The notes below the pieces were generated by a model. It was not told where the DNA came from and did not search any database. It worked only from the letters and a program-made list of their open reading frames with translations. Shown one piece after another: positions 1 to 64,000 of a stretch of 64,000 nt of DNA. The stretch covers positions 32,923-96,922 of IMG/VR virus record IMGVR_UViG_3300013947_000003. One strand, written 5' to 3'. Within the stretch, counting starts at the first letter, position 1; each line of letters begins with the position of its first letter. Source of the DNA: a virus. Both the position numbers and the translations under genes were made by a program.

Positions 1-905
1 TTCTCCATTTCATACTGTTGAATTGCAGTATAAAGTTCTCCAGTGCTTTTATCTTTATGCACAGGCTTCATTATATTATCCAGAATCCTTTGTCTTGTAT
101 TTCTATCTACTTCTAAATCACCAAAAAATTTTTTATCTTCAAGTATAGATTTTTTAAGAGTTTCTATTTGTTCGGCCTATTCTCTTTTGCTCTTCTCGGC
201 TTCTTCTTCTGCATCTTTTACAACTTTATTATATGCAGTTTTATAAAAATCTATATTTCCTTGAAGAGCTTCTTTTGCATCTTCTATATCTGTTCCGCCC
301 TTTATAGATTTATCTACCTCTCTTTGAGCTTTATCCTAAGAATATCCTCTATTAATAAAATCCTAGTATATTAATTTCTTTCTTAAATCTTCACCTTGAT
401 CACTTTCTTCTTCTATAGCAGATTGCTAAATACTGTCTAAATAATTTAAAGCTCCTTCATATTGTTTAATAAGATCTGGTTCTACACCAACACCTAAAGC
501 TTTATTTATTCTTTTATATTTATCATCTAATTCTGAAGAAATCTTACTTTCAATAAGTGTTCTAAAATCTTCCGGTGTTTCTATTTTAGAAATGTCTTCT
601 TCATTAAGGTCAGGGAAAATACCATCATCTGCAAAAGCTTTAGCAATGGAAGAATAAAATTTAGGAGAAGTGCCCTTTTCAGATGTGGTACTTTCCTGTT
701 CCTTAATTGTATCTTCTTCACTACTTACGCTCTCTGGTGAATCCTCAAATAAATTATCTGGATTAACCTCAGTAGTATTTTCTTCTTTTTTCTCTTCTTC
801 AGGGGCTCCTTCTACAGTTTCTGTAGTATCCTCCTGTACATCTTCATTAAACAGGTTTTCTATTTCTGAACCTGTATAAATATTATCAAATGATAAACCT
901 TCCAT
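1..905 (-). CDS. Acidic, coiled-coil virion-module protein (scaffold-like?); its 3' end runs off the window; needs TAG=sense
   Basis: ATG at 905. Track ORF 426..905 ends in TAG. The same frame stays open to nt 1 if the TAGs at 426-428, 363-365, 336-338 and 177-179 are read through. D/E-rich N-terminus, then K/E-rich heptad-like sequence. Confidence 0.6.
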
Positions 906-935
906 TTATTCTCCTTTTATCTAGTTTATTCAATA

Positions 936-943
936 CAAAATTA
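936..943 (-). promoter_or_regulatory. Bacteroidota-type -7 promoter element (TAATTTTG on minus strand)
   Basis: Plus-strand caaaatta equals TAnnTTTG on the minus strand, about 31 nt upstream of the ATG at 905. Confidence 0.35.
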
Positions 944-995
944 CTATATTTTAGATTATATTACGCTGTAATTAATAAAACCTTAATAGTAATAT

Positions 996-1031
996 TAACA
1001 AAAATATAAGGTGGGGGAAATTCCCCACCTT
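996..1031 (-). terminator. Rho-independent terminator
   Basis: Hairpin aaggtgggg/ccccacctt followed on the minus strand by ttatatttttgtt. Confidence 0.5.
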
Positions 1032-1036
1032 ATACC

Positions 1037-1438
1037 TTAAAGTTCAACTATAGATTCTAGAGCATCTTCAAACATCTATTGTGCTAAATTACCACTAAGA
1101 TGTGCAGCTTCTTCTGAATAAGGATTAATATCCAAAGCTTCACATAAATGCATTTCTAAATGATTCTTTTCATGTACCAAAGTGTTTAAAAACTCTGCAA
1201 TGCTACTAGCTTTATGTATAACAATAATGGTCATGTGATTATCAAAGCTGGAAAAAGTTAATCCTGTATCTAATTCTGCTTTATCTAAATTTGTTTTTAC
1301 GGAGTCTATAGTACTCTAATTCTTGCTCATCTAAGAGACCTTTTTAATAATTTCGTTTCTCTACTAAAAATCCAAAACATAATAGATATTTACATCCCAG
1401 TTATATTTAGTCACTTTGAATTTTTGGCATAGTCCCAT
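1037..1438 (-). CDS. HExxH-motif protein (putative Zn-metallopeptidase-like), TAG-recoded
   Basis: ATG 1438 overlaps the upstream TAA (TAATG). The frame has five in-frame TAGs and ends in TAA at 1037-1039. Motif LVHEKNHLEMH. Confidence 0.5.
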
Positions 1439-1644
1439 TATTTATATTTCTCTTTAAGTTTCTCTAATTTTTCCTCAAAGCCTTCTCTATAGCTTCTTCC
1501 GCTTCTTTCTCCGTAACCTTCTAGTTCTCTCATGGCTTTTCTATAACCATGTTCACAGCCTTCTTTAAATGCTTTTTCCAGCATTTCTTCACTGTCACGA
1601 GATCTTTCATTATAATCTTCTGTTATATGATAAATTCTTCCCAT
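1438..1644 (-). CDS. Hypothetical 68-aa highly charged protein
   Basis: Intact track ORF with a TAA stop. Confidence 0.5.
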   Translation of the reverse strand: MGRIYHITEDYNERSRDSEEMLEKAFKEGCEHGYRKAMRELEGYGERSGRSYREGFEEKLEKLKEKYK

Positions 1645-1647
1645 AGT

Positions 1648-2155
1648 TTAATCAGTTTTAGTTTCTTTTTTAAGAGTGGCCATTACTTCTTTTATGCTTC
1701 CCATTAATTCAGACATTTGTTGTTTTAACGCATTAATCTCTTGCTTCTATTTTTTCTATTCAGCAAACTCAGGATTTAAAGTCTATAATAAACTTTCACA
1801 ATCCTATACTATTTTTTTTATGGTAGTCTACACTATTTAATATACCCAAACTTTTCTATCTTAATGAGTCCACTTCTGCATTCATAGCTTCTCTAGAAGT
1901 TGTTATTACCAATGCACCATTTACTGTACCCTAATCTGCAACATCTAGATTAGCCGGTAATTTCTATAAAGTAATATTATTATCATTTATTTTAACCACA
2001 ACATCTACAACCATTTCCTACGGATTTATAAAATTAGTTACTGGAAATTTTGGTTGTGGCTGTGATATGCTTACAACTTGTCCTACTTCTATATAAGGAG
2101 ACGCCTCTTTATGAAGTATATATATTTGACTATTAGCTCTTAAATTTTGAAACAT
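1648..2155 (-). CDS. Virion-module protein encoded in two frames that meet at an A8 run (frameshift, sequencing error or two genes)
   Basis: Frame a runs from ATG 2155 to TGA 1796-1798. Frame b is open from 1836 to TAA 1648-1650 and encodes a coiled coil with TAG=Q. The frames overlap at the run of eight A (1812-1819). Confidence 0.45.
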
Positions 2156-2167
2156 ATTAATATTTTA

Positions 2168-2590
2168 TTATGCCGTAGCCGACGTTATTACTAAAGTTAA
2201 AGAATCATTAATTGTGTAAGATAATGCACATCCACAATTAATATTAGAACCGTATTGTTCTCTTCCAACATTTGTTAGAGTTATTGTGGTAGGAACAGTA
2301 GTCTACCCCTAAAATGCAACTACATAATTCTCTGTAAATAGTTGTGTATGAGCATTACATCCGCATTTACCATCTTGTGTAACAACTGTTATTACTACTT
2401 TCACAGGAATAAAAACTGTTGTTTCTACCAACCTTGGAGTTCCAGTAGTGTAAACTACTGAAACCTACGGTTGAATAGTGGAATCAATACAAAATGGCCT
2501 ACATAACTTCTCTTTATAAGTCGCCATAAAAGACAACTGATTAGCAACAGGGGCTGTTGCTAATCCTACAGGTGATATTGTTACTGCCAT
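2168..2590 (-). CDS. Hypothetical 140-aa structural-module protein, TAG-recoded
   Basis: ATG 2590, three in-frame TAGs, TAA at 2168-2170. Confidence 0.5.
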
Positions 2591-2602
2591 AATGATTAAT
2601 TA

Positions 2603-3508
2603 TTAACAATTACAACTACCTGTAGTATAAGGATATCCATAATTATTGCAGCCACATCCATAAGGGTTTGGAACTACATAAGCAGGAGAGGGAGAAGGTC
2701 TAACCTAACTTACTATATTAGCAGTCTATGCCTACTGAGAAGCTGCCAAAGCAAGTTGACTATTTTCCTATCTAAGAGCATCAATCTTATTCTGCATCTC
2801 TCTCATTTCTAACTAACAGAACTTATCATTAATAAGAGTAGTTTGCGCGGCTATAGCATTCTTTAAATCACAAGTCTACTATGCAGTAGCATATGCTGTA
2901 GAAGAAAATCCTCTCTCAACAGAACTATTTACAAAATTTATAGCATTCTATAAAGTGTTAGTTTGATTTACATTAGATAACTGATTCTCATAATTAGTTT
3001 TAGTTATAGAATCCTAAATACTGCAGCAACATTGTGCTAATTGACTGCCTAACTGACAATTTCCGCTCTAGATAGAATTGATAATCTGTTGGCCTGTCAT
3101 ACCAACCTGACTACCCACAGTTTGTATAGAGGATTGTACTTGACCTATAGCAGTTTGAAGAGTATTTACATCACAATTTAAAGTAGTGGCAAGTTGACTT
3201 AAAGCCTAACCATTACCATTAATAGCCTGTAAAAGAACTTCTCTACCAAAATCATTATTCAATTGGTTAGGTATACCATCAGCATTTCCACCAAACATAC
3301 CATTACCTCTACCTCCCCAAAGCCAGAACATTATGATTACCCAAATCCACCACATGCCTCCACCTCCCCAAGCATCTTGGTTTTTAGAAGCATTTGTAAG
3401 CATTGCCATAAGATTAGGATCAATACCTTTATTCTGCATTAGACTAGCAATAAGAGCAGAGGAATCAAAGCCCTTATCTGCTGTATCAAAAACATAAGTT
3501 TTTTCCAT
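2603..3508 (-). CDS. 301-aa protein: Gly/Trp-rich hydrophobic segment, then Q/N/S/T-rich region with Cys clusters; TAG-recoded
   Basis: Translated codon by codon. Track ORF 3206..3508 ends in TAG. The frame continues through 10 more TAGs (3068, 3014, 2948, 2879, 2876, 2813, 2768, 2732, 2726, 2705) to TAA 2603-2605. Confidence 0.65.
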
Positions 3509-3549
3509 ATATAAATAATAAAGAAGTTAATAAATAAGTGATCACTGCA

Positions 3550-3557
3550 CAAAGGTA
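3550..3557 (-). promoter_or_regulatory. Bacteroidota-type -7 element (TACCTTTG on minus strand)
   Basis: Plus-strand caaaggta lies 42 nt upstream of ATG 3508. Confidence 0.35.
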
Positions 3558-3640
3558 TTATTTATATGTCAAAATTAACAACAATGCTAAACAACAAAGG
3601 CAATACTCTGTATTATAGAATATTGCCTTTAGTATTGTTT

Positions 3641-4051
3641 TTATAAATCCTTATACTCAGTTTTTGCATCAAAAGAAGGGCACGCTTTATTGGCATATTC
3701 TCTATGCCCGTGTATAGTAGCGTTAGGATATTTCTTTCTAAGATCTTTTATAAGTTTTATTAAAGAAGCTTTTTGAGCAGCTGTTCGAGTGTCTTTAGGT
3801 GTTTTACCGTCTTTCGCTACGCCTCCTATATAACATACTCCTATAGAATATGCATTATGACCTGAGCAATGGGCTCCTATTCTTTCTATTGGTCTACCTG
3901 TATGTATAGAGCCATCTCTATAAACAACATAATGGTAACCAATATCACTAAATCCTCTTTGTTTATGCCACTACCTTATTTGATTTACTGTATAATCCTT
4001 TCCTTCAGGAGTAGCAGAACAGTGTATTATAATTTCATTTATTATTCTCAT
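3641..4051 (-). CDS. N-acetylmuramoyl-L-alanine amidase, T7-lysozyme/PGRP (Amidase_2) type endolysin
   Basis: Translation MRIINEIIIHCSATPEG..NQIR[TAG]WHKQRGFSDIGYHYVV..GAHCSGHN..SIGVCYIGG..HGHREYANKACPSFD. It is collinear with T7 lysozyme motifs. One in-frame TAG at 3971-3973. Confidence 0.85.
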
Positions 4052-4337
4052 ATTTATTTATATATAAATCTAAATCCTTTTTATACCAAAATAATTCTTT
4101 AAAGCCCGCTTGTTTCATTCCTTTAGGCAATCTTCCTTGTCTAACATAATTATCAAAAGAAGCCCTACTGATATTTAAATATTGGTAAGCCTAATATTTA
4201 CTCAGTCTTTCTTGTTTATCAGAAAGAACTCTTAAAGATTTTAGTATTTGTTCTTCTTCCTCTTTTGTTAAATCACAACTTCCTTTATCTATATTTTCTA
4301 TAAAACCTTTTAATAAATGTCGGATTATTTTTAACAT
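4035..4337 (-). CDS. Small HTH DNA-binding protein (Xis/AlpA/MerR-like)
   Basis: ATG 4337, in-frame TAG 4191-4193, TGA 4035-4037. Segment AYQYLNISRASFDNYVRQGRLPKG..LFWYKKDLD resembles excisionase-type HTH domains. Confidence 0.45.
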
Positions 4338-4698
4338 AACTATATAATAAATAAAATAACATAATTCCTGTAATTATAATATGAAAAACAAATAGATGAA
4401 AATCCGAAATATTAATTCCTATATGATAATCAATTAAGTTTAAAGTTTCTATAACAAATATATACCATAAAAATATTTTATGATATGTACAAAATCTAAA
4501 AACAATTGCAGATACATATATAAATACCCAGGGTAAAAAAGACATTCCACCAAGACAACTTAACAGCCATGTATCTATATCAAAATAAGCAAATAAAGTG
4601 TTGAAGAAATAACATAAAGCTCCTAATATTGGAATTAGCTTTAGTAATTTCAACAACACTTTATATAAAATCTTATTTAAGTTTTCCTCCTTTAGCAT
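4285..4698 (-). CDS. Multi-pass membrane protein (holin candidate by position)
   Basis: Intact 137-aa ORF with about four hydrophobic segments, in the amidase neighbourhood. Confidence 0.5.
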   Translation of the reverse strand: MLKEENLNKILYKVLLKLLKLIPILGALCYFFNTLFAYFDIDTWLLSCLGGMSFLPWVFIYVSAIVFRFCTYHKIFLWYIFVIETLNLIDYHIGINISDFHLFVFHIIITGIMLFYLLYSYVKNNPTFIKRFYRKYR

Positions 4699-4736
4699 AC
4701 TATCCTTTCTTTAGTCCTGCTTTCGGAGTTAGAGGC

Positions 4737-5129
4737 TTAGGCCTTCTTGTCTTTGTTTTTGTTTTTGCCATTTTCATCTTTTTTAGGCTAGCTCATAATT
4801 CTAAGCTAGCAGGTTAAATCAGTACATATTTGAGTAGTTAACTATATTACCGCAGTTTTAAGATCTTCAAGTTCTCTCTTTAAATTATCATTATCCTATC
4901 TTAAAGTGACAATTTCAATACGAAGTTCCTTGTTTTCCTATAGTGCAGTATCCAATCTTTCTTTATTGTCGTTACTTAACTTTTCATAAAACTCTAAAGA
5001 TGCTTCCATATTACTTATTACTGAATTATCTACTTCACTATTATATTTCTTTCTTGCTAAAAACCATGATAACCAGCTTCCTGCTGTAGTAGAAACTACT
5101 CCAATTACTGCTATAATAATTTCAGTCAT
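4737..5129 (-). CDS. N-terminal TM plus coiled-coil protein (i-spanin- or holin-like), TAG-recoded
   Basis: Track ORF 4938..5129 ends in TAG. The frame continues through further TAGs to TAA 4737-4739. Confidence 0.5.
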
Positions 5130-5133
5130 CGGA

Positions 5134-5520
5134 TTAAGATTTTTTTAGTTTATACCATGTTATTGCGGCACCTCCTATTATAAATGCAGCACCTAACCAC
5201 ATTAATAACTTTTGATACCATTTAATTTTATTAACTTCTTTCACTTCAGTTTTTGTTATATATATCGGCGTTTCAATAGAGTCTTTCTGTATCATAGTAT
5301 CAGTATGATTTAGATATTTATAAATGTACTTATACTTATATAAGTACAAGGTATCACCATTTACAAATCTGTCAATACTATCATGAACATATATACTGTC
5401 TATTTTTAATGTATTTATATATTCTGTTTTTACTTTTTCTATAGGAACTTCTTTTTCTATTATTTTAGTAGACCCACAAGCAACTAGAAAAACAAGAATA
5501 ATTATTAATAAATATCTCAT
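5134..5520 (-). CDS. Lipoprotein with C-terminal TM segment (unimolecular spanin candidate)
   Basis: Signal peptide plus lipobox LVAC|G. C-terminal hydrophobic LLMWLGAAFIIGGAAITW. TAA stop. Confidence 0.55.
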   Translation of the reverse strand: MRYLLIIILVFLVACGSTKIIEKEVPIEKVKTEYINTLKIDSIYVHDSIDRFVNGDTLYLYKYKYIYKYLNHTDTMIQKDSIETPIYITKTEVKEVNKIKWYQKLLMWLGAAFIIGGAAITWYKLKKS

Positions 5521-7082
5521 AGTTTGTTTTTTGTATACATTATCTAATGTAACGTTCCATTATATACATTAGGTTCCACAATAATTATATTGTCTTTATG
5601 GGTTACCATACTTCCGTTGCCTCCAAGGGGACTGCTAGACTTTCCTGTAGGAATTCCTTTAGATATGTTTTTAAATGTCATTTTAGATGCTTTAGTATTA
5701 AACATTGCAGTATTTAAGTTTTCACACTCAAAATCTATTGTACCTAAATAAACAGATCCGTCTTCATTTCCATTTTCAAAACATCTATTATAATAACAAC
5801 ACACCAGCTTTATACTTTGTTCATCAGACAAATAATTTTTAACATAAGTTATTCTAGGTAATGCTCCCTATAAATGTCCCCCTGCAGTATTTATTTTAAT
5901 AGGAACTAAAGGTTGATCTGCATTACCATTAATACCGTCAGTAATAGTACTGCATAAAGGATCTATAATATTTCCTCCAAATCCTAACCAAAACAATTTA
6001 TTATACTAGTTTCCGACATTACCCACTGCACGTATTACATAAAATATATGTCCAGATTCTGTGATTGTAAAATCAGGTTCAGAAACTAAAGTAGTATTAC
6101 CATGTAATATAGAGGGCGTAATTGTAGCATCCCATTCTACTCCTGAAAAATCAGCTAGTTTCATTCCATCAAAAGTCTCAAAATCTTCAGTATGAACCAA
6201 ATATATAGATCTCCAACAACCATCTGCAGAAAAATTTAATCTGTTTCTTGCGTAAGCCATAAAGTAATACAGCTTATTAAATTTGATTACTTTATTAGTG
6301 GGTATAACATGCATGTTATTGATAACAAGGTCTAAATCTTTAGATGTCCAAGTTTTACCACCATCTATAGATTTATATAATGTTGTTATTTGGTCGCTTG
6401 TAAACTTTAGAGATATTATAACTTCGTTAAGCTCTTTATCTGTAAAATTAACACAGACGCAGTCTCCAAACATACTTGCAGCAGCATTGGGAACCTCATT
6501 ATCATATATAAGTTCTTCAGTAGTATTTTCGTATATTTTATAAACTCGGTCTCTATAATTAGTTATAGAGTATAAAGTAGCTTTTTCCTGTCTTTCAAGT
6601 CTATACAAATACTGTTTATCATAGTATTGGTCTTCTCCTACTATATATTCCCAAGAAGGACTCCAAGGAGTTGTCTATTTAGTAGCATCAACTTTATTAA
6701 AATACTTTATATCTTCTTCAATCTTTTCATTAATACTATCAATATCTTCTGCTTGTTTTTCAACTTTAGAAGTAAGAGCCTTAATAGCAGTGTTTAGAGT
6801 ATTTAATTTATTATCAGTATTTGTTTTCCAAACATTTAATTCCTATATGGCTGCTTTATTGTCTGAAATGTCTTTTTCAATAGTTTGAAAATGAAAAATA
6901 GTATCTTGAAGGATATTATCCTTAATTGTGCTAAGATTAACTCTTACATTTTTAGCATTCTACACTATTACTATAGAGTCCTCATCTTTAATAGAACTTT
7001 TTAAATCAAACTCTAAATCTTTAACTCCTTTAGAATTTAACCATTTTTCTATTTTCTCTAATTCTAATCTTCCTAAAAACAT
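5517..7082 (-). CDS. Tail fibre/spike-like protein: coiled-coil N-terminus plus BNR/Asp-box beta-propeller (sialidase-like) domain; TAG-recoded
   Basis: ATG 7082 (TAATG overlap). One frame links the 7082 start with track ORFs 6006..6608 and 5544..5831 through TAGs. It ends at TGA 5517-5519, which overlaps the next ATG (ATGA). Asp-box SIDGGKTW. Confidence 0.65.
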
Positions 7083-7795
7083 TATTCTACAGCTATTAAT
7101 TGTATTTTTATTTTTCGACTACCATTATTAATAATACTACTAGTATCAGTCATTTTGGGAATGGTTACTTGCAAATATGCTTTAGTTCCAGCAGTTGCAA
7201 CTCCTTCTGAGTTTTTCCAACTTGAAGTAATAACATCGCTTTTATATACGCGTTCTCTGTCCTAAGTAAGTACATCCCCCACTTCATGTTTACACCATAT
7301 TACTATAGGTTCTAAAAAATAGTCTTGTATTCCTATATAAGGAGCACTATTCCAATAAATACTATACCCATTAAATTCTTTTATATCAGACTAGTAATCA
7401 TACAAACCATTATTCAACATAGGTACCGCCACAGTTTTAGAACTTCCTACTTTTAGGTCTTTAAAAAAGTTTCTAATACCAAGAGTAAATACAGGCATTG
7501 TTAGTTGATCATATTTAGAAGCATAACTAGCACAATCTCTTTTTGATATATAATTCGCATTAATACCTTTTACCTCAGTTTCTAAAGATGATACACTATA
7601 CACAAAGTCATCCATATTTCCTACAGGGGACCAGCTACCGTCTATATAATGGTAGATTATATCATTATCAGAATGTAACTCATAAGATTCTTCATCCTAA
7701 TCGCTTTTTATTTTCTGTTTACCTGCTTTTATCCAAAGTACATTTGTTTGTTTGGGAGGATTGGCAGAATATATAATATTTTCGTACTTTATCAT
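7082..7795 (-). CDS. Tail-fibre-like protein, paralogous N-terminus to 7798-8580; TAG-recoded
   Basis: MIKYENIIYSANPPKQTNVLWIKAGK..YHYIDGSWSPV parallels the 8580 gene. The frame contains ORF 7391..7615. TAA at 7082-7084. Confidence 0.6.
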
Positions 7796-7797
7796 AA

Positions 7798-8580
7798 TTA
7801 ATCTATTAAGGTTACTATTACTTTATTCAAACTTGCATTTGCTTCAATTTCAGTCACACTATAAAACTCTACCTTAATCCTTTTTTGTATATGTTCTACA
7901 CTACTACCAACATCAATAGTAGTTTCTGTAATATATGTAGGTCTTAATTCCTAACTATAATTAGTTTTAAAAGCAAAGTTTGTAGAAGTAAAATCTAACT
8001 TACAAGGAACTCCTGTTTGTGTATTACCACTTAAAGTATTTGTTATGATTATATATGGAACATGATAATAATAAATTGCTTTTCCCACAGCTTCCCATTT
8101 ATTATTGCTGGTAATAGTGGGTGTTATAGCAATATCACGTGTGATGCTAACTGTATCCATAGAAAGTTCATGAAGGTTATCAATCTAAATTACAGGTATA
8201 GCCAAAGAAGACTCAGTGCCTTTATAAGTAGTAAAGTTGTCACTAAGCACATTAACACTGTTATTAAGGGTAGTAACGGTATTATTTACAGTAGTAACAG
8301 TATTATTTACAGAAGTAATAGACTCTTTAATATTGTCCGTCTCACTTTGAAGAGTTACAATATCTTCTTTTATACCTGATATATAGTCAGCCGTATCATC
8401 CGCATTATTTACAGACCTCCAATTTCCGTCTACAAATTGATACAGTTTACTCCCAGGATATTCACTTTTATCCTCTTCAGGATTTTGTAAAGATTCAACG
8501 TATTTACCTGCTTTTATCCACAAAACATTATGTTCTTCAGGAGCTTTTTTTGAATATACTATATCTTTATATTTTATCAT
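7798..8580 (-). CDS. Tail-fibre-like protein; TAG-recoded
   Basis: Track ORFs 8185..8580 and 7951..8160 are in one frame, joined by TAG 8185-8187. TAG 7951-7953 is read through to TAA 7798-7800. Confidence 0.6.
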
Positions 8581-10982
8581 TTACTATTAGTATTAGTAGG
8601 TTTATTTATTTGCTTTAATTTAAGAGCCTCATCGGCTTTATTTTTACGTTTAGTTTCAGCTAATTTATCTTTTTCTAATTCCTATTTAGAATTAAACTAT
8701 CTAATTTTTTCGTCAAGTTCAGCTTTTGCTTGTTCCGGATCTTCTTTATAGAAATTCTAATTAGCCATAGATTCAGCATTTATTTCTGCAACAAGTATTC
8801 TGGTTTCATTGTCTCTTTGATTTATGGAATCTTTAAGTTCCATTTCTGCCTATTTTTGCTGCGCTTCCTGCTGTATTTGTTGCTGTGCCAATTCTTGTTG
8901 CTGTTGCTATTGTTGCTATGCTCTCTATAACATGTCTTCTTCATTCTTTTGGACCATTCTTTGTTTCTCGGCTAATGAAGTACTATTGTATAATTTCATA
9001 ATAGTAGAGAAGTTAAGTGTTTGATTCTATAGGGCTGCCTATGCTAGCATATCTAACTTTTGTTTAAGCTCCTGCATACCATCACTATTATCAACAACTA
9101 AACCATAGTCAGCTTCAGCAAACTCATCACCATCAATTTCAGTAACTTTCATAGTATTATCTGCTAATAAATACTAGAACTTCTTACTTCTTCCTTTAAG
9201 TGCAATTTTTGCAGTTTCTAAAAAGCATTCTAAAGCTCTTCTTTTAACATCGTCATGGACCATAAACAGCCATTCAGTAATATGAGAAGACTGTAAAGTA
9301 GCCCTTTCCACACCACCAACAGTTTCTCTATTACTAATCTAGCCTTCTCTTTGTCTAGAAATGCCTGCAACATCAGACATTTCCTACTTAATATACTCCA
9401 ATAGATTTACATATTGCTATATGGTATTACCAACATCTGCGTTAAATGCTCCCTGTTGTGCATTATTTAAAGCCCCTGAAAGCTTTCCCATAGCTGCTCC
9501 TGAATTGCCTTCTTTAAAACTATCAGAAACAACAATACCGGAAGTTTTAGCAAAATACATCCACTTTTCTATATCCCATCCAGTAGGAACTTTGGCTAAA
9601 TCTAGATTAATTAGAACACCCCAATTTCTAGCAAGTAGTTTATTAAGTCTGTCGTGTATAACATCATATAAGTAATTATATGATTTCATCTTATCAACTA
9701 AAGAAAATGGTTTTGAATCATTAAGATTATAAACAGATCCTACAATACCAAAATGGCATCTTGAAGGATTGGAGAGTCTATTATACTAAACTACCCTAGG
9801 ACGCATATTTACATAAATATCTGTGCCTATTTTAGTTCCTTCCCAAGCTTCATTTATATAAAAAACTGTTTCTTCCTCACCCTCTTCTGTTTTTGTTATA
9901 TAAGTTTCCGGATAAAAATTAAATACTTCTTCACCTGTTTCTGGATCATAAGATTTAACTTTTTTTATTTTTCTTCTAGATTTCCAATAAACTCTAAGAA
10001 CCCTTATATTACCATTCATATCAAAAGGAAGAAGCGAATCATTAACTCCATCAAGTTCTCCTGTAATATTAGAAAAAAAATCAGTTTGGGAATTAAATGT
10101 TTCACCTAACATAGAACCATTTATAAATCCATATCTTTCATCTATATTATCCATAGAATCAGTAGATCCTTGCCCCAAATTGTCAGGCATTTCTTCTATA
10201 TACTCTCTGTCCTTTTCTGACAATACATCATAATAAGTATCTATTATCTTCCCGGGGCTCCAATAATCCTCAAGTATTATAATATCTGCATCTTCTAATC
10301 TATTAGAATATCCAGATCTAAATGCGCGTATTTTTAAAGGGTTTATTCTTTCAATGACGGGTTCTCCACCAACAATATCACATTGATATATTTCTTCACC
10401 AACAGTCATTCCGTCCATAAATCCTTGGTTAAATATCAAAGGCATGTTAAGTTCCTTAACATAGTGGTGTAATAATGAATTGGCCCTTATTTCTCTCATA
10501 TCTTGCCATTCTAGAGAAAAATAATCTCCCATCTATTGAATGCGTTGATTAAACTCTTCCTCAGAAGAGGAAGTATCCTAAACAGCTTTTTGAAGTTCCT
10601 AATATATTTGATCCCTTTTATTGTTTTCTATTTCAGATATAGAATTAGGATTTGTAATAACAACTCTATAATCAAATACTCTGGCAGATTCTTCGCCTCT
10701 CAGAACATCTAGTTTGCTATTCATGATAGGATAGTGTTGTATTTTATCAGGAATAAATCCAGCCTGAAGATGCTCGGGATTTAATATCATCATAAGGTCA
10801 CTCATATGAAGTTTACCATTAATTAAATCATAATTAATCTTCTTATGAATAACACTGTTCCTAACAGGTGAATAGTTGAAAAATGTCTTAGAGTCTGCCC
10901 AATCACAATGAAGTTTACGCCATTTTTTATTCTTTTTATTAAATGGCAACTATTGTGGGGGTAATTTAACAAAATTACTCAT
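8577..10982 (-). CDS. Portal protein (crAss-like), TAG-recoded, with C-terminal poly-Q/coiled-coil tail
   Basis: ATG 10982. Track ORFs 10599..10949, 9786..10532 and 9417..9689 share one frame, and I translated the junctions across the TAGs. TGA 8577-8579 overlaps the next ATG. Lies directly downstream of the terminase gene. Confidence 0.7.
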
Positions 10983-11007
10983 ATATCTTTCAACTTTAAA
11001 TTTTATA

Positions 11008-11015
11008 CAAAGGTA
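11008..11015 (-). promoter_or_regulatory. Bacteroidota-type -7 element (TACCTTTG on minus strand)
   Basis: 26 nt upstream of the portal ATG, in the only gap between terL and the portal gene. Confidence 0.4.
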
Positions 11016-11061
11016 TCATATAATAAACAAATACACAACATAATAATTATTTTATTAACTA

Positions 11062-13299
11062 TTATAAAGTATTAAGTTTAAACTGTCTATAATTTTTTTC
11101 AAAGAATGGGTCTATCTCAAGTCCTTTAGGTTTTACCTAAGCTCTTCGCATATCCCCTTGATATAATATCATCTTTTCTTCTCTAAAGAGCATTAACTAA
11201 ACTAATGACATCAATCTATCAACATTTATATCAGGGTTAAATAATATAAGTTCTTTTAGTAAAGCTCTATTTTTAATAAATGATAAATTAGGCACAGTAT
11301 AAGAAACTTCATGACCATTCTATTCTTCATTTATAGTAACAGGCTTTAATAACCAATCTCTAATTAAAGTTAGTCCAAAGTTTTTAATAGGTACTGTTGC
11401 CTAAACTCCCTTACTAGAATTACCAAAATTAGAGGACTTTATCAACTATTTATTCCTTAAATATTCAGGTGTATCAGCCAACATGTACAAACTATTAGTT
11501 CTACTAAAGTAAGAAAATGTGTTCTTTTTATTACTTTCATAGAGTAATTGACAATTATAAAATAAACATATCTTTCTAGCTATCTCATTTAAATCATCTA
11601 CAAACATAGGTCTGCCTGTGTACTCTGCAACTATTCTATCAGTCCATAGGTCCATTACAAACAAAGAACCTAAAGACATTGTATTAGATTCATCATTTTC
11701 ATAATTATCTAGAGATGCTATATACCTATCCTATGGAATCTTACCTTGTACTTCCTAAGGCATTTCAAATATTTCTAAAGCTCCGGTACTTTTATTATCC
11801 TTTAATGGGAAGTCTCTAATAGGTTTATCATAACTAGGCTAGAACTCTACTTCATGTTTTTTATTAAATACAAGATTTCCTATATAAGTATCATCGTAGA
11901 AATTAGGGTTATTATCAATTTCATTTAATCTAGCTGTTAATTCTGTTATAGGAAATATATTGCCTTTAGCTCTCTGAATAGCTTCCTACGGTGTTATAGG
12001 AATTTCAGCAATACGTTTAGTAATAGCATTAATATTAGTTGAATTATATTTAACAAGATACCTATCTTTTAGTATTTGTACTAATGCCTTAATAACATCG
12101 CTATTACCATCTTTATCATAACAATCAGCCCTATTTAAATATCCAGGAAAAAAGTATGTAAACTATTTCCTTCCCTATCCCTCTTTATCATAAATATTAT
12201 CAATCCCTAAAACATTGTAGCCTTTAGGATTATACATAAGTTCCTGCATAGAACTAAAGTCAGAGTCATTATCACCTGCTGTACCCCAAGCAGCAATAAT
12301 TCCCCACACACTATCACCATCTTCTACAGAAGGCCTTAATACCTACCATAGATTTAATAACCTAGGGAACGTGCCACTCTCCTCGATTATATATAAAACT
12401 CCTCTAGAACCTCTAAGTTTAGATTCATCATCTTTAGAAGTAATACCCATAACACTATTTTCTGTACCCATTCTAACACCTGTTTCAACATCTAAATAGC
12501 CCATAGTCCATTGCATATTCTAAAGACTAGATGTTAATCTTCTAGAGGGAAATTGAGTATTACTAGCACAGAAATCTATATAATACTAAAACATGTCTAG
12601 AATCTAATTAGCCCCTTGTATATATTTTCTTTCAGATGCAGTTACGACACACTATACTTTCTTATTTACTTCGTAACCTTCTCCTAATATAAATCTTTTA
12701 GCTAACAAAGAAGCACCACAAAAAGACTTACCACAACCACGTCTTGATAGTTCCATATAATGATGTCCTCGATCTCTACACTATTGTAAAAAATGAAATT
12801 TATAATAGTGCCCTTCCCAAAATAATGGCATACCTACAGAACGTATTGTTTTACCTTTTGCATCTTTTTTTATAAGCTACATAGGGCAGTAGTTTAAAAA
12901 GAAATACATATCACCGGTAATCCACTCACCATCAGATGGCCTTACATACCCTTCATAGCATCTTCTAATTTCCTCTCTAATCCATTTACCAAATTCACTA
13001 TTAGGATTAGCATTAGGTTTTAAATCTGTTAGTCTTCCTGTTTTCTAAAAATGTATTGCTGTGGGTCTAAAATAATCCGTATCTTCTAATATGTGGGGTT
13101 TTGTTATGTCAATAATGATTTTACCTTCTTCATCTCTAGGAAGATCTTTAGCATAGGGTCTATCAGCAGAAATTAGCTTTTTTATATAAGGAACATTATT
13201 AATATAATCAAAGAACTGCTCCTTAACTTCTTCATTCATAGAATCAAGCAGTTCCTAAGTTATACTAGTCTAGCATTTATTTAATCGAAAGTTCTCCAT
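11062..13299 (-). CDS. terL: Terminase large subunit, TAG-recoded (start at 13299 or 13239)
   Basis: Walker A MELSRRGCGKS. Track ORFs 13045..13239 and 11446..11679 share a frame. The C-terminal extension was translated through six TAGs to TAA 11062-11064. Confidence 0.85.
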
Positions 13300-13348
13300 T
13301 TAATACCAGTTTTATTATTTCTTGTATTATATATAAATCAAACTTTTT

Positions 13349-13567
13349 CTAAAAACTCTCTAAGGAAGTGGTTGATACTTTATCTGTTTTAGTAAACCTT
13401 TCTATAAGCTCTCCTTTACTTTTAGTTATTTCATACAACTCCCCTGTGAAAGTCTTAATAATCTTCATTGTAGAATGTGTCTCCATAGTTTTTCTAACAA
13501 CAAGATTTTTACCAACTGCTTTCCCTATAGTATTTATTACTTCATTAAAGGTTAAGTCCATCTTCAA
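13349..13567 (-). CDS. Hypothetical 72-aa protein (TAG at 13349 may be read through to 13277)
   Basis: Track ORF. The terminal TAG is ambiguous in this code context. Confidence 0.4.
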   Translation of the reverse strand: MKMDLTFNEVINTIGKAVGKNLVVRKTMETHSTMKIIKTFTGELYEITKSKGELIERFTKTDKVSTTSLESF

Positions 13568-14093
13568 ATAACTTTTTTTCGCCCGAACCTCTCATTTTTC
13601 CTGAACTAACCATTTCAGTGGTAATGGCTTTTTCTGCATCTGCAAGGTCCTTAACTAATTGTGGAATCATTTTAATAGTAGAGGTTATACTATTTATAGT
13701 ATAAATAGGCTTTCCTTTATCATCTGAGGCATTAAGATCAACATCTCTAAGGAATGTTCTAACCTTATCTACTGCAATACGAGTATCCTCAAGAAGAAGC
13801 GCAGAGGGGGATTTAAAGGACTCATAAAACTACATAGCTTCTTGAACTTGTTTATCAGGTTTCCAATCCTTTAATCCCTCTCCCTCTATAACTGCTTTTG
13901 CCCTTTCTTTTGGGTCAATAATATATTGATAATCACTTCTAGGATCGCACATAAAATAAATATAAGCCAATTCCTAAAGTGCTTTATTTTTACCATTAGT
14001 TTTATCTCTAGACCATATTAATTTGAATGGCTTAAGCATTAGTGCTTCTTCCGAGATAACAACTTTATATGCATCATATTTAAACAACTTCAT
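13545..14093 (-). CDS. Hypothetical 182-aa protein just upstream of terL (packaging accessory or small terminase by position only)
   Basis: ATG 14093, two in-frame TAGs, TAA 13545-13547. Confidence 0.5.
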
Positions 14094-14103
14094 AAATAAT
14101 AAA

Positions 14104-14130
14104 TTAAAAAAGCCTCTCAACTGAGAGGCT
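14104..14130 (-). terminator. Rho-independent terminator
   Basis: Hairpin agcctctca/tgagaggct followed by a T-run on the minus strand. Confidence 0.6.
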
Positions 14131-14137
14131 TTGTCCT

Positions 14138-14548
14138 TTAAAGAATAATGTCTTTATTAGGATGGATAATTGAAGTATCTTCAGTTTCCTCCCATTCTTC
14201 TACTACAAATTCTATATCTCTGTCCTACAGTAGTAAACAGGGCTTATTATCAATTACAACAATATCAAATCTATATTCAATAACCGGATTGTCTGATATA
14301 ATACCGTCTTTAAGACTGCCGTCTTTATGCTTTTTGATTGCAAATCTGTTTGGGTTTATTGAGACAAGATCTCCTACTTTAATGCCTCTAACAGAATCTC
14401 CAACAGCTAATACTTTTTGATACTCTTTTACAGTACCTGCTTTTTTTGTAACATCTATAATATTTCCTATTTTACCATCTTCCTCATATACATCCATAGT
14501 TGTAACAAGGGCAGTAAACATAGGTTTAATTTTTTTTACTATCAACAT
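14138..14548 (-). CDS. 136-aa protein, possibly GroES/Hsp10-like fold; TAG read through
   Basis: Track ORF 14225..14548 ends in TAG. The frame continues to TAA 14138-14140, immediately before the terminator. The pattern VLAVGDSVRGIKVGDLV is reminiscent of co-chaperonins. Confidence 0.35.
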
Positions 14549-14768
14549 ATGCTTTTATTCTTTTATATTTATCATAAGGGCAAGCTAACTTACCTAATGA
14601 TGGAATATTAAAACTAGTAGTTAATTTAGAAAACTCTTCCTCTGATAAGTTTTCTTTTAAAGGTAACTCTTCTATGTGTTTTCTAATACATAGCCAAAAG
14701 GCTTTATAGGTTTTCTCCACCACATTTACTGGTAAATTTAACTCTTTTGCTATCTCTTCTATAGTCAT
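14526..14768 (-). CDS. Hypothetical 80-aa protein (possible small DNA-binding protein)
   Basis: Intact track ORF that overlaps its neighbours. Confidence 0.4.
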   Translation of the reverse strand: MTIEEIAKELNLPVNVVEKTYKAFWLCIRKHIEELPLKENLSEEEFSKLTTSFNIPSLGKLACPYDKYKRIKAYVDSKKN

Positions 14769-15148
14769 TCTGTAAAATCAAATAACAGCATAAACTTAAA
14801 ATTACCCTCGTCTTTTGTAATATTAGGTATGAATTTAGGATTTATTTTATCATCTATAATGATCTTCTTATCCCTAAGTTTAGACATTATAACCTGAAAA
14901 TGAGAACTTGTAATACCACAATCTTCTCTTACAGCCTTTTTAATCTCCTCACTCATTAATACCCTATTAAGTAATTCCTCACTTGTAATATTGAGGCTTA
15001 ATTGATACCTGTGTTTTACAAATGAGGAAATTACTTCAATCTCTCTATTTGTGAGATTATGAAAGGGCTTAAGAAACTCAAACCAATATTTAAAGAACTT
15101 TTCTTTTGTAGTGGGAATCCTAACAACATTGTTAATCTTCCCTAACAT
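14765..15148 (-). CDS. Hypothetical 127-aa protein
   Basis: Intact track ORF with an ATGA-type overlap. Confidence 0.5.
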   Translation of the reverse strand: MLGKINNVVRIPTTKEKFFKYWFEFLKPFHNLTNREIEVISSFVKHRYQLSLNITSEELLNRVLMSEEIKKAVREDCGITSSHFQVIMSKLRDKKIIIDDKINPKFIPNITKDEGNFKFMLLFDFTE

Positions 15149-15149
15149 A

Positions 15150-15407
15150 TTATTCTTCTGCTTGAGTTTCTTCTTTTACAGGAGTCATAATCTCAACAAT
15201 CTCCTTAACACACTTATCTACAAATTCCTTATCAAAGCTAATTTCATTTTCAATTACCTTAAAAAGATAATCAAGACGCTTAAAAAGAGTAGTAGTGCTA
15301 AATTGTTGAAGTTTATTATATAATGCATTATTATCCTGCTGAAGCTGTTCTGCAACTGCTTTAAGTTGTTCGTACGTAAGCTCCTTTACTTCTTTATTAT
15401 CTTCCAT
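15150..15407 (-). CDS. Hypothetical 85-aa coiled-coil protein
   Basis: Intact track ORF. Confidence 0.5.
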   Translation of the reverse strand: MEDNKEVKELTYEQLKAVAEQLQQDNNALYNKLQQFSTTTLFKRLDYLFKVIENEISFDKEFVDKCVKEIVEIMTPVKEETQAEE

Positions 15408-15410
15408 TGC

Positions 15411-15641
15411 TTATAAAGTATTATTTAAATATTTAAATCCGTATTTATTTTTATAAAGAGTTTCCCACTCTTTAATATTTAATTCTCCTGTATCTGTTCC
15501 TCCACAGTTATCACAGTATACAAGATCGTCTAAGCCCATTCTGAGTATCCTTAAAGACAAGCATTTCTTACAGTATACAACAGGTTCCTCATCATACTTT
15601 GTAGGCTCCTTGAATTCTAAAGTATCAATTGGTTCCTCCAT
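15411..15641 (-). CDS. Zinc-ribbon protein (CxxC...CxxC)
   Basis: CKKC..CDNC in a 76-aa ORF. Confidence 0.5.
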   Translation of the reverse strand: MEEPIDTLEFKEPTKYDEEPVVYCKKCLSLRILRMGLDDLVYCDNCGGTDTGELNIKEWETLYKNKYGFKYLNNTL

Positions 15642-15801
15642 CTTTATAGTATACTAATATAAAACTACCATTTTCTTTGACTAAAGATACTATGTCTTCT
15701 CTTTTAACATTTAGGTTATTTGCTTTTACTACCAACTATCGAATATTAGTTGCAGATATGGCAGTCATAACCTTTCCATCTTTAACCATAGGTTCCATCA
15801 T
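15625..15801 (-). CDS. Hypothetical 58-aa protein with in-frame TAG
   Basis: ATGATG start at 15801, TAG 15736-15738 in frame, TGA 15625-15627. Confidence 0.45.
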
Positions 15802-15980
15802 TTCTTTATTTTACCGCCTGAAGCCATCTTCATAGCATTGGCTCTTCTTTCTAATGCTGCTGCTTGTGCTTTAGCGGCCTTAATAGCAGCATTCTTTCTA
15901 CTAGGACTATTCATAATTTCCTAGTATTGTGCTAATGTATGAGCATCACTTTCAGCTTGCCATTTTTTATCAATTTTCAT
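15798..15980 (-). CDS. Hypothetical 60-aa protein with in-frame TAG
   Basis: ATG 15980, TAG 15921-15923 in frame, TGA 15798-15800 in an ATGA overlap. Confidence 0.45.
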
Positions 15981-16159
15981 CTTTTTACACTTATTTTATT
16001 AAGTTCATCATAGAAATTTAGTACAAACTACTCATTTTCTAGTGAGTGTATTTCTATAATTTTATCTATAAAGTTAAGATCGTCTAGTATAGCCAGCATG
16101 GCATGTTTAAGATATTCAATACTGGGCTTATTAAAATTATCAAGAATAGTCTGTTCCAT
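15977..16159 (-). CDS. Hypothetical 60-aa protein with in-frame TAG
   Basis: ATG 16159, TAG 16028-16030 in frame, TGA 15977-15979 in an ATGA overlap. Confidence 0.45.
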
Positions 16160-16173
16160 AATATTAAATTTAG

Positions 16174-16246
16174 TCGCCCCACTCAGAGTCGAACTGAGAT
16201 CTTCAGATTTAGAGTCTGTAGTAATAAACCGTTATACTATAGGGCA
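16174..16246 (-). tRNA. Amber-suppressor tRNA, anticodon CUA (reads UAG)
   Basis: Minus-strand sequence tgcccta ta gtataacggtttattac t acaga CT-CTA-AA tctga agat ctcag ttcgact ctgag tggggcg a. Cloverleaf with a canonical T-loop. The anticodon corresponds to plus-strand tag at 16210-16212. Confidence 0.75.
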
Positions 16247-16250
16247 TTAA

Positions 16251-16484
16251 TTAAAATATATATTTATACATTAGTATATAAAAAGCAACTGCTAAGAACT
16301 GCCCTACTATGCCCCCTGCTAATGTCATTAAAATATCCAGTTCGTCAAATTTATTTCCATATTGCTTGTCTTTAAATTCCATTCCTATGGCCAAGCCTAA
16401 TACAAATAATATTGTGCCAATAAATCCTGCAGGTATTGCATAAAAGAAATGTTTGTTCCTGTTACTTTCCGTAAACCAACTCAT
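16251..16484 (-). CDS. 77-aa membrane protein
   Basis: Intact ORF with two or three hydrophobic segments, sandwiched between tRNA genes. Confidence 0.45.
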   Translation of the reverse strand: MSWFTESNRNKHFFYAIPAGFIGTILFVLGLAIGMEFKDKQYGNKFDELDILMTLAGGIVGQFLAVAFYILMYKYIF

Positions 16485-16497
16485 AATATTTATTTTT

Positions 16498-16564
16498 TGC
16501 GGTTCCTAGTAGATTCGAACTACTATCTTCCATTTCAGGAGTAATACCATTATACTAAGGAACC
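16498..16564 (-). tRNA. tRNA-like element with truncated anticodon arm (pseudo-tRNA?)
   Basis: The acceptor (ggttcct/aggaacc), D-arm and T-arm (agtag ttcgaat ctact) are good. Only 16 nt (tcctgaaatggaagat) lie where about 22-23 nt are expected. Confidence 0.4.
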
Positions 16565-16644
16565 AAGCTCCCTCCTTCCGTCTTCTCAGATTAAGGGAGG
16601 TTATTGTACAAATTAACAACAATTAAACATCTTTCCACCGTGTG

Positions 16645-16716
16645 TCTCCCCAGAAAGACTCGAACTTTCAATGTGGGATTAGAAATCCCAAGTTATATCC
16701 CTTTAACTATGGGGAG
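16645..16716 (-). tRNA. tRNA-Arg (anticodon UCU)
   Basis: ctcccca ta gtta aagggata taac t tggga tt-TCT-aa tccca catt gaaag ttcgagt ctttc tggggag a. Confidence 0.8.
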
Positions 16717-16782
16717 CTTAATCAGAGTATTAAGATGCCACAAAGTAAAGTATAATATTTTAATTATACAAATATTTTAACA

Positions 16783-16968
16783 TTATTTAAGATTATTATT
16801 TATTTCATTGCTTAATTGTTTCATTTGTTCTTGGGTATTATCTATTCCGCCCCCATCAGCAAATTTATTATAAGTTTCTTTAATACTATTTACATCCCTA
16901 AGACCACTCTGAACACCAAGACGTATTATAATAGCCCTATCTCTCATTGGTAAGTTTTCCCAAGCCAT
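16783..16968 (-). CDS. Hypothetical 61-aa protein
   Basis: Intact track ORF. Confidence 0.4.
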   Translation of the reverse strand: MAWENLPMRDRAIIIRLGVQSGLRDVNSIKETYNKFADGGGIDNTQEQMKQLSNEINNNLK

Positions 16969-16975
16969 ATATATA

Positions 16976-17014
16976 TTAAAATTAAAGGGTATAGGGTTAA
17001 AGCCCCATACCCTT
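16976..17014 (-). terminator. Terminator-like hairpin
   Basis: aagggtataggg/ccccataccctt hairpin downstream of the 17020 gene, followed by T-rich sequence on the minus strand. Confidence 0.4.
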
Positions 17015-17019
17015 ATATA

Positions 17020-17592
17020 TTATTGAATATTTACAAAATCTATCATTAAAAATTCTTTATCAGTGCCTTCCTCTATATTCTTTTTATTATTAAACTTAGC
17101 ATATATCCAAGGCCACCAATCATCTAAATAAGTCCCTGTACATGGAGTACCTAGAGTATTGTTAGATGAATACTTATCCTCATAAGTAGGATTATGTTTA
17201 AATTCATAAACTACTGTCCAAGACTCTTTGTCAATACCTCCACAGAACTTTACTCTAGGATACTTTTTTACTAAAGTATCACAGTAATGCTGAAAGAGTT
17301 GTATATCCTCTTCATCTAATTTCCTTTCTAGAACTAGTCTAACATAACAATTTCTTTTCTTATTAAGGAAGTCTAAGAATGTTTCTATATCTCCTTTATA
17401 AGCCATAAGACCATGCCTTATTTCTACATTAAAATCCCTATCAAAACTAATCCTAAAATCAAAAAATCTAATACCTAGCTTATACTGCTCCTCTATAGAT
17501 TTACTTTGACACCTTGCTACAAATCTAAAAGGATATAGATACCATTTCTTAGGAGGTAAATATGTTAGAGAATTGTGTGATGCTATGATCAT
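17020..17592 (-). CDS. PI-PLC X-domain-like (PLC-like phosphodiesterase) protein
   Basis: ASHNSLTY..GIRFFDFRI..EIRHG resembles the catalytic His/Arg motifs of PLC-like phosphodiesterases. TAA stop. Confidence 0.5.
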   Translation of the reverse strand: MIIASHNSLTYLPPKKWYLYPFRFVARCQSKSIEEQYKLGIRFFDFRISFDRDFNVEIRHGLMAYKGDIETFLDFLNKKRNCYVRLVLERKLDEEDIQLFQHYCDTLVKKYPRVKFCGGIDKESWTVVYEFKHNPTYEDKYSSNNTLGTPCTGTYLDDWWPWIYAKFNNKKNIEEGTDKEFLMIDFVNIQ

Positions 17593-18353
17593 CTTATAAT
17601 AATATTTTTTGTAGAAAATCCTTCTTTTATTTGTACTTTAGGAAGTATTGTAACTGTATAATCATACCCGATGCCATTACATATAGCATTTGGATTGGTT
17701 TCTGTAATATAGAATGTTTCTCTTCCTGTAGTATAATTTGCTAGATCCTAGCATTCTGTACTTATACTATAACCTCCAGAACTTTCTGTAAACTGATCAG
17801 ATGTGGTTAAAGTTGCTACAGTACTTAGTACACCTATATTAAAATCTGGGGAATATGAGTTATAATATAAAAATGAATATTTATTACTAAATAATTCAGT
17901 CCTACTTAATATTAAATTTGGAGAAGTGTCTTTTTGGTAGTCTAGAAGATTTTTATAAGAATCATTATGATCTGGTACCCCTATATAAACATTTGCTGTA
18001 AGTTTTACTCCTTCAGGGAAATCATTTCTTAATACCTGTATACCCCGATATATTCTAAAATTATCACCTTCTACATTGCCTGCCAGCATCCCCGAATAAT
18101 TGTCAGCAAAGGGAAGATTTGAAGTGTCAGTACTTGGAATAACAGTTTTAAAGTAATCACCTATTACAACAGTATATATATCATCTTTATCTATATAATA
18201 AACAGGATCAGTAATAGCAAAATTGGCTTTTGGGCTATCATCTCCAATACTATCAAGAACTTCCCAATACTTCAAATTATTCTTCTGCTCTTCAAGACTA
18301 CCACCACCAGAGACAATAGTCTTACCATTTCTTTTACCTATAATATGTTTCAT
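17589..18353 (-). CDS. 254-aa virion-module protein; TAG read through
   Basis: Track ORF 17748..18353 ends in TAG. The same frame continues for 52 codons to TGA 17589-17591, which overlaps the next ATG (ATGA). Confidence 0.6.
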
Positions 18354-18415
18354 CTTTTACTTAATTTTAAGCATATTATTAGCGTTCCTATTAATCAACC
18401 TTTATTATAAAAATT

Positions 18416-18700
18416 AGAGATTATAGAGAGACCTGCCCCACTTTTCGCCAAATTGGGAGCCTGGCATAGGTAATTATAGCCCTTGGGGCGTTTATATAAT
18501 ATTAGTCTACCTCTCTTATCTCTAGCTTCCATTTACCTCTGCCCTACTACTAGTACCCTTTATTCTCCTAGGTTGGCCGGAAGACCCGCAGACTATAATT
18601 ACCTCATCTCTAACACTCTATGGTGTTTAAAGGCTATGTGATTAACAGTACTTGACCGTTCACTTCTTATAAGAAGCACTGCAAAGTTACATAAAATATT
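18416..18700. ncRNA. Candidate structured RNA or regulatory element in the divergent intergenic region
   Basis: No ORF. Richer in G+C than the flanks. Perfect 12-nt inverted repeat aggtaattatag (18469-18480) / ctataattacct (18592-18603). GCCCCA (18434-18439) / TGGGGC (18484-18489). Hairpin cttcttat/ataagaag at about 18663-18678. Confidence 0.3.
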
Positions 18701-18832
18701 TTTAAAAAACAAACTATTAATAAAATCCTAATAATACTATTAATGAAAAATGTTCAATGTTTAGAATATTAACACTTATTAAATTTCTTTTCTAGAGTAG
18801 TTAAAATATGTATATCACTGTTAATAATTTAA

Positions 18833-19026
18833 TTTTTTATTTTTTATATTTGTAAGGATGTGGAGGGTAAAATAATAAAAATTTTTATACTTATAGGAAT
18901 GAGGTATTTTAATTTTTTATATCTGTAAAATGGAGTATTCTAAGTTTATAAAAATAAAAGTTTTTTATTTGTAAAGATGGGGGCATTTTTAAATTTTTTA
19001 TATATTTATATAAACGAGGTATTATT
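18833..19026 (+). repeat. Five degenerate tandem repeats (about 33-47 bp), consensus TTTTTTATATnTGTAAAGATGGRGGTATTTT
   Basis: Copies start near 18841, 18878, 18913, 18961 and 18994. Some contain TAnnTTTG-like boxes (tatatttg). Confidence 0.55.
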
Positions 19027-19029
19027 ACC

Positions 19030-19042
19030 CACTCCTCCCCAC
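19030..19042 (+). repeat. Left copy of the 13-nt direct repeat CACTCCTCCCCAC
   Basis: An exact copy recurs at 25122-25134. Confidence 0.45.
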
Positions 19043-19480
19043 CCCTGGCGAGCCAGGGGGATATCCCCCGGGGGGCTATATATCACAGTAGTCCCAACAT
19101 GGCCCATACAGCCGAACATTGCTGCTATGGCCCAATTAATGCTTGCTAGTGTTCACTCAACTTCAGGAGTGAGGGAGCTGACCTATTCAGCCTTATAATT
19201 AACATGTTTCACTTAAAAACCATATAGGATATGAAAACAAAGCATTTCCTTATGGGGGCAAAGCAATAATTGCCTCAGCATTATTCTTTGCTGGGGCAAT
19301 TGCATATGTCTTCATCATTTGGACATCCTCCAAAGATGAGGACTAATGCCCCATGTTGGGTTGCCAACACCCAACGTATGTAGATAAAATTGGCCAACAT
19401 TATTCATTCTCCCCATCTCCTCTTTTTATTATTAACCCAAACCTTCACACTGGGAATATAGTCTATCTAGACTGGTTAAA

Positions 19481-19969
19481 GTGTATAAAAAAATGCGATA
19501 TATGTGGACGATAGAAAATGGGTACGGCCTGCTGCAAAAATGCAGCAATGCTGCAACCCTAGAAGGGGTCTTCACAGAAATTTTAGAAGAGATCCGGGAG
19601 CACTTTATAGTGTGCTCTATATGGACATCGTTTAGCGACAGGTATCCTATAAGGATACCTTTCACGGCAACTTCACTCCTCGGCGAATACTTCGCCGGGG
19701 AGGTGGTATATGATAAGGCGGAAAACCGCCTCATCATATATGAGGATGAATATTCTGCCCCCTCTAAAGAGGTGGCAAGACGGTGGTGCGAGGGGCCCAC
19801 CAAACCCAAAGAGTTGCTCTTATATTGGAGCAACTCTCCATTTAGGGCAGATGTGCAGAGGGCCTACAGCCACACAGCTCTCTGTGTGGCATTCCTGGCC
19901 ACGGGGGAAGTGGCCTCCTCATACGAGGAGGCGTGGAATATTGTTAGAGAGGCTGCTGAGCAGTCTTAA
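19481..19969 (+). CDS. Island hypothetical protein (162 aa)
   Basis: Track ORF followed by a hairpin. Confidence 0.5.
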   Translation: MYKKMRYMWTIENGYGLLQKCSNAATLEGVFTEILEEIREHFIVCSIWTSFSDRYPIRIPFTATSLLGEYFAGEVVYDKAENRLIIYEDEYSAPSKEVARRWCEGPTKPKELLLYWSNSPFRADVQRAYSHTALCVAFLATGEVASSYEEAWNIVREAAEQS

Positions 19970-20290
19970 CAATATCCCCAGGATGAGCTCAAGAGCGATT
20001 GAATAAAAGGCCCTACAAAGCCTTTTACTTCACTCTTGAGTTCACCAAAGGTGGGTGGCCTGTTGGGTTTGTAGGCACCCCAACATTAGACAAAAACCTA
20101 CAGCACACTGCTCCCTCAGTAATATTCTATGCCCTCCATTAATTGGTTGTAGCCCTCAGTTTGCATATTGTATTATATATATGTAAACTTCTCTTTAGTT
20201 ATGCATAGTTTCAGGTCATTCTTATCCATAGAATGGCTTGTTACTAATGCTGTATGTCTCGTTGATTTATTAACTCTTAACCTCAAAGAT

Positions 20291-20599
20291 ATGGAGTTAC
20301 ATAATTATACTCCTCACACAATCTCTTTGAATAATGGCACACAGTTCCCCTCTGAAGGGTTGGCTCGTGTGGCCAATACATTCACAGAGTTTGTGGAAGG
20401 TATCTGTGAGGTACACTTTGGAGACATCCAAGGACTTCCTGAGCCTCAGGAAGGTGTCCTGTATATAGTGTCTGCACTTGTATTGTCTGCAGCTAAGGCT
20501 GCTGGCCGTACAGATTGTGTGGCACCTGCGACAGGACATCCTGATTGCATCCGTGATGCAAAAGGATTTATCCTGAGTGTGCCTGGCTTTGTTCGATAG
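20291..20599 (+). CDS. Island hypothetical protein (102 aa from the internal ATG)
   Basis: In frame with track ORF 20168..20599. The ATG at 20291 is the first one after the AT-rich leader. Confidence 0.5.
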   Translation: MELHNYTPHTISLNNGTQFPSEGLARVANTFTEFVEGICEVHFGDIQGLPEPQEGVLYIVSALVLSAAKAAGRTDCVAPATGHPDCIRDAKGFILSVPGFVR

Positions 20600-20714
20600 A
20601 ATAGAGCCTTCACGGAGTTTTCACCTTGCAAAATAATGGGAGTTTTGTAAGGGCTTTCCTTGGCAACAGAATAAAGCCAGGTTCCCATAATGTTTAATTC
20701 ATAATATTATAATA

Positions 20715-20960
20715 ATGTTAGCATTGTTACAATATAATGAAAGCGAGGTCTATAGCAGCAGCCTCTTTCTTAACAAAGAAGAGGCTAAACTGCAATTCGC
20801 CAAGCTCAAAGAAGAGTTTGCCAAAGAGGAAGGCAATACCTTCGAAGAACTTGGTGAGGGCCATTTTACATGGTGTTCTTGGGACAGCCTGGAATTCCAA
20901 TATGTAAAATTGGTGGACCTCGGTCCCTCCTTAAGGGAATACTTTGGAGTAAACCTTTGA
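20715..20960 (+). CDS. Island hypothetical acidic protein (81 aa)
   Basis: Track ORF. Hairpin actttggg/cccaaagt follows. Confidence 0.5.
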   Translation: MLALLQYNESEVYSSSLFLNKEEAKLQFAKLKEEFAKEEGNTFEELGEGHFTWCSWDSLEFQYVKLVDLGPSLREYFGVNL

Positions 20961-21163
20961 GAACTTTGGGTTTATGCTTTCCCAAAGTATAGATAAAAAA
21001 GCACAATATTAAAAAACTTATATCCCTATGAGTTTCTTTTATTAAAAGTTTTAGATTAGGGACCTTGTTTTAATCTCGGTTTCACACCACTATATTATAT
21101 AGTGTGTTATAGTGGTGGCTTTATTAAAGTATATCACACACTACCACCAAAACATATACATCT

Positions 21164-21310
21164 ATGGAAACATTTGATGTTATGTGCCTCCTAACAGTAT
21201 TGCTTATAATAGCAATTCTGGGAGGCATTGTGTTCCTCCTAGAGGCCACCCCACTGTGGAAGAAGTTTCAAAACTTCATTCTCCACATATGGGGTGGAGA
21301 GGAAGACTAA
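21164..21310 (+). CDS. Island small membrane protein (48 aa)
   Basis: METFDVMCLLTVLLIIAILGGIVFLL.. has one TM segment. Below the track length cut-off. Confidence 0.45.
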   Translation: METFDVMCLLTVLLIIAILGGIVFLLEATPLWKKFQNFILHIWGGEED

Positions 21311-21426
21311 CTCACTCTCCTCTCTCCTCACCTCTACTCCTCATTCACTTAATTCTAACCAAAACCTCCCAGGTAGTAAGGGTGTATTCCCAAGCTTATA
21401 AAGCTGTTAAGACCTGTTCAAAAATC

Positions 21427-21816
21427 ATGACAAAATTTAATTTTGCTTACAATCGTCTTCGTGAAGCCTACATGGCATTCACACACAGCCGTTCGTACAA
21501 CTCCTTTCAGGCATGGTATAATGAGTGCCACTACATAGATTGGGTGTGGGGGTATTATGGGGGAATTTTCGAAAGGGCGGACTACTATAGTAGTCCGCAA
21601 AAAGAAAGAGCGCAGAGGGAGTGGGAGAGCTTCCTCCTAAGGACCGCTAAGATATTTGATATCTTAGCGGACTGCACAGACTGGCACGAATCTGTGCCGT
21701 ACTTCTATAAGAACGGAGACCCAGAGGCGACTCTCCGTCAATTCTTCCCAGAACTGGAAGAAGCAGACAGAATAAAGAGGGAATCCTCTTTAGGGAAGGA
21801 CTACTTCCCATTCTAA
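21427..21816 (+). CDS. Island hypothetical protein (129 aa)
   Basis: Internal ATG of track ORF 21184..21816. The 5' part of that ORF overlaps the small TM gene. Confidence 0.5.
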   Translation: MTKFNFAYNRLREAYMAFTHSRSYNSFQAWYNECHYIDWVWGYYGGIFERADYYSSPQKERAQREWESFLLRTAKIFDILADCTDWHESVPYFYKNGDPEATLRQFFPELEEADRIKRESSLGKDYFPF

Positions 21817-21898
21817 TACTCCTAGAAAAAAACTAGTACCCCTAGAGTTTCTACATGAGTAGTTTTAAATAGGGGTTTCACTTAAATCCTATAAAACA

Positions 21899-22186
21899 AT
21901 GAAAAAAGGATTTTATGAGTTCAAAGAAGAACTCCTTCAGCAAATAGATGCTGAAATAGAAAATGCACCTCAACAGTCAATAACTGTTGAGGAATTTGAG
22001 GAATACCTCAACATCCACAATAAAGTAACTAAGTGTGTTGACACCATAGGGCTACTAAAGCTAGCCCAAACCTTTTACAGGACACGCTTGTTTAGTGTTT
22101 GTAGTACCCCGGACTCCCCAACAACGTCTTCCATAGAGTACTATCTGGGGAAGCTCCAAGAAGTAAGGAGGGAGCTTTATGGATGA
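21899..22186 (+). CDS. Island hypothetical protein (95 aa)
   Basis: Track ORF that overlaps the next gene. Confidence 0.55.
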   Translation: MKKGFYEFKEELLQQIDAEIENAPQQSITVEEFEEYLNIHNKVTKCVDTIGLLKLAQTFYRTRLFSVCSTPDSPTTSSIEYYLGKLQEVRRELYG

Positions 22187-22442
22187 GAGGCTCTATGAGT
22201 TATTGTTGGATTTGACAATCCACATGGCTCAAAGGAGATTCGATCAAAGGATCTCCAAAAGAGATCTCTCTACATGGGATCTCTATGAGATATATGAGGA
22301 GCTAGACCTCCTCTATAACATGAAACGCACTGAATGGCCTACATTAGTGCGCCTTTCAAAAAAGTACATTGTGTACTTATTAAACCAAGAAGGGACAGAT
22401 AAACTGTTCTTTAAGTCCCTCCTGCAAAACCTAAAAGTATGA
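22179..22442 (+). CDS. Island hypothetical protein (87 aa)
   Basis: Track ORF with an ATGA overlap to the next gene. Confidence 0.55.
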   Translation: MDERLYELLLDLTIHMAQRRFDQRISKRDLSTWDLYEIYEELDLLYNMKRTEWPTLVRLSKKYIVYLLNQEGTDKLFFKSLLQNLKV

Positions 22443-22681
22443 GCGAATACTGGGAATGTCTCCAAAAGGATATCAAGGAGACCAAAGCAGCTGTGGAGGA
22501 CCTCAACAAACATCTTGAGAAAATCCGCCGTCTAAAAAGAGCTACTCCACAAGAACACGTGGAGAAACAAGAGGAGTTAAAACAAATAGAGCGAGAGCTC
22601 TCTAATGACCTAGACTACTATGAGTTGAAACTCCAAGACCTCACAAAAGAAGAGTGTATGTACGAGTACTTCTGCTCTTAA
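22439..22681 (+). CDS. Island hypothetical coiled-coil protein (80 aa)
   Basis: Track ORF. Hairpin cttggtgggc/gcccaccaag follows. Confidence 0.55.
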   Translation: MSEYWECLQKDIKETKAAVEDLNKHLEKIRRLKRATPQEHVEKQEELKQIERELSNDLDYYELKLQDLTKEECMYEYFCS

Positions 22682-22777
22682 AATCTGAGCAATTCACTTG
22701 GTGGGCTTAAATAGTATGGGCCCACCAAGGCTTTGTATAAGTCAACACATACTACCACATCTAAAACTTATAATACA

Positions 22778-22981
22778 ATGGAAAAGTTTTCAGATGACCC
22801 TATTTGGGTAACAAAAGATGGAGTTAAACTCCATCTTTCTGAGATGTCAACCAGGCATCTCATTAACAGTTTAAACCTTCTAAGGATTAACTGTGGGTGG
22901 AGAGAGCGCTTTGTAGTTCCCATGCTTCGGGAACTTAAAAGGCGTAACATGTTATTTGACTGGTGGTTCTATAATCTCTAG
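22778..22981 (+). CDS. Island hypothetical protein (67 aa), ends in TAG used as stop
   Basis: Internal ATG of track ORF 22733..22981. Confidence 0.5.
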   Translation: MEKFSDDPIWVTKDGVKLHLSEMSTRHLINSLNLLRINCGWRERFVVPMLRELKRRNMLFDWWFYNL

Positions 22982-23054
22982 TTAGCATAGAACTAATACC
23001 TTCCTAAGTTCTCAAGTTCTTAAAGGGAAGGTTCACTTAAAACGCATAACAACA

Positions 23055-23339
23055 ATGGAAAACAAAACAAATGGAAGGTGTTTAGCTATCATAGATAGCA
23101 TCACCTATAATCTTAGGATGCTAGTAGCCACACCGAAACATCCTAATGGAGGTGTATTCTATGTGTGGGCAGCAATACAAGCCCACTATCCATATGAGGT
23201 ACACTTCATTACAGAGTACCAAGGGATGTACCTTGTAGATCCTCGGGTACTCTGCAAAGCAGATAGGAGTACCATAGATAATATGGAACTAGAGGCTAAA
23301 AGCCTTAGAATCTTAGTATACGAACAAAAAATAAAATAA
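23055..23339 (+). CDS. Island hypothetical protein (94 aa)
   Basis: Track ORF. Confidence 0.55.
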   Translation: MENKTNGRCLAIIDSITYNLRMLVATPKHPNGGVFYVWAAIQAHYPYEVHFITEYQGMYLVDPRVLCKADRSTIDNMELEAKSLRILVYEQKIK

Positions 23340-23376
23340 TATATAACACTCTAACTAAAGCTTGTAGGCTGCTCTA

Positions 23377-23691
23377 GTGTGGAACCTTCAAATAATTATG
23401 AACATACAGCGTTCCTTCACACTTCTTATCTACTCCATCCTGGCAAATAAGCCCCACACACTCTTTGCAGATAGCTTATATCCTGTTAGAGGGATGGCTT
23501 TTAAACAAGGAGGCCACCTCTATACCTCAAAGATACATCTGGGGTATATGTTCTACCTAAGCACCCCATACTCAAATGGTAGGTGCTTTGACCTGCTTGT
23601 AATAAGGCAGGGAGAGCAGGTTGATGAACACTGGGGAATAGTGCTTCCCGTAGACACTTTAAAATCTATTATCAATTACCTAAAATACTAA
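23377..23691 (+). CDS. Island hypothetical protein (start uncertain; alternative ATG 23494)
   Basis: Track ORF. Confidence 0.45.
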   Translation: MWNLQIIMNIQRSFTLLIYSILANKPHTLFADSLYPVRGMAFKQGGHLYTSKIHLGYMFYLSTPYSNGRCFDLLVIRQGEQVDEHWGIVLPVDTLKSIINYLKY

Positions 23692-23702
23692 CCACCAAAA
23701 CA

Positions 23703-24161
23703 ATGAAGTTAATAATCCGGCTTCAAAGTAACGTGAATACGTTGCTTACAAACCATTCCCTAGATGGGAAAAGGTTTCATAATCATGTGGTTTTCTATCT
23801 TAACCTTCATAAAAAGATAGAGCAAAACAGATTCAATCTGTTTAAGACGGCGCTTGTTAATAAACTTAACAGGTGCTGTCCTGAGTTTGAGGATGTATCC
23901 ATCAAGCAGGTTAAACACCATGCTTATGATGGGGCAAAAACAATTAACCTCAAAAACCAGCTTTGGGCACTAAATGCCGCAAGTGAGGAATATATGCTAG
24001 AGTTAGTTCTCAAATACATCGTCGATATACTGCGCCTTAATTGTACGCTAAGCAACTATGAAGGCATTGGCGAAAAAGCCTTTATAATAGCAGATACAGA
24101 TGATAACATGTTTGAGTATATACTCAATACATATAAAAACGGGGTCATTATAGACGCCTAG
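23703..24161 (+). CDS. Island hypothetical protein (152 aa), TAG stop
   Basis: Track ORF. Confidence 0.55.
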   Translation: MKLIIRLQSNVNTLLTNHSLDGKRFHNHVVFYLNLHKKIEQNRFNLFKTALVNKLNRCCPEFEDVSIKQVKHHAYDGAKTINLKNQLWALNAASEEYMLELVLKYIVDILRLNCTLSNYEGIGEKAFIIADTDDNMFEYILNTYKNGVIIDA

Positions 24162-24186
24162 TATCTGTAATCAAATATCTAAAATA

Positions 24187-24363
24187 ATGGATAAAGAAAA
24201 GAGGCTTGAAGAGCTGCGGTTTGATATAATGCGGCAAGAACTTATCAGTGGATACCTAAATGAAAGACTGATAGAAGTATCAAAGAAACTCAAAGAACTG
24301 CGTAAAGAAGAAGATGACCTTGAAAGGCAAATCTTCGAAGAACTTGAAGCAGAAGAATACTAA
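24187..24363 (+). CDS. Island hypothetical coiled-coil protein (58 aa)
   Basis: ATG 24187 to TAA 24361-24363. Below the track cut-off. Confidence 0.4.
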   Translation: MDKEKRLEELRFDIMRQELISGYLNERLIEVSKKLKELRKEEDDLERQIFEELEAEEY

Positions 24364-24548
24364 ACCATCCTATATAATAGTGCCCTTGAGGAGTAAAATC
24401 CTTGAGGGCATTATTTTTTTCTGCCCGCTTGCGCGTGCAAGTCACTCTTTCCCATGCATGGAAGGCAAGGTTGCCAATGAGAGGTTCAACCACCTTCCAC
24501 ATCTTTTCACTTAAAACCTTATGGTGTATAGGTTAACCGTATACTGTT

Positions 24549-24836
24549 ATGTCTAAGTCAATTCTTAGCGGCAAAGTTTATGCAGGTTCTTGGAATCTCG
24601 ACTCCACTGAAAACCTCAGCCAAGAGGAACTCAATGCCTTCGAGAAGGCCACGGTGGTAGATTCCATGTATGGACTTTCTTGCTGCTTTCTAATGCATAG
24701 CGGCGAGAAGATCTACGTCCCCATGGCCACCCAAAGTGGGGCCAAAGCAGGGGATGTCCTTGACTTGCACACCATGAAGAAACTCACCCTCTCCAAATCA
24801 GGAGAGGAAGATATTCTTCGTATCATGGAGGGATAA
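24549..24836 (+). CDS. Island hypothetical protein (95 aa)
   Basis: Track ORF, the last gene before a strong terminator. Confidence 0.55.
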   Translation: MSKSILSGKVYAGSWNLDSTENLSQEELNAFEKATVVDSMYGLSCCFLMHSGEKIYVPMATQSGAKAGDVLDLHTMKKLTLSKSGEEDILRIMEG

Positions 24837-24861
24837 TTAAACCCCCTCCTTCCGCTCTACA

Positions 24862-24901
24862 TACCCTCCTGGGAATTATTCCTGGGAGGGTATTTTTTTT
24901 T
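24862..24901 (+). terminator. Rho-independent terminator ending the island operon
   Basis: taccctcc...ggagggta hairpin followed by T9. Confidence 0.7.
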
Positions 24902-24984
24902 CAGTCACCTCTCTCATCTAAGTTTCCATTACTATTTATTAATCTATATTAACATTAATTAATAGTAATAACATTACTTTATAT

Positions 24985-25054
24985 TGGTATATTACCAATT
25001 ATACCATACTTTTTATTGGTTTATTACCAATTTATACTATTGGTATGTTACCAA
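24985..25054. promoter_or_regulatory. Three copies of a 15-bp palindromic operator-like site, TTGGTA-N3-TACCAA
   Basis: ttggtatattaccaa (24985-24999), ttggtttattaccaa (25016-25030), ttggtatgttaccaa (25040-25054). Confidence 0.55.
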
Positions 25055-25121
25055 TTTTATCACAACAACCTCACTATATGTGTGGGTTATGTTGTTGAAT
25101 ATCAGTGAGTTACAGATGTCC

Positions 25122-25134
25122 TCACTCCTCCCCA
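25122..25134 (+). repeat. Right copy of the 13-nt direct repeat CACTCCTCCCCAC
   Basis: Exact match to 19030-19042. Confidence 0.45.
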
Positions 25135-25258
25135 CAGTTGGTGGTGCACCGAGTAACTTATAAAAAATCAAAAGGATAAGTTAAATTATAGCTTTTTTTA
25201 CCCGCTATTAATTCTCCTCCTTTTTGGTTTTTTATTTGCACACCTTAAAATTTATATA

Positions 25259-25266
25259 TAATTTTG
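25259..25266 (+). promoter_or_regulatory. Bacteroidota-type -7 element TAATTTTG
   Basis: Ends about 10 nt before the tRNA-Leu 5' end. Confidence 0.45.
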
Positions 25267-25276
25267 TATAAAATAA

Positions 25277-25362
25277 GCCCTTATGATGGAATTGGTAGAC
25301 ATGAGAGACTTAAAATCTCTTGGCCATTATTGGCTGTGTGGGTTCGAGTCCCACTAGGGGTA
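25277..25362 (+). tRNA. tRNA-Leu (anticodon UAA), type II with long variable arm
   Basis: gccctta tg..aattggtaga.. agaga ct-TAA-aa tctct, variable arm tggccattattggctgtg, T-arm tgggttcgagtccca, 3' strand taggggt a. Collinear with bacterial tRNA-Leu(UAA). Confidence 0.8.
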
Positions 25363-25394
25363 CAATTAACAGTATTAACTTAAAACTAAACAAA

Positions 25395-25859
25395 ATGGAG
25401 TACATTTACAAGATGACTTTAGTGGCAGGTGGAACCACTATCTGTACAAGAAAAGTAAGAACAAAAGAAGAAGGTGAATTTCAAGCAAAAGAAATTCTAA
25501 AAAACAGACAAGATGTAGTAAAAGTGGAATACTATATCAAAGAAGGAGAAAAAAATAAATGTAATCCTTCGAAAGAAGAAAAAGTATATAACTACATACT
25601 CAAAACGTACTCACAGTTATACGAAACTCCCCTTAAAAAATACCCTAATGTATCTACATTAGCGGTTTTTGGTGCTACATCTAAAATAGTAGATGATATA
25701 GAGAGCTATCTTAATATATCTTTTAATGGAGATAGGACATCTTTAGAAGAAGGAGCTCTCTTCATACGCAAACATATAGAAGACCTCTATAATGCAATAG
25801 AAAAGTATAAAATGGACCTCTATAATGCCGACATAGTCGATATTATAGACACATATTAA
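25395..25859 (+). CDS. Hypothetical 154-aa early protein
   Basis: Internal ATG of track ORF 25320..25859, whose 5' part overlaps tRNA-Leu. Confidence 0.5.
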   Translation: MEYIYKMTLVAGGTTICTRKVRTKEEGEFQAKEILKNRQDVVKVEYYIKEGEKNKCNPSKEEKVYNYILKTYSQLYETPLKKYPNVSTLAVFGATSKIVDDIESYLNISFNGDRTSLEEGALFIRKHIEDLYNAIEKYKMDLYNADIVDIIDTY

Positions 25860-26025
25860 ATGACGTCCTACTTTCTTGTAGGAACATGTACTATGTTACA
25901 GCAGTACTAAAAAAGTCCCAGAAGATGTTGGTGACAAAGCAACCTTCTTAAAATCTATCTGCTACATCGACACTTTGTCCGTATGAGATGTATGATAGAG
26001 GTTAGAGACAATTGGTACTCTAACA

Positions 26026-26122
26026 GACTATATAGTTTATGTGTTAAAACATTCTTATATTACCTATGTGAAAAGTGCATGGGGTTATAAGAAAGAAGTA
26101 AGTTCGCAACTTACTGTAGTCG
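26026..26122 (+). tRNA. tRNA-like element A: canonical acceptor, D and T arms but 32 nt between the anticodon-stem halves
   Basis: gactata ta gttt atgtgtta aaac a ttctt [atattacctatgtgaaaagtgcatggggttat] aagaa agaa gtaag ttcgcaa cttac tgtagtc g. The insert can form an extra helix, cctatg/catggg. Confidence 0.45.
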
Positions 26123-26141
26123 CACTTCATTTTGTAATAAT

Positions 26142-26261
26142 AGGTATATAGTTTAACTAAAGTAAAACACCATTACAGTCTATTTTTAGAGTGTTAGTTT
26201 GATTTTTTGTTGGCCATTGTTTTCAGTAATGGAGATATAGGTTCAAATCCTATTATACCTT
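26142..26261 (+). tRNA. tRNA-like element B: possible tRNA-Glu(UUC) with a 44-53 nt insertion in or next to the anticodon arm
   Basis: aggtata ta gttt..aaac a ccatt [53 nt] aatgg agat atagg ttcaaat cctat tatacct. ccatt is duplicated (26170, 26214). The second copy gives the arm ccattg ttTTCag taatgg. Confidence 0.45.
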
Positions 26262-26321
26262 CTATATAAGTATCGTTTTTAGATTGTTAAAACTAGTGGT
26301 ACGTGAGTATAGCTAGTATAT

Positions 26322-26395
26322 GGTCCTTTAGCTTAGTTGGTTAGAGCACCTGACTCATAATCAGGGAGTCGTAGGTTCAAGCCCTACAAGGACCA
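26322..26395 (+). tRNA. tRNA with anticodon CAU (elongator Met or Ile2)
   Basis: ggtcctt ta gctt agttggtta gagc a cctga ct-CAT-aa tcagg gagtc gtagg ttcaagc cctac aaggacc a. Confidence 0.85.
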
Positions 26396-26441
26396 CTTCA
26401 TTGTATTGTTGGTTTTAAGTGAAACAATTGGTTATTAACCA

Positions 26442-26509
26442 GGCTCTTTAGTTTAATGTAAAACATTCTATAGTATAGAAAGATGTAGGGTCATATCCTA
26501 CAAGAGCTG
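26442..26509 (+). tRNA. tRNA-like element C with a 15-nt anticodon arm and non-canonical T-loop
   Basis: ggctctt ta gttt aatgta aaac a ttcta tagta tagaa agat gtagg gtcatat cctac aagagct g. Confidence 0.35.
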
Positions 26510-26567
26510 CAAAAATTAAGTGTTTTATAACATTTTGATTAACATTTTGGTCATATTCACTTATTTT

Positions 26568-26606
26568 ACCTTGCGGTTCGTGAGAATAGCAAGGTTTTAT
26601 TTTTTA
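26568..26606 (+). terminator. Rho-independent terminator after the tRNA cluster
   Basis: accttgc/gcaaggt hairpin followed by tttatttttt. Confidence 0.6.
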
Positions 26607-26625
26607 ACTTAAAACACAAAAGATT

Positions 26626-26814
26626 ATGGAAAAATGGATAATTAAATTAAGTAATAACGCATTTGCTTATATAGCAAATAACACCTTATATATCAAATAT
26701 AACTTTGAAGAAGCATCTATGTTTGATACTATAGGTGATGCATGGAAAGCTGCAATATTTGTAAACAAATTGCTAAATACAAATGCTGTAGCAGTATCTT
26801 ACTATGTACATTAA
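26626..26814 (+). CDS. Hypothetical 62-aa protein
   Basis: Track ORF. Confidence 0.45.
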   Translation: MEKWIIKLSNNAFAYIANNTLYIKYNFEEASMFDTIGDAWKAAIFVNKLLNTNAVAVSYYVH

Positions 26815-27015
26815 AGAAAGGAAATTCTATAAATCACTGTTTGGTATATTACTATAAATATACCAGAAGAGTTAACTTCTTTAAAAAATCTCTAGCAGAT
26901 AGTTCATGCAGTAAGGTGTGAGGGCTCAACTCCCTAGAAGAAAACATAGTAGAGGAGTTTTCGATAAATTGTTTTAAAATCTACTATCTCGAATATTCAT
27001 TTAAAATTAATATAT

Positions 27016-27207
27016 ATGAAACCTACTAAAAGTCAATTAAAAAGTTTAAATTTTTGTGTTATTACCTTAGGAGAACCTTTCTATGGTAACATTAATAATA
27101 AAGATGAAGTTCAGGAGTATCTAGATGAGCATTTAGAATGGGCTATAGATGCTGCTGAACAAAAAATAGATATAATGACTAATTTCTTAAAACAACTAGA
27201 CAAATGA
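27016..27207 (+). CDS. Hypothetical 63-aa protein
   Basis: Track ORF with an ATGA overlap to the next gene. Confidence 0.5.
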   Translation: MKPTKSQLKSLNFCVITLGEPFYGNINNKDEVQEYLDEHLEWAIDAAEQKIDIMTNFLKQLDK

Positions 27208-27524
27208 AAAGATGGACAGAAGAGGAAAAAAAAGCCATCATAGATGGGGTTTCCTCACATCCCGAGAATCTAACAAAATGTTTTATCACTTTATCTTCAC
27301 AAATGGATAGAAGCTTCTGTGCAATATGCCAAATGTGGTATCAAATGCAAAATCCAAAAAGTCCTCATTATATAGGAACAAGAACTGCATTTGTACTATT
27401 AGGCAAAAGCAGTGTCTATAGAGGAAAAGTAAACAGAAACAACTCTAAAGAAACAATTAACGTTAAACCAACACTTTTATATAAAGTAATAAATGCAATT
27501 AAAAAAATATGGAACCAAAAGTAA
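27204..27524 (+). CDS. 106-aa protein with a possible SANT/Myb-like N-terminus
   Basis: KRWTEEEKKAIIDGV pattern. Confidence 0.4.
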   Translation: MKRWTEEEKKAIIDGVSSHPENLTKCFITLSSQMDRSFCAICQMWYQMQNPKSPHYIGTRTAFVLLGKSSVYRGKVNRNNSKETINVKPTLLYKVINAIKKIWNQK

Positions 27525-27898
27525 GTATTACATTTATAGTACCAGGTGCTCAAATGTACTCAGAACAAAAATGTAAAGACAACAAAGCATTCGAACAAAC
27601 AATTGTTAACACAGAATACTACACAGGAAGAGGAAAGGAGAAGAAGAAAAACAAGGAAAAACTTGTTATATATTCTCGAGGAAACAAGCCTGCAAAACAT
27701 CATTTGAACATATGTAAAGAAACATACGATCATATGATAATGCCTGAAGGTATTCCTACTATAGAAAACTGGACCAAAAAACATTCAAGATATGTATGGT
27801 CTCAGTATTCTAAACAGCAACGTTTGGAAACACATATAAAACTTATAGCAAAAGAGCTTAATGCTCTTAGCTTTACATATGAAATATTAGATGACTAG
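27509..27898 (+). CDS. Hypothetical 129-aa basic protein; ends in TAG used as stop
   Basis: Track ORF. Its TAG stop overlaps the next start (ATGACTAG). Confidence 0.5.
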   Translation: MEPKVSITFIVPGAQMYSEQKCKDNKAFEQTIVNTEYYTGRGKEKKKNKEKLVIYSRGNKPAKHHLNICKETYDHMIMPEGIPTIENWTKKHSRYVWSQYSKQQRLETHIKLIAKELNALSFTYEILDD

Positions 27899-29060
27899 AG
27901 AAGAAGTATTAAAAGAGGTATTAAGTTTAGAGGGTAAAAACTTCCTTTTTGAAATGGCTACAGGAGTTGGTAAAACAAGAATAGCTATAGAAAAGATAAA
28001 AACCCTTAATATTAAAACACTGCTTATAGTAGTACCAAGAAATGTTTTAAAACAAACTTGGGAAAATGAGTTTAATAAGTGGTGGAAAGATAATAATCTT
28101 AATATCTCTTTTACTACATATATCTCCTTCCCTAAGTATGCAGGAAAGTGGGATGCAGTTATTTATGATGAATGTCATCATCTATCAGAAAGATGCCGTG
28201 ATGTTCTTCCTAAATTTAACTCTTCCCACTCCCTCTTGCTCTCTGCTACTGTAAACAAGGAACTTAAAAAAGAATTAACATATTGTTTTAATCCTTTAGT
28301 ACAATATAAAATTAATCTTAAAGAAGCAATAGGAGACATATTACCTGATCCTATAGTTTATTTAATTCCTTTAGAATTAGACAATAAAATAAAGTCTGAA
28401 ACTATCTATAAGAATAAAAATAAACCCGGTAAAATGATTACTATAGACTATTCTAAAAGATGGGAATATAGGAACATTAAAACTCCTATAGCCATCAAAT
28501 GTACTGAGGCACAATATAACTTGGATATAAGTAATCTTATAGATTGGTATAAAACCAAATATATGAATACTCGTAACTCTGTTATAAAAAACATATGGTT
28601 AATGAAATGTAACGAACGCCTTAAATGGCTTAGTACACGTAAAACCACTATAGTATATAACATATTAAAAAAGTTCAAAAACAAAAGAACTTTAGTATTC
28701 TGTAGTAGTATTTTACAAACTGAAGCATTGGGAAAATATTGCATTAACAGCCAAAATAGAAATACATCTAAATATCTACAAGACTTTAATGATGGTAAAA
28801 TAAACCATATTACAGCATGTAATGTGCTTAATGAAGGCGTTAATCTTCATAACTGTCAAATAGGTATATATGCAAATCTTAATAGTTCTGAAACTATAGT
28901 GGCTCAAAGATGTGGTAGACTTCTAAGACATCCTAATCCTATTATTATAATACCTTATTATAAGAATACCAGGGAAGAGGAGTTAATGAAGAAAATGCTT
29001 GAAAACTATAATCCTGAATTAATTAAAACCGTATCATTAGATGACTATCTCAATAAATGA
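27891..29060 (+). CDS. SF2 (DEAH-type) helicase
   Basis: Motif I ATGVGKT, motif II DECHH, motif III SAT, motif VI QRCGRLLR. Confidence 0.8.
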   Translation: MTREEVLKEVLSLEGKNFLFEMATGVGKTRIAIEKIKTLNIKTLLIVVPRNVLKQTWENEFNKWWKDNNLNISFTTYISFPKYAGKWDAVIYDECHHLSERCRDVLPKFNSSHSLLLSATVNKELKKELTYCFNPLVQYKINLKEAIGDILPDPIVYLIPLELDNKIKSETIYKNKNKPGKMITIDYSKRWEYRNIKTPIAIKCTEAQYNLDISNLIDWYKTKYMNTRNSVIKNIWLMKCNERLKWLSTRKTTIVYNILKKFKNKRTLVFCSSILQTEALGKYCINSQNRNTSKYLQDFNDGKINHITACNVLNEGVNLHNCQIGIYANLNSSETIVAQRCGRLLRHPNPIIIIPYYKNTREEELMKKMLENYNPELIKTVSLDDYLNK

Positions 29061-29634
29061 TAAAGTATGCACAGATAATGGCATTACAATGCCTCAATTG
29101 CTTGCATTACTTTTAGTAAAAACAGGTGAAAATATTCCTAAACTTCTACAAGATTTAGAGTCTAAAGAAATGATAGTAAGGGAAACCTCTTTATTAGAAG
29201 ATAACTATATTATAACACAACGATGGGATAATGTGTGTTGTAATATAATTTTATCTTCTGATAAAGATATTCCCAATGACTCTCATATAGAAGAATTAGC
29301 AAAAGAGTTAATGGAACTTTTTCCTAAAGGTAAAAAACCGGGAACCAATACTTATTGGAGGGGCAACCTTAAGGATACTAAATTAAGACTTAAGAAGTTC
29401 TATAAACTATATGGTAATAAATATACTGATAATCAAATACTTGATGCAACTAAAAAGTATATAGGTGATCATGTAGACTTATCGTATATGAGAGTACTTA
29501 AATACTTCATTTGGAAAGACATTAAAAAAGTAGACTCTGAAGGAATAGGGTATATAGAAGAAACTTCAGATTTAGCCAGTTACATAGAAAATGAAGGTCA
29601 AACTGAAGATAATTGGCTGAATGAAGTAAAATGA
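29041..29634 (+). CDS. Hypothetical 197-aa replication-module protein
   Basis: Track ORF lying between two helicase genes. Confidence 0.5.
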   Translation: MTISINDKVCTDNGITMPQLLALLLVKTGENIPKLLQDLESKEMIVRETSLLEDNYIITQRWDNVCCNIILSSDKDIPNDSHIEELAKELMELFPKGKKPGTNTYWRGNLKDTKLRLKKFYKLYGNKYTDNQILDATKKYIGDHVDLSYMRVLKYFIWKDIKKVDSEGIGYIEETSDLASYIENEGQTEDNWLNEVK

Positions 29635-30815
29635 AACTTAAAGATAGAGTGTTGTTGAATCTTAAAGAGAGAAGGGAAAGACTATTATCTGGAAAGATTA
29701 ATAGCATCCCTTCTCCTTTTATAAGATTTAAAGATGATTTTGTTGGTGTGGAACAAGGACGTTATTATTTGGTGACGGCAGCCACTAAAGCGGGAAAATC
29801 ACAATTTGCCTCCTTTATGTTCATATACAACACACTACTCTATGCTTACGCTCATCCTGAGCAAGTTAGTGTAAAGATTATCTATTATCCTTTAGAAGAA
29901 ACTCCTGAAAATGTTATGGAGAGGTTTATGAGTTATTTACTATATACACTTTCAGGATTTAAAATAAGGATAAGTCCTCAGGATTTGAAATCAACTGATA
30001 ATACTAAACCATTATCTGAAGAAATACTTAATATACTTAATTCAGAAGAATATGGAGAAATACTTCAATTCTTTGAAGATAGTATAACTTTCTCATATAG
30101 TACAAATGCTACAGGTGTTTGGAAAGAATGTAAAAAGTATGCTGAAGAAAATGGCACAGTACACACTAAACCTATTAAAATAAAGGATGATTTTGGTCTA
30201 ACCAAAGAAGTAAATGCATTTGATTATTATGAACCTAATAATCCAAATGAATATAGAATAATCTTTTTTGATCATCTAAGCTTAATTTCTACAGAAAAAG
30301 GAATGGATTTAAGACAATCTATGAGTAAGTTATCAGAATATTTAGTAACTTTGCGCAATAGATATAAATTTACTCCTGTAGTTATACAACAACAAGCAAT
30401 GTTTGAAAATACAGATGCATTTAAAATGAATAAACTTACACCTAGCATAACTAACTTAGCTGATAACAAAGCTATAGCTAGAGATGTAGATGTATGTTTA
30501 GCTCTTTTTAGTCCTTTTAGATATGAAATTCCGGAACATCATGGATATAATATAAGGATGTTAAAAGATAATGTACGATTTTTAGAAGTATTGCTTAATA
30601 GAAGTGGTCAATCAAATGGCGTTGTTGCACTATATTTTGATGGCGCAGTAAATTATTTTGAAGAACTACCTAAAGCTGATGATCAAATAGCATTAAATAA
30701 AGTATATAAACAAATACAATCAAGAAAAAGTAAATCATTTTTATTAATCACTAAGTATGGCAAACATTTGTATGATACTGGGAAAAAGTGGTTCAGGAAA
30801 ATCCACAAGTATTAA
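29631..30815 (+). CDS. DnaB-like replicative helicase (RecA-type domain)
   Basis: Walker A AATKAGKS, Walker B IIFFDHLS, and the general layout of DnaB C-terminal domains. Confidence 0.7.
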   Translation: MKLKDRVLLNLKERRERLLSGKINSIPSPFIRFKDDFVGVEQGRYYLVTAATKAGKSQFASFMFIYNTLLYAYAHPEQVSVKIIYYPLEETPENVMERFMSYLLYTLSGFKIRISPQDLKSTDNTKPLSEEILNILNSEEYGEILQFFEDSITFSYSTNATGVWKECKKYAEENGTVHTKPIKIKDDFGLTKEVNAFDYYEPNNPNEYRIIFFDHLSLISTEKGMDLRQSMSKLSEYLVTLRNRYKFTPVVIQQQAMFENTDAFKMNKLTPSITNLADNKAIARDVDVCLALFSPFRYEIPEHHGYNIRMLKDNVRFLEVLLNRSGQSNGVVALYFDGAVNYFEELPKADDQIALNKVYKQIQSRKSKSFLLITKYGKHLYDTGKKWFRKIHKY

Positions 30816-31437
30816 AACACTTGATCCTAAAGAAACTGTAGTATTTAATGTATTAAAAAAGCGTCTACCTTTTAAAGGGAGTAGGGCCATCTACAACACA
30901 GAGAATAAAAACCTCTTTAATGTAGATGATTATAGCACTATAGTAACATATTTATTAGGCATTAATGATAAAATGCCCAACGTAAAAAATGTTATTATAG
31001 ATGACATGACTTATGTTATGCGTAAAGAATATTTTAAAACAGCTAAAATAACAGGCTTTAATAAGTTTGTGGACATAGCTGCACATTTTCAAAGCATTAT
31101 TAATACTGCAGAAAATCTTCGTGATGATTTAAATGTATTCCTCATAATGCATAGCGAGGAAATAGTATCGGATGGTACTATTATAGGATATAAACCAGCT
31201 ACTGTAGGTAAACTTATAGACAGTAGTTATAATCCTGTAGAAGTTGTTCCTATGGTATTATTCTCTTCTGTAAAATATGACGATAAAGGAAATGCATCAT
31301 ATGGCTTCTATACACATAAATGTATGGAAGGAAATGTAGAAATTCCTGCTAAATCTCCCGATGAGATGTTTACAGAGAATTTTATCCCCAATGATTTAGG
31401 TTATGTAGTTAAAGCAATGAACGAATATTATAATTAA
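30757..31437 (+). CDS. P-loop ATPase (phage AAA/RecA-like accessory ATPase)
   Basis: Walker A GKSGSGKST, Walker B VIIDDMT. Confidence 0.65.
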   Translation: MANICMILGKSGSGKSTSIKTLDPKETVVFNVLKKRLPFKGSRAIYNTENKNLFNVDDYSTIVTYLLGINDKMPNVKNVIIDDMTYVMRKEYFKTAKITGFNKFVDIAAHFQSIINTAENLRDDLNVFLIMHSEEIVSDGTIIGYKPATVGKLIDSSYNPVEVVPMVLFSSVKYDDKGNASYGFYTHKCMEGNVEIPAKSPDEMFTENFIPNDLGYVVKAMNEYYN

Positions 31438-31439
31438 TT

Positions 31440-31814
31440 ATGAAAGAATTAACAACATTTCAAATTGCAGCAGTTAAACGTCAATTTAAAAACTCTCTGC
31501 CTGCATTAAAAAAGATTGAGTCTATTGATAAAAAGATTCAAGAACTTAAAGAAGAACGTGATATACAGCAAGCTCTATTAGAAAATGGAGAAGCCGGTAT
31601 TAAAATGCTTACAGGAGGTTATAAATCAACTGACCTCATTAGGTGTACCTATGAAACAGTTCTTAATGAAGACGGTACTCCTAAAATGAATGGTAAGTAT
31701 CCTCAAAAGAAGCAAATACTTACTTTTGAGTACCCTGTAGAGACTGTAGAAACATGTGAAACATGTGTAGTAGAACCTATTGTAGTAACACCTAATATAG
31801 ATAATATAGATTAA
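31440..31814 (+). CDS. Hypothetical 124-aa protein
   Basis: Track ORF. Confidence 0.5.
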   Translation: MKELTTFQIAAVKRQFKNSLPALKKIESIDKKIQELKEERDIQQALLENGEAGIKMLTGGYKSTDLIRCTYETVLNEDGTPKMNGKYPQKKQILTFEYPVETVETCETCVVEPIVVTPNIDNID

Positions 31815-31816
31815 TT

Positions 31817-32737
31817 ATGAAAAGCAAAACATTTATGGCATTTGCCAAAGGTACTGACACCTCTAAAACAGTAGAATTTAATCGTTATTGGGGCATTGCT
31901 CCCTGTTTTGTTAAGGCAGTAAATCCTAATAAAGAAGAAATGGAAAAACTATTTAATACCACTATAGAAAATGAGCCTAGCTATATAAGTGAATTAGATA
32001 TAGATGGTGAGAAAATCATCAATGCCAGAGTAACTTTTGTAGTACAACCTGATATAGAAGGAGTAGAACCTATTTCTATATCCTTCTTTGTAAGGCACCA
32101 ATATCGCTTTAATCGTGATAAAACTAAAATACAAGTTATAGACAAGTATGCTCGTACAGCATGGGTAACTAAAGAAGACCTACAGACTCATAATATACCT
32201 ATCTATAGTAATGGCAAGCTCGCCAACATAGACAAGGACTATCGTCCGGTATTTGTTGGTGAGGAAAATCTTACTAAGTTTATGATAGAATATCTTGGTG
32301 TTCCCGGCTTAGAGTATTTCCGTGATGGTGAATGGCATAAAAATACCAATTCTGCAGACTGTGAAGCCCGTTTTGATGGTATTGAAAAGATCTTTACAGG
32401 GGATGTCAAAGAAATTAAGGAAATCATTGCACTTCAACCCACAAATAAAGTAAAGATTATGTTTGGTGTACGTAATACCAATGATGGTAAACAGTATCAG
32501 ACATTTTTTAGCGACGGCTTCCGTCGTAATAATTCTCAAAAGAAATCTACCCTTGCATTCTTTGAAAAAGAACTTGAAGATCGTAAAGCCATTGGTGCTT
32601 ATAGTACTTCTGAATTTAAAGTAGGTGATTTTGAAAAATATACAGTAGAACCTACAGAAATTAAGCCTAATGACACCAGTGATCTTCCTTTTGGGGATGA
32701 TCCATTCTCTACAACTCCTAAAACACCTTGGGAATAA
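31817..32737 (+). CDS. Hypothetical 306-aa protein (ssDNA-binding or annealing role possible by position only)
   Basis: Track ORF between the ATPase and primase genes. Confidence 0.5.
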   Translation: MKSKTFMAFAKGTDTSKTVEFNRYWGIAPCFVKAVNPNKEEMEKLFNTTIENEPSYISELDIDGEKIINARVTFVVQPDIEGVEPISISFFVRHQYRFNRDKTKIQVIDKYARTAWVTKEDLQTHNIPIYSNGKLANIDKDYRPVFVGEENLTKFMIEYLGVPGLEYFRDGEWHKNTNSADCEARFDGIEKIFTGDVKEIKEIIALQPTNKVKIMFGVRNTNDGKQYQTFFSDGFRRNNSQKKSTLAFFEKELEDRKAIGAYSTSEFKVGDFEKYTVEPTEIKPNDTSDLPFGDDPFSTTPKTPWE

Positions 32738-32740
32738 AAG

Positions 32741-33727
32741 ATGTTTAGCCACGGACAGCCAACTATATCAATAGATGATGTTTTAAAACATACTACTGAA
32801 GCAGATATTGCTTCAAAGTACCTAGGGATAAATAAAATTCCTACGGTCATTTGTAGTCCTTTAAGAGAAGATAAAAAGCCTTCCTTTGCAATATATTCTC
32901 CTGATGATAAAAGTGTAAACTATCGAGATTTTGCTAATGGGGATAAAGGAACTATTTTTACCTTACTTTCTCATATATGGAATACTTCATTTAGAGAAAC
33001 TCTTAAAAGAATAAATGATGACAATGTTCATAGTTCAATTAGTATTAGGAAAACTATCTCTAAAAACAGCATTATTAGAAACTCTCGCATAGAACTTTTA
33101 TGTAAAGTAAGAGAATGGAGAGATTATGATATAGAATATTGGAAGTCTTATGGTGTACCTTTAAAGTGGCTAAAATATGCAGATGTATATCCTATATCTC
33201 ACAAAATAATAAAAAAAAACAATGAGACTTTTATATTTGGTGCAGATAAGTATGCATATGCATTTGCGGAATTTAAAGAAGGCAAAACAACTTTAAAGAT
33301 ATATCAACCTTTTAATAAACAAGGCTATAAGTGGTCTAATCAACATGATAAAAGTGTAATAAGTTTATGGACTAAAGTGCCTTCTTTTGGGGATAGAGTA
33401 TGTATATGCTCCTCCCTAAAAGATGCACTATGTCTATGGGCTAATACAGGAATTCCTTCAATTGCCATTCAAGGAGAAGGCTATAGTATGAGTAATACTG
33501 CAATTAATGAACTCAAAAGGCGTTTTAAACAAGTTTTTATATGTTTGGATAATGATCCTCCGGGCTTGTTAGATGCACAAAAGTTAGCTTCAAAAACAGA
33601 GTTTATTAATATAGTTCTTCCTAATGAATACAATCAAAAAGACATTTCTGACTTATACAAATATTTAAACAACAAACAACTCTTTATTAACATTTTTAAA
33701 AAGCTTTTTAATTATGGAACCTCGTAA
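32741..33727 (+). CDS. DnaG-type (Toprim) DNA primase
   Basis: Toprim motifs ICSSLKDALCLW and VFICLDNDPPG. N-terminal PLREDKKPSF segment. Confidence 0.7.
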   Translation: MFSHGQPTISIDDVLKHTTEADIASKYLGINKIPTVICSPLREDKKPSFAIYSPDDKSVNYRDFANGDKGTIFTLLSHIWNTSFRETLKRINDDNVHSSISIRKTISKNSIIRNSRIELLCKVREWRDYDIEYWKSYGVPLKWLKYADVYPISHKIIKKNNETFIFGADKYAYAFAEFKEGKTTLKIYQPFNKQGYKWSNQHDKSVISLWTKVPSFGDRVCICSSLKDALCLWANTGIPSIAIQGEGYSMSNTAINELKRRFKQVFICLDNDPPGLLDAQKLASKTEFINIVLPNEYNQKDISDLYKYLNNKQLFINIFKKLFNYGTS

Positions 33728-34310
33728 AATTTATGTAGTAGACACTCGCCGTGAAAAAACAACTATTACAACAGGTGCAGAAACTCTTGGCGAACTCAAA
33801 GAAGCACTTCACAATCACAATATTGAATGTGATGGTATGACATTCTTTGAAGGCTATAGTGCTGTAGAATTAAAGGACGACTCTTCACAACTTCCTAAGG
33901 ATGTAAAGAAGCGTAATGGCGAAACTACGAATGAGCTTCTTATTATGATTACAAATTCCGCTAAAAAGATTAAATCAGGAATGATGTCTCGTCAAGAGGT
34001 TTATAATAAGATTAAAGAATTAAATCTTGCTGCTAAAACACGTGAACACTTTGGTAAACCTTATACACAGATATCTACAGCAGAGCTATTAAGCTTTATT
34101 GAAGATCAAAAATATCCCGCAGAAAAGTGTGGTTATGCTGAAGATCTTCGTACAGCTTTAGCTCAGCTTACTAATCTTCTTGTAGAAAAAGAAGTTATTT
34201 CTCGTGCAGAAGCAACTGAAGCTATGCGTTCAGTTAAATGTGAATGGGAAGAAAAAGTTGATTTCCCTTCAGATGAAGAAATCGACGAGATGTTTGCGAA
34301 ATTTAAATAA
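33714..34310 (+). CDS. 198-aa protein; the N-terminal ~85 aa has a beta-grasp/ubiquitin-like sequence pattern (hypothesis)
   Basis: KIYVVDTRREKTTITTGAETLGELKEAL..MTFFEGYSAVELKDDSSQLP..LLIMITNSAKKIKSG, then a helical C-terminal half. Confidence 0.5.
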   Translation: MEPRKIYVVDTRREKTTITTGAETLGELKEALHNHNIECDGMTFFEGYSAVELKDDSSQLPKDVKKRNGETTNELLIMITNSAKKIKSGMMSRQEVYNKIKELNLAAKTREHFGKPYTQISTAELLSFIEDQKYPAEKCGYAEDLRTALAQLTNLLVEKEVISRAEATEAMRSVKCEWEEKVDFPSDEEIDEMFAKFK

Positions 34311-34327
34311 TTAATTCTATTAAACTA

Positions 34328-34373
34328 AAGGGAGAGTGAGAGTTTCATCATCTTGCTCTCCCTTTATTTTTTA
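34328..34373 (+). terminator. Rho-independent terminator
   Basis: aagggagag/ctctccctt hairpin followed by tatttttt. Confidence 0.6.
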
Positions 34374-34375
34374 TT

Positions 34376-35392
34376 ATGGAAAGTATACAGAAAGACATTT
34401 GTTCAAGATTTATAGACTTCTTTGGAGAAGACTTTGTTGATGTACAAGAACCAGCTAATACATCTACTATTAAAATAATAATATATTTTCCTAAACTAAC
34501 GGTAACTAATGAGGGTAATGACAGTATTGACATTAAAGATACTTATGTAAGGTTTAGTATATATGATGACGGTTCTATAAGCACGCACATTAATGTAGCA
34601 AGGGCTTATTATACATATAAACAATATGCCAGTCATTATGTACATAGTCATTGTCCCAGATTTAATACGCCAGGCCAATGGTCAGCCTTTTGTTTAGGAA
34701 CAGGTCCTATAACATTTACTATGTTTAATATTTGTAGAAATATTACAAATGGTAATGTAGATTTAGACCTATATACGCTCTTTGCAAGTGAGCTAAAACT
34801 ATTATTAGGAGTGGAGTCTTTAGATGGAGGTCCTTACATAACATTAAGTTCTGTACATAATTATACCGAATATCTGGAAGAACTACAAATTCAATATAAT
34901 ATAAAGATGAGAGACTCTTTAATGGATGGATTTATAGACTATTTATGTAGAATACAACCATTTGAGTTTAATTTTAACGGTTATTATTATGGATTTGCAT
35001 ATAGTACTTCGGATTTAATGATATTAATGGCAAATGAGTTTATAAAGTATTGTAATACCTTTAGCGAGGATAAAAGGCCTAATATGGATACTTTATTTTC
35101 ATTAGGAGTTTTGTGTAAAGGATTTAAACGTTCTGGACGTATTTATAAATACACTAACGGAACATTAAGTGTTAATAATATACCAAAAGCAACTGCTATT
35201 ACTTTCAAAGGAAAAGTTGTTCCTTTAATAGTTGAACCTGATAAATCAAATAAAAAGTCCTATATAGTACTTTTAAATCCTAGTAAATTTGCATATGTAA
35301 CAACAACAATATTAGAAAGACTAAATTATGCAGCAACAAGTGGAAATCACCCAGAATCACCAAGTATCACCATACTTAATTGTGGGCAGTGA
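34376..35392 (+). CDS. 338-aa protein with an E2/UBC-like active-site pattern (hypothesis)
   Basis: YVHSHCPRFNTPGQWSAFCLGTGP (HxH at nt 34643-34651, Cys at 34691-34693) resembles the E2 pattern HPN..G.ICL. First gene of an operon with overlapping genes. Confidence 0.55.
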   Translation: MESIQKDICSRFIDFFGEDFVDVQEPANTSTIKIIIYFPKLTVTNEGNDSIDIKDTYVRFSIYDDGSISTHINVARAYYTYKQYASHYVHSHCPRFNTPGQWSAFCLGTGPITFTMFNICRNITNGNVDLDLYTLFASELKLLLGVESLDGGPYITLSSVHNYTEYLEELQIQYNIKMRDSLMDGFIDYLCRIQPFEFNFNGYYYGFAYSTSDLMILMANEFIKYCNTFSEDKRPNMDTLFSLGVLCKGFKRSGRIYKYTNGTLSVNNIPKATAITFKGKVVPLIVEPDKSNKKSYIVLLNPSKFAYVTTTILERLNYAATSGNHPESPSITILNCGQ

Positions 35393-36377
35393 TGTAGAAA
35401 ATAAAATAAAATATCTATGTAATAAAATACCCGACACTGAATGGTCAGGAGTATTATTTTACAAAACAAAAGATACTTATGAAGAGGGACTTAAAGTTAT
35501 ATGTGTAGATTTATATTTAATGGATATAGGAACTATAACATATACTGAATTTAATACTTCCCCCTCCCTTGCTCATTATATTGCAATGAATGATTTGTTT
35601 GAATATGAACAAGCGTTAATTCATTCGCATAATCACATGGCTACCTGTCCTAGTGGCACTGATATTGCTACACTAAAAGAAGAAGGCAGTGAAAGAATAC
35701 ATTTTGTATCATTAATTGTTAATAATGCAGGTACTTATAGTGCGTTTATAACTAGAAAATGTATTACTATTCAAAATATTGAAGAAACTGCAAAATACAA
35801 AACTTTTGGTGGTGTAGAAGTGGAATCTAAGAATATATATACAAAAGAATTAACTAAAATAGAGTATAGTAAAATGGAAATTATCAAAGAAGATATAGAC
35901 TATTCTGAAATTGATTCTAGAATAGCAGAAATACAAGAAGAAAAAAGGAAGCAAGAGGAATTAAGGAAAAAGGAAGAAATAAAAAATCCTTTTTATTATC
36001 AAAAAATATTTAATTACGAAGAGTATAAAAAGCCTTTAATAAATCTTCCTATTGATGATAAACAAGTACAAAGTATTCTAAGACAAATAATTACCGGTAG
36101 TGTTCTTTCTGCCAATAATATTAAACTGGATTTATATGAATGGGTTCCTAAAATGGAGTCTATATATGATCATAGATTTAAAACTTTAGATTCCTATAAC
36201 TGTTGGATAGACAGCTTTTTAGAAGCATTGTTTTCTGAGTATACCGAGGGAGAAGGCTTCTATAAAATAGATGAGGGTAGAAATCTCGCCGAAAAACTTT
36301 ATAATGAAATATCTAAGTTTACACCTAATAAATATATTAAAATTATTAAAAACAGTCTTTTATTATGGATGGAGTAA
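35328..36377 (+). CDS. JAB/MPN+ (JAMM) metalloprotease with a coiled-coil C-terminal extension
   Basis: Exact JAMM motif HSH-NHMATCP-S-GT-D (HxHx7Sx2D) at nt 35622-35663. Start uncertain (ATG 35328 or GTG 35381). Confidence 0.75.
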   Translation: MQQQVEITQNHQVSPYLIVGSDVENKIKYLCNKIPDTEWSGVLFYKTKDTYEEGLKVICVDLYLMDIGTITYTEFNTSPSLAHYIAMNDLFEYEQALIHSHNHMATCPSGTDIATLKEEGSERIHFVSLIVNNAGTYSAFITRKCITIQNIEETAKYKTFGGVEVESKNIYTKELTKIEYSKMEIIKEDIDYSEIDSRIAEIQEEKRKQEELRKKEEIKNPFYYQKIFNYEEYKKPLINLPIDDKQVQSILRQIITGSVLSANNIKLDLYEWVPKMESIYDHRFKTLDSYNCWIDSFLEALFSEYTEGEGFYKIDEGRNLAEKLYNEISKFTPNKYIKIIKNSLLLWME

Positions 36378-37174
36378 ATAATATAAGTGAAGATCTAATG
36401 GCAGAAATAAATGCTGCTATAGATGCAATAGAACAAGAAGAACAACAGCCTCTTCAAGAGAATTCTGAAACATTATTAGTAAAAGAGAATACCATTCGTT
36501 TTAATAGTGCAGAATGGTTTAATCAGATACAAAAAACATCAGTGGCTATTGCCGGTTGTGGAGGAATCGGCTCTTGGACATCATTATTAATAGCCAGATT
36601 GAATCCTATATGGATATATCTATTTGATAATGATACTGTGGAAGAGGTTAATCTTGCGGGGCAACTGTTTTCCAATAAAGATGTAGGAAGGTATAAAACA
36701 AACGCCTGTGTTGAGAATATAGCGAATTTTTGCAACTATTCTAAGTTCAATGCCTATAATAGAAGGTTTGAATGTGTCTCTATAGTGCATTCTAAAAATC
36801 TAATTTGTGGCTTTGACAATATGGCTGCTCGTAAAGATGCTTTTAAACAATGGTTTAATGCAAACAATGGAAACTCGGAAGCTATATTTATAGACGGAAG
36901 GCTTAATGCAGAAGATTTTCAGATTTTCTGTATTACAGGAGATAATGAGAGTGCGGCTCATAAATATAGTAAACAGTATTTATTTGACGACAAAGATGTT
37001 GAGAATGCAGTTTGTTCATACAAACAAACTTCATTTTGTGCTAGTATGATTGCGTCATTAATTACCAATCTGTTCGTTAATTATGCAGCTAATATAGCCT
37101 TAGGAGATTTTAGATGTCTTCCTTTTAAGATATCTTATGATGCAACAACTATGTTATTAAAGACTGAAGTATGA
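36365..37174 (+). CDS. ThiF/MoeB/E1-like adenylyltransferase
   Basis: IAGCGGIGS nucleotide loop; DNDTVEEVNLAGQ (compare DxDxVxxSNLxRQ); GFDNMAARK (compare CTDNMATRQ of ThiF). Confidence 0.8.
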   Translation: MDGVNNISEDLMAEINAAIDAIEQEEQQPLQENSETLLVKENTIRFNSAEWFNQIQKTSVAIAGCGGIGSWTSLLIARLNPIWIYLFDNDTVEEVNLAGQLFSNKDVGRYKTNACVENIANFCNYSKFNAYNRRFECVSIVHSKNLICGFDNMAARKDAFKQWFNANNGNSEAIFIDGRLNAEDFQIFCITGDNESAAHKYSKQYLFDDKDVENAVCSYKQTSFCASMIASLITNLFVNYAANIALGDFRCLPFKISYDATTMLLKTEV

Positions 37175-37770
37175 AAATATCGGATCACACCAAAGCAACA
37201 ATATTTAAATTTTTAACAACTGCTGATATTGTCCATCAATATAAGACGGACTACTCAATATCTTTAGTATATAATAATATGTGTTTTCCTAAAATATTAA
37301 GAAAGGAGATTGATATTGGTAATTTAGGAAATATAATAAGGGGTATACCTTTAAATATAGATCGTTGTCTTTTAAAAGTATCTTCAGTTTTAAAAACAAT
37401 AAAATATGCTCCAAGAACTAAATTAGCATTTTATAGTGTTGATAACAGTCTTAGATATTTTATTGGATGTGGATGTATATTCAATGACAAATTAGATCCC
37501 GTTTTACTATCATATTGTAATAAAACGGATCTGTTTGGAAGACAACATGCAAATTGTTTATATGCAAATATATATATAAATGCTTCGTTTATTAATAATA
37601 ACAATAAACTGAATAATTTTATAAGTAAAAAAATCATTCCAGTAGCTACAATATATAAACATAATGTTACTATACTAGATGATTCTAAAATGCGATCATT
37701 AGTATTTAAACCTAATAATGTTGGAACTGATAAAAATACTTGTTGGCATATGATAAATCTGCGACAATAA
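37171..37770 (+). CDS. Hypothetical 199-aa protein, last gene of the E2-like/JAB/E1 operon
   Basis: ATGA overlap with the E1-like gene. Confidence 0.55.
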   Translation: MKISDHTKATIFKFLTTADIVHQYKTDYSISLVYNNMCFPKILRKEIDIGNLGNIIRGIPLNIDRCLLKVSSVLKTIKYAPRTKLAFYSVDNSLRYFIGCGCIFNDKLDPVLLSYCNKTDLFGRQHANCLYANIYINASFINNNNKLNNFISKKIIPVATIYKHNVTILDDSKMRSLVFKPNNVGTDKNTCWHMINLRQ

Positions 37771-37785
37771 TTCAAATTTAATTAG

Positions 37786-37793
37786 TACCTTTG
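37786..37793 (+). promoter_or_regulatory. Bacteroidota-type -7 element TACCTTTG
   Basis: Lies within the shared motif CTTTGCATA, 19 nt before ATG 37812. Confidence 0.45.
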
Positions 37794-37811
37794 CATATAA
37801 ATATTTTTATT

Positions 37812-38282
37812 ATGAAAACCGATATAAAGAAAATTACTTTTACAGAAGAGGAGTTTTCGAAATTCCTTATTGATTTGATTACAGATCCCAGTAAAGTATG
37901 CAGAGTTATAGATGAAAAGCTACAAAAACCCAATGCTCTGGACTTATACAGAAGAGCCATTGAAAAACTTGCATCTAAACTCAATTGGAAACCTGAAAAG
38001 CTTCTTAATATTCTAGATAGATTGAAAGAAGTCAATATTGTAGCAACGTTCTCCTTCATACTTAAACAAATAGCTATAGAGCTTGATAAAAAGTACGAAG
38101 ATCATATTATGCAAAGCCCCGAGCTTTACTGTATAAGCCTTTTTGATGGGACTATCTGTAAAATAACTCCCATTAAACATGGAAACTATTCTAATATAAC
38201 ATTATTCAGATCTGAAGAAGATGCTAAGACAGCTATAGAAGCACTAGAACCCATATATAAATTAATGTTTCCTGATGAATAA
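37812..38282 (+). CDS. Hypothetical 156-aa protein
   Basis: First ATG of track ORF 37791..38282. Confidence 0.5.
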   Translation: MKTDIKKITFTEEEFSKFLIDLITDPSKVCRVIDEKLQKPNALDLYRRAIEKLASKLNWKPEKLLNILDRLKEVNIVATFSFILKQIAIELDKKYEDHIMQSPELYCISLFDGTICKITPIKHGNYSNITLFRSEEDAKTAIEALEPIYKLMFPDE

Positions 38283-38781
38283 AAAAATTAGGAATGCAAC
38301 TATAATCAAACAGAAGAATATTACGTTTAAATCTCAGTTGGAGAAGACTATTTATAATGCTCTTCAACAACTGGGATTTAAACCGCAATATGAACCTAAA
38401 ACCTTTACTTTAATTGATGCTTTTGAAGCAAAAACTCCGTATTATGATAAGGAAACTGATAATCAATTAAAGAAAAGAAGAGAATTGGGGGATACTTCTG
38501 CAAGAAAACTAGTTAAGAAATCAAATAAATTTCAAGGTATTAGATATACTCCGGATTTTTACTTTAAATATCAAGGAGTTGATATTTACATAGAATCTAA
38601 AGGGTTTGAAAATGATATTTTTCCTATAAAGAAAAAACTATTTCTTAGATATTTAAACACCGTAAAAACACCTTCTATGTACTTTGAAGTTTATACAAAA
38701 AAACAATTGTTACAAGCTATAGATATTATAAAAGATGCAACCACTATATTAGATAAGAATGCTACTTCCAGCACTTCCTGA
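38275..38781 (+). CDS. PD-(D/E)xK nuclease (DUF1064/resolvase-like)
   Basis: IRYTPDFYF..DIYIESKG motif. Confidence 0.55.
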   Translation: MNKKIRNATIIKQKNITFKSQLEKTIYNALQQLGFKPQYEPKTFTLIDAFEAKTPYYDKETDNQLKKRRELGDTSARKLVKKSNKFQGIRYTPDFYFKYQGVDIYIESKGFENDIFPIKKKLFLRYLNTVKTPSMYFEVYTKKQLLQAIDIIKDATTILDKNATSSTS

Positions 38782-38989
38782 GAAGGATTTTAAAATCTGT
38801 AGTAAATATCTTGAAAACAGAAGGTTTCAAGATATTCTAGAGATTGTAGAGTCTGATATATATAAACTTAGAAAAACTTTTGGTGATACTGAAGGAGATT
38901 ACCTAAAGCAAGAAGCTGCTGTTGAAGATTTAGAGAGTTTACGTTATGCTTTAATAGAATATATTTCATATATAGACATCGATGATTAA
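38759..38989 (+). CDS. Hypothetical 76-aa protein
   Basis: Track ORF. Confidence 0.45.
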   Translation: MLLPALPEKDFKICSKYLENRRFQDILEIVESDIYKLRKTFGDTEGDYLKQEAAVEDLESLRYALIEYISYIDIDD

Positions 38990-40028
38990 ATCATTAAAAG
39001 AAATTAGCTGGAGTGTATCAGAAGATACATATAGAAAAGATCCGGCTTTATCCTATTCTACATTAGCAAAGTTTGAAAGGGAGGGCTTTAATAAACTTGA
39101 TAGCTTATTTGATCATATAGATACTCCATCCCTAACTTTTGGTTCTGCTGTAGATAGTATTATTACAGGAGGAGAAGAAGAATTTAATGCCAGATTTATG
39201 GTAGCAACTTTTCCTAATGTTCCTGATTCTATAATAAGTATAATAAAACATGCTTTTGAAGTATATAAAGAACAGTATACTTCTTTAGAAGATATTCCCA
39301 GCAATGTATTACTACCTATTATAGATAGTCATAACTATCAACAAAATTGGAAACCTGAAACAAGAGTTAAAGTTGTTAAGGAGAAGGGAGAGGAGTATTA
39401 TAAACTTCTGTATATAGCCCAAGATAAAACTATATTATCTCAAGATGTATATCAAGATGTTATAAATGCTGTAAATGTTTTAAAAGAAAGCCCCTCTACA
39501 AGCCAGTATTTTATAAACAATCCTTTTGGTAATGTAGAACAACTTTATCAACTAAAGTTTAAACATACATTCAATAATATCAACTACAGAGGAATGATGG
39601 ATCTTATAATAGTAGATCATGATAAAAAGTTAGTCATTCCTGTAGACTTAAAAACATCGGGTAAACCTGAATGGGAATTTTATAAAAGTTTTGCTGATTG
39701 GAGATATGACATACAAAGCCGTCTGTATTGGAGATTACTTAGGGCCAATATGGACGAAGATGATTACTTTAAAGATTTTAAACTTACAAATTACAGATTT
39801 ATAGTTGTTAATAGAAAAACTTTAACACCTTTAGTTTGGGAGTTTACTGATACACAAGCTGCAGGCGAGTTAGTGTATGGTACAGGTTTTGCTATTAAGA
39901 TGAGAGATCCTTTTGTTATAGGTGAAGAACTCCAGGAGTATCTGGAATCTAAACCTAGAGTACCTAAGGATATCTATGAAGATAAACCTAATGATTTAAT
40001 AAAATGGATTAACAAAATAAACAATTAG
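38982..40028 (+). CDS. RecB/YqaJ-family PD-(D/E)xK exonuclease; TAG stop
   Basis: MMDLIIVD..VIPVDLKTSGK..YDIQSRLY motifs. Confidence 0.6.
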   Translation: MIKSLKEISWSVSEDTYRKDPALSYSTLAKFEREGFNKLDSLFDHIDTPSLTFGSAVDSIITGGEEEFNARFMVATFPNVPDSIISIIKHAFEVYKEQYTSLEDIPSNVLLPIIDSHNYQQNWKPETRVKVVKEKGEEYYKLLYIAQDKTILSQDVYQDVINAVNVLKESPSTSQYFINNPFGNVEQLYQLKFKHTFNNINYRGMMDLIIVDHDKKLVIPVDLKTSGKPEWEFYKSFADWRYDIQSRLYWRLLRANMDEDDYFKDFKLTNYRFIVVNRKTLTPLVWEFTDTQAAGELVYGTGFAIKMRDPFVIGEELQEYLESKPRVPKDIYEDKPNDLIKWINKINN

Positions 40029-40030
40029 TA

Positions 40031-40928
40031 ATGAAAGTATTAAAAAGAGATGGGACTCTTGAAATGTTTAACCCTGATAAAATTATAGCAGCTGTAGAAG
40101 CAGCCTATAAATCACAGGGTAAAACTATGGGAAGTGATGTGTTATTAAGTCTTAAGGGCATTATTAATATTCATGGGGAAATTATAAGTGTTGAAACTAT
40201 TCAGGATAAAGTAGAAAAGATACTTATAGACCTTGCACCTTATGATGTTGCTAAATCTTATATTATATATAGGGAAGCACATAATCAATCTAGATTTGTT
40301 AGAGAAAGACTTGATTATATGAATAAATATGCTAATTCTTCAGATAATGCAGCTACTTCATCAGAAACAGATGCCAATGCTAATGTTTCTATGAAGAATG
40401 TAGCTAATCTTGAAGGAGAAGTATATAAAACTACTAATAGAATTATTCAGAGGCAACGCATGAAAGATAAACTTAACGAACTCTTCCCTGAAGTTGCTAA
40501 ACAGTATGAAAAAGACTTAAATGATCATATTATATATGTCCATGATGAGGCTTCTAGTCCTACTTTAAAATATTATTGCTGTGCAGTAACCCTCTATCCA
40601 TTAATGGTTGAAGGGGTTGGTAATATAGACGGTATTACTCCAATACCCCCTAATGATATACAATCTTTCAGTGGGCAAATTACTAACCTTGCATTTCTAC
40701 TATCTTCACAATGTAAGGGTGCAGTAGCTTTTGGAGATTATTTTATCGCACTTAATTATTATGTAATTAAAGAATTTGGTCCTAAGTGGTATGAAAAAGT
40801 AAATGAAGTTGTCACTAATGAGTATTATATAGAAAAGCATACTATGGCTCACTATATAAGAAAAGGTATGAAACAATTTATATATGGAGTAAATCAACCT
40901 GCTGGTAATAGAAGTTATAATTCTCCGT
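40031..40928 (+). CDS. nrdD: Anaerobic ribonucleoside-triphosphate reductase NrdD, exon 1 (ATP-cone plus N-terminal core)
   Basis: MKVLKRDGTLEMFNPDKI is an ATP-cone. The reading frame hits TAA 3 nt after the proposed splice site. Confidence 0.8.
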
Positions 40929-40977
40929 GGTAAAAATAAAACTTTTTTTGTCATTTGGTTGATTAGGAATTTTTTAT

Positions 40978-40985
40978 TAACTTTG
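40978..40985 (+). promoter_or_regulatory. Bacteroidota-type -7 element TAACTTTG inside the intron
   Basis: Same CTTTGCATA context as at 37786, 18 nt before the HNH ATG. Confidence 0.4.
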
Positions 40986-41002
40986 CATAAAGATTATAAA
41001 TT

Positions 41003-42115
41003 ATGCAAAGAAAAGATAGAAAATTTAATAAAACTCCAGAATGGTTATACGAACAATATGTTTTAAAGGAAAAACCTAGGACAGAAATAGCCAAAGAATG
41101 TGGAGTATCTGAAGCTGGATTAAAAAGTGTTTTAATAAAATACAATATTAAAAAAATTCCATTTGTACGCCCTATAAAAGAAATAAAACAATATTTGCAA
41201 GAAGGAAAATCCGTTACTGAAATATCTAAATTATTAAAATGTGGTAAAACTACTATATATAGAGTAATGAAGGATTCAAATTTATCTATTAACTATACAC
41301 CTGATTATAAACAATATGATAGTAGCAAAGACGAATTAATAATTTCACTATATTTAGAAGGATATTCTTCTACAGAAATTGCGAAAGCTCTTAATAGTAC
41401 ACACACAACTATTATAAAGCATCTAAAACACAATAATATTCCCATAAGAAGTTTTGTAGAATGTCAATTTAATCACTTGAACAAAGAGATTCCTAAAGAG
41501 CTAATCTCTTATAAGTTATTACATCAGCTCTATATAATAGAGCATAAAAGCAAAAAAGAAATAGCAAATTCATTAAATGTTGATGCTGGAACCATTAATA
41601 CTGCTTTAAAAAAGTTTAATATTCATATAAGAGGAAATTCTGAGTCTAAAATAGGTTTAAAATGTGGAGAAAACCACCATAATTGGAAAAATGGCATAAC
41701 TCCATTACATTTAAGACTTAGAGAAGCTTTTGGGGTACAATTAACGAACCAAGTGCTGAAAAGAGATGGTTACAAGTGTACAAAATGTGGAACTAAAGGT
41801 AAATTACATGTACATCATATAAGACACTTTAAAGATATTTTATGGGAAATAATAAATGAACATCCGACTTTAGATATACAAAAAGATGTAAATACTTTAT
41901 ATGACATTATAGTAAAGGATACTAGATTTTTAGATTTAAATAACTTAATAACCCTTTGCCCTAATTGTCATTATGAAGAGCATAGTAAGAAACATTGTTT
42001 TGCGGAGAATAAACGTAGTGAATTGCTGGAAAATCCAGAAGTGGACAATCAGCAGCCGAGCATTAATAACAATGAAGGTCCAGAGACTATTCCAAAAGGA
42101 AGTACACTCAAGTGA
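41003..42115 (+). CDS. HNH homing endonuclease with four N-terminal HTH repeats
   Basis: CTKCGTKGKLHVHHIRHF..NLITLCPNCH. Repeated segments xTEIAKxxxV/SxxTIxxxLKKxNI. Confidence 0.8.
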   Translation: MQRKDRKFNKTPEWLYEQYVLKEKPRTEIAKECGVSEAGLKSVLIKYNIKKIPFVRPIKEIKQYLQEGKSVTEISKLLKCGKTTIYRVMKDSNLSINYTPDYKQYDSSKDELIISLYLEGYSSTEIAKALNSTHTTIIKHLKHNNIPIRSFVECQFNHLNKEIPKELISYKLLHQLYIIEHKSKKEIANSLNVDAGTINTALKKFNIHIRGNSESKIGLKCGENHHNWKNGITPLHLRLREAFGVQLTNQVLKRDGYKCTKCGTKGKLHVHHIRHFKDILWEIINEHPTLDIQKDVNTLYDIIVKDTRFLDLNNLITLCPNCHYEEHSKKHCFAENKRSELLENPEVDNQQPSINNNEGPETIPKGSTLK

Positions 42116-42239
42116 GTGGAAGTGCTACGCTCTATTTAGAATATTCTATTTAGATGAAGATATAGTCCAAACTCTATAGTAATATAGAGAAGTTCATAAG
42201 AGAACTGCATAGAATTAACGACTCTATGTGAATATAATG

Positions 42240-43504
42240 TTACAAACGTTTCTTACTACGATAAATATTACTTCAAATCTTTGTTTGAAAACTTTAAATA
42301 TCCCGATGGAACAGAACCAGAATGGAAGGCTATAGATACTTTACAGAGAATGTTTATGCAACTTCATAGGGAATTAAGACTTATAAAACCATTAACTTTC
42401 CCTGTAAGTACAATGGCTCTTGTATATGATGATCAAGACTATCTAGATAAAGAATATAAAGAGTTATGTGCAGAAGAATGGGCAAAAGGAGGAAGTTTCT
42501 TCCTATATAGCAACAACAACCCAACATCTTTGGCAAGTTGCTGTAGAGTTTTGTCCGAAATAACCGATAATACCTTTAGTTCTACTACAGGTATGGCAGG
42601 TATTATGACTGGTTCTTGTAATGTCATTACATTGAATATCAATAGAATAGTACAAGATTGGTATAGAACACTTCCTAATGGCTATGTATATGGAGATTAT
42701 CAAGGTCTTAAAGATTATATTAAAGTCATATTAGAACGTGTATATAAGTATCACATAGCTTTCAAAACAATGCTCTATGATTTAGAGAATAAAGGTATGT
42801 TTGCCGCATCTAATGGAGGATACATTTATATGAGAAAGCTATATAGTACTATAGGTATTATAGGGTACTTTGAAGCTGCTAAGTTTTTAGGAATTACTCC
42901 TAATAATAATGAAGAATATAAACACTTTTTACAAGCAATTCTTGGTGTAGTAAAAGAAGAAAATACAGCACATTCTATAAGAGATAAAAAGCGCCCTATT
43001 TTATTTAATTTTGAAGCTATTCCTGGTGAGAATTTAGCAGTAAAATTATATAATTGGGATAAAAAAGACAACTATGTAGTTCCTAAAGATCAAAATTTGT
43101 ATAATTGTTATTTCTATAATCCTTGGGATAATACGTCTATCTTAGATAAAATTAAACTGCATGGCAAAGAAACTAGTAAATTAACCTCAGGAGGCCAAGC
43201 TTGTCATCTTAATTTAGACGAACATCTATCTAAAAAGCAGTATTTACAACTTATGGATATATTTAGAACAGAAGGCGCTAATTATGTAACTTTTAATATA
43301 CCTATGAGTGAGTGTAAAGAGTGTGGATGTACAGTTAATGCCCCCATTATAGAATGCCCTAAGTGCAAGTCTAAAAATATAAAGTGGTGGACGCGCATAA
43401 TTGGTTATCTTACCAGTGTAGATGCTTGGTCTAAACCTAGACAAGAAGAGTTTAAAAAGAGAGTATATGCTAAAATATCTAGAGACACAGATAACATTCA
43501 GTGA
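42240..43504 (+). CDS. nrdD: NrdD exon 2 (C-terminal core, Zn ribbon, glycyl-radical loop)
   Basis: CKECG..CPKC Zn ribbon and the RIIGYL glycyl-radical motif. Confidence 0.8.
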
Positions 43505-43943
43505 AATACCTGATGAAGTTGTGTTATGTATCAACATAACAGGATGCCCCAATTATTGTGAAGGTTGCCATAGTCCTCAATTACTTGAGGATATTGGAGA
43601 GCCCCTTGATCTCGAGCATTTAACAAATCTTATTGATGCTAGTATAGGCATTACTTGTGTATGTTTTATGGGTGGTGATGCTAATCCCAGTGAAGTAGAT
43701 GACATAGCACAGGATATTAAAGAATACTATCCAAAGCTTAAAGTGGGGTGGTATAGTGGGAAAAACACAATAAGTAAAGAAATCAGCTTATATTATTTTG
43801 ATTATATTAAAGTGGGTCCTTATATAAAAGATTTGGGGCCGCTTAATTCAAAAACAACAAACCAAAAAATGTATCAGGTAATACATACAAGTGTTGGTAA
43901 GGATAAATTAATAGATATTACACATAAATTCTGGAAAGTATGA
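43467..43943 (+). CDS. nrdG: Anaerobic RNR activating protein NrdG (radical SAM)
   Basis: CPNYCEGC (CxxxCxxC) cluster. The internal ATG of track ORF 43422 is used. Confidence 0.75.
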   Translation: MLKYLETQITFSEIPDEVVLCINITGCPNYCEGCHSPQLLEDIGEPLDLEHLTNLIDASIGITCVCFMGGDANPSEVDDIAQDIKEYYPKLKVGWYSGKNTISKEISLYYFDYIKVGPYIKDLGPLNSKTTNQKMYQVIHTSVGKDKLIDITHKFWKV

Positions 43944-44122
43944 TTAAGAAAATTCATAAAGAATATTTAGAAGGGGATTACGCTATATGTATATCCACAT
44001 TAAAAATTTTTGGCATAACGATATATGTTAATAGAACATATACAACTAATAAAAACATCATTTCTTCATTAACTAAATTAAAAACTAAAACATTAGGATT
44101 TAACAATGAAATTAAAGATTAA
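43940..44122 (+). CDS. Hypothetical 60-aa protein
   Basis: Track ORF with an ATGA overlap. Confidence 0.4.
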   Translation: MIKKIHKEYLEGDYAICISTLKIFGITIYVNRTYTTNKNIISSLTKLKTKTLGFNNEIKD

Positions 44123-44636
44123 AATTAAAAAGATAGGTAATGCCTATCTACCTAGAGAAATTAAAAAGGGAGACTGGATTGATCTTTCTGCTGCATGTGA
44201 TGTTTATTTTAAAGGCCCTCAATCCGAGACTTTAAAGCGTAAAACAGTTAATGGCATAACAACTGCCACTAGAGATGTTGTTTTTAGTAAAAAGATGGTA
44301 CCTCTTGGTGTAGCAATGAAATTGCCTAAAGGGTTTGAAGCCCTATTAATAGTTAGAAGTAGTCTACAAAAACAATGGCTTATTCAAGCTAATTCTATGG
44401 GTATTATAGACAATAGTTATAATGGTAATAATGATGAATGGAAACTGCCATTAATTGCTTTAAAGGAGACAGTAATACCTGAAGGCACAAGAGTGTGTCA
44501 ATTTAGAATTCAACTTAGTCAAAAAGCTAATATTTGGCAAAAGTTGAAATGGTTATTTACTAATGGTATTAAAATAGAAGAAGTGCAAGATTTAGAGAAT
44601 GTTGATAGAGGAGGCTTTGGAAGCACTGGAGTATGA
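44106..44636 (+). CDS. dut: dUTPase
   Basis: GIIDNSYNGNNDEW and the C-terminal RGGFGSTG motifs. Confidence 0.8.
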   Translation: MKLKIKIKKIGNAYLPREIKKGDWIDLSAACDVYFKGPQSETLKRKTVNGITTATRDVVFSKKMVPLGVAMKLPKGFEALLIVRSSLQKQWLIQANSMGIIDNSYNGNNDEWKLPLIALKETVIPEGTRVCQFRIQLSQKANIWQKLKWLFTNGIKIEEVQDLENVDRGGFGSTGV

Positions 44637-45154
44637 TGTTATGGGCAATAATTGGCTGCATGGCAGCATTTATTATAATACTAACAATAAAGTTTATTGT
44701 ATATAAACATATTAACTATATATCTTTACAAGAATCATTAAATCTTATAGGATTACCCGTGATAACTCTAGAATCTGAAGGACATAAGCTAAATTTCATT
44801 TTAGATACCGGAAGTAATGAATCTCATGTAAGTAAAGAAGCATTTGAGAAACTATGTGTAGAAAAACGTAAAACAGAAACACAAGTATATGGAGCAGGAG
44901 GTATAGCATTGTCTGTAGGTAAAGCAGACATAGAATTTACATATAAAAATGCTACATATTTAACTACATTAATAATCTCCCCCTCCCTCGATGCTACTTT
45001 TAAAGCAATTAAAGATTCTGAAGGCGCTAGTATACACGGAATTTTAGGAAATGATTTCCTTATAAAATATTCTTATATAATGGACTTTGAAAGTTTAGTT
45101 GTCTATTCTAAGCGAAATAAATATAAAATATTTTGGGACTGGTTTAAAATATAA
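44633..45154 (+). CDS. Membrane-anchored retropepsin-like aspartic protease
   Basis: N-terminal TM segment, FILDTGSNESHV (D-T-G) and ILGNDFL flap-like motifs. Confidence 0.6.
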   Translation: MMLWAIIGCMAAFIIILTIKFIVYKHINYISLQESLNLIGLPVITLESEGHKLNFILDTGSNESHVSKEAFEKLCVEKRKTETQVYGAGGIALSVGKADIEFTYKNATYLTTLIISPSLDATFKAIKDSEGASIHGILGNDFLIKYSYIMDFESLVVYSKRNKYKIFWDWFKI

Positions 45155-45157
45155 TAA

Positions 45158-47197
45158 ATGGTATATTTAGTAACAACTGAAAATAGATTAGTTGATACTT
45201 CCTATAAGATAATAAGTGTTGAGGAGTCTTTAAAGCTCCTCAGCACATTATCTATAGTGGGTTTAGATACTGAAACCTCAGGGTTAGACTGCCACAATGA
45301 CACATTATTATCTTTGCAATTAGGTTGCTATGATTTTCAAGTTGTAGTGGACTGCACTAAAATAAACATCCTACTATATAAAGACTATCTAGAATCTAAT
45401 AGAGAATTCTTGTTTTGGAATGCTAAATTTGATTTGAAATGGCTTTATAAATATAATATTATTCCTAAGAAAGTTTATGATGGTTATTTAGCAGAAAAAC
45501 TTATGTATTTAGGGTATCCTTCGGGGTATCACAGTATGTCGTTAAAATCTGCTGGTGAACAGTATTTAAACATAGAATTGGATAAAACTATAAGAGGACA
45601 GATTATCTGGAAAGGCTTAACAGATGACGTTATTATATATGCAGCTAAAGACGTTCAATATCTAGAGAAAATAAAGAATGCTCAATATAAAGAACTTAGT
45701 AAAAAAGAACTATTAACTGCTATAGAATATGAAAATAAGTTTGTCTTAGCACTAGCTTATGAAGAATTTTGTGGAGTAAAACTAGATCAAGAAAAGTGGT
45801 TAAATAAAATGAAATCAGATAAAGCAGCTTTAAATGAAGCAGAAACAGCTTTAAATAATTTCATTATAAATCTTGCTAAAACAGACAACAATTTTAAGAA
45901 ATTTACGTTTATAAACACACAAGGAGATTTATTTGAAGGGTTTGATTTAACTCCTAAATGTACTATAAATTGGAATAGTGCGCAACAAGTAATTGAAGTA
46001 TTTACTTTATTGGGATTTAATCTATTATCTAAAGATAAAAAAACTGGACAAATGAAATCTTCAGTTGATGCTAAAATAATAAAACCACAAAAGGACTTAT
46101 CACCTATTGCTCCTATATATCTCAAATATAAAGCAGCACAAAAAGTAGTGAGTACTTATGGTCAAAATGTTTTAGACCAAGTCGACAAAAAAACAGGAAG
46201 GCTCTATACGCAATTTAACCAACTTGGCGCAGATACAACTAGAATAACCTCAGGAGGAAAGGACGGGAAGAAGGAATACATTAACTTCTTAAATATGCCG
46301 TCTGATGAAATGACTCGTTCTTGTTTTGTGGCAGAACTTAATAATAATTGGATATCAATAGATTATGTGGGTCAAGAAACTTACTTAATGGCATCTATAG
46401 CAAATGATAAAGCTATTCTTAAAGAACTTAATGAAGGCTCTGGAGATATTCATTCTTTAACTGCCTATATGACATATAAAGAAATTCCTAGAGATACTCC
46501 TATTAAAGAAGTCAAGAAGAAATACCATAATCTTAGACAAGAAGCTAAAGGTATTGAATTTTCAATTAATTACGGCGGAAATGCAGACACTATAGCAAGA
46601 AATAAAGGAATACCTTTAGAAGAAGCTAATAAAATCTATAATGAATATATGTCGGGTTTTAAAGGACTTAAAAAATATCAAAACTTTAGAAGAAAAGATT
46701 GGTTTGATAAAGGTTATATTTTATTAAGTCCATTAACAGGACATAAAGCATTTATATATGATTATGAAGACCTTAAAACAACACAAGAATCTTTCAAAGA
46801 ACCCGGATTTTGGGATTATTATAGAGAAATGAAAAAGAATTCTCCTATGTGTGATACTGTACAAAACGTAAAACACTTCTTTAAAAGAAAATCCGAAAAT
46901 GAGAGGTGCAGTATTAACTTTCCTATACAAGCTGCAGGTTCTTTTTGTTTAAGAGTTTCTATGATTAATTTCTTTGAATGGCTCAGAAAAGAAAATTTAT
47001 TATTTAAAGTTCTTATATGTATAACTCCTTACGATGAATTTGATGTAGAAGCTCCTAAAGGAATCGCCGAAAGAGTTGCATTAAAGCTTAAAGAATTTAT
47101 GGTAAAAGCTGGTGCATATTTTTGCGATAAATGCAAACTAGATGCCGATATAAGTTATGATAAAAATGGCCATCTTCCAACTTATTGGATACATTAA
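45158..47197 (+). CDS. polA: Family A DNA polymerase with 3'-5' exonuclease domain
   Basis: Exo I GLDTETSG, Exo II WNAKFDLKWL, Exo III YAAKDV. Pol motif A SIDYVGQE, motif B RQEAKGIEFSINYG, motif C PYDEF. Confidence 0.85.
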   Translation: MVYLVTTENRLVDTSYKIISVEESLKLLSTLSIVGLDTETSGLDCHNDTLLSLQLGCYDFQVVVDCTKINILLYKDYLESNREFLFWNAKFDLKWLYKYNIIPKKVYDGYLAEKLMYLGYPSGYHSMSLKSAGEQYLNIELDKTIRGQIIWKGLTDDVIIYAAKDVQYLEKIKNAQYKELSKKELLTAIEYENKFVLALAYEEFCGVKLDQEKWLNKMKSDKAALNEAETALNNFIINLAKTDNNFKKFTFINTQGDLFEGFDLTPKCTINWNSAQQVIEVFTLLGFNLLSKDKKTGQMKSSVDAKIIKPQKDLSPIAPIYLKYKAAQKVVSTYGQNVLDQVDKKTGRLYTQFNQLGADTTRITSGGKDGKKEYINFLNMPSDEMTRSCFVAELNNNWISIDYVGQETYLMASIANDKAILKELNEGSGDIHSLTAYMTYKEIPRDTPIKEVKKKYHNLRQEAKGIEFSINYGGNADTIARNKGIPLEEANKIYNEYMSGFKGLKKYQNFRRKDWFDKGYILLSPLTGHKAFIYDYEDLKTTQESFKEPGFWDYYREMKKNSPMCDTVQNVKHFFKRKSENERCSINFPIQAAGSFCLRVSMINFFEWLRKENLLFKVLICITPYDEFDVEAPKGIAERVALKLKEFMVKAGAYFCDKCKLDADISYDKNGHLPTYWIH

Positions 47198-47490
47198 TTA
47201 TGAAGAATAAAGAAGTATGTAAAGAATTTATCTGCCGTAGAGTAGCATCAGGGAGTAATTTAATTTCAACAGGGGATAAGTTATTTTCTTATAATACCTG
47301 TATAGCACAATGGTATCCTAATGGAGTAATATATAATGAAACTAAGTATTCATCTACTACCAGTAGGCATCAAAGCTATTTAAAAAGTGCTATTACCCAT
47401 AATATAGGATGGGAAAGAGCGGTAATAATAGATAATATAAATTTTAATACAAGAGACTTAACATCTGATTATGAAAGAGTATATATGTAA
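47185..47490 (+). CDS. Hypothetical 101-aa protein (conserved phage pattern LFSYNTCIA..YSSTTSRHQ)
   Basis: Track ORF. Confidence 0.5.
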   Translation: MDTLIMKNKEVCKEFICRRVASGSNLISTGDKLFSYNTCIAQWYPNGVIYNETKYSSTTSRHQSYLKSAITHNIGWERAVIIDNINFNTRDLTSDYERVYM

Positions 47491-47866
47491 AAAAGATTTT
47501 TATATTGAGGATACACAGTTTGCTAAAGAAGGAGATCACGTTATATTAATGCCGGATAATAATACTGTAGTTAATACTAATGGTAACCAAAAAGTAACTT
47601 GTATGCCTCAAATTGTAGGGGATAAAGAATTTTTTACTCCCACATTTGAACGTATAAAACCTGACATGGTTAATTCTCCTTCTCATTATTCTTGGTTAAA
47701 AGATAAGTGTGGTATTGAAGTAATTGATATTGCAAGACATTTAGATTTTGACTTAGGTAATGCAATTAAATACATACTTAGAGCGGGGAGGAAGAGGGAT
47801 GCAATAGAAGATCTAAAGAAGGCTATATGGTATTTAAATGATAAAATAAAACTATTAGAAAAATGA
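47471..47866 (+). CDS. DUF3310-like phage protein
   Basis: SPSHY..IEVIDI..LGNAIKYILRAGRK..DLKKAIWYL pattern. Confidence 0.55.
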   Translation: MKEYICKKDFYIEDTQFAKEGDHVILMPDNNTVVNTNGNQKVTCMPQIVGDKEFFTPTFERIKPDMVNSPSHYSWLKDKCGIEVIDIARHLDFDLGNAIKYILRAGRKRDAIEDLKKAIWYLNDKIKLLEK

Positions 47867-48111
47867 AAATAATTAAATTTGGTGCACCTTGGTGTGGTCA
47901 ATGTAAGGTAATGGTTAGTGAACTCAAGGAAACACCTTTAGATGTTCCTGTTGAAGAAATTAGTGTAGATAATGATGAAAAAGATTTAACTACCTTATTC
48001 GGTGTTAGATCTCTTCCCACACTGATCTTACTTAAAGGTGATAATGAAATTAAACGTTGGGTAGGACTTACAAAGCCCTCGGAAATAAATGATTATATTA
48101 AATCTATATGA
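47863..48111 (+). CDS. Thioredoxin/glutaredoxin-like protein
   Basis: FGAPWCGQCK active site in an 82-aa ORF. Confidence 0.7.
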   Translation: MKIIKFGAPWCGQCKVMVSELKETPLDVPVEEISVDNDEKDLTTLFGVRSLPTLILLKGDNEIKRWVGLTKPSEINDYIKSI

Positions 48112-48248
48112 TTTGGGCATTAGCATTAATAGTACTTATAATACTATTTTGGATAATTAAAATAAGTATAGATATTAAATACTTATTTGAAGAGTTTGAA
48201 AAACAGTATCCACATTTATTTGACCCTAAAGACGATGAAACTGATTAA
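48108..48248 (+). CDS. 46-aa single-pass membrane peptide
   Basis: ATGA overlap with the thioredoxin-like gene. MIWALALIVLIILFWII. Confidence 0.35.
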   Translation: MIWALALIVLIILFWIIKISIDIKYLFEEFEKQYPHLFDPKDDETD

Positions 48249-49035
48249 ACCTTCAATAGAAATAATGCATATACCTCTTGATTTTAAAGAGGCTTTAGAA
48301 CAGATAGAATTGGCAGCAAGAGTGTGCTATAAATCAGAATGTAATATACAATATGATGATGATAATAGAAGTATTACTGCTGAACCATTTGTATCTAAAT
48401 TATTAAATGTATATAAACATAGAAGTGTTGCAGAACACGGTACTATATATTTAACAGTACCTAAAAATTGTAGTGTGTCAGAACTTGATTGGATATGGTT
48501 TTTAGTAGCAAATCCATACACCAAATTTAATGAAGATGATAATTATGATTATATAACAACTAATTATAGAGTTATAGTCGATAATAATCTACAAAAAGCG
48601 CTTAAATTTCTAAGTACACCCACCGATAAACATGAAAAAAGAATTACTGTAAGGTTTATATGTAGTAGAGTATGTGCACAACAGTTAACAAGACATAGAT
48701 GTGCTTCATTTTCTATGGAAAGTCAACGTTTTTGCTCCTATGATAAGGGTAAATTTAATAATGAAATTACTTTTATTTATCTTGGTGAAGGCATAAATCC
48801 TATACAAGCAGAGTTATACCAACATGCTGAACATGTTTATATGGAGCTTATAGATAAAGGTTTTAAACCTCAAGAAGCAAGAATGGTTTTACCTAACGCT
48901 ACTAAAACTGAACTAGTAATGACCGCTTTTCAAAGTGATTGGAGTAACATATTTGAATTACGTTGCTCTAATAAAGCAGACGAGGAAATTAGATTATTAT
49001 GTACAACACTTAAAGAAAAAATAAATGCGTATTAA
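48235..49035 (+). CDS. thyX: Flavin-dependent thymidylate synthase ThyX
   Basis: RHRCASFSMESQR (RHRxxSxxxxSxR) signature. Internal ATG used. Confidence 0.8.
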   Translation: MKLIKPSIEIMHIPLDFKEALEQIELAARVCYKSECNIQYDDDNRSITAEPFVSKLLNVYKHRSVAEHGTIYLTVPKNCSVSELDWIWFLVANPYTKFNEDDNYDYITTNYRVIVDNNLQKALKFLSTPTDKHEKRITVRFICSRVCAQQLTRHRCASFSMESQRFCSYDKGKFNNEITFIYLGEGINPIQAELYQHAEHVYMELIDKGFKPQEARMVLPNATKTELVMTAFQSDWSNIFELRCSNKADEEIRLLCTTLKEKINAY

Positions 49036-49252
49036 AACTAATTGGAATTTATATATTAAAGATTTAAAAGAAAAACCCTTATATGCAGAATGTATAATAG
49101 AGAAGAAGGGGGAAAAATACCCCGAAGATGTTATATATTCTTTTAATCCTAGAGATAAAGAACATTTCGATTCTGTAGAAGAGTTTATTAAATTCATTAA
49201 AAAAAGTAAAAGTGAGTTCGAATTGATAGATTGTTATTTTAAGAGTAAATGA
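49025..49252 (+). CDS. Hypothetical 75-aa protein
   Basis: Track ORF. A GA-rich hairpin follows at about 49257-49300. Confidence 0.45.
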   Translation: MRIKTNWNLYIKDLKEKPLYAECIIEKKGEKYPEDVIYSFNPRDKEHFDSVEEFIKFIKKSKSEFELIDCYFKSK

Positions 49253-49325
49253 TTATAGGGGGAGGAGAAAGAATTATTTCTTCTCCTCTTCCCCTATTCC
49301 TAATTTAGATATTATAATCAGTAAC

Positions 49326-49730
49326 ATGTTTAAGAAGTTAAAGAAAAAAATTAAATTGTGGAATGAATACCACAATCCATTTTTTCCATGGTATAAAGCA
49401 AGAAAAAAGTTTAAAAGACCTAAAGCACATTTTATATATGAAAAAAATGTATGGTTTTACGGAATGCCTATTAATAAGGAATTATATAATCCTATTTTAA
49501 GTATTCATTTGTCTTCCTTAGGTTGGAAAACCAAGTATGAAATGTTTAGGCATGAATGGGATCCATATATAGATATTTGCTTCTTTAGAAAATATCACTT
49601 TATGTGGGTTTTCAATTATGCTAAAACTATTGAAAATAAAGCAACCGACGAAGATTTTAATAAGTCTTATACTGATAATATATATTATTGGGAATCAATG
49701 TTAGAATATTTATATGGCAAAAAATTATAA
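49326..49730 (+). CDS. Hypothetical 134-aa protein
   Basis: Track ORF. Confidence 0.5.
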   Translation: MFKKLKKKIKLWNEYHNPFFPWYKARKKFKRPKAHFIYEKNVWFYGMPINKELYNPILSIHLSSLGWKTKYEMFRHEWDPYIDICFFRKYHFMWVFNYAKTIENKATDEDFNKSYTDNIYYWESMLEYLYGKKL

Positions 49731-49899
49731 ACTTTGGAATGTAGGAGAAAAAGTTGTAATAACCAGAACTGGACCTAAAAATAATGATTTAGGTAAAGAA
49801 GGAGTTATTACTTGTGTCAGAAATAGTTTTTGTAAAATACTTATTGATGGTAAAGAATACAACCATACTTACGGACAATTTAAAAGAATTGAAGAATGA
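49714..49899 (+). CDS. Hypothetical 61-aa protein
   Basis: Track ORF. Confidence 0.45.
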   Translation: MAKNYKLWNVGEKVVITRTGPKNNDLGKEGVITCVRNSFCKILIDGKEYNHTYGQFKRIEE

Positions 49900-50138
49900 A
49901 ATTAACATATACTGATGGATGCACTACCTATAATTTAAGTATTGACGGTAAATGTGCAGAAGATCTTACTGTAGATGAAAAGAAAGAAATAATGAAATCA
50001 TTAATTGACAAATATGAAGATATTTGTGATTTTAAAAATATGATTATAGATTTCCTTGAAATGAATGCAGAACCCGAATTTAAATACCACTGTGATCAAT
50101 GCGGTGATAGTGTTTATGAATATACTTTAGAGATATGA
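49896..50138 (+). CDS. Hypothetical 80-aa protein
   Basis: Track ORF with ATGA overlaps. Confidence 0.5.
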   Translation: MKLTYTDGCTTYNLSIDGKCAEDLTVDEKKEIMKSLIDKYEDICDFKNMIIDFLEMNAEPEFKYHCDQCGDSVYEYTLEI

Positions 50139-50431
50139 ATAGTTTTAACGTAATAATTGAAGATAATGGTAAGTTCATTCCTTATGATGTAATACCTTAT
50201 CTTTATGAAAGGTACAAAAAATCAAAACCAAAACCCAAAACTCACGAAAATTTAAAAGCATGGATTAAAAATGAATCTATGCGACAATGGTGGAGTCGCT
50301 GTGAATATGAAATAATAATATCGGATTGGCCGCCATCAGGCAAAGAAGAAAAATGGGATGTGTATAAGCAAATAGAAATAAATCTTGATTTAATAACTAG
50401 TATCTTAGAAAAAGAAATTAAAAAGAAATAA
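50135..50431 (+). CDS. Hypothetical 98-aa protein
   Basis: Track ORF. Confidence 0.5.
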   Translation: MNSFNVIIEDNGKFIPYDVIPYLYERYKKSKPKPKTHENLKAWIKNESMRQWWSRCEYEIIISDWPPSGKEEKWDVYKQIEINLDLITSILEKEIKKK

Positions 50432-50458
50432 AATACATAATACTTTAATTAAATGTGA

Positions 50459-50650
50459 ATGAAATATATAATACTTTATTTGACATTGGAAAATGGAGAC
50501 CATATTCCAAATTATAATGTGGTATCTTCTAAAGAAAACATTTTAAGTTTTATAGAAAAAGCTAAGAAAGATTATTTAGCTTGTAACTTTAGAATATTTG
50601 AACTTGGTTCTGAAATAACTGAAGAATATGAAATATATAATCCTATATGA
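50459..50650 (+). CDS. Hypothetical 63-aa protein, paralog of 50628-50828
   Basis: Both start MKYIILY and share the (I/V)FELG(S/D) pattern. Confidence 0.5.
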   Translation: MKYIILYLTLENGDHIPNYNVVSSKENILSFIEKAKKDYLACNFRIFELGSEITEEYEIYNPI

Positions 50651-50828
50651 TTGGGAGGGCGGTAATACCGCCACCCAAACAGACTATGAAATAGCCACTT
50701 CTTTACATGAAGTGCAGGAAATAGTTGACAATATACCCAAAGAAGTTGGGCGAAGTTATATTGAAGTCTTTGAGTTGGGCGATGATATTAGTACTAAATT
50801 TATAGGAACTAAAATTGAATGGCAATGA
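50628..50828 (+). CDS. Hypothetical 66-aa protein, paralog of 50459-50650
   Basis: See the paralog entry. Confidence 0.5.
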   Translation: MKYIILYDWEGGNTATQTDYEIATSLHEVQEIVDNIPKEVGRSYIEVFELGDDISTKFIGTKIEWQ

Positions 50829-51088
50829 CTATTGAAGAATATAACAAAATAAAGGCTTCCCTTGATGAAGCAAAAAGATACATTGAAGTTATTAGCTGTT
50901 GTGAATCTTTAGATAAATATAAAGATAAAAAGAAACTGGAAATTAAAATAAATGTAGGTGATGAATCTGATTTTTATTCCTGGAGAGTTTGGACACTAAA
51001 TAGCTATGATGAAGATCTTCTTCTTGATGTTATGAGTGCTATTAAAAAGTATCAAGCGAGGCTAATTGATAAGTTGGAAGGATTATAA
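50819..51088 (+). CDS. Hypothetical 89-aa protein
   Basis: Track ORF. Confidence 0.5.
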   Translation: MAMTIEEYNKIKASLDEAKRYIEVISCCESLDKYKDKKKLEIKINVGDESDFYSWRVWTLNSYDEDLLLDVMSAIKKYQARLIDKLEGL

Positions 51089-51488
51089 TGAATTTTAAAT
51101 ATATAGTCATATATTCAAGTTATTCAAAAAGAAAGAAAAGAAAAAAATTAATTCAAAAGAGCTTTGGAATCTTGATATAACAATTATTGAATGGCTTGTC
51201 CCGAGACTTAAAGCTTTTAGAGAACAGACAGAAGGTTATCCTGGTGATATTACTGAAGAAGAATGGGATAATATCCTTGATAAAATTATCACAGGCCTCG
51301 AAGCTTATAAAGCAGAACATGATTGGGATGATAATATCTCAAAGAAAGAAAATATGGAGTGTGCTAAAATATTCTATGCCGATAAAAATGCAAAGTTTCA
51401 AGAAGCTATGCGATTATTAGCTAAACATTTTAAAAAAGTCTTTGATGGTAACGGTAATTCCGAAAGAAATAACAATTCTCAAGCATAA
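51088..51488 (+). CDS. About 133-aa protein that needs a -1 shift at A_AAA_AAA (51141-51147), or a homopolymer error
   Basis: The ATG 51088 frame stops at 51178-51180. The -1 frame is open from 51099 to TAA 51486-51488, has no start codon of its own and encodes protein-like sequence (ELWNLDITIIEWLVPRLKAFREQTEGYPGDITEEEWDNILDKII..). Confidence 0.45.
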
Positions 51489-51768
51489 AATCAAAGTCAT
51501 ACATGTAAGGACTTTGGAAGATAAGTTTGGTGAATTTGATCCTGTAAAACTTGAGATAAAAATTGCCCAATATGCACTTTCAAATGATAAGGAAGTTGCT
51601 TTATCCTCTGAGCAAGTACTTCATACGTTTTGGCACGAAGTCTTCCACGTCTTTCAATGGTTTTATGAAGGAGAATATAATGAAGGTCAATCCCAGACTT
51701 ACGCAGGGTTTATGTTAGAGGTTTTTGATGCAATAGAGAAAATAAGTAAAGATATAAAATGTTCTTAA
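51445..51768 (+). CDS. HExxH-motif protein (putative metallopeptidase)
   Basis: FWHEVFHVFQW motif. Confidence 0.5.
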   Translation: MVTVIPKEITILKHKIKVIHVRTLEDKFGEFDPVKLEIKIAQYALSNDKEVALSSEQVLHTFWHEVFHVFQWFYEGEYNEGQSQTYAGFMLEVFDAIEKISKDIKCS

Positions 51769-51846
51769 TGGGATTTATTATGGGGCTTTTAACAGGTCTA
51801 TTTATCACATGTGTAGTTGGTATGTATTTACAAAAAGGTGATTAAT

Positions 51847-52176
51847 ATGATGGCATTATATATTATAGGAACCCTTTTCGCAATTATGTTAATTATAAGC
51901 TATTTTTATAGAGTATATGAAAATACTCAATGTAAAAAAGAAGGTATAAAACAAGACAAATGTCCTAACTTTAAAGAACCACATAAATTTTATTATCTAA
52001 TTAAATGGTGGTCTATTTTAGATAAAAACCATCCATTTTCAAATAATGTATATAGTAATGGAGATGTTTCCCAAGTTAGAAAAATAATAAAGAAATTGAG
52101 AAAAAGGTATGGAGCCACTCTTAATTATGTTGTATACGAACAAAGAGATTTAACTGATTTTATTGATTGGGAATGA
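51847..52176 (+). CDS. Hypothetical membrane protein (109 aa)
   Basis: First ATG in track ORF 51817. N-terminal TM segment. Confidence 0.45.
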   Translation: MMALYIIGTLFAIMLIISYFYRVYENTQCKKEGIKQDKCPNFKEPHKFYYLIKWWSILDKNHPFSNNVYSNGDVSQVRKIIKKLRKRYGATLNYVVYEQRDLTDFIDWE

Positions 52177-52216
52177 GTTTTACAGTTTTACTATATTACC
52201 CCTATATTTAAAAATT

Positions 52217-52369
52217 ATGGGAAAGAGATATTTAAGCACAACAGATGGAATAATCTTAGTCTTTATTATTGGATTATTAACTTTAGTGACTTGGTCTCTC
52301 AGTGAAAAGGTTGACAACCTTTCTATAGAAATAGTTCAAATAGAAAAGCAAATAGATACAATAAAATAA
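52217..52369 (+). CDS. Hypothetical 50-aa membrane protein
   Basis: First ATG in track ORF 52163. Confidence 0.4.
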   Translation: MGKRYLSTTDGIILVFIIGLLTLVTWSLSEKVDNLSIEIVQIEKQIDTIK

Positions 52370-52401
52370 ATAATTATATTAATTAATGAGATTAATAAGA
52401 A

Positions 52402-52626
52402 ATGAGCAAACTATTAGAAAGTCTTGAAAATTACTTCAGGAATACACCGAAAGAGCAATTAGACAAAGACTGGGAAGAAATTGAATATCTCAATGAAATC
52501 GGTCCTGATGTCTTTGAGTATGCTGAATTTGTAAAAAATCAACATTTTATACCATCTTGTTGGAAAGAGGGAGAACAGGAGAAAGAATATAATGCAACAA
52601 ACACTTCTATAAGCGTAGATAAGTGA
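52402..52626 (+). CDS. Hypothetical 74-aa acidic protein
   Basis: Track ORF. Confidence 0.5.
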   Translation: MSKLLESLENYFRNTPKEQLDKDWEEIEYLNEIGPDVFEYAEFVKNQHFIPSCWKEGEQEKEYNATNTSISVDK

Positions 52627-52991
52627 TTTAATATATTTTAAGACTCTAAAATTAAATGTTTTAGACAATTTATTATATAAATAAATAATATAACAACTTA
52701 AAACAAAAGTCTTTGTAAGTCTTTAGATGCTGTTGAAAATTGCATAGAGCGTCTCAAAAGTAAATATGAAATTCAATGGTTAAAAGTATTTCCAATGTCA
52801 TCTGAATTGACACAATATGGCATAGATAATGGGGTTAAATCCTCTGTTCTCTAAACCAACTCAATTAAACTTTTAAAAGAAGTACTGGGGAATTAAATAT
52901 CGATGGTAGTCTATTAAAGCCATAATAAGGAGAATTCCTAAATGGAATCTCCCCATTGGAGCTATTGTCAAGGTAGATAGGAGAATGAATT

Positions 52992-53465
52992 ATGTTTTTC
53001 AAATTAAAAAATGATATGGGAACAAATTTCTATATAAAAAAATATATGACTTCTGAACAAAAAAAGAAAGTCATAGATGCTATCAATAATGACCAATATG
53101 ATGAAGCCAGAGATATTATAGCTGAAGTTGGGGAGATTCACATAGGGAAAAGATCTTGTGGATGGAAATTTCTTTGGGATGCAAATGACTTCAAGTATTT
53201 TAAACCCACTAAAGAATCCCTCATTGAATGGCTTAAATCGGGCCAGATCGTTGACGAGTATGGACAAGAATATACTTTTATGGAGTTTTGGAATGATGCA
53301 TTAGATGGATTTTGGGAAGGATATGATGCAATAACCTATGAAAAAGATTATCCTGGAAGAGGGCATTGGCGTAATCCATGTGCTATATTTTACGGTATAC
53401 CAGTAACGCTTGGAGAATTTTATATAGATGATTTACGTTTTAGTATATATACAGATTTTGGATAA
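52992..53465 (+). CDS. Hypothetical 157-aa protein
   Basis: Track ORF. Confidence 0.5.
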   Translation: MFFKLKNDMGTNFYIKKYMTSEQKKKVIDAINNDQYDEARDIIAEVGEIHIGKRSCGWKFLWDANDFKYFKPTKESLIEWLKSGQIVDEYGQEYTFMEFWNDALDGFWEGYDAITYEKDYPGRGHWRNPCAIFYGIPVTLGEFYIDDLRFSIYTDFG

Positions 53466-53641
53466 TGGGAATAACATATAAAAGAAAAACTAATAAAAAA
53501 GCAACTCTTAAATTAATGAGTGCAATAAGTTCATATTTATTTGAACAGGAATGTGATGAACTTAAAGGAGTTGGTAATACGTATATAAATAAAATAAAAG
53601 AAGCATGTAAGGTTCTTACTTCTATAGTAAATAAAAATTAG
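53465..53641 (+). CDS. Hypothetical 58-aa protein, last early gene; ends in TAG used as stop
   Basis: TAATG overlap at the start. TAG at 53639-53641 is followed by a terminator. Confidence 0.45.
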   Translation: MGITYKRKTNKKATLKLMSAISSYLFEQECDELKGVGNTYINKIKEACKVLTSIVNKN

Positions 53642-53658
53642 TTGAACCATTATAAATA

Positions 53659-53707
53659 GGGGGGTAAGTTGCGGCATATGCTGCTTCTTGCCCCCTTATT
53701 TTTTTTA
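53659..53707 (+). terminator. Rho-independent terminator closing the early block
   Basis: gggggtaag...cttgccccc hairpin followed by ttatttttttt. Confidence 0.7.
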
Positions 53708-53760
53708 TAAGTAAGATATACATTTATTTAGAATTTATTGTGTTATAAGAAATTAATTAG

Positions 53761-53768
53761 TAATTTTG
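53761..53768 (+). promoter_or_regulatory. Bacteroidota-type -7 element TAATTTTG
   Basis: 23 nt upstream of the RNAP gene ATG at 53791. Confidence 0.45.
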
Positions 53769-53790
53769 TACTATTAAACAAAATATAAAT

Positions 53791-56700
53791 ATGGGAAAGT
53801 GTTATATAACATCTGACTTAGATAGAGCTGTAGCTAAAGCCGCCGGTAATTTCATGGGGAAAGGAAGTACAGCGCGGTACTTTGCATATATGCGAGGGCT
53901 ATATGATGAGAAAAATGGTGATTAGAATTGGAAAGCCATGAGTGTTGAAGAAGTAAAAAATCTTTTAACAAAATTTGAAGGAGATTTAAGAAAAGAAGAT
54001 ACTAGAAAAATAAAAGCGTCTGGTACAAATGCTTCTGATATGTTTGTACAACTTCAATAGGAAATTCCCGATGCAGTAATTAGAGAAACTAGAATTAGCT
54101 GGATTAGTCACCTGTTTAGTGAAACTGTAGATAGAATAGCAGAAAATGACTCTAGGTCTTTGGGTCTGGATAGAAAATTTATTATTAAAGGAACTATTGA
54201 CGAAGAAGGTAATACTATTTTTGGATAGAGTTACATATTTAATGCTATGTATAGAATACTTGGATCAAAATTTACCAGTGCTTGGGATACATATAAAAGC
54301 ACTGATTCAAATATAACAGAAGAATAGAAAAAACAAGCATTATATAAAGCACAGCAAATACGTTTAGTTTTAAGAAATTGGCCAGCATTTGTAACTATTG
54401 CTAGGCTTAGAATTAGAGATATTGAAGGAATAAAGTTAGGAGCCTTTAATGATTTTACAGCTGATGCAGATGAAGGTAATTTTGAAATAGAGAATTTACA
54501 AGAAAAAATTGATATAGAAGAAACTTCTATTAGAGAAGGGTGGTAGGAAATAGCAGAATCTATGTCAGCATATGCTTCAATAGGCGCAGAAGTTAGAGAA
54601 CTACTAGCTTCTATACCACAACGTAATTAGTTTGGAGAGGTGGAAAAAGATGATTTAGGCAACACTAAGTATTTAGATCCTTTATAGGTACACCAGACTT
54701 TATTAGATGCAGTAAGAGGTTCTACTTCTGAAGCAAGTATGCTTAGAAAGCTTACAAAATATGTTAATTCTCAGTATAAGGAAAGTCATAGTAAAACAGG
54801 AGCAAATAGAAGAAGATATTGGTTAGCCCCTATATTAGATAAGTTGACTTTATCTGTAGAAGATGATGATGGTGGAATTACTATATTTGAAACTACTTAG
54901 GATTATCTAGATGCACTATCGGAAGAGCAAAAAAAACTAGCAGTAGCAATTGCTTAGGGAGATTAGGAAAACATAGAAATACTAACTGACAATATAGAAG
55001 GTATGAAAGAATCTGTAGAAAGAGCAGCAAGGTTAAGAAGTAAAGTTTTTGCCGATTTAAAGCGCAATTTTCAACCTTTATATGTAGTACAGGAAGTTTT
55101 TGAGAAAGGGGTACATTATTTAAAAACTACATGTTTAAATGATAAAAAAGGTTTCAGTTTTTCAGAATAGGCACAAGCAAATCTAAAGAGAGGGCGTTCT
55201 GAAAAAGATGAAACTAACCCTCTTATTTCTAAAAGAGGAAGTAATGCACTTCCATAGGTTAGCAAAGAAAATGTAGATGCACTTGCAAAATTTATAGAAA
55301 ACAAATTCATTAAGGGTGAAAATGTAGATCTTATTAGTGGTAAATCATCATCGTGGTTTATGACAAAATCTGAGGATGAAAGCACTAAATAGGAAAAAAT
55401 ATCTGCAGTTCAGTATATTGGCAAGACTCTTGGATTTAATATTTCAAACGAAGCTGCTACTAAGATTGTAACAAATTCTAGATATGCAAAGAGATTTCAA
55501 ACTGCCATGTAGAACCTTCATAAATATGGATTAACCCATTCTTAGATGGCCAAACAATTTAAAAATGGAGGAAGTTTAAATATTATTGACTTTTTAAATG
55601 TTAAACCGGGAGGTTCTGTAAGTGAAAAAGGTGCAGTTACCGAAGCAATCGAGGTAATAGGTGATGTAATATCTGCAGTAACAACTACCTAGGAAGTACG
55701 AGTTTCCTATAAAGATAAAAAAGGTAAAAATACAATGTTATCCAGTGATGTATTGCCTTCCTATTTAGGAGATTTTGTAGAAGACATTAAGGAATTTGTT
55801 GATAATAAAGATACTGCAGGTCTTAGAAGTTTCCTTGAAGAGAGGTACTTTAATAACTGTCCAATGTTTGCTGTAAAAGATGAAAATGGAAACTGGAAAA
55901 TCCATAATATATGGTTAAGAGAATTATATAATTCAGATCTTTCTGAAGACGGAAATTTTGCAGAAATATTTGGCTCATTTAGACTTTTAGGGGACTCTAA
56001 AAATACAGGCGCTAAAAGGTTTGAAAACTATACTAAAAAACGTCATGCCTGGTCAATGCTGGAGTTGTTTTTAGCCCCAAGAAAACTTGCAGGCACAAAA
56101 GATAACAAAAAGGATTATGCTAATTATCCTTTATTTGTTTTAGGAGATAGTGGTGTTTGTAAAAATATAACTGCAAAATATTATACAAGAGATACAGTAA
56201 TGAAAGAGCTTGTGAGTCTAGCAAATACTGAAGTTGAACGTGCTAGATTGGTTTTAGAAATGAACCAAACATGTGAATTAAATGGTTGGGAAAAGCTGGA
56301 AACTTTTAGTGATGAAAATGCAGTATTAAAATTTACTTCTTTGCCCTTTTTAAATGATTACTTAGAGCTGAGAAAAGTTTAGGAAGTCAACCCCATAACC
56401 CAGGAGACAAAAACTGTTATAAAAGTATTTGATAAATTATCAGAAGAAGAAAAAGACTAGGGTAAAAAGGCTCAGGTTGTAAATGATGTTTATATAGAAA
56501 CTTGCATAAGACAAGCCATTGATAGGGATTTTGAAAATTTCTATAGACAGATAAGTGGAAATGAGGCTTTGAAATCAGATTCAGATATGGGGCTTACAAA
56601 TCTAAACTCTGGTAATAATGTTCCCTTATATTTAAGTGGGTTTTTGACAAAAAAGGAAATAGCAGATGCGCCAGAGAAAAGTAAAGAAGAAATGCAGGCA

Positions 56701-58581
56701 TTACTAAAAGAAAGGGTAAAAGATTTCTATGCTAATTATAAATTAGCAACAGCTTGTCAATTATAGATGTTTACTATAGATGCAGGTTTTTATGGTAATA
56801 CTGAAAATTTACAAAAAAGGTATAAAGAACTGCATGCTCCTGGAACAAAGGTATCAGATGATGCATTAGATTGGAAACTCGATAAACTTGCTATAGAAAA
56901 CGGCGAAGAGCGTGTAGTATACTTTGATGACATAAGTATAAGTGCAGATGAAATGGATCCCGGATTTATGGATATTATTAAAGCTAGATTTGGAACTAGC
57001 GATCCAAGTGTTGTAGATGCCTATACTAAGAATACTTTAACTGATGGCCAGGGTTATAGAACTCTAGAAAGCTATAGAAAAGTTATGATTGCTGCAGGTA
57101 AATGGAACGACTATCTAGAGCAGACTTATGATAAGATACAAGTCATCAGAGACAGAATGAGAGCAACAGGAAAAGAGCAGTTAGAGCCTGAAGAAATAAC
57201 ATAGTTGACGTAGTTGTTCGTAATATTCCAGCCATTAAAACCTTATTTATATACAATTGAAGATATTGGTGTAAGTAACGGTAGAATGCTTAAAGTTCCT
57301 GTACAACATAAATATGCAGAAGTTATTATTATTCCTGAACTTTGTGTCCCCGGCTCTAACCTTCGCGCTTTGGGAGAAGCTATGGAAGAAAATAATATAG
57401 ATGTAGTTTGTTCTACTAAATGTGTTAAAGTGGGATCATTTGGATCTATGGCTTTAGACTTTAAAACAAATGATAAAGGGCAGTTTGTAGATAAATTTGA
57501 TGATATTATTAAAGGTATAGACGAAAATGGAAATATAATAGACTCTCCTAATGTAACAAGAACACAGCAACGTGCTTATATAAAGAAGTATGGAGAAGAG
57601 GGATTACAAAGGATAACTCCTTAGACTATTAAAGATTCTATGCAAGTAATTAGAGATTCACAAGGCGCTTATGTTCATAAATTAAAATATCGTGATTATA
57701 GAATACAAACTAATGTTCCTGCACATATAAATGCCTCTAATCTATTTGGCACTTAGATTAGAAAAATTATAATGACAGGAATTGATAAAAATGGTAACTA
57801 TAGTAGTTATTTAGGAAATTCAGAAAAAGTAAATTTAGGAGACGGTTTAGTAGATCTTAATGGTAATAGGCTTATATAGTTCTACAATCAATTAATTGTT
57901 GCAAATGTTTTAGAAGGCTATCGTGATTTTGAAAAAGCTATAGATTCTATGGATAAAGTAAGTAAGTCTCTAATTTAGAATGTTATAGCTAATAGTAGAG
58001 AAGATGAAGCTAATATAATGGCGTATTGTCTTACAGGTGACGGTTAGTTTTTAGTTCCCTTATATGAGCTAGGAATAGAACATAATACATCACAAGCCCT
58101 AATTTCTTTATTTAAAAAAATGGTTAATAAATAGAGAATATAGGGAGGCGCATTAGTTTAGGCATCTGCTTGGGGAATAACTAAAATTGAAGAGGGATCT
58201 AAAGATTATGGCGATCTAGACTGGCATACTGTTGAAGAAGGTAAAAATGGTAATATAGTCTATGGAGATTGTGAAATACCATTTGATTTTAAATGGACAG
58301 ATCAGTTCGGAAGAGAACATTAGTTAGATTTTAATGACTATTGTAATCCTGATGGTACTTTTAAAATGTCGGGAAGAAAACTTAATATAGGAGGCATTAT
58401 TATAGATGAAACTTTAATAGAAAAAGACTATCCCGGAATACTTGATATAGTATCTTATAGAATACCTACAGAATCTCAATACTCTATGATGCGTCTTAGA
58501 GTGAAAAGATGTACATTACCAACACAAGGAGGTGTTATCAGAGTTCCTGCACAAGGCACTACAACTGCAGGATTTGACTTT
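53791..58581 (+). CDS. Giant virion-type (crAss gp66-like) RNA polymerase, exon 1 (1597 codons), TAG-recoded
   Basis: A single frame is open from ATG 53791 when TAG is sense (first TAG at 53923-53925, dozens follow). Track ORFs 55735, 56569, 56767, 57214 and 58366 all lie in this frame. Ends ..TTTAGFDF. Confidence 0.75.
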
Positions 58582-59467
58582 AAGCTATATTGAAGTCATT
58601 AAATTGTGTTAATTGCTGGGAACCCTTATAAAAGTCATCAATTTATATGGAAATCAGCAGCCAAGCTAGTTGAAATACTAGAAGGTTCAACGACTAAATA
58701 AATCATAGAAATAACATACGTTAATCGTTATGAAAAGTAAATTAAATAAAGATAGTAGAAATTTATTAATAGGATTATTATTAGGAGATGGTACAATATC
58801 TAATAATAATGTGTTTAAAATAGCCCATTCAGAGAAGCAAAAAGATTATTTAGAATGGAAAATAAAGCAGCTTAAAAATCATGGAATACGAAATAATGGC
58901 GTTAAAACTTATATTAAAAAGGGTGGATATAATTCAGGAGTTCCTGTATATTACACACAGCTAAATATAATACCATTTATTAAAGTGTTAAGACGTGTAT
59001 TTTATAAAGGCAAGAAAATTATTGGAAATAGGAAGTTATTAAATAGATTAAATGCTTTAGGTATTGCCGTTTGGTATATGGATGATGGGCATATAAATAT
59101 TAGAAAGTACAATGGAAAACCTTGTGGATTTTATATAAAAATCTCCACATGTGAACCTAAAGAAGAGGTACAAATAATAATAGACTATTTCAAAGAAGTT
59201 TGGGGAATAAATTTCTACATGTTTCATGAAGGTCATAAAGAGAATAGCTATTCTTTATGTTGTGGTGCTAAAGAGGGGATTAAATTTATAGAAATTGTTA
59301 AACCTTATGTACAGCAAGTTCCTTCAATGATATATAAAATAAATTATGATTTATCTCAAAGAAAAAGAAGTATTTGAGAGTACCCTTAAATGGGGAAATG
59401 CACAACATGCTACTAGCATGAAGATATAGTCTACTCTTTACAAAATAAATAATGTAAAGTATATAGG
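58582..59467 (+). mobile_element. Group I intron (886 nt) carrying a LAGLIDADG homing endonuclease
   Basis: U at 58581 precedes the intron and G at 59467 ends it. Joining gives GFDF-DIDKLY, that is the motif DFDID. An in-frame TGA occurs 3 codons into the intron. Confidence 0.7.
58730..59377 (+). CDS. LAGLIDADG homing endonuclease
   Basis: LLIGLLLGDGTIS and AVWYMDDGHI double motifs. Confidence 0.8.
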   Translation: MKSKLNKDSRNLLIGLLLGDGTISNNNVFKIAHSEKQKDYLEWKIKQLKNHGIRNNGVKTYIKKGGYNSGVPVYYTQLNIIPFIKVLRRVFYKGKKIIGNRKLLNRLNALGIAVWYMDDGHINIRKYNGKPCGFYIKISTCEPKEEVQIIIDYFKEVWGINFYMFHEGHKENSYSLCCGAKEGIKFIEIVKPYVQQVPSMIYKINYDLSQRKRSI

Positions 59468-62452
59468 GATATTGACAAATTATATTTAATGCGTAAATAG
59501 TTTTCTTTTGTATAGCGTTATGAAAGTGAAGATGAAGATATAACTGAAGAAGAAAAAAACACAGTATGGGCTAAAATTTATAATGAAAACCCGTCAATTA
59601 AAAATCATTTAGAACAAACAAAAAAATAGTGGGAAGAAAATCCCGCAAATAAAAATAAGTCTCACAAGAAGTCATTAAATTCCTTTTGGGATGAAAGCGA
59701 GTATTTAAAGAATAATTATGATAAGAATGAAATTTTTAGTAATGCATTATTGGACTTAATAAATCAAGGAGTTCTTGCCCCATTAGAAAAAATAGTAAAC
59801 ATAACTCGTAAACAAACTTATAAGTATAACCTTAATAAAAGGGTTATGGATAGTTATGATGAAACTGGTAAGTTAATAAGAGGTAATAATAGAATTGCTA
59901 GGAACAATATGCTTTTAGATCTTATTATAAAGCGTCTTGAAGATCCTGAAACTCTTGATGAAAGATTTCAGCCGGGTGAGTTTAAAAATGCAAAGCAGTC
60001 TGCTAAAATAATGCGTATATTAACACTGTCAGATAAATCATTTGAAGATTATGTACTTAATGGGAAAAAAATGAACTTTTCTGAAATAGAAAATAGTGCT
60101 AACAAAATTGCAGACCCAAAACCTAACTATGATTATACTGACCCCTTGACATTATTAACTTATAATGAGTAGAATTAGGTTGCAGGAAAATTAATTGGTA
60201 TATTTGCAAACCAAAATGTAAACTATGCTATTTCTACAATGTTATACAAATATAATCTTAATAGCCCTATAGCTTTTGGAGATCATATGCAGGGATTGTC
60301 AGATTTAATACATGCTCCTTCTGCTAAAAAAACTTGTGCCGAACTTCTTTCTGCATCTGTAGATGCTGTTAAAGATCCTGTATTGAATTATTTAAATCTC
60401 AATGAGATTACTGCTAATGCTGCAGCAGTATTAGCTAGATTGGGATATTCTACTACAGAAATAGGGTTACTATTAAATTAGCCGGTAATTAAAGATCTGT
60501 GCTAGTTTGCATTAAATAGTGGTAGAAGTACTAGTAGTGCTTTAAACCATTATATGAAGAAATATGCAGGAATAAAGCTTGTTGGTAATGAGTCTAAAAC
60601 ATATTTAACTTCTAATGCATTGGCAAATAACATAGTTATAAATAGTGCTAGAAATTCTGTAAAAGCTGAAGTTAGAAATGCTGCAGATTTAAAAACCCAA
60701 AATTATGATTTTCAAAGAGGATAGGCTGCAGTACTATAGTTATTTTCTGAAATTTTAGGAGTTACTAAAGAAGTTTCAGACTTTGTAACAAATACTAAAT
60801 TTACTGCTGCTAATGCTGTTTCTGTGTCATTTGGTAGCATGATTGCTCAATAGTTAAAAGTTAAAAGATATATAGAGGATTAGGCAAATGCAGTATTAGA
60901 CTAGAAAAACGGCAAATCCTCATTAAAAACATCTATGATAGTCTCTGAAATGCACGGTGATTCAAAAAGATTTATAGGAATGCCAAATATAAATGTTGAT
61001 GATTGGAGTTATTTGAGATCCATCGATTTTAACCCCTTTGCATACGAACAATGTATGTTTGATATGAATAGAAGAGCATTAGAAAAAATGGCAGACTACT
61101 TTCCTTATAGAAGTCCACTATATAAAGAAACAACAGACTACTTTGATGAAATGGCTAGCTATCCTATGGATGAAGATACTGTAAATGATATTATACATGA
61201 TATAATGGTGTATAAAATGGGGTCAATGCCTGGTAATAGATTTAATAAAAACACTCTTATAAAAACCAATGATGGACAAATTATGACATAGGAACAATAC
61301 TATAAATATGTGTTTCCTGATATTATAATGAATTCATCAGAGTGGGAAACATCTTTTGATGAAAAGATAACAAATGCTTTAAAGTTACTAAATAACTATG
61401 GTATTTTATCAGTTGAGTCTCATAGTGAATGGTATACTAAAGATCGTATACCAACACGAAGAACTTGGTATACCTTTGGTTTAAGAGGGTCTGCTAATCT
61501 AGACTTTGATAAAAAACAAATAACAGCTTTATTTGAAGAACTTTATGATGATCCTAAAACAAGATGGTTTATTGAAGACTTATATATGTATGACTTTTTC
61601 TAGGGAGAAAGGGGGTTTGGTCCCAAAAGTTTCACATCTTACTTGCCGCAGTCTATTACTGCTAATATAACTATGTATATTGATGGTAATGGTAACCCTG
61701 TAACATATAGAGATTGGTTAATTAAACATAAAAACGAAGGATTTGGAATAGAAGGTAATGCTAAAAATAATATAATAACTTATTATATTAGAAGGCATAG
61801 TGACAACAGACGATTTGTAAAAGAGCTCTACTCTAATGACACCTATTATAACTATTTTAAAAACAAAATTAAGAATGAACAAGGTGTTATTTCCTAGAGT
61901 ATAGAGGTTTCTACAGACAAAGAATTTGAAAGTGTTGATAATAAAGGACGATCTGAAGTTATAGACAATCCATTATATAATGCATAGAAAAATGCTTTTG
62001 TCCCTGCTTTTACTATAAATATAAATGGAACTGATTATTTGTATATATGTAAAAGTAACATAAGTGATTTTAATAAACCTAATGGGCCATTAATGGAATA
62101 TGAAAGATTTACCCCATTAAAGCCCGGATTTACTGAATATAATATAGGAACAACTTCTGAAGAAACAGAAAAAGAAAAAGCAGTAAACCAAGAAAATTTA
62201 ATTGGAGTATTTGATGAATCAGATATGAAGAAGCCGGTTACATATGCATCACTATATGAATAGGCTAAAAAAGAAACACAAGAAAAATCATATGAAGATG
62301 CAATAGTAGAAAAAATGGACCCGACACTTAGGAATATATATGAAACTTCTAGTGAAGAAGGTAAACGTGAAATTTTAAATGATATTAAAAATAATAAAAA
62401 GTGCTATGCAATGAATGATGATGGCACTATTAGTAAAACTGAACTTTGTTAA
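59468..62452 (+). CDS. Virion-type RNA polymerase, exon 2 (994 codons), TAG-recoded
   Basis: Starts DIDKLYLMRK[TAG]FSFV[TAG]RYESEDED. Track ORFs 59750, 60239, 60935, 61310, 61643 and 62039 are all in this frame. TAA at 62450-62452. Confidence 0.75.
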
Positions 62453-62454
62453 TT

Positions 62455-64000
62455 ATGGGATTTTGTATAATTAAACCTAATAAACACCAATTATGGGATG
62501 AAATTGCAGAAGTAGTTGGAAATGAAAACAGAGGGCTTATAAAATATTGGTATAATGTTGCTCACGATAATAGGTTTTTAGAAGCTTCTGCTAATGATAT
62601 AGTCTTAAATGAGGAGGGGGAACCCACGTTCTCCTCCTTATTAAAGGCTGCTAATACAACAGAATATAATGAAAAAATAAAAGAAACCCTTAATAAAAAA
62701 ATAGGTGCAGGAGAGATGACATATAAAGAGGCTTGTGAAAAGCTGTTTAACTTTAATAAGAACTCTAATTATAATGATAAATATCTAGCAACTATTCAAA
62801 GAACTGAGGGAGGGAAAGTGCGTTTATTCATAACAGAAAAGACAAACAAAACAACTAAAGACCTGTACAAACAATTAAAAAATGGTTCTATAGCAGAAAG
62901 ATTGTAGGCAAAACTAAATGAATGTGGTGTTACCTATGAATTTCTTGAAAATGCTAAATTTGAAGGTAGATATAGTACCATGAATAGTGAAAGGGTTCTT
63001 AATGGATTAAATGCTTTAATATCTATTAGAGATGGTCATATTGTAGATGAAACTTTAGCTGAAGAGGCAGGCCACTTTGTTATAGGCTCTTTAAGAGACT
63101 CTGCACTGGTAAAAAGACTTGAAAATGCATTAAATACCGATGTTATTAAAGACATTTTTGGAGAAGAATTAGAAAATAAAAATTTCGGTGCTTAGCCAAG
63201 AAGAGAGGTTGCAGGTTATTTAGTTGGATAGGCATTGTTAAATAAATTAACCCATAATAATGTTTGGAATAAACTTGCTAATAGAATCGCATACATATCT
63301 AAAAAAATATTTGCAAAGATTACTAGAAATGATACTTTAAAACTTAAGAATGAAGCTATTAATAATGCTAACTAGTTAGCAAAAAGCTTCTTAAATGATG
63401 CAGAATTTGAAGGAACTGTAGAGGAAGCATTAGAAACTAAAGAAACTTTTTATCAGGCAGATAAACATGCAATTGAACGTACATTTGAAGGTGTTAGAAA
63501 TACCTTAATGAAGCTTAGAGATGTTCTATCTATATATGATAAAGAAGCGGCATCTGCCGTTAATGGTATAATTAATGCCGCAGCTAAAGATTATTCAAAT
63601 ATTGATATGATTATGCGTCAACAGGCAACTAATGGACTATTTATGTTTATAGATGGTTTAATGGGGCAAATAGCCCCTATTAGGAAACAAATGGCTGTTG
63701 TTAGATAGCATATGGAAAGTAATTCCGATTACTGGAATAATTTTGTTTAGGATGGTAAAACATTAAGACAATATAGAGATACTGTAAAAGCTGTTGTTGA
63801 GTGCATTGACATTATAAATAAATATGTATAGACTTTATCTCCTGAATCTAAAGATTATAATTAGAGAACTGTATTTATGGATGAGGGGGGAGGAGTTTTA
63901 AAGGAAACTACCCAATACTTAAAGAACATTGCCTTCGAACTTCAAAATCTTATTAAAGGAGAAAACACTAATTTAGAAAATGAAGTGTTTGACTTAACTA
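62455..64000 (+). CDS. Second large TAG-recoded late protein, 3' end beyond the window
   Basis: ATG at 62455. Track ORFs 62446, 62980 and 63508 share its frame and are joined by TAGs. Confidence 0.6.

Follow-up and report, generated by a model that had tools for sequence, protein, structure and literature searches.

The RNA polymerase (RNAP) gene of a crAss-like gut phage is very probably interrupted, within the codons of its DFDID motif, by a splicing group I intron that carries a LAGLIDADG gene. The interruption lies in a 64,000-nucleotide stretch of viral DNA from IMG/VR record IMGVR_UViG_3300013947_000003, hereafter the window. Across about 50 related contigs (L003-L054, L138 and L139), introns of the same family stand behind the first, the second or the third codon of the motif, and both the three insertion sites and the mosaic structure of the introns are directly observed. 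We lean, if only slightly, towards one intron family that occupies three consecutive codon boundaries by means of address ends of its own (P1 guide, P10 and P9) and synonymous codons, around a freely recombining core and LAGLIDADG gene; this would be an undescribed natural retargeting system within a single endonuclease target. The phage itself is Steigviridae-like, its closest named relative being cr116_1 (Pamirivirus faecium; TerL 73% identical).

Two long reading frames, 53764-58593 and 59453-62452, are open when TAG is read as sense. The 3' end of exon 1 is ..VPAQGTTTAGFDF (...GCA GGA TTT GAC TTT, last base T58581); left unspliced, the frame runs on as AAG CTA TAT TGA (K L Y stop), and downstream of G59467 the sequence resumes at 59468 with GAT ATT GAC AAA TTA..., encoding DIDKLYLMRK. 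Joining the two exons (Table 1) gives 2591 codons with 47 in-frame TAGs. A first-pass annotation, made from the letters of the sequence, had already placed the end of exon 1 at the U of 58581, the TGA three codons further on and the resumption after G59467, had called the insert 886 nt long and had forecast a mature frame 2591 codons long in which dozens of TAGs are read as sense; all of these readings stood. A search of relatives with a single RNAP fragment found none, whereas an alignment-based search of viral contigs did find RNAP relatives. Among them is L058 (IMGVR_UViG_3300045988_177920, 94 kb), whose RNAP segment is uninterrupted and 80% identical to that of the window at the protein level. 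By blastn, positions 56000-58581 of the window correspond to 138-2689 of L058 and positions 59468-61717 to 2690-4915. Because this alignment is gapless across 58581/59468, the 886 bp represent an exact, clean insertion. The joined exon DNA, GCAGGATTTGACTTT followed by GATATTGACAAA, is identical to the uninterrupted sequence of L058. Across the junction we predict the spliced cDNA GACTTTGATATT and the peptide ...TTTAGFDFDIDK....

Table 1. Coordinates in the window of the split RNAP gene, the elements of its intron and other features discussed in the text.
Feature	Position	Strand	Remarks
RNAP exon 1	53791..58581	+	1597 codons, 30 in-frame TAG; ends GGA TTT GAC TTT (GFDF); collinear with L058 to 58581
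Group I intron	58582..59467	+	886 nt: 148-nt 5' ribozyme part, 648-nt ORF, 90-nt 3' ribozyme part
RNAP exon 2	59468..62452	+	994 codons and stop, 17 in-frame TAG; starts GAT ATT GAC AAA (DIDK); collinear with L058 from 59468
P1	UGACUUU 58575-58581 / GAAGUCA 58592-58598	+	7 bp; U58581.G58592 wobble at 5' splice site
P10	exon 2 GAUAU 59468-59472 / guide AUAUU 58587-58591	+	5 bp
5' core half	58604..58696	+	
P3	58604-09 / 59400-05	+	compensatory changes in 5 of 6 pairs
P4	58614-19 / 58654-59	+	Rfam alignment; invariant
P5	58624-25 / 58649-50	+	Rfam alignment
P6	58661-62 / 58684-85	+	invariant
P6a	58666-70 / 58677-81	+	compensatory changes in 5 of 5 pairs
P7	GACUA 58692-96 / UAGUC 59427-31	+	invariant; P3/P7 pseudoknot present
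Intron ORF	58730..59377	+	215 aa, two-motif LAGLIDADG, monomeric type; between P7 5' strand and P3 3' strand
3' core half	59355..59467	+	
P7.1-like hairpin	59355-60 / 59373-78	+	spans ORF stop codon; read by eye only
P7.2	59383-85 / 59392-94	+	pairs in window; 67% of cells paired, poor alignment across relatives
P8	59406-10 / 59416-20	+	compensatory changes in 4 of 5 pairs
P9	59436-41 / 59454-59	+	pairs in window; 34% of cells paired, poor alignment across relatives
Terminal intron G	59467	+	
tRNA, anticodon CUA	16173..16246	-	ARAGORN; Rfam tRNA 52.4 bits
Second group I intron	40929-42239		in nrdD (anaerobic ribonucleotide reductase); exons 40031-40928 and 42240-43504

The two ends of the insert together make up a group I ribozyme core. 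The first-pass annotation had proposed such an intron, and the proposal is borne out by a P3-P8 core, P1, P10 and a terminal G, with P3, P6a and P8 covarying in relatives. The J8/7 and J6/7 elements (GUUCAACGACUA, GAAGAUAUAGUC) match the Rfam consensus. When 16 compact relatives were aligned, 86% of cells were paired, against 30-44% with the partners slid by 1-3 columns, and changes on both sides occurred in 18 of the 40 pairs, a value reached in none of 500 shuffles. P1 also shows compensatory changes, a U-A pair of the window being C-G in L028 and A-U in L022. A rival P3, in which GUGUU and AACAU would pair ahead of the ORF, was discarded in favour of the strand GCACAA after the ORF, which covaries across relatives. 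The architecture is IA-like, with the ORF between the 5' strand of P7 and the 3' strand of P3 and with P7.1/P7.2-type hairpins; no P2 helix was seen, and the subgroup is therefore only tentative. We infer that the window intron is self-splicing.

Rfam group I models, which the first-pass annotation had suggested as a check, detected the core in two pieces when the region was searched alone. Model RF00028 matched the 5' half at 58611-58698 (36.6 bits, E=2.5e-7; P4 to P6, J6/7 and the 5' strand of P7) and the 3' half at 59362-59450 (16.8 bits, E=0.21; P8, J8/7, the 3' strand of P7 and P9). Each half stays short of the gathering score, 50, as the core model is broken up by the 648-nt ORF. Scans of the whole 64 kb (gathering threshold; E<=0.01) reported only tRNAs and neither of the two introns of the window, which become visible to Rfam only in regions of ~1.2-1.5 kb searched alone. 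The second intron, in nrdD, scores 75.6 bits at 41957-42189 when its region is searched alone; since this is above the gathering score, speed filters must hide it in the 64-kb scans. AT-rich phage genomes therefore probably hold more ORF-bearing introns than current counts show. The nrdD intron ORF (41003-42115) encodes an HNH endonuclease with HTH and NUMOD1 domains; it follows the 5' splice site, precedes the guide GCGGAGA and is located outside the core, unlike the ORF of the RNAP intron. The joined nrdD exons read CCG T/TT ACA AAC, restoring SPFTNVS.

What does the intron interrupt? Splicing in silico restores GFDF/DIDK in the late, TAG-recoded RNAP gene, and D-F-D-I-D-K spans the junction in 12 homologs from databases, in most of them as AGFDFDIDKLY within the pattern AGFDFDIDKLY(L/F)M. 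A single-sequence search of the PDB with 297 aa around the junction returned nothing relevant, and a profile was needed: built from the homologs, it matched phi14:2 gp66 (PDB 6VR4 chain A) with E=1.5e-36 and aligned DFDIDKlYlM to DFDIDKMYVM of gp66. The first-pass annotation had held that the intron splits the DFDID of a crAss-like RNAP and had pointed to gp66 as the protein to align; with that alignment in hand, and with a DFDID-type motif at the junction in the homologs, identification of the split motif as the catalytic one is supported. In gp66, RNA synthesis is lost when any one aspartate of 1361-DFDID-1365 is changed to alanine, and virions of phi14:2 contain this RNAP, which transcribes the early genes (bioRxiv 10.1101/2020.03.07.982082). 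By analogy, the window RNAP may likewise be packaged and transcribe early genes. The two proteins have in common a homologous gene, the DFDIDK catalytic motif and a single-chain two-barrel design; gp66, however, has 2180 residues and is uninterrupted and written in the standard code, whereas the window gene comprises 2591 codons and is TAG-recoded and intron-split. The insertion falls in the most conserved 15 nt of the RNAP gene (consensus of 76 intron-less alleles, GACTTTGATATTGAT). Introns and inteins are known to favour sites that are conserved and critical to function (Swithers et al., 2009, PMC2814812), a statistical generalisation rather than a specific system, with which the window insertion agrees. 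The position of the intron independently singles out DFDID as the part of this very rapidly evolving enzyme that is under the strongest constraint.

The intron ORF starts from its own ATG in a frame different from that of the exons. It matches Pfam LAGLIDADG_2 (PF03161) with E=3.7e-26 and 92.5 bits against a cut-off of 25, over profile positions 2-163 of 168. Both LAGLIDADG motifs that had been noted in the first pass are readable, LLIGLLLGDGTI at residues 12-23 and LGIAVWYMDDGHI at residues 109-121, each ending in an acidic catalytic residue. The closest solved relative is I-SceI (PDB 1R7M, 5A0M), likewise a monomeric two-motif LAGLIDADG enzyme encoded by a group I intron, although its host is the organellar LSU rRNA gene of yeast mitochondria rather than a phage RNAP gene; the similarity is weak (E=3e-5) and covers only the C-terminal half, where LGIAVWYMDDGHI aligns to FMDDGG of I-SceI. 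The ORF would be expected to specify an active endonuclease, with a target in the RNAP gene. None of its 215 codons is TAG, where ~3.9 would be expected at the rate of the host gene. This absence does not extend to the family as a rule, since relatives carry sense TAGs in the same ORF: among those compared (L004, L014, L015, L018, L024-L029 and L042), several have 1-5 internal in-frame TAGs in the conserved endonuclease, and the intron gene itself is therefore recoded in these phages.

In IMG/VR viral contigs, most of ~100 kb, 54 relatives of the endonuclease were found at 25-82% identity (all but two at least 42%), and one more in the Logan contig L003. Between phages, the introns are 70-88% identical, compared with 34-58% for the flanking RNAP exons. 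Presence of the intron is sporadic among RNAP loci, and intron-plus (window) and intron-minus (L058) alleles both exist. Such coexistence of alleles, together with an intron more conserved than its host gene, points to a mobile (homing) intron. The motif is uninterrupted in 76 of the 79 best RNAP loci, a sample that favours intact motifs, since one of the two search patterns can match no other form; 75 of these read D[FM]D[IV]DK and one, L097, reads DMDFDK. Three apparent further cases of interruption were set aside: L097 has this intact variant motif, L086 starts past the motif, and P0023, which starts MDIDKLYLM, lies on a TGA-recoded contig in which DMDID is intact.

All readable junctions of the family, which comprises roughly 35 distinct introns, fall within DFDID, at three positions. 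Nineteen loci carry the intron after codon 1 (site 1, D/FDID), 14 including the window after codon 2 (site 2, DF/DID), and 15, in addition to cr116_1 and bajarodcaudo virus 1, after codon 3 (site 3, DFD followed by ID or VD). A U precedes every 5' splice site and a G every 3' splice site at all three sites, whereas P1 and P10 are specific to each site type: P1 is a 12-bp helix at site 1 (ACUGGUUCGGAU/GUUCGAACCAGU), UGACUUU/GRAGUCA at site 2 and ACUUCGAU/GUUGAAGU at site 3. Codon usage follows the sites as well. The first aspartate is encoded by GAT in all 19 site-1 genes and by GAC in 69 of the 76 intron-less genes; the phenylalanine is encoded by TTC in 15 of 15 site-3 genes and by TTT in 66 of the 76 intron-less ones. 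In a neighbour-joining tree of the endonucleases (no bootstrap), the three sites are intermixed. The pair L016 (site 1) and L012 (site 3) is particularly instructive: the two are 90-100% identical over most of the intron interior and 78-80% identical in three 40-nt windows within the ORF, but share only 35% in the first 40 nt, where L016 is 88% identical to the site-1 intron L013. From this mosaic and the site-specific guides, it follows that the intron ends act as site-specific address modules and that core and endonuclease have been recombined between them. It is plausible that all three insertions disrupt one ~20-bp endonuclease target, and one endonuclease specificity may serve all three sites. 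Staggered sites with exchangeable cores would provide a tractable natural series for studying how group I introns retarget and how LAGLIDADG enzymes tolerate shifts in position.

How might the intron leave the transcript and spread? Our proposal for the window is modelled on the established group I and homing pathways. Upon folding of the pre-mRNA, the last seven bases of exon 1 would form P1 with the internal guide and thereby present U58581, after which a free guanosine bound in P7 would attack. Pairing of the guide with the first five bases of exon 2 in P10 would align that exon, G59467 would enter the G site, and the exons would be ligated to give GAC UUU GAU AUU GAC, encoding DFDID with its Mg-binding aspartate triad. 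The intron ORF would produce a monomeric two-motif LAGLIDADG endonuclease, which is expected to cut intron-less alleles in co-infecting phages; the L058 allele GGATTTGACTTTGATATTGACAAA (GCAGGATTTGACTTTGATATTGACAAA) is a candidate target. Repair from the intron-bearing copy would then spread the intron.

Alternatively, the intron may splice but no longer move, its endonuclease being inactive or acting as a maturase only, with the element inherited vertically. In line with this, the LAGLIDADG protein of the transcription block has been labelled an 'endonuclease maturase' (PMC7886860), and the exons of different phages are only ~50% identical, a divergence that would make homing between genera inefficient. 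On the other hand, the ORF is intact, with both motifs and with the acidic residues of MDDG aligned to I-SceI, the introns are far more alike than the host genes and patchy in distribution, and recent mosaics exist, as the 90-100% identity of L016 and L012 in the intron interior illustrates. The intact ORF, the gap between intron and host identity and the recent mosaics argue for ongoing transfer, and we consider a loss of mobility unlikely, albeit not far-fetched. Another possibility is a truly split gene, in which two polypeptides are made, the endonuclease gene that separates them stands on its own and the ribozyme-like sequence is a dead relic; the public annotation of the homologous cr116_1 region as three genes would be in line with this. 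The break, however, separates F from the second D of a five-residue metal-binding motif, exon 1 meets a stop after three further codons, and no start codon opens exon 2 at the junction. Moreover, all core helices are maintained by compensatory changes, P1 and P10 fit the exons at all three sites, and the polymerase is required for early transcription in the model phage; we regard a split gene as highly improbable.

If the intron does splice, its boundaries might conceivably lie one base upstream, at 58580/59467, yielding DLDID instead of DFDID: the intron follows on two T (T58580 and T58581) and closes with two G (G59466 and G59467), and either junction leaves the frame intact. Yet P1 sets U58581 opposite G58592 in the canonical wobble and pairs U58580 with A, and all homologs as well as the intron-less L058 read TTT (F), so that such a shift seems exceedingly improbable; junction cDNA would read GACTTGGAT for 58581/59468 and GACTTTGAT if shifted by one base. 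Removal at the protein level, as an intein, has practically no chance. LAGLIDADG inteins do target catalytic motifs and occur in crAss-like phages, but the reading frames already rule this out here: the insert is out of frame and meets TGA after three codons, and its ORF lies in another frame with its own ATG. In addition, a Pfam search of the ORF found no Hint domain, and a group I core is present.

In crAss-like phages, group I introns and inteins have been reported to be dense, and TAG recoding occurs alongside suppressor tRNAs (Yutin et al., 2021, PMC7886860). Because group I introns in these phages are already published, the window intron represents a known type of element. In the same study, the legend of Fig. 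3 places an 'intron-encoded endonuclease maturase' of the LAGLIDADG type in the block of transcription genes, other host genes are listed in the text for the Delta group, and the Zeta group is the only one for which breaks in the RNAP DxDxD motif are described, in the form of stop codons and frameshifts that point to 'yet unknown expression mechanisms' (PMC7886860). The introns reported there and the window intron share the phage order, late-gene TAG recoding with suppressor tRNAs, and the form of endonuclease-ORF group I introns in core genes. They differ in that the window break belongs to a Steigviridae-like phage and can be traced, with base-exact ends, to a group I intron, and that its relatives use three staggered sites. 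As far as could be found, the three-site family is undescribed: the searched literature contained no other paper linking LAGLIDADG with crAss-like phages, and no description of a base-resolved RNAP intron or of the three sites. If our reading holds, the intron family may explain some of the RNAP DxDxD disruptions credited to 'unknown expression mechanisms' in large crAss-like phages.

A distant branch of the family is formed by L047-L054 (contigs of 94-174 kb), with endonucleases 45-49% identical, insertion at DF/DID and introns of 1043-1070 nt that have ~290-330 nt ahead of the ORF. These may be Zeta-type crAss-like phages with reported DxDxD disruptions; compared with phage records, their proteins gave hits of only 30%, to unannotated 'Bacteriophage sp.' records.

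[quoted passage not shown] They are group I introns in genes essential to the phage, splice themselves out as is predicted for the window intron, and resemble it in their looped-out homing endonuclease ORF and variable presence among related phages; nrdD is a host gene in the window too. In contrast, their enzymes are of the GIY-YIG or HNH type rather than LAGLIDADG, and their hosts are nucleotide-metabolism genes rather than an RNAP gene. The T4 intron ORFs sit in the P6/P6a and P9.1 loops, unlike the ORF in the window, and we know of no report of staggered insertion sites for the T4 introns.

The intron also matters for annotation, since public records break up the largest gene of these abundant gut phages into unrelated 'hypothetical proteins'. 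In RefSeq cr116_1 (L138; NC_055882.1 41634-54278), for example, the site-3 intron is unannotated and the locus is listed as three unrelated genes; the intron is likewise unannotated in PQ006092.1 and NC_055902.1. Public records that carry the intron show the RNAP as two proteins ('VOG3903' and 'hypothetical protein'), and the intervening endonuclease is entered as 'hypothetical protein' or 'endonuclease'. With base-exact splice sites, the full polymerase can be reconstructed.

The 47 TAG codons of the RNAP gene are likely read by the CUA tRNA as a suppressor, a role that published TAG recoding in crAss-like phages suggests (PMC7886860). Two more Rfam tRNA-like matches, at 16500-16564 on the minus strand (45.6 bits) and 26442-26509 on the plus strand (44.9 bits), were not called by ARAGORN. 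The genetic code is split along the window: at 27800-49100 on the plus strand, the standard code suffices to keep long ORFs open (nrdD and a family A DNA polymerase among them), whereas TAG must be read as sense in the minus-strand block at 1-18400, which includes TerL at 11062-13299, and in the RNAP block at 53700-64000 on the plus strand.
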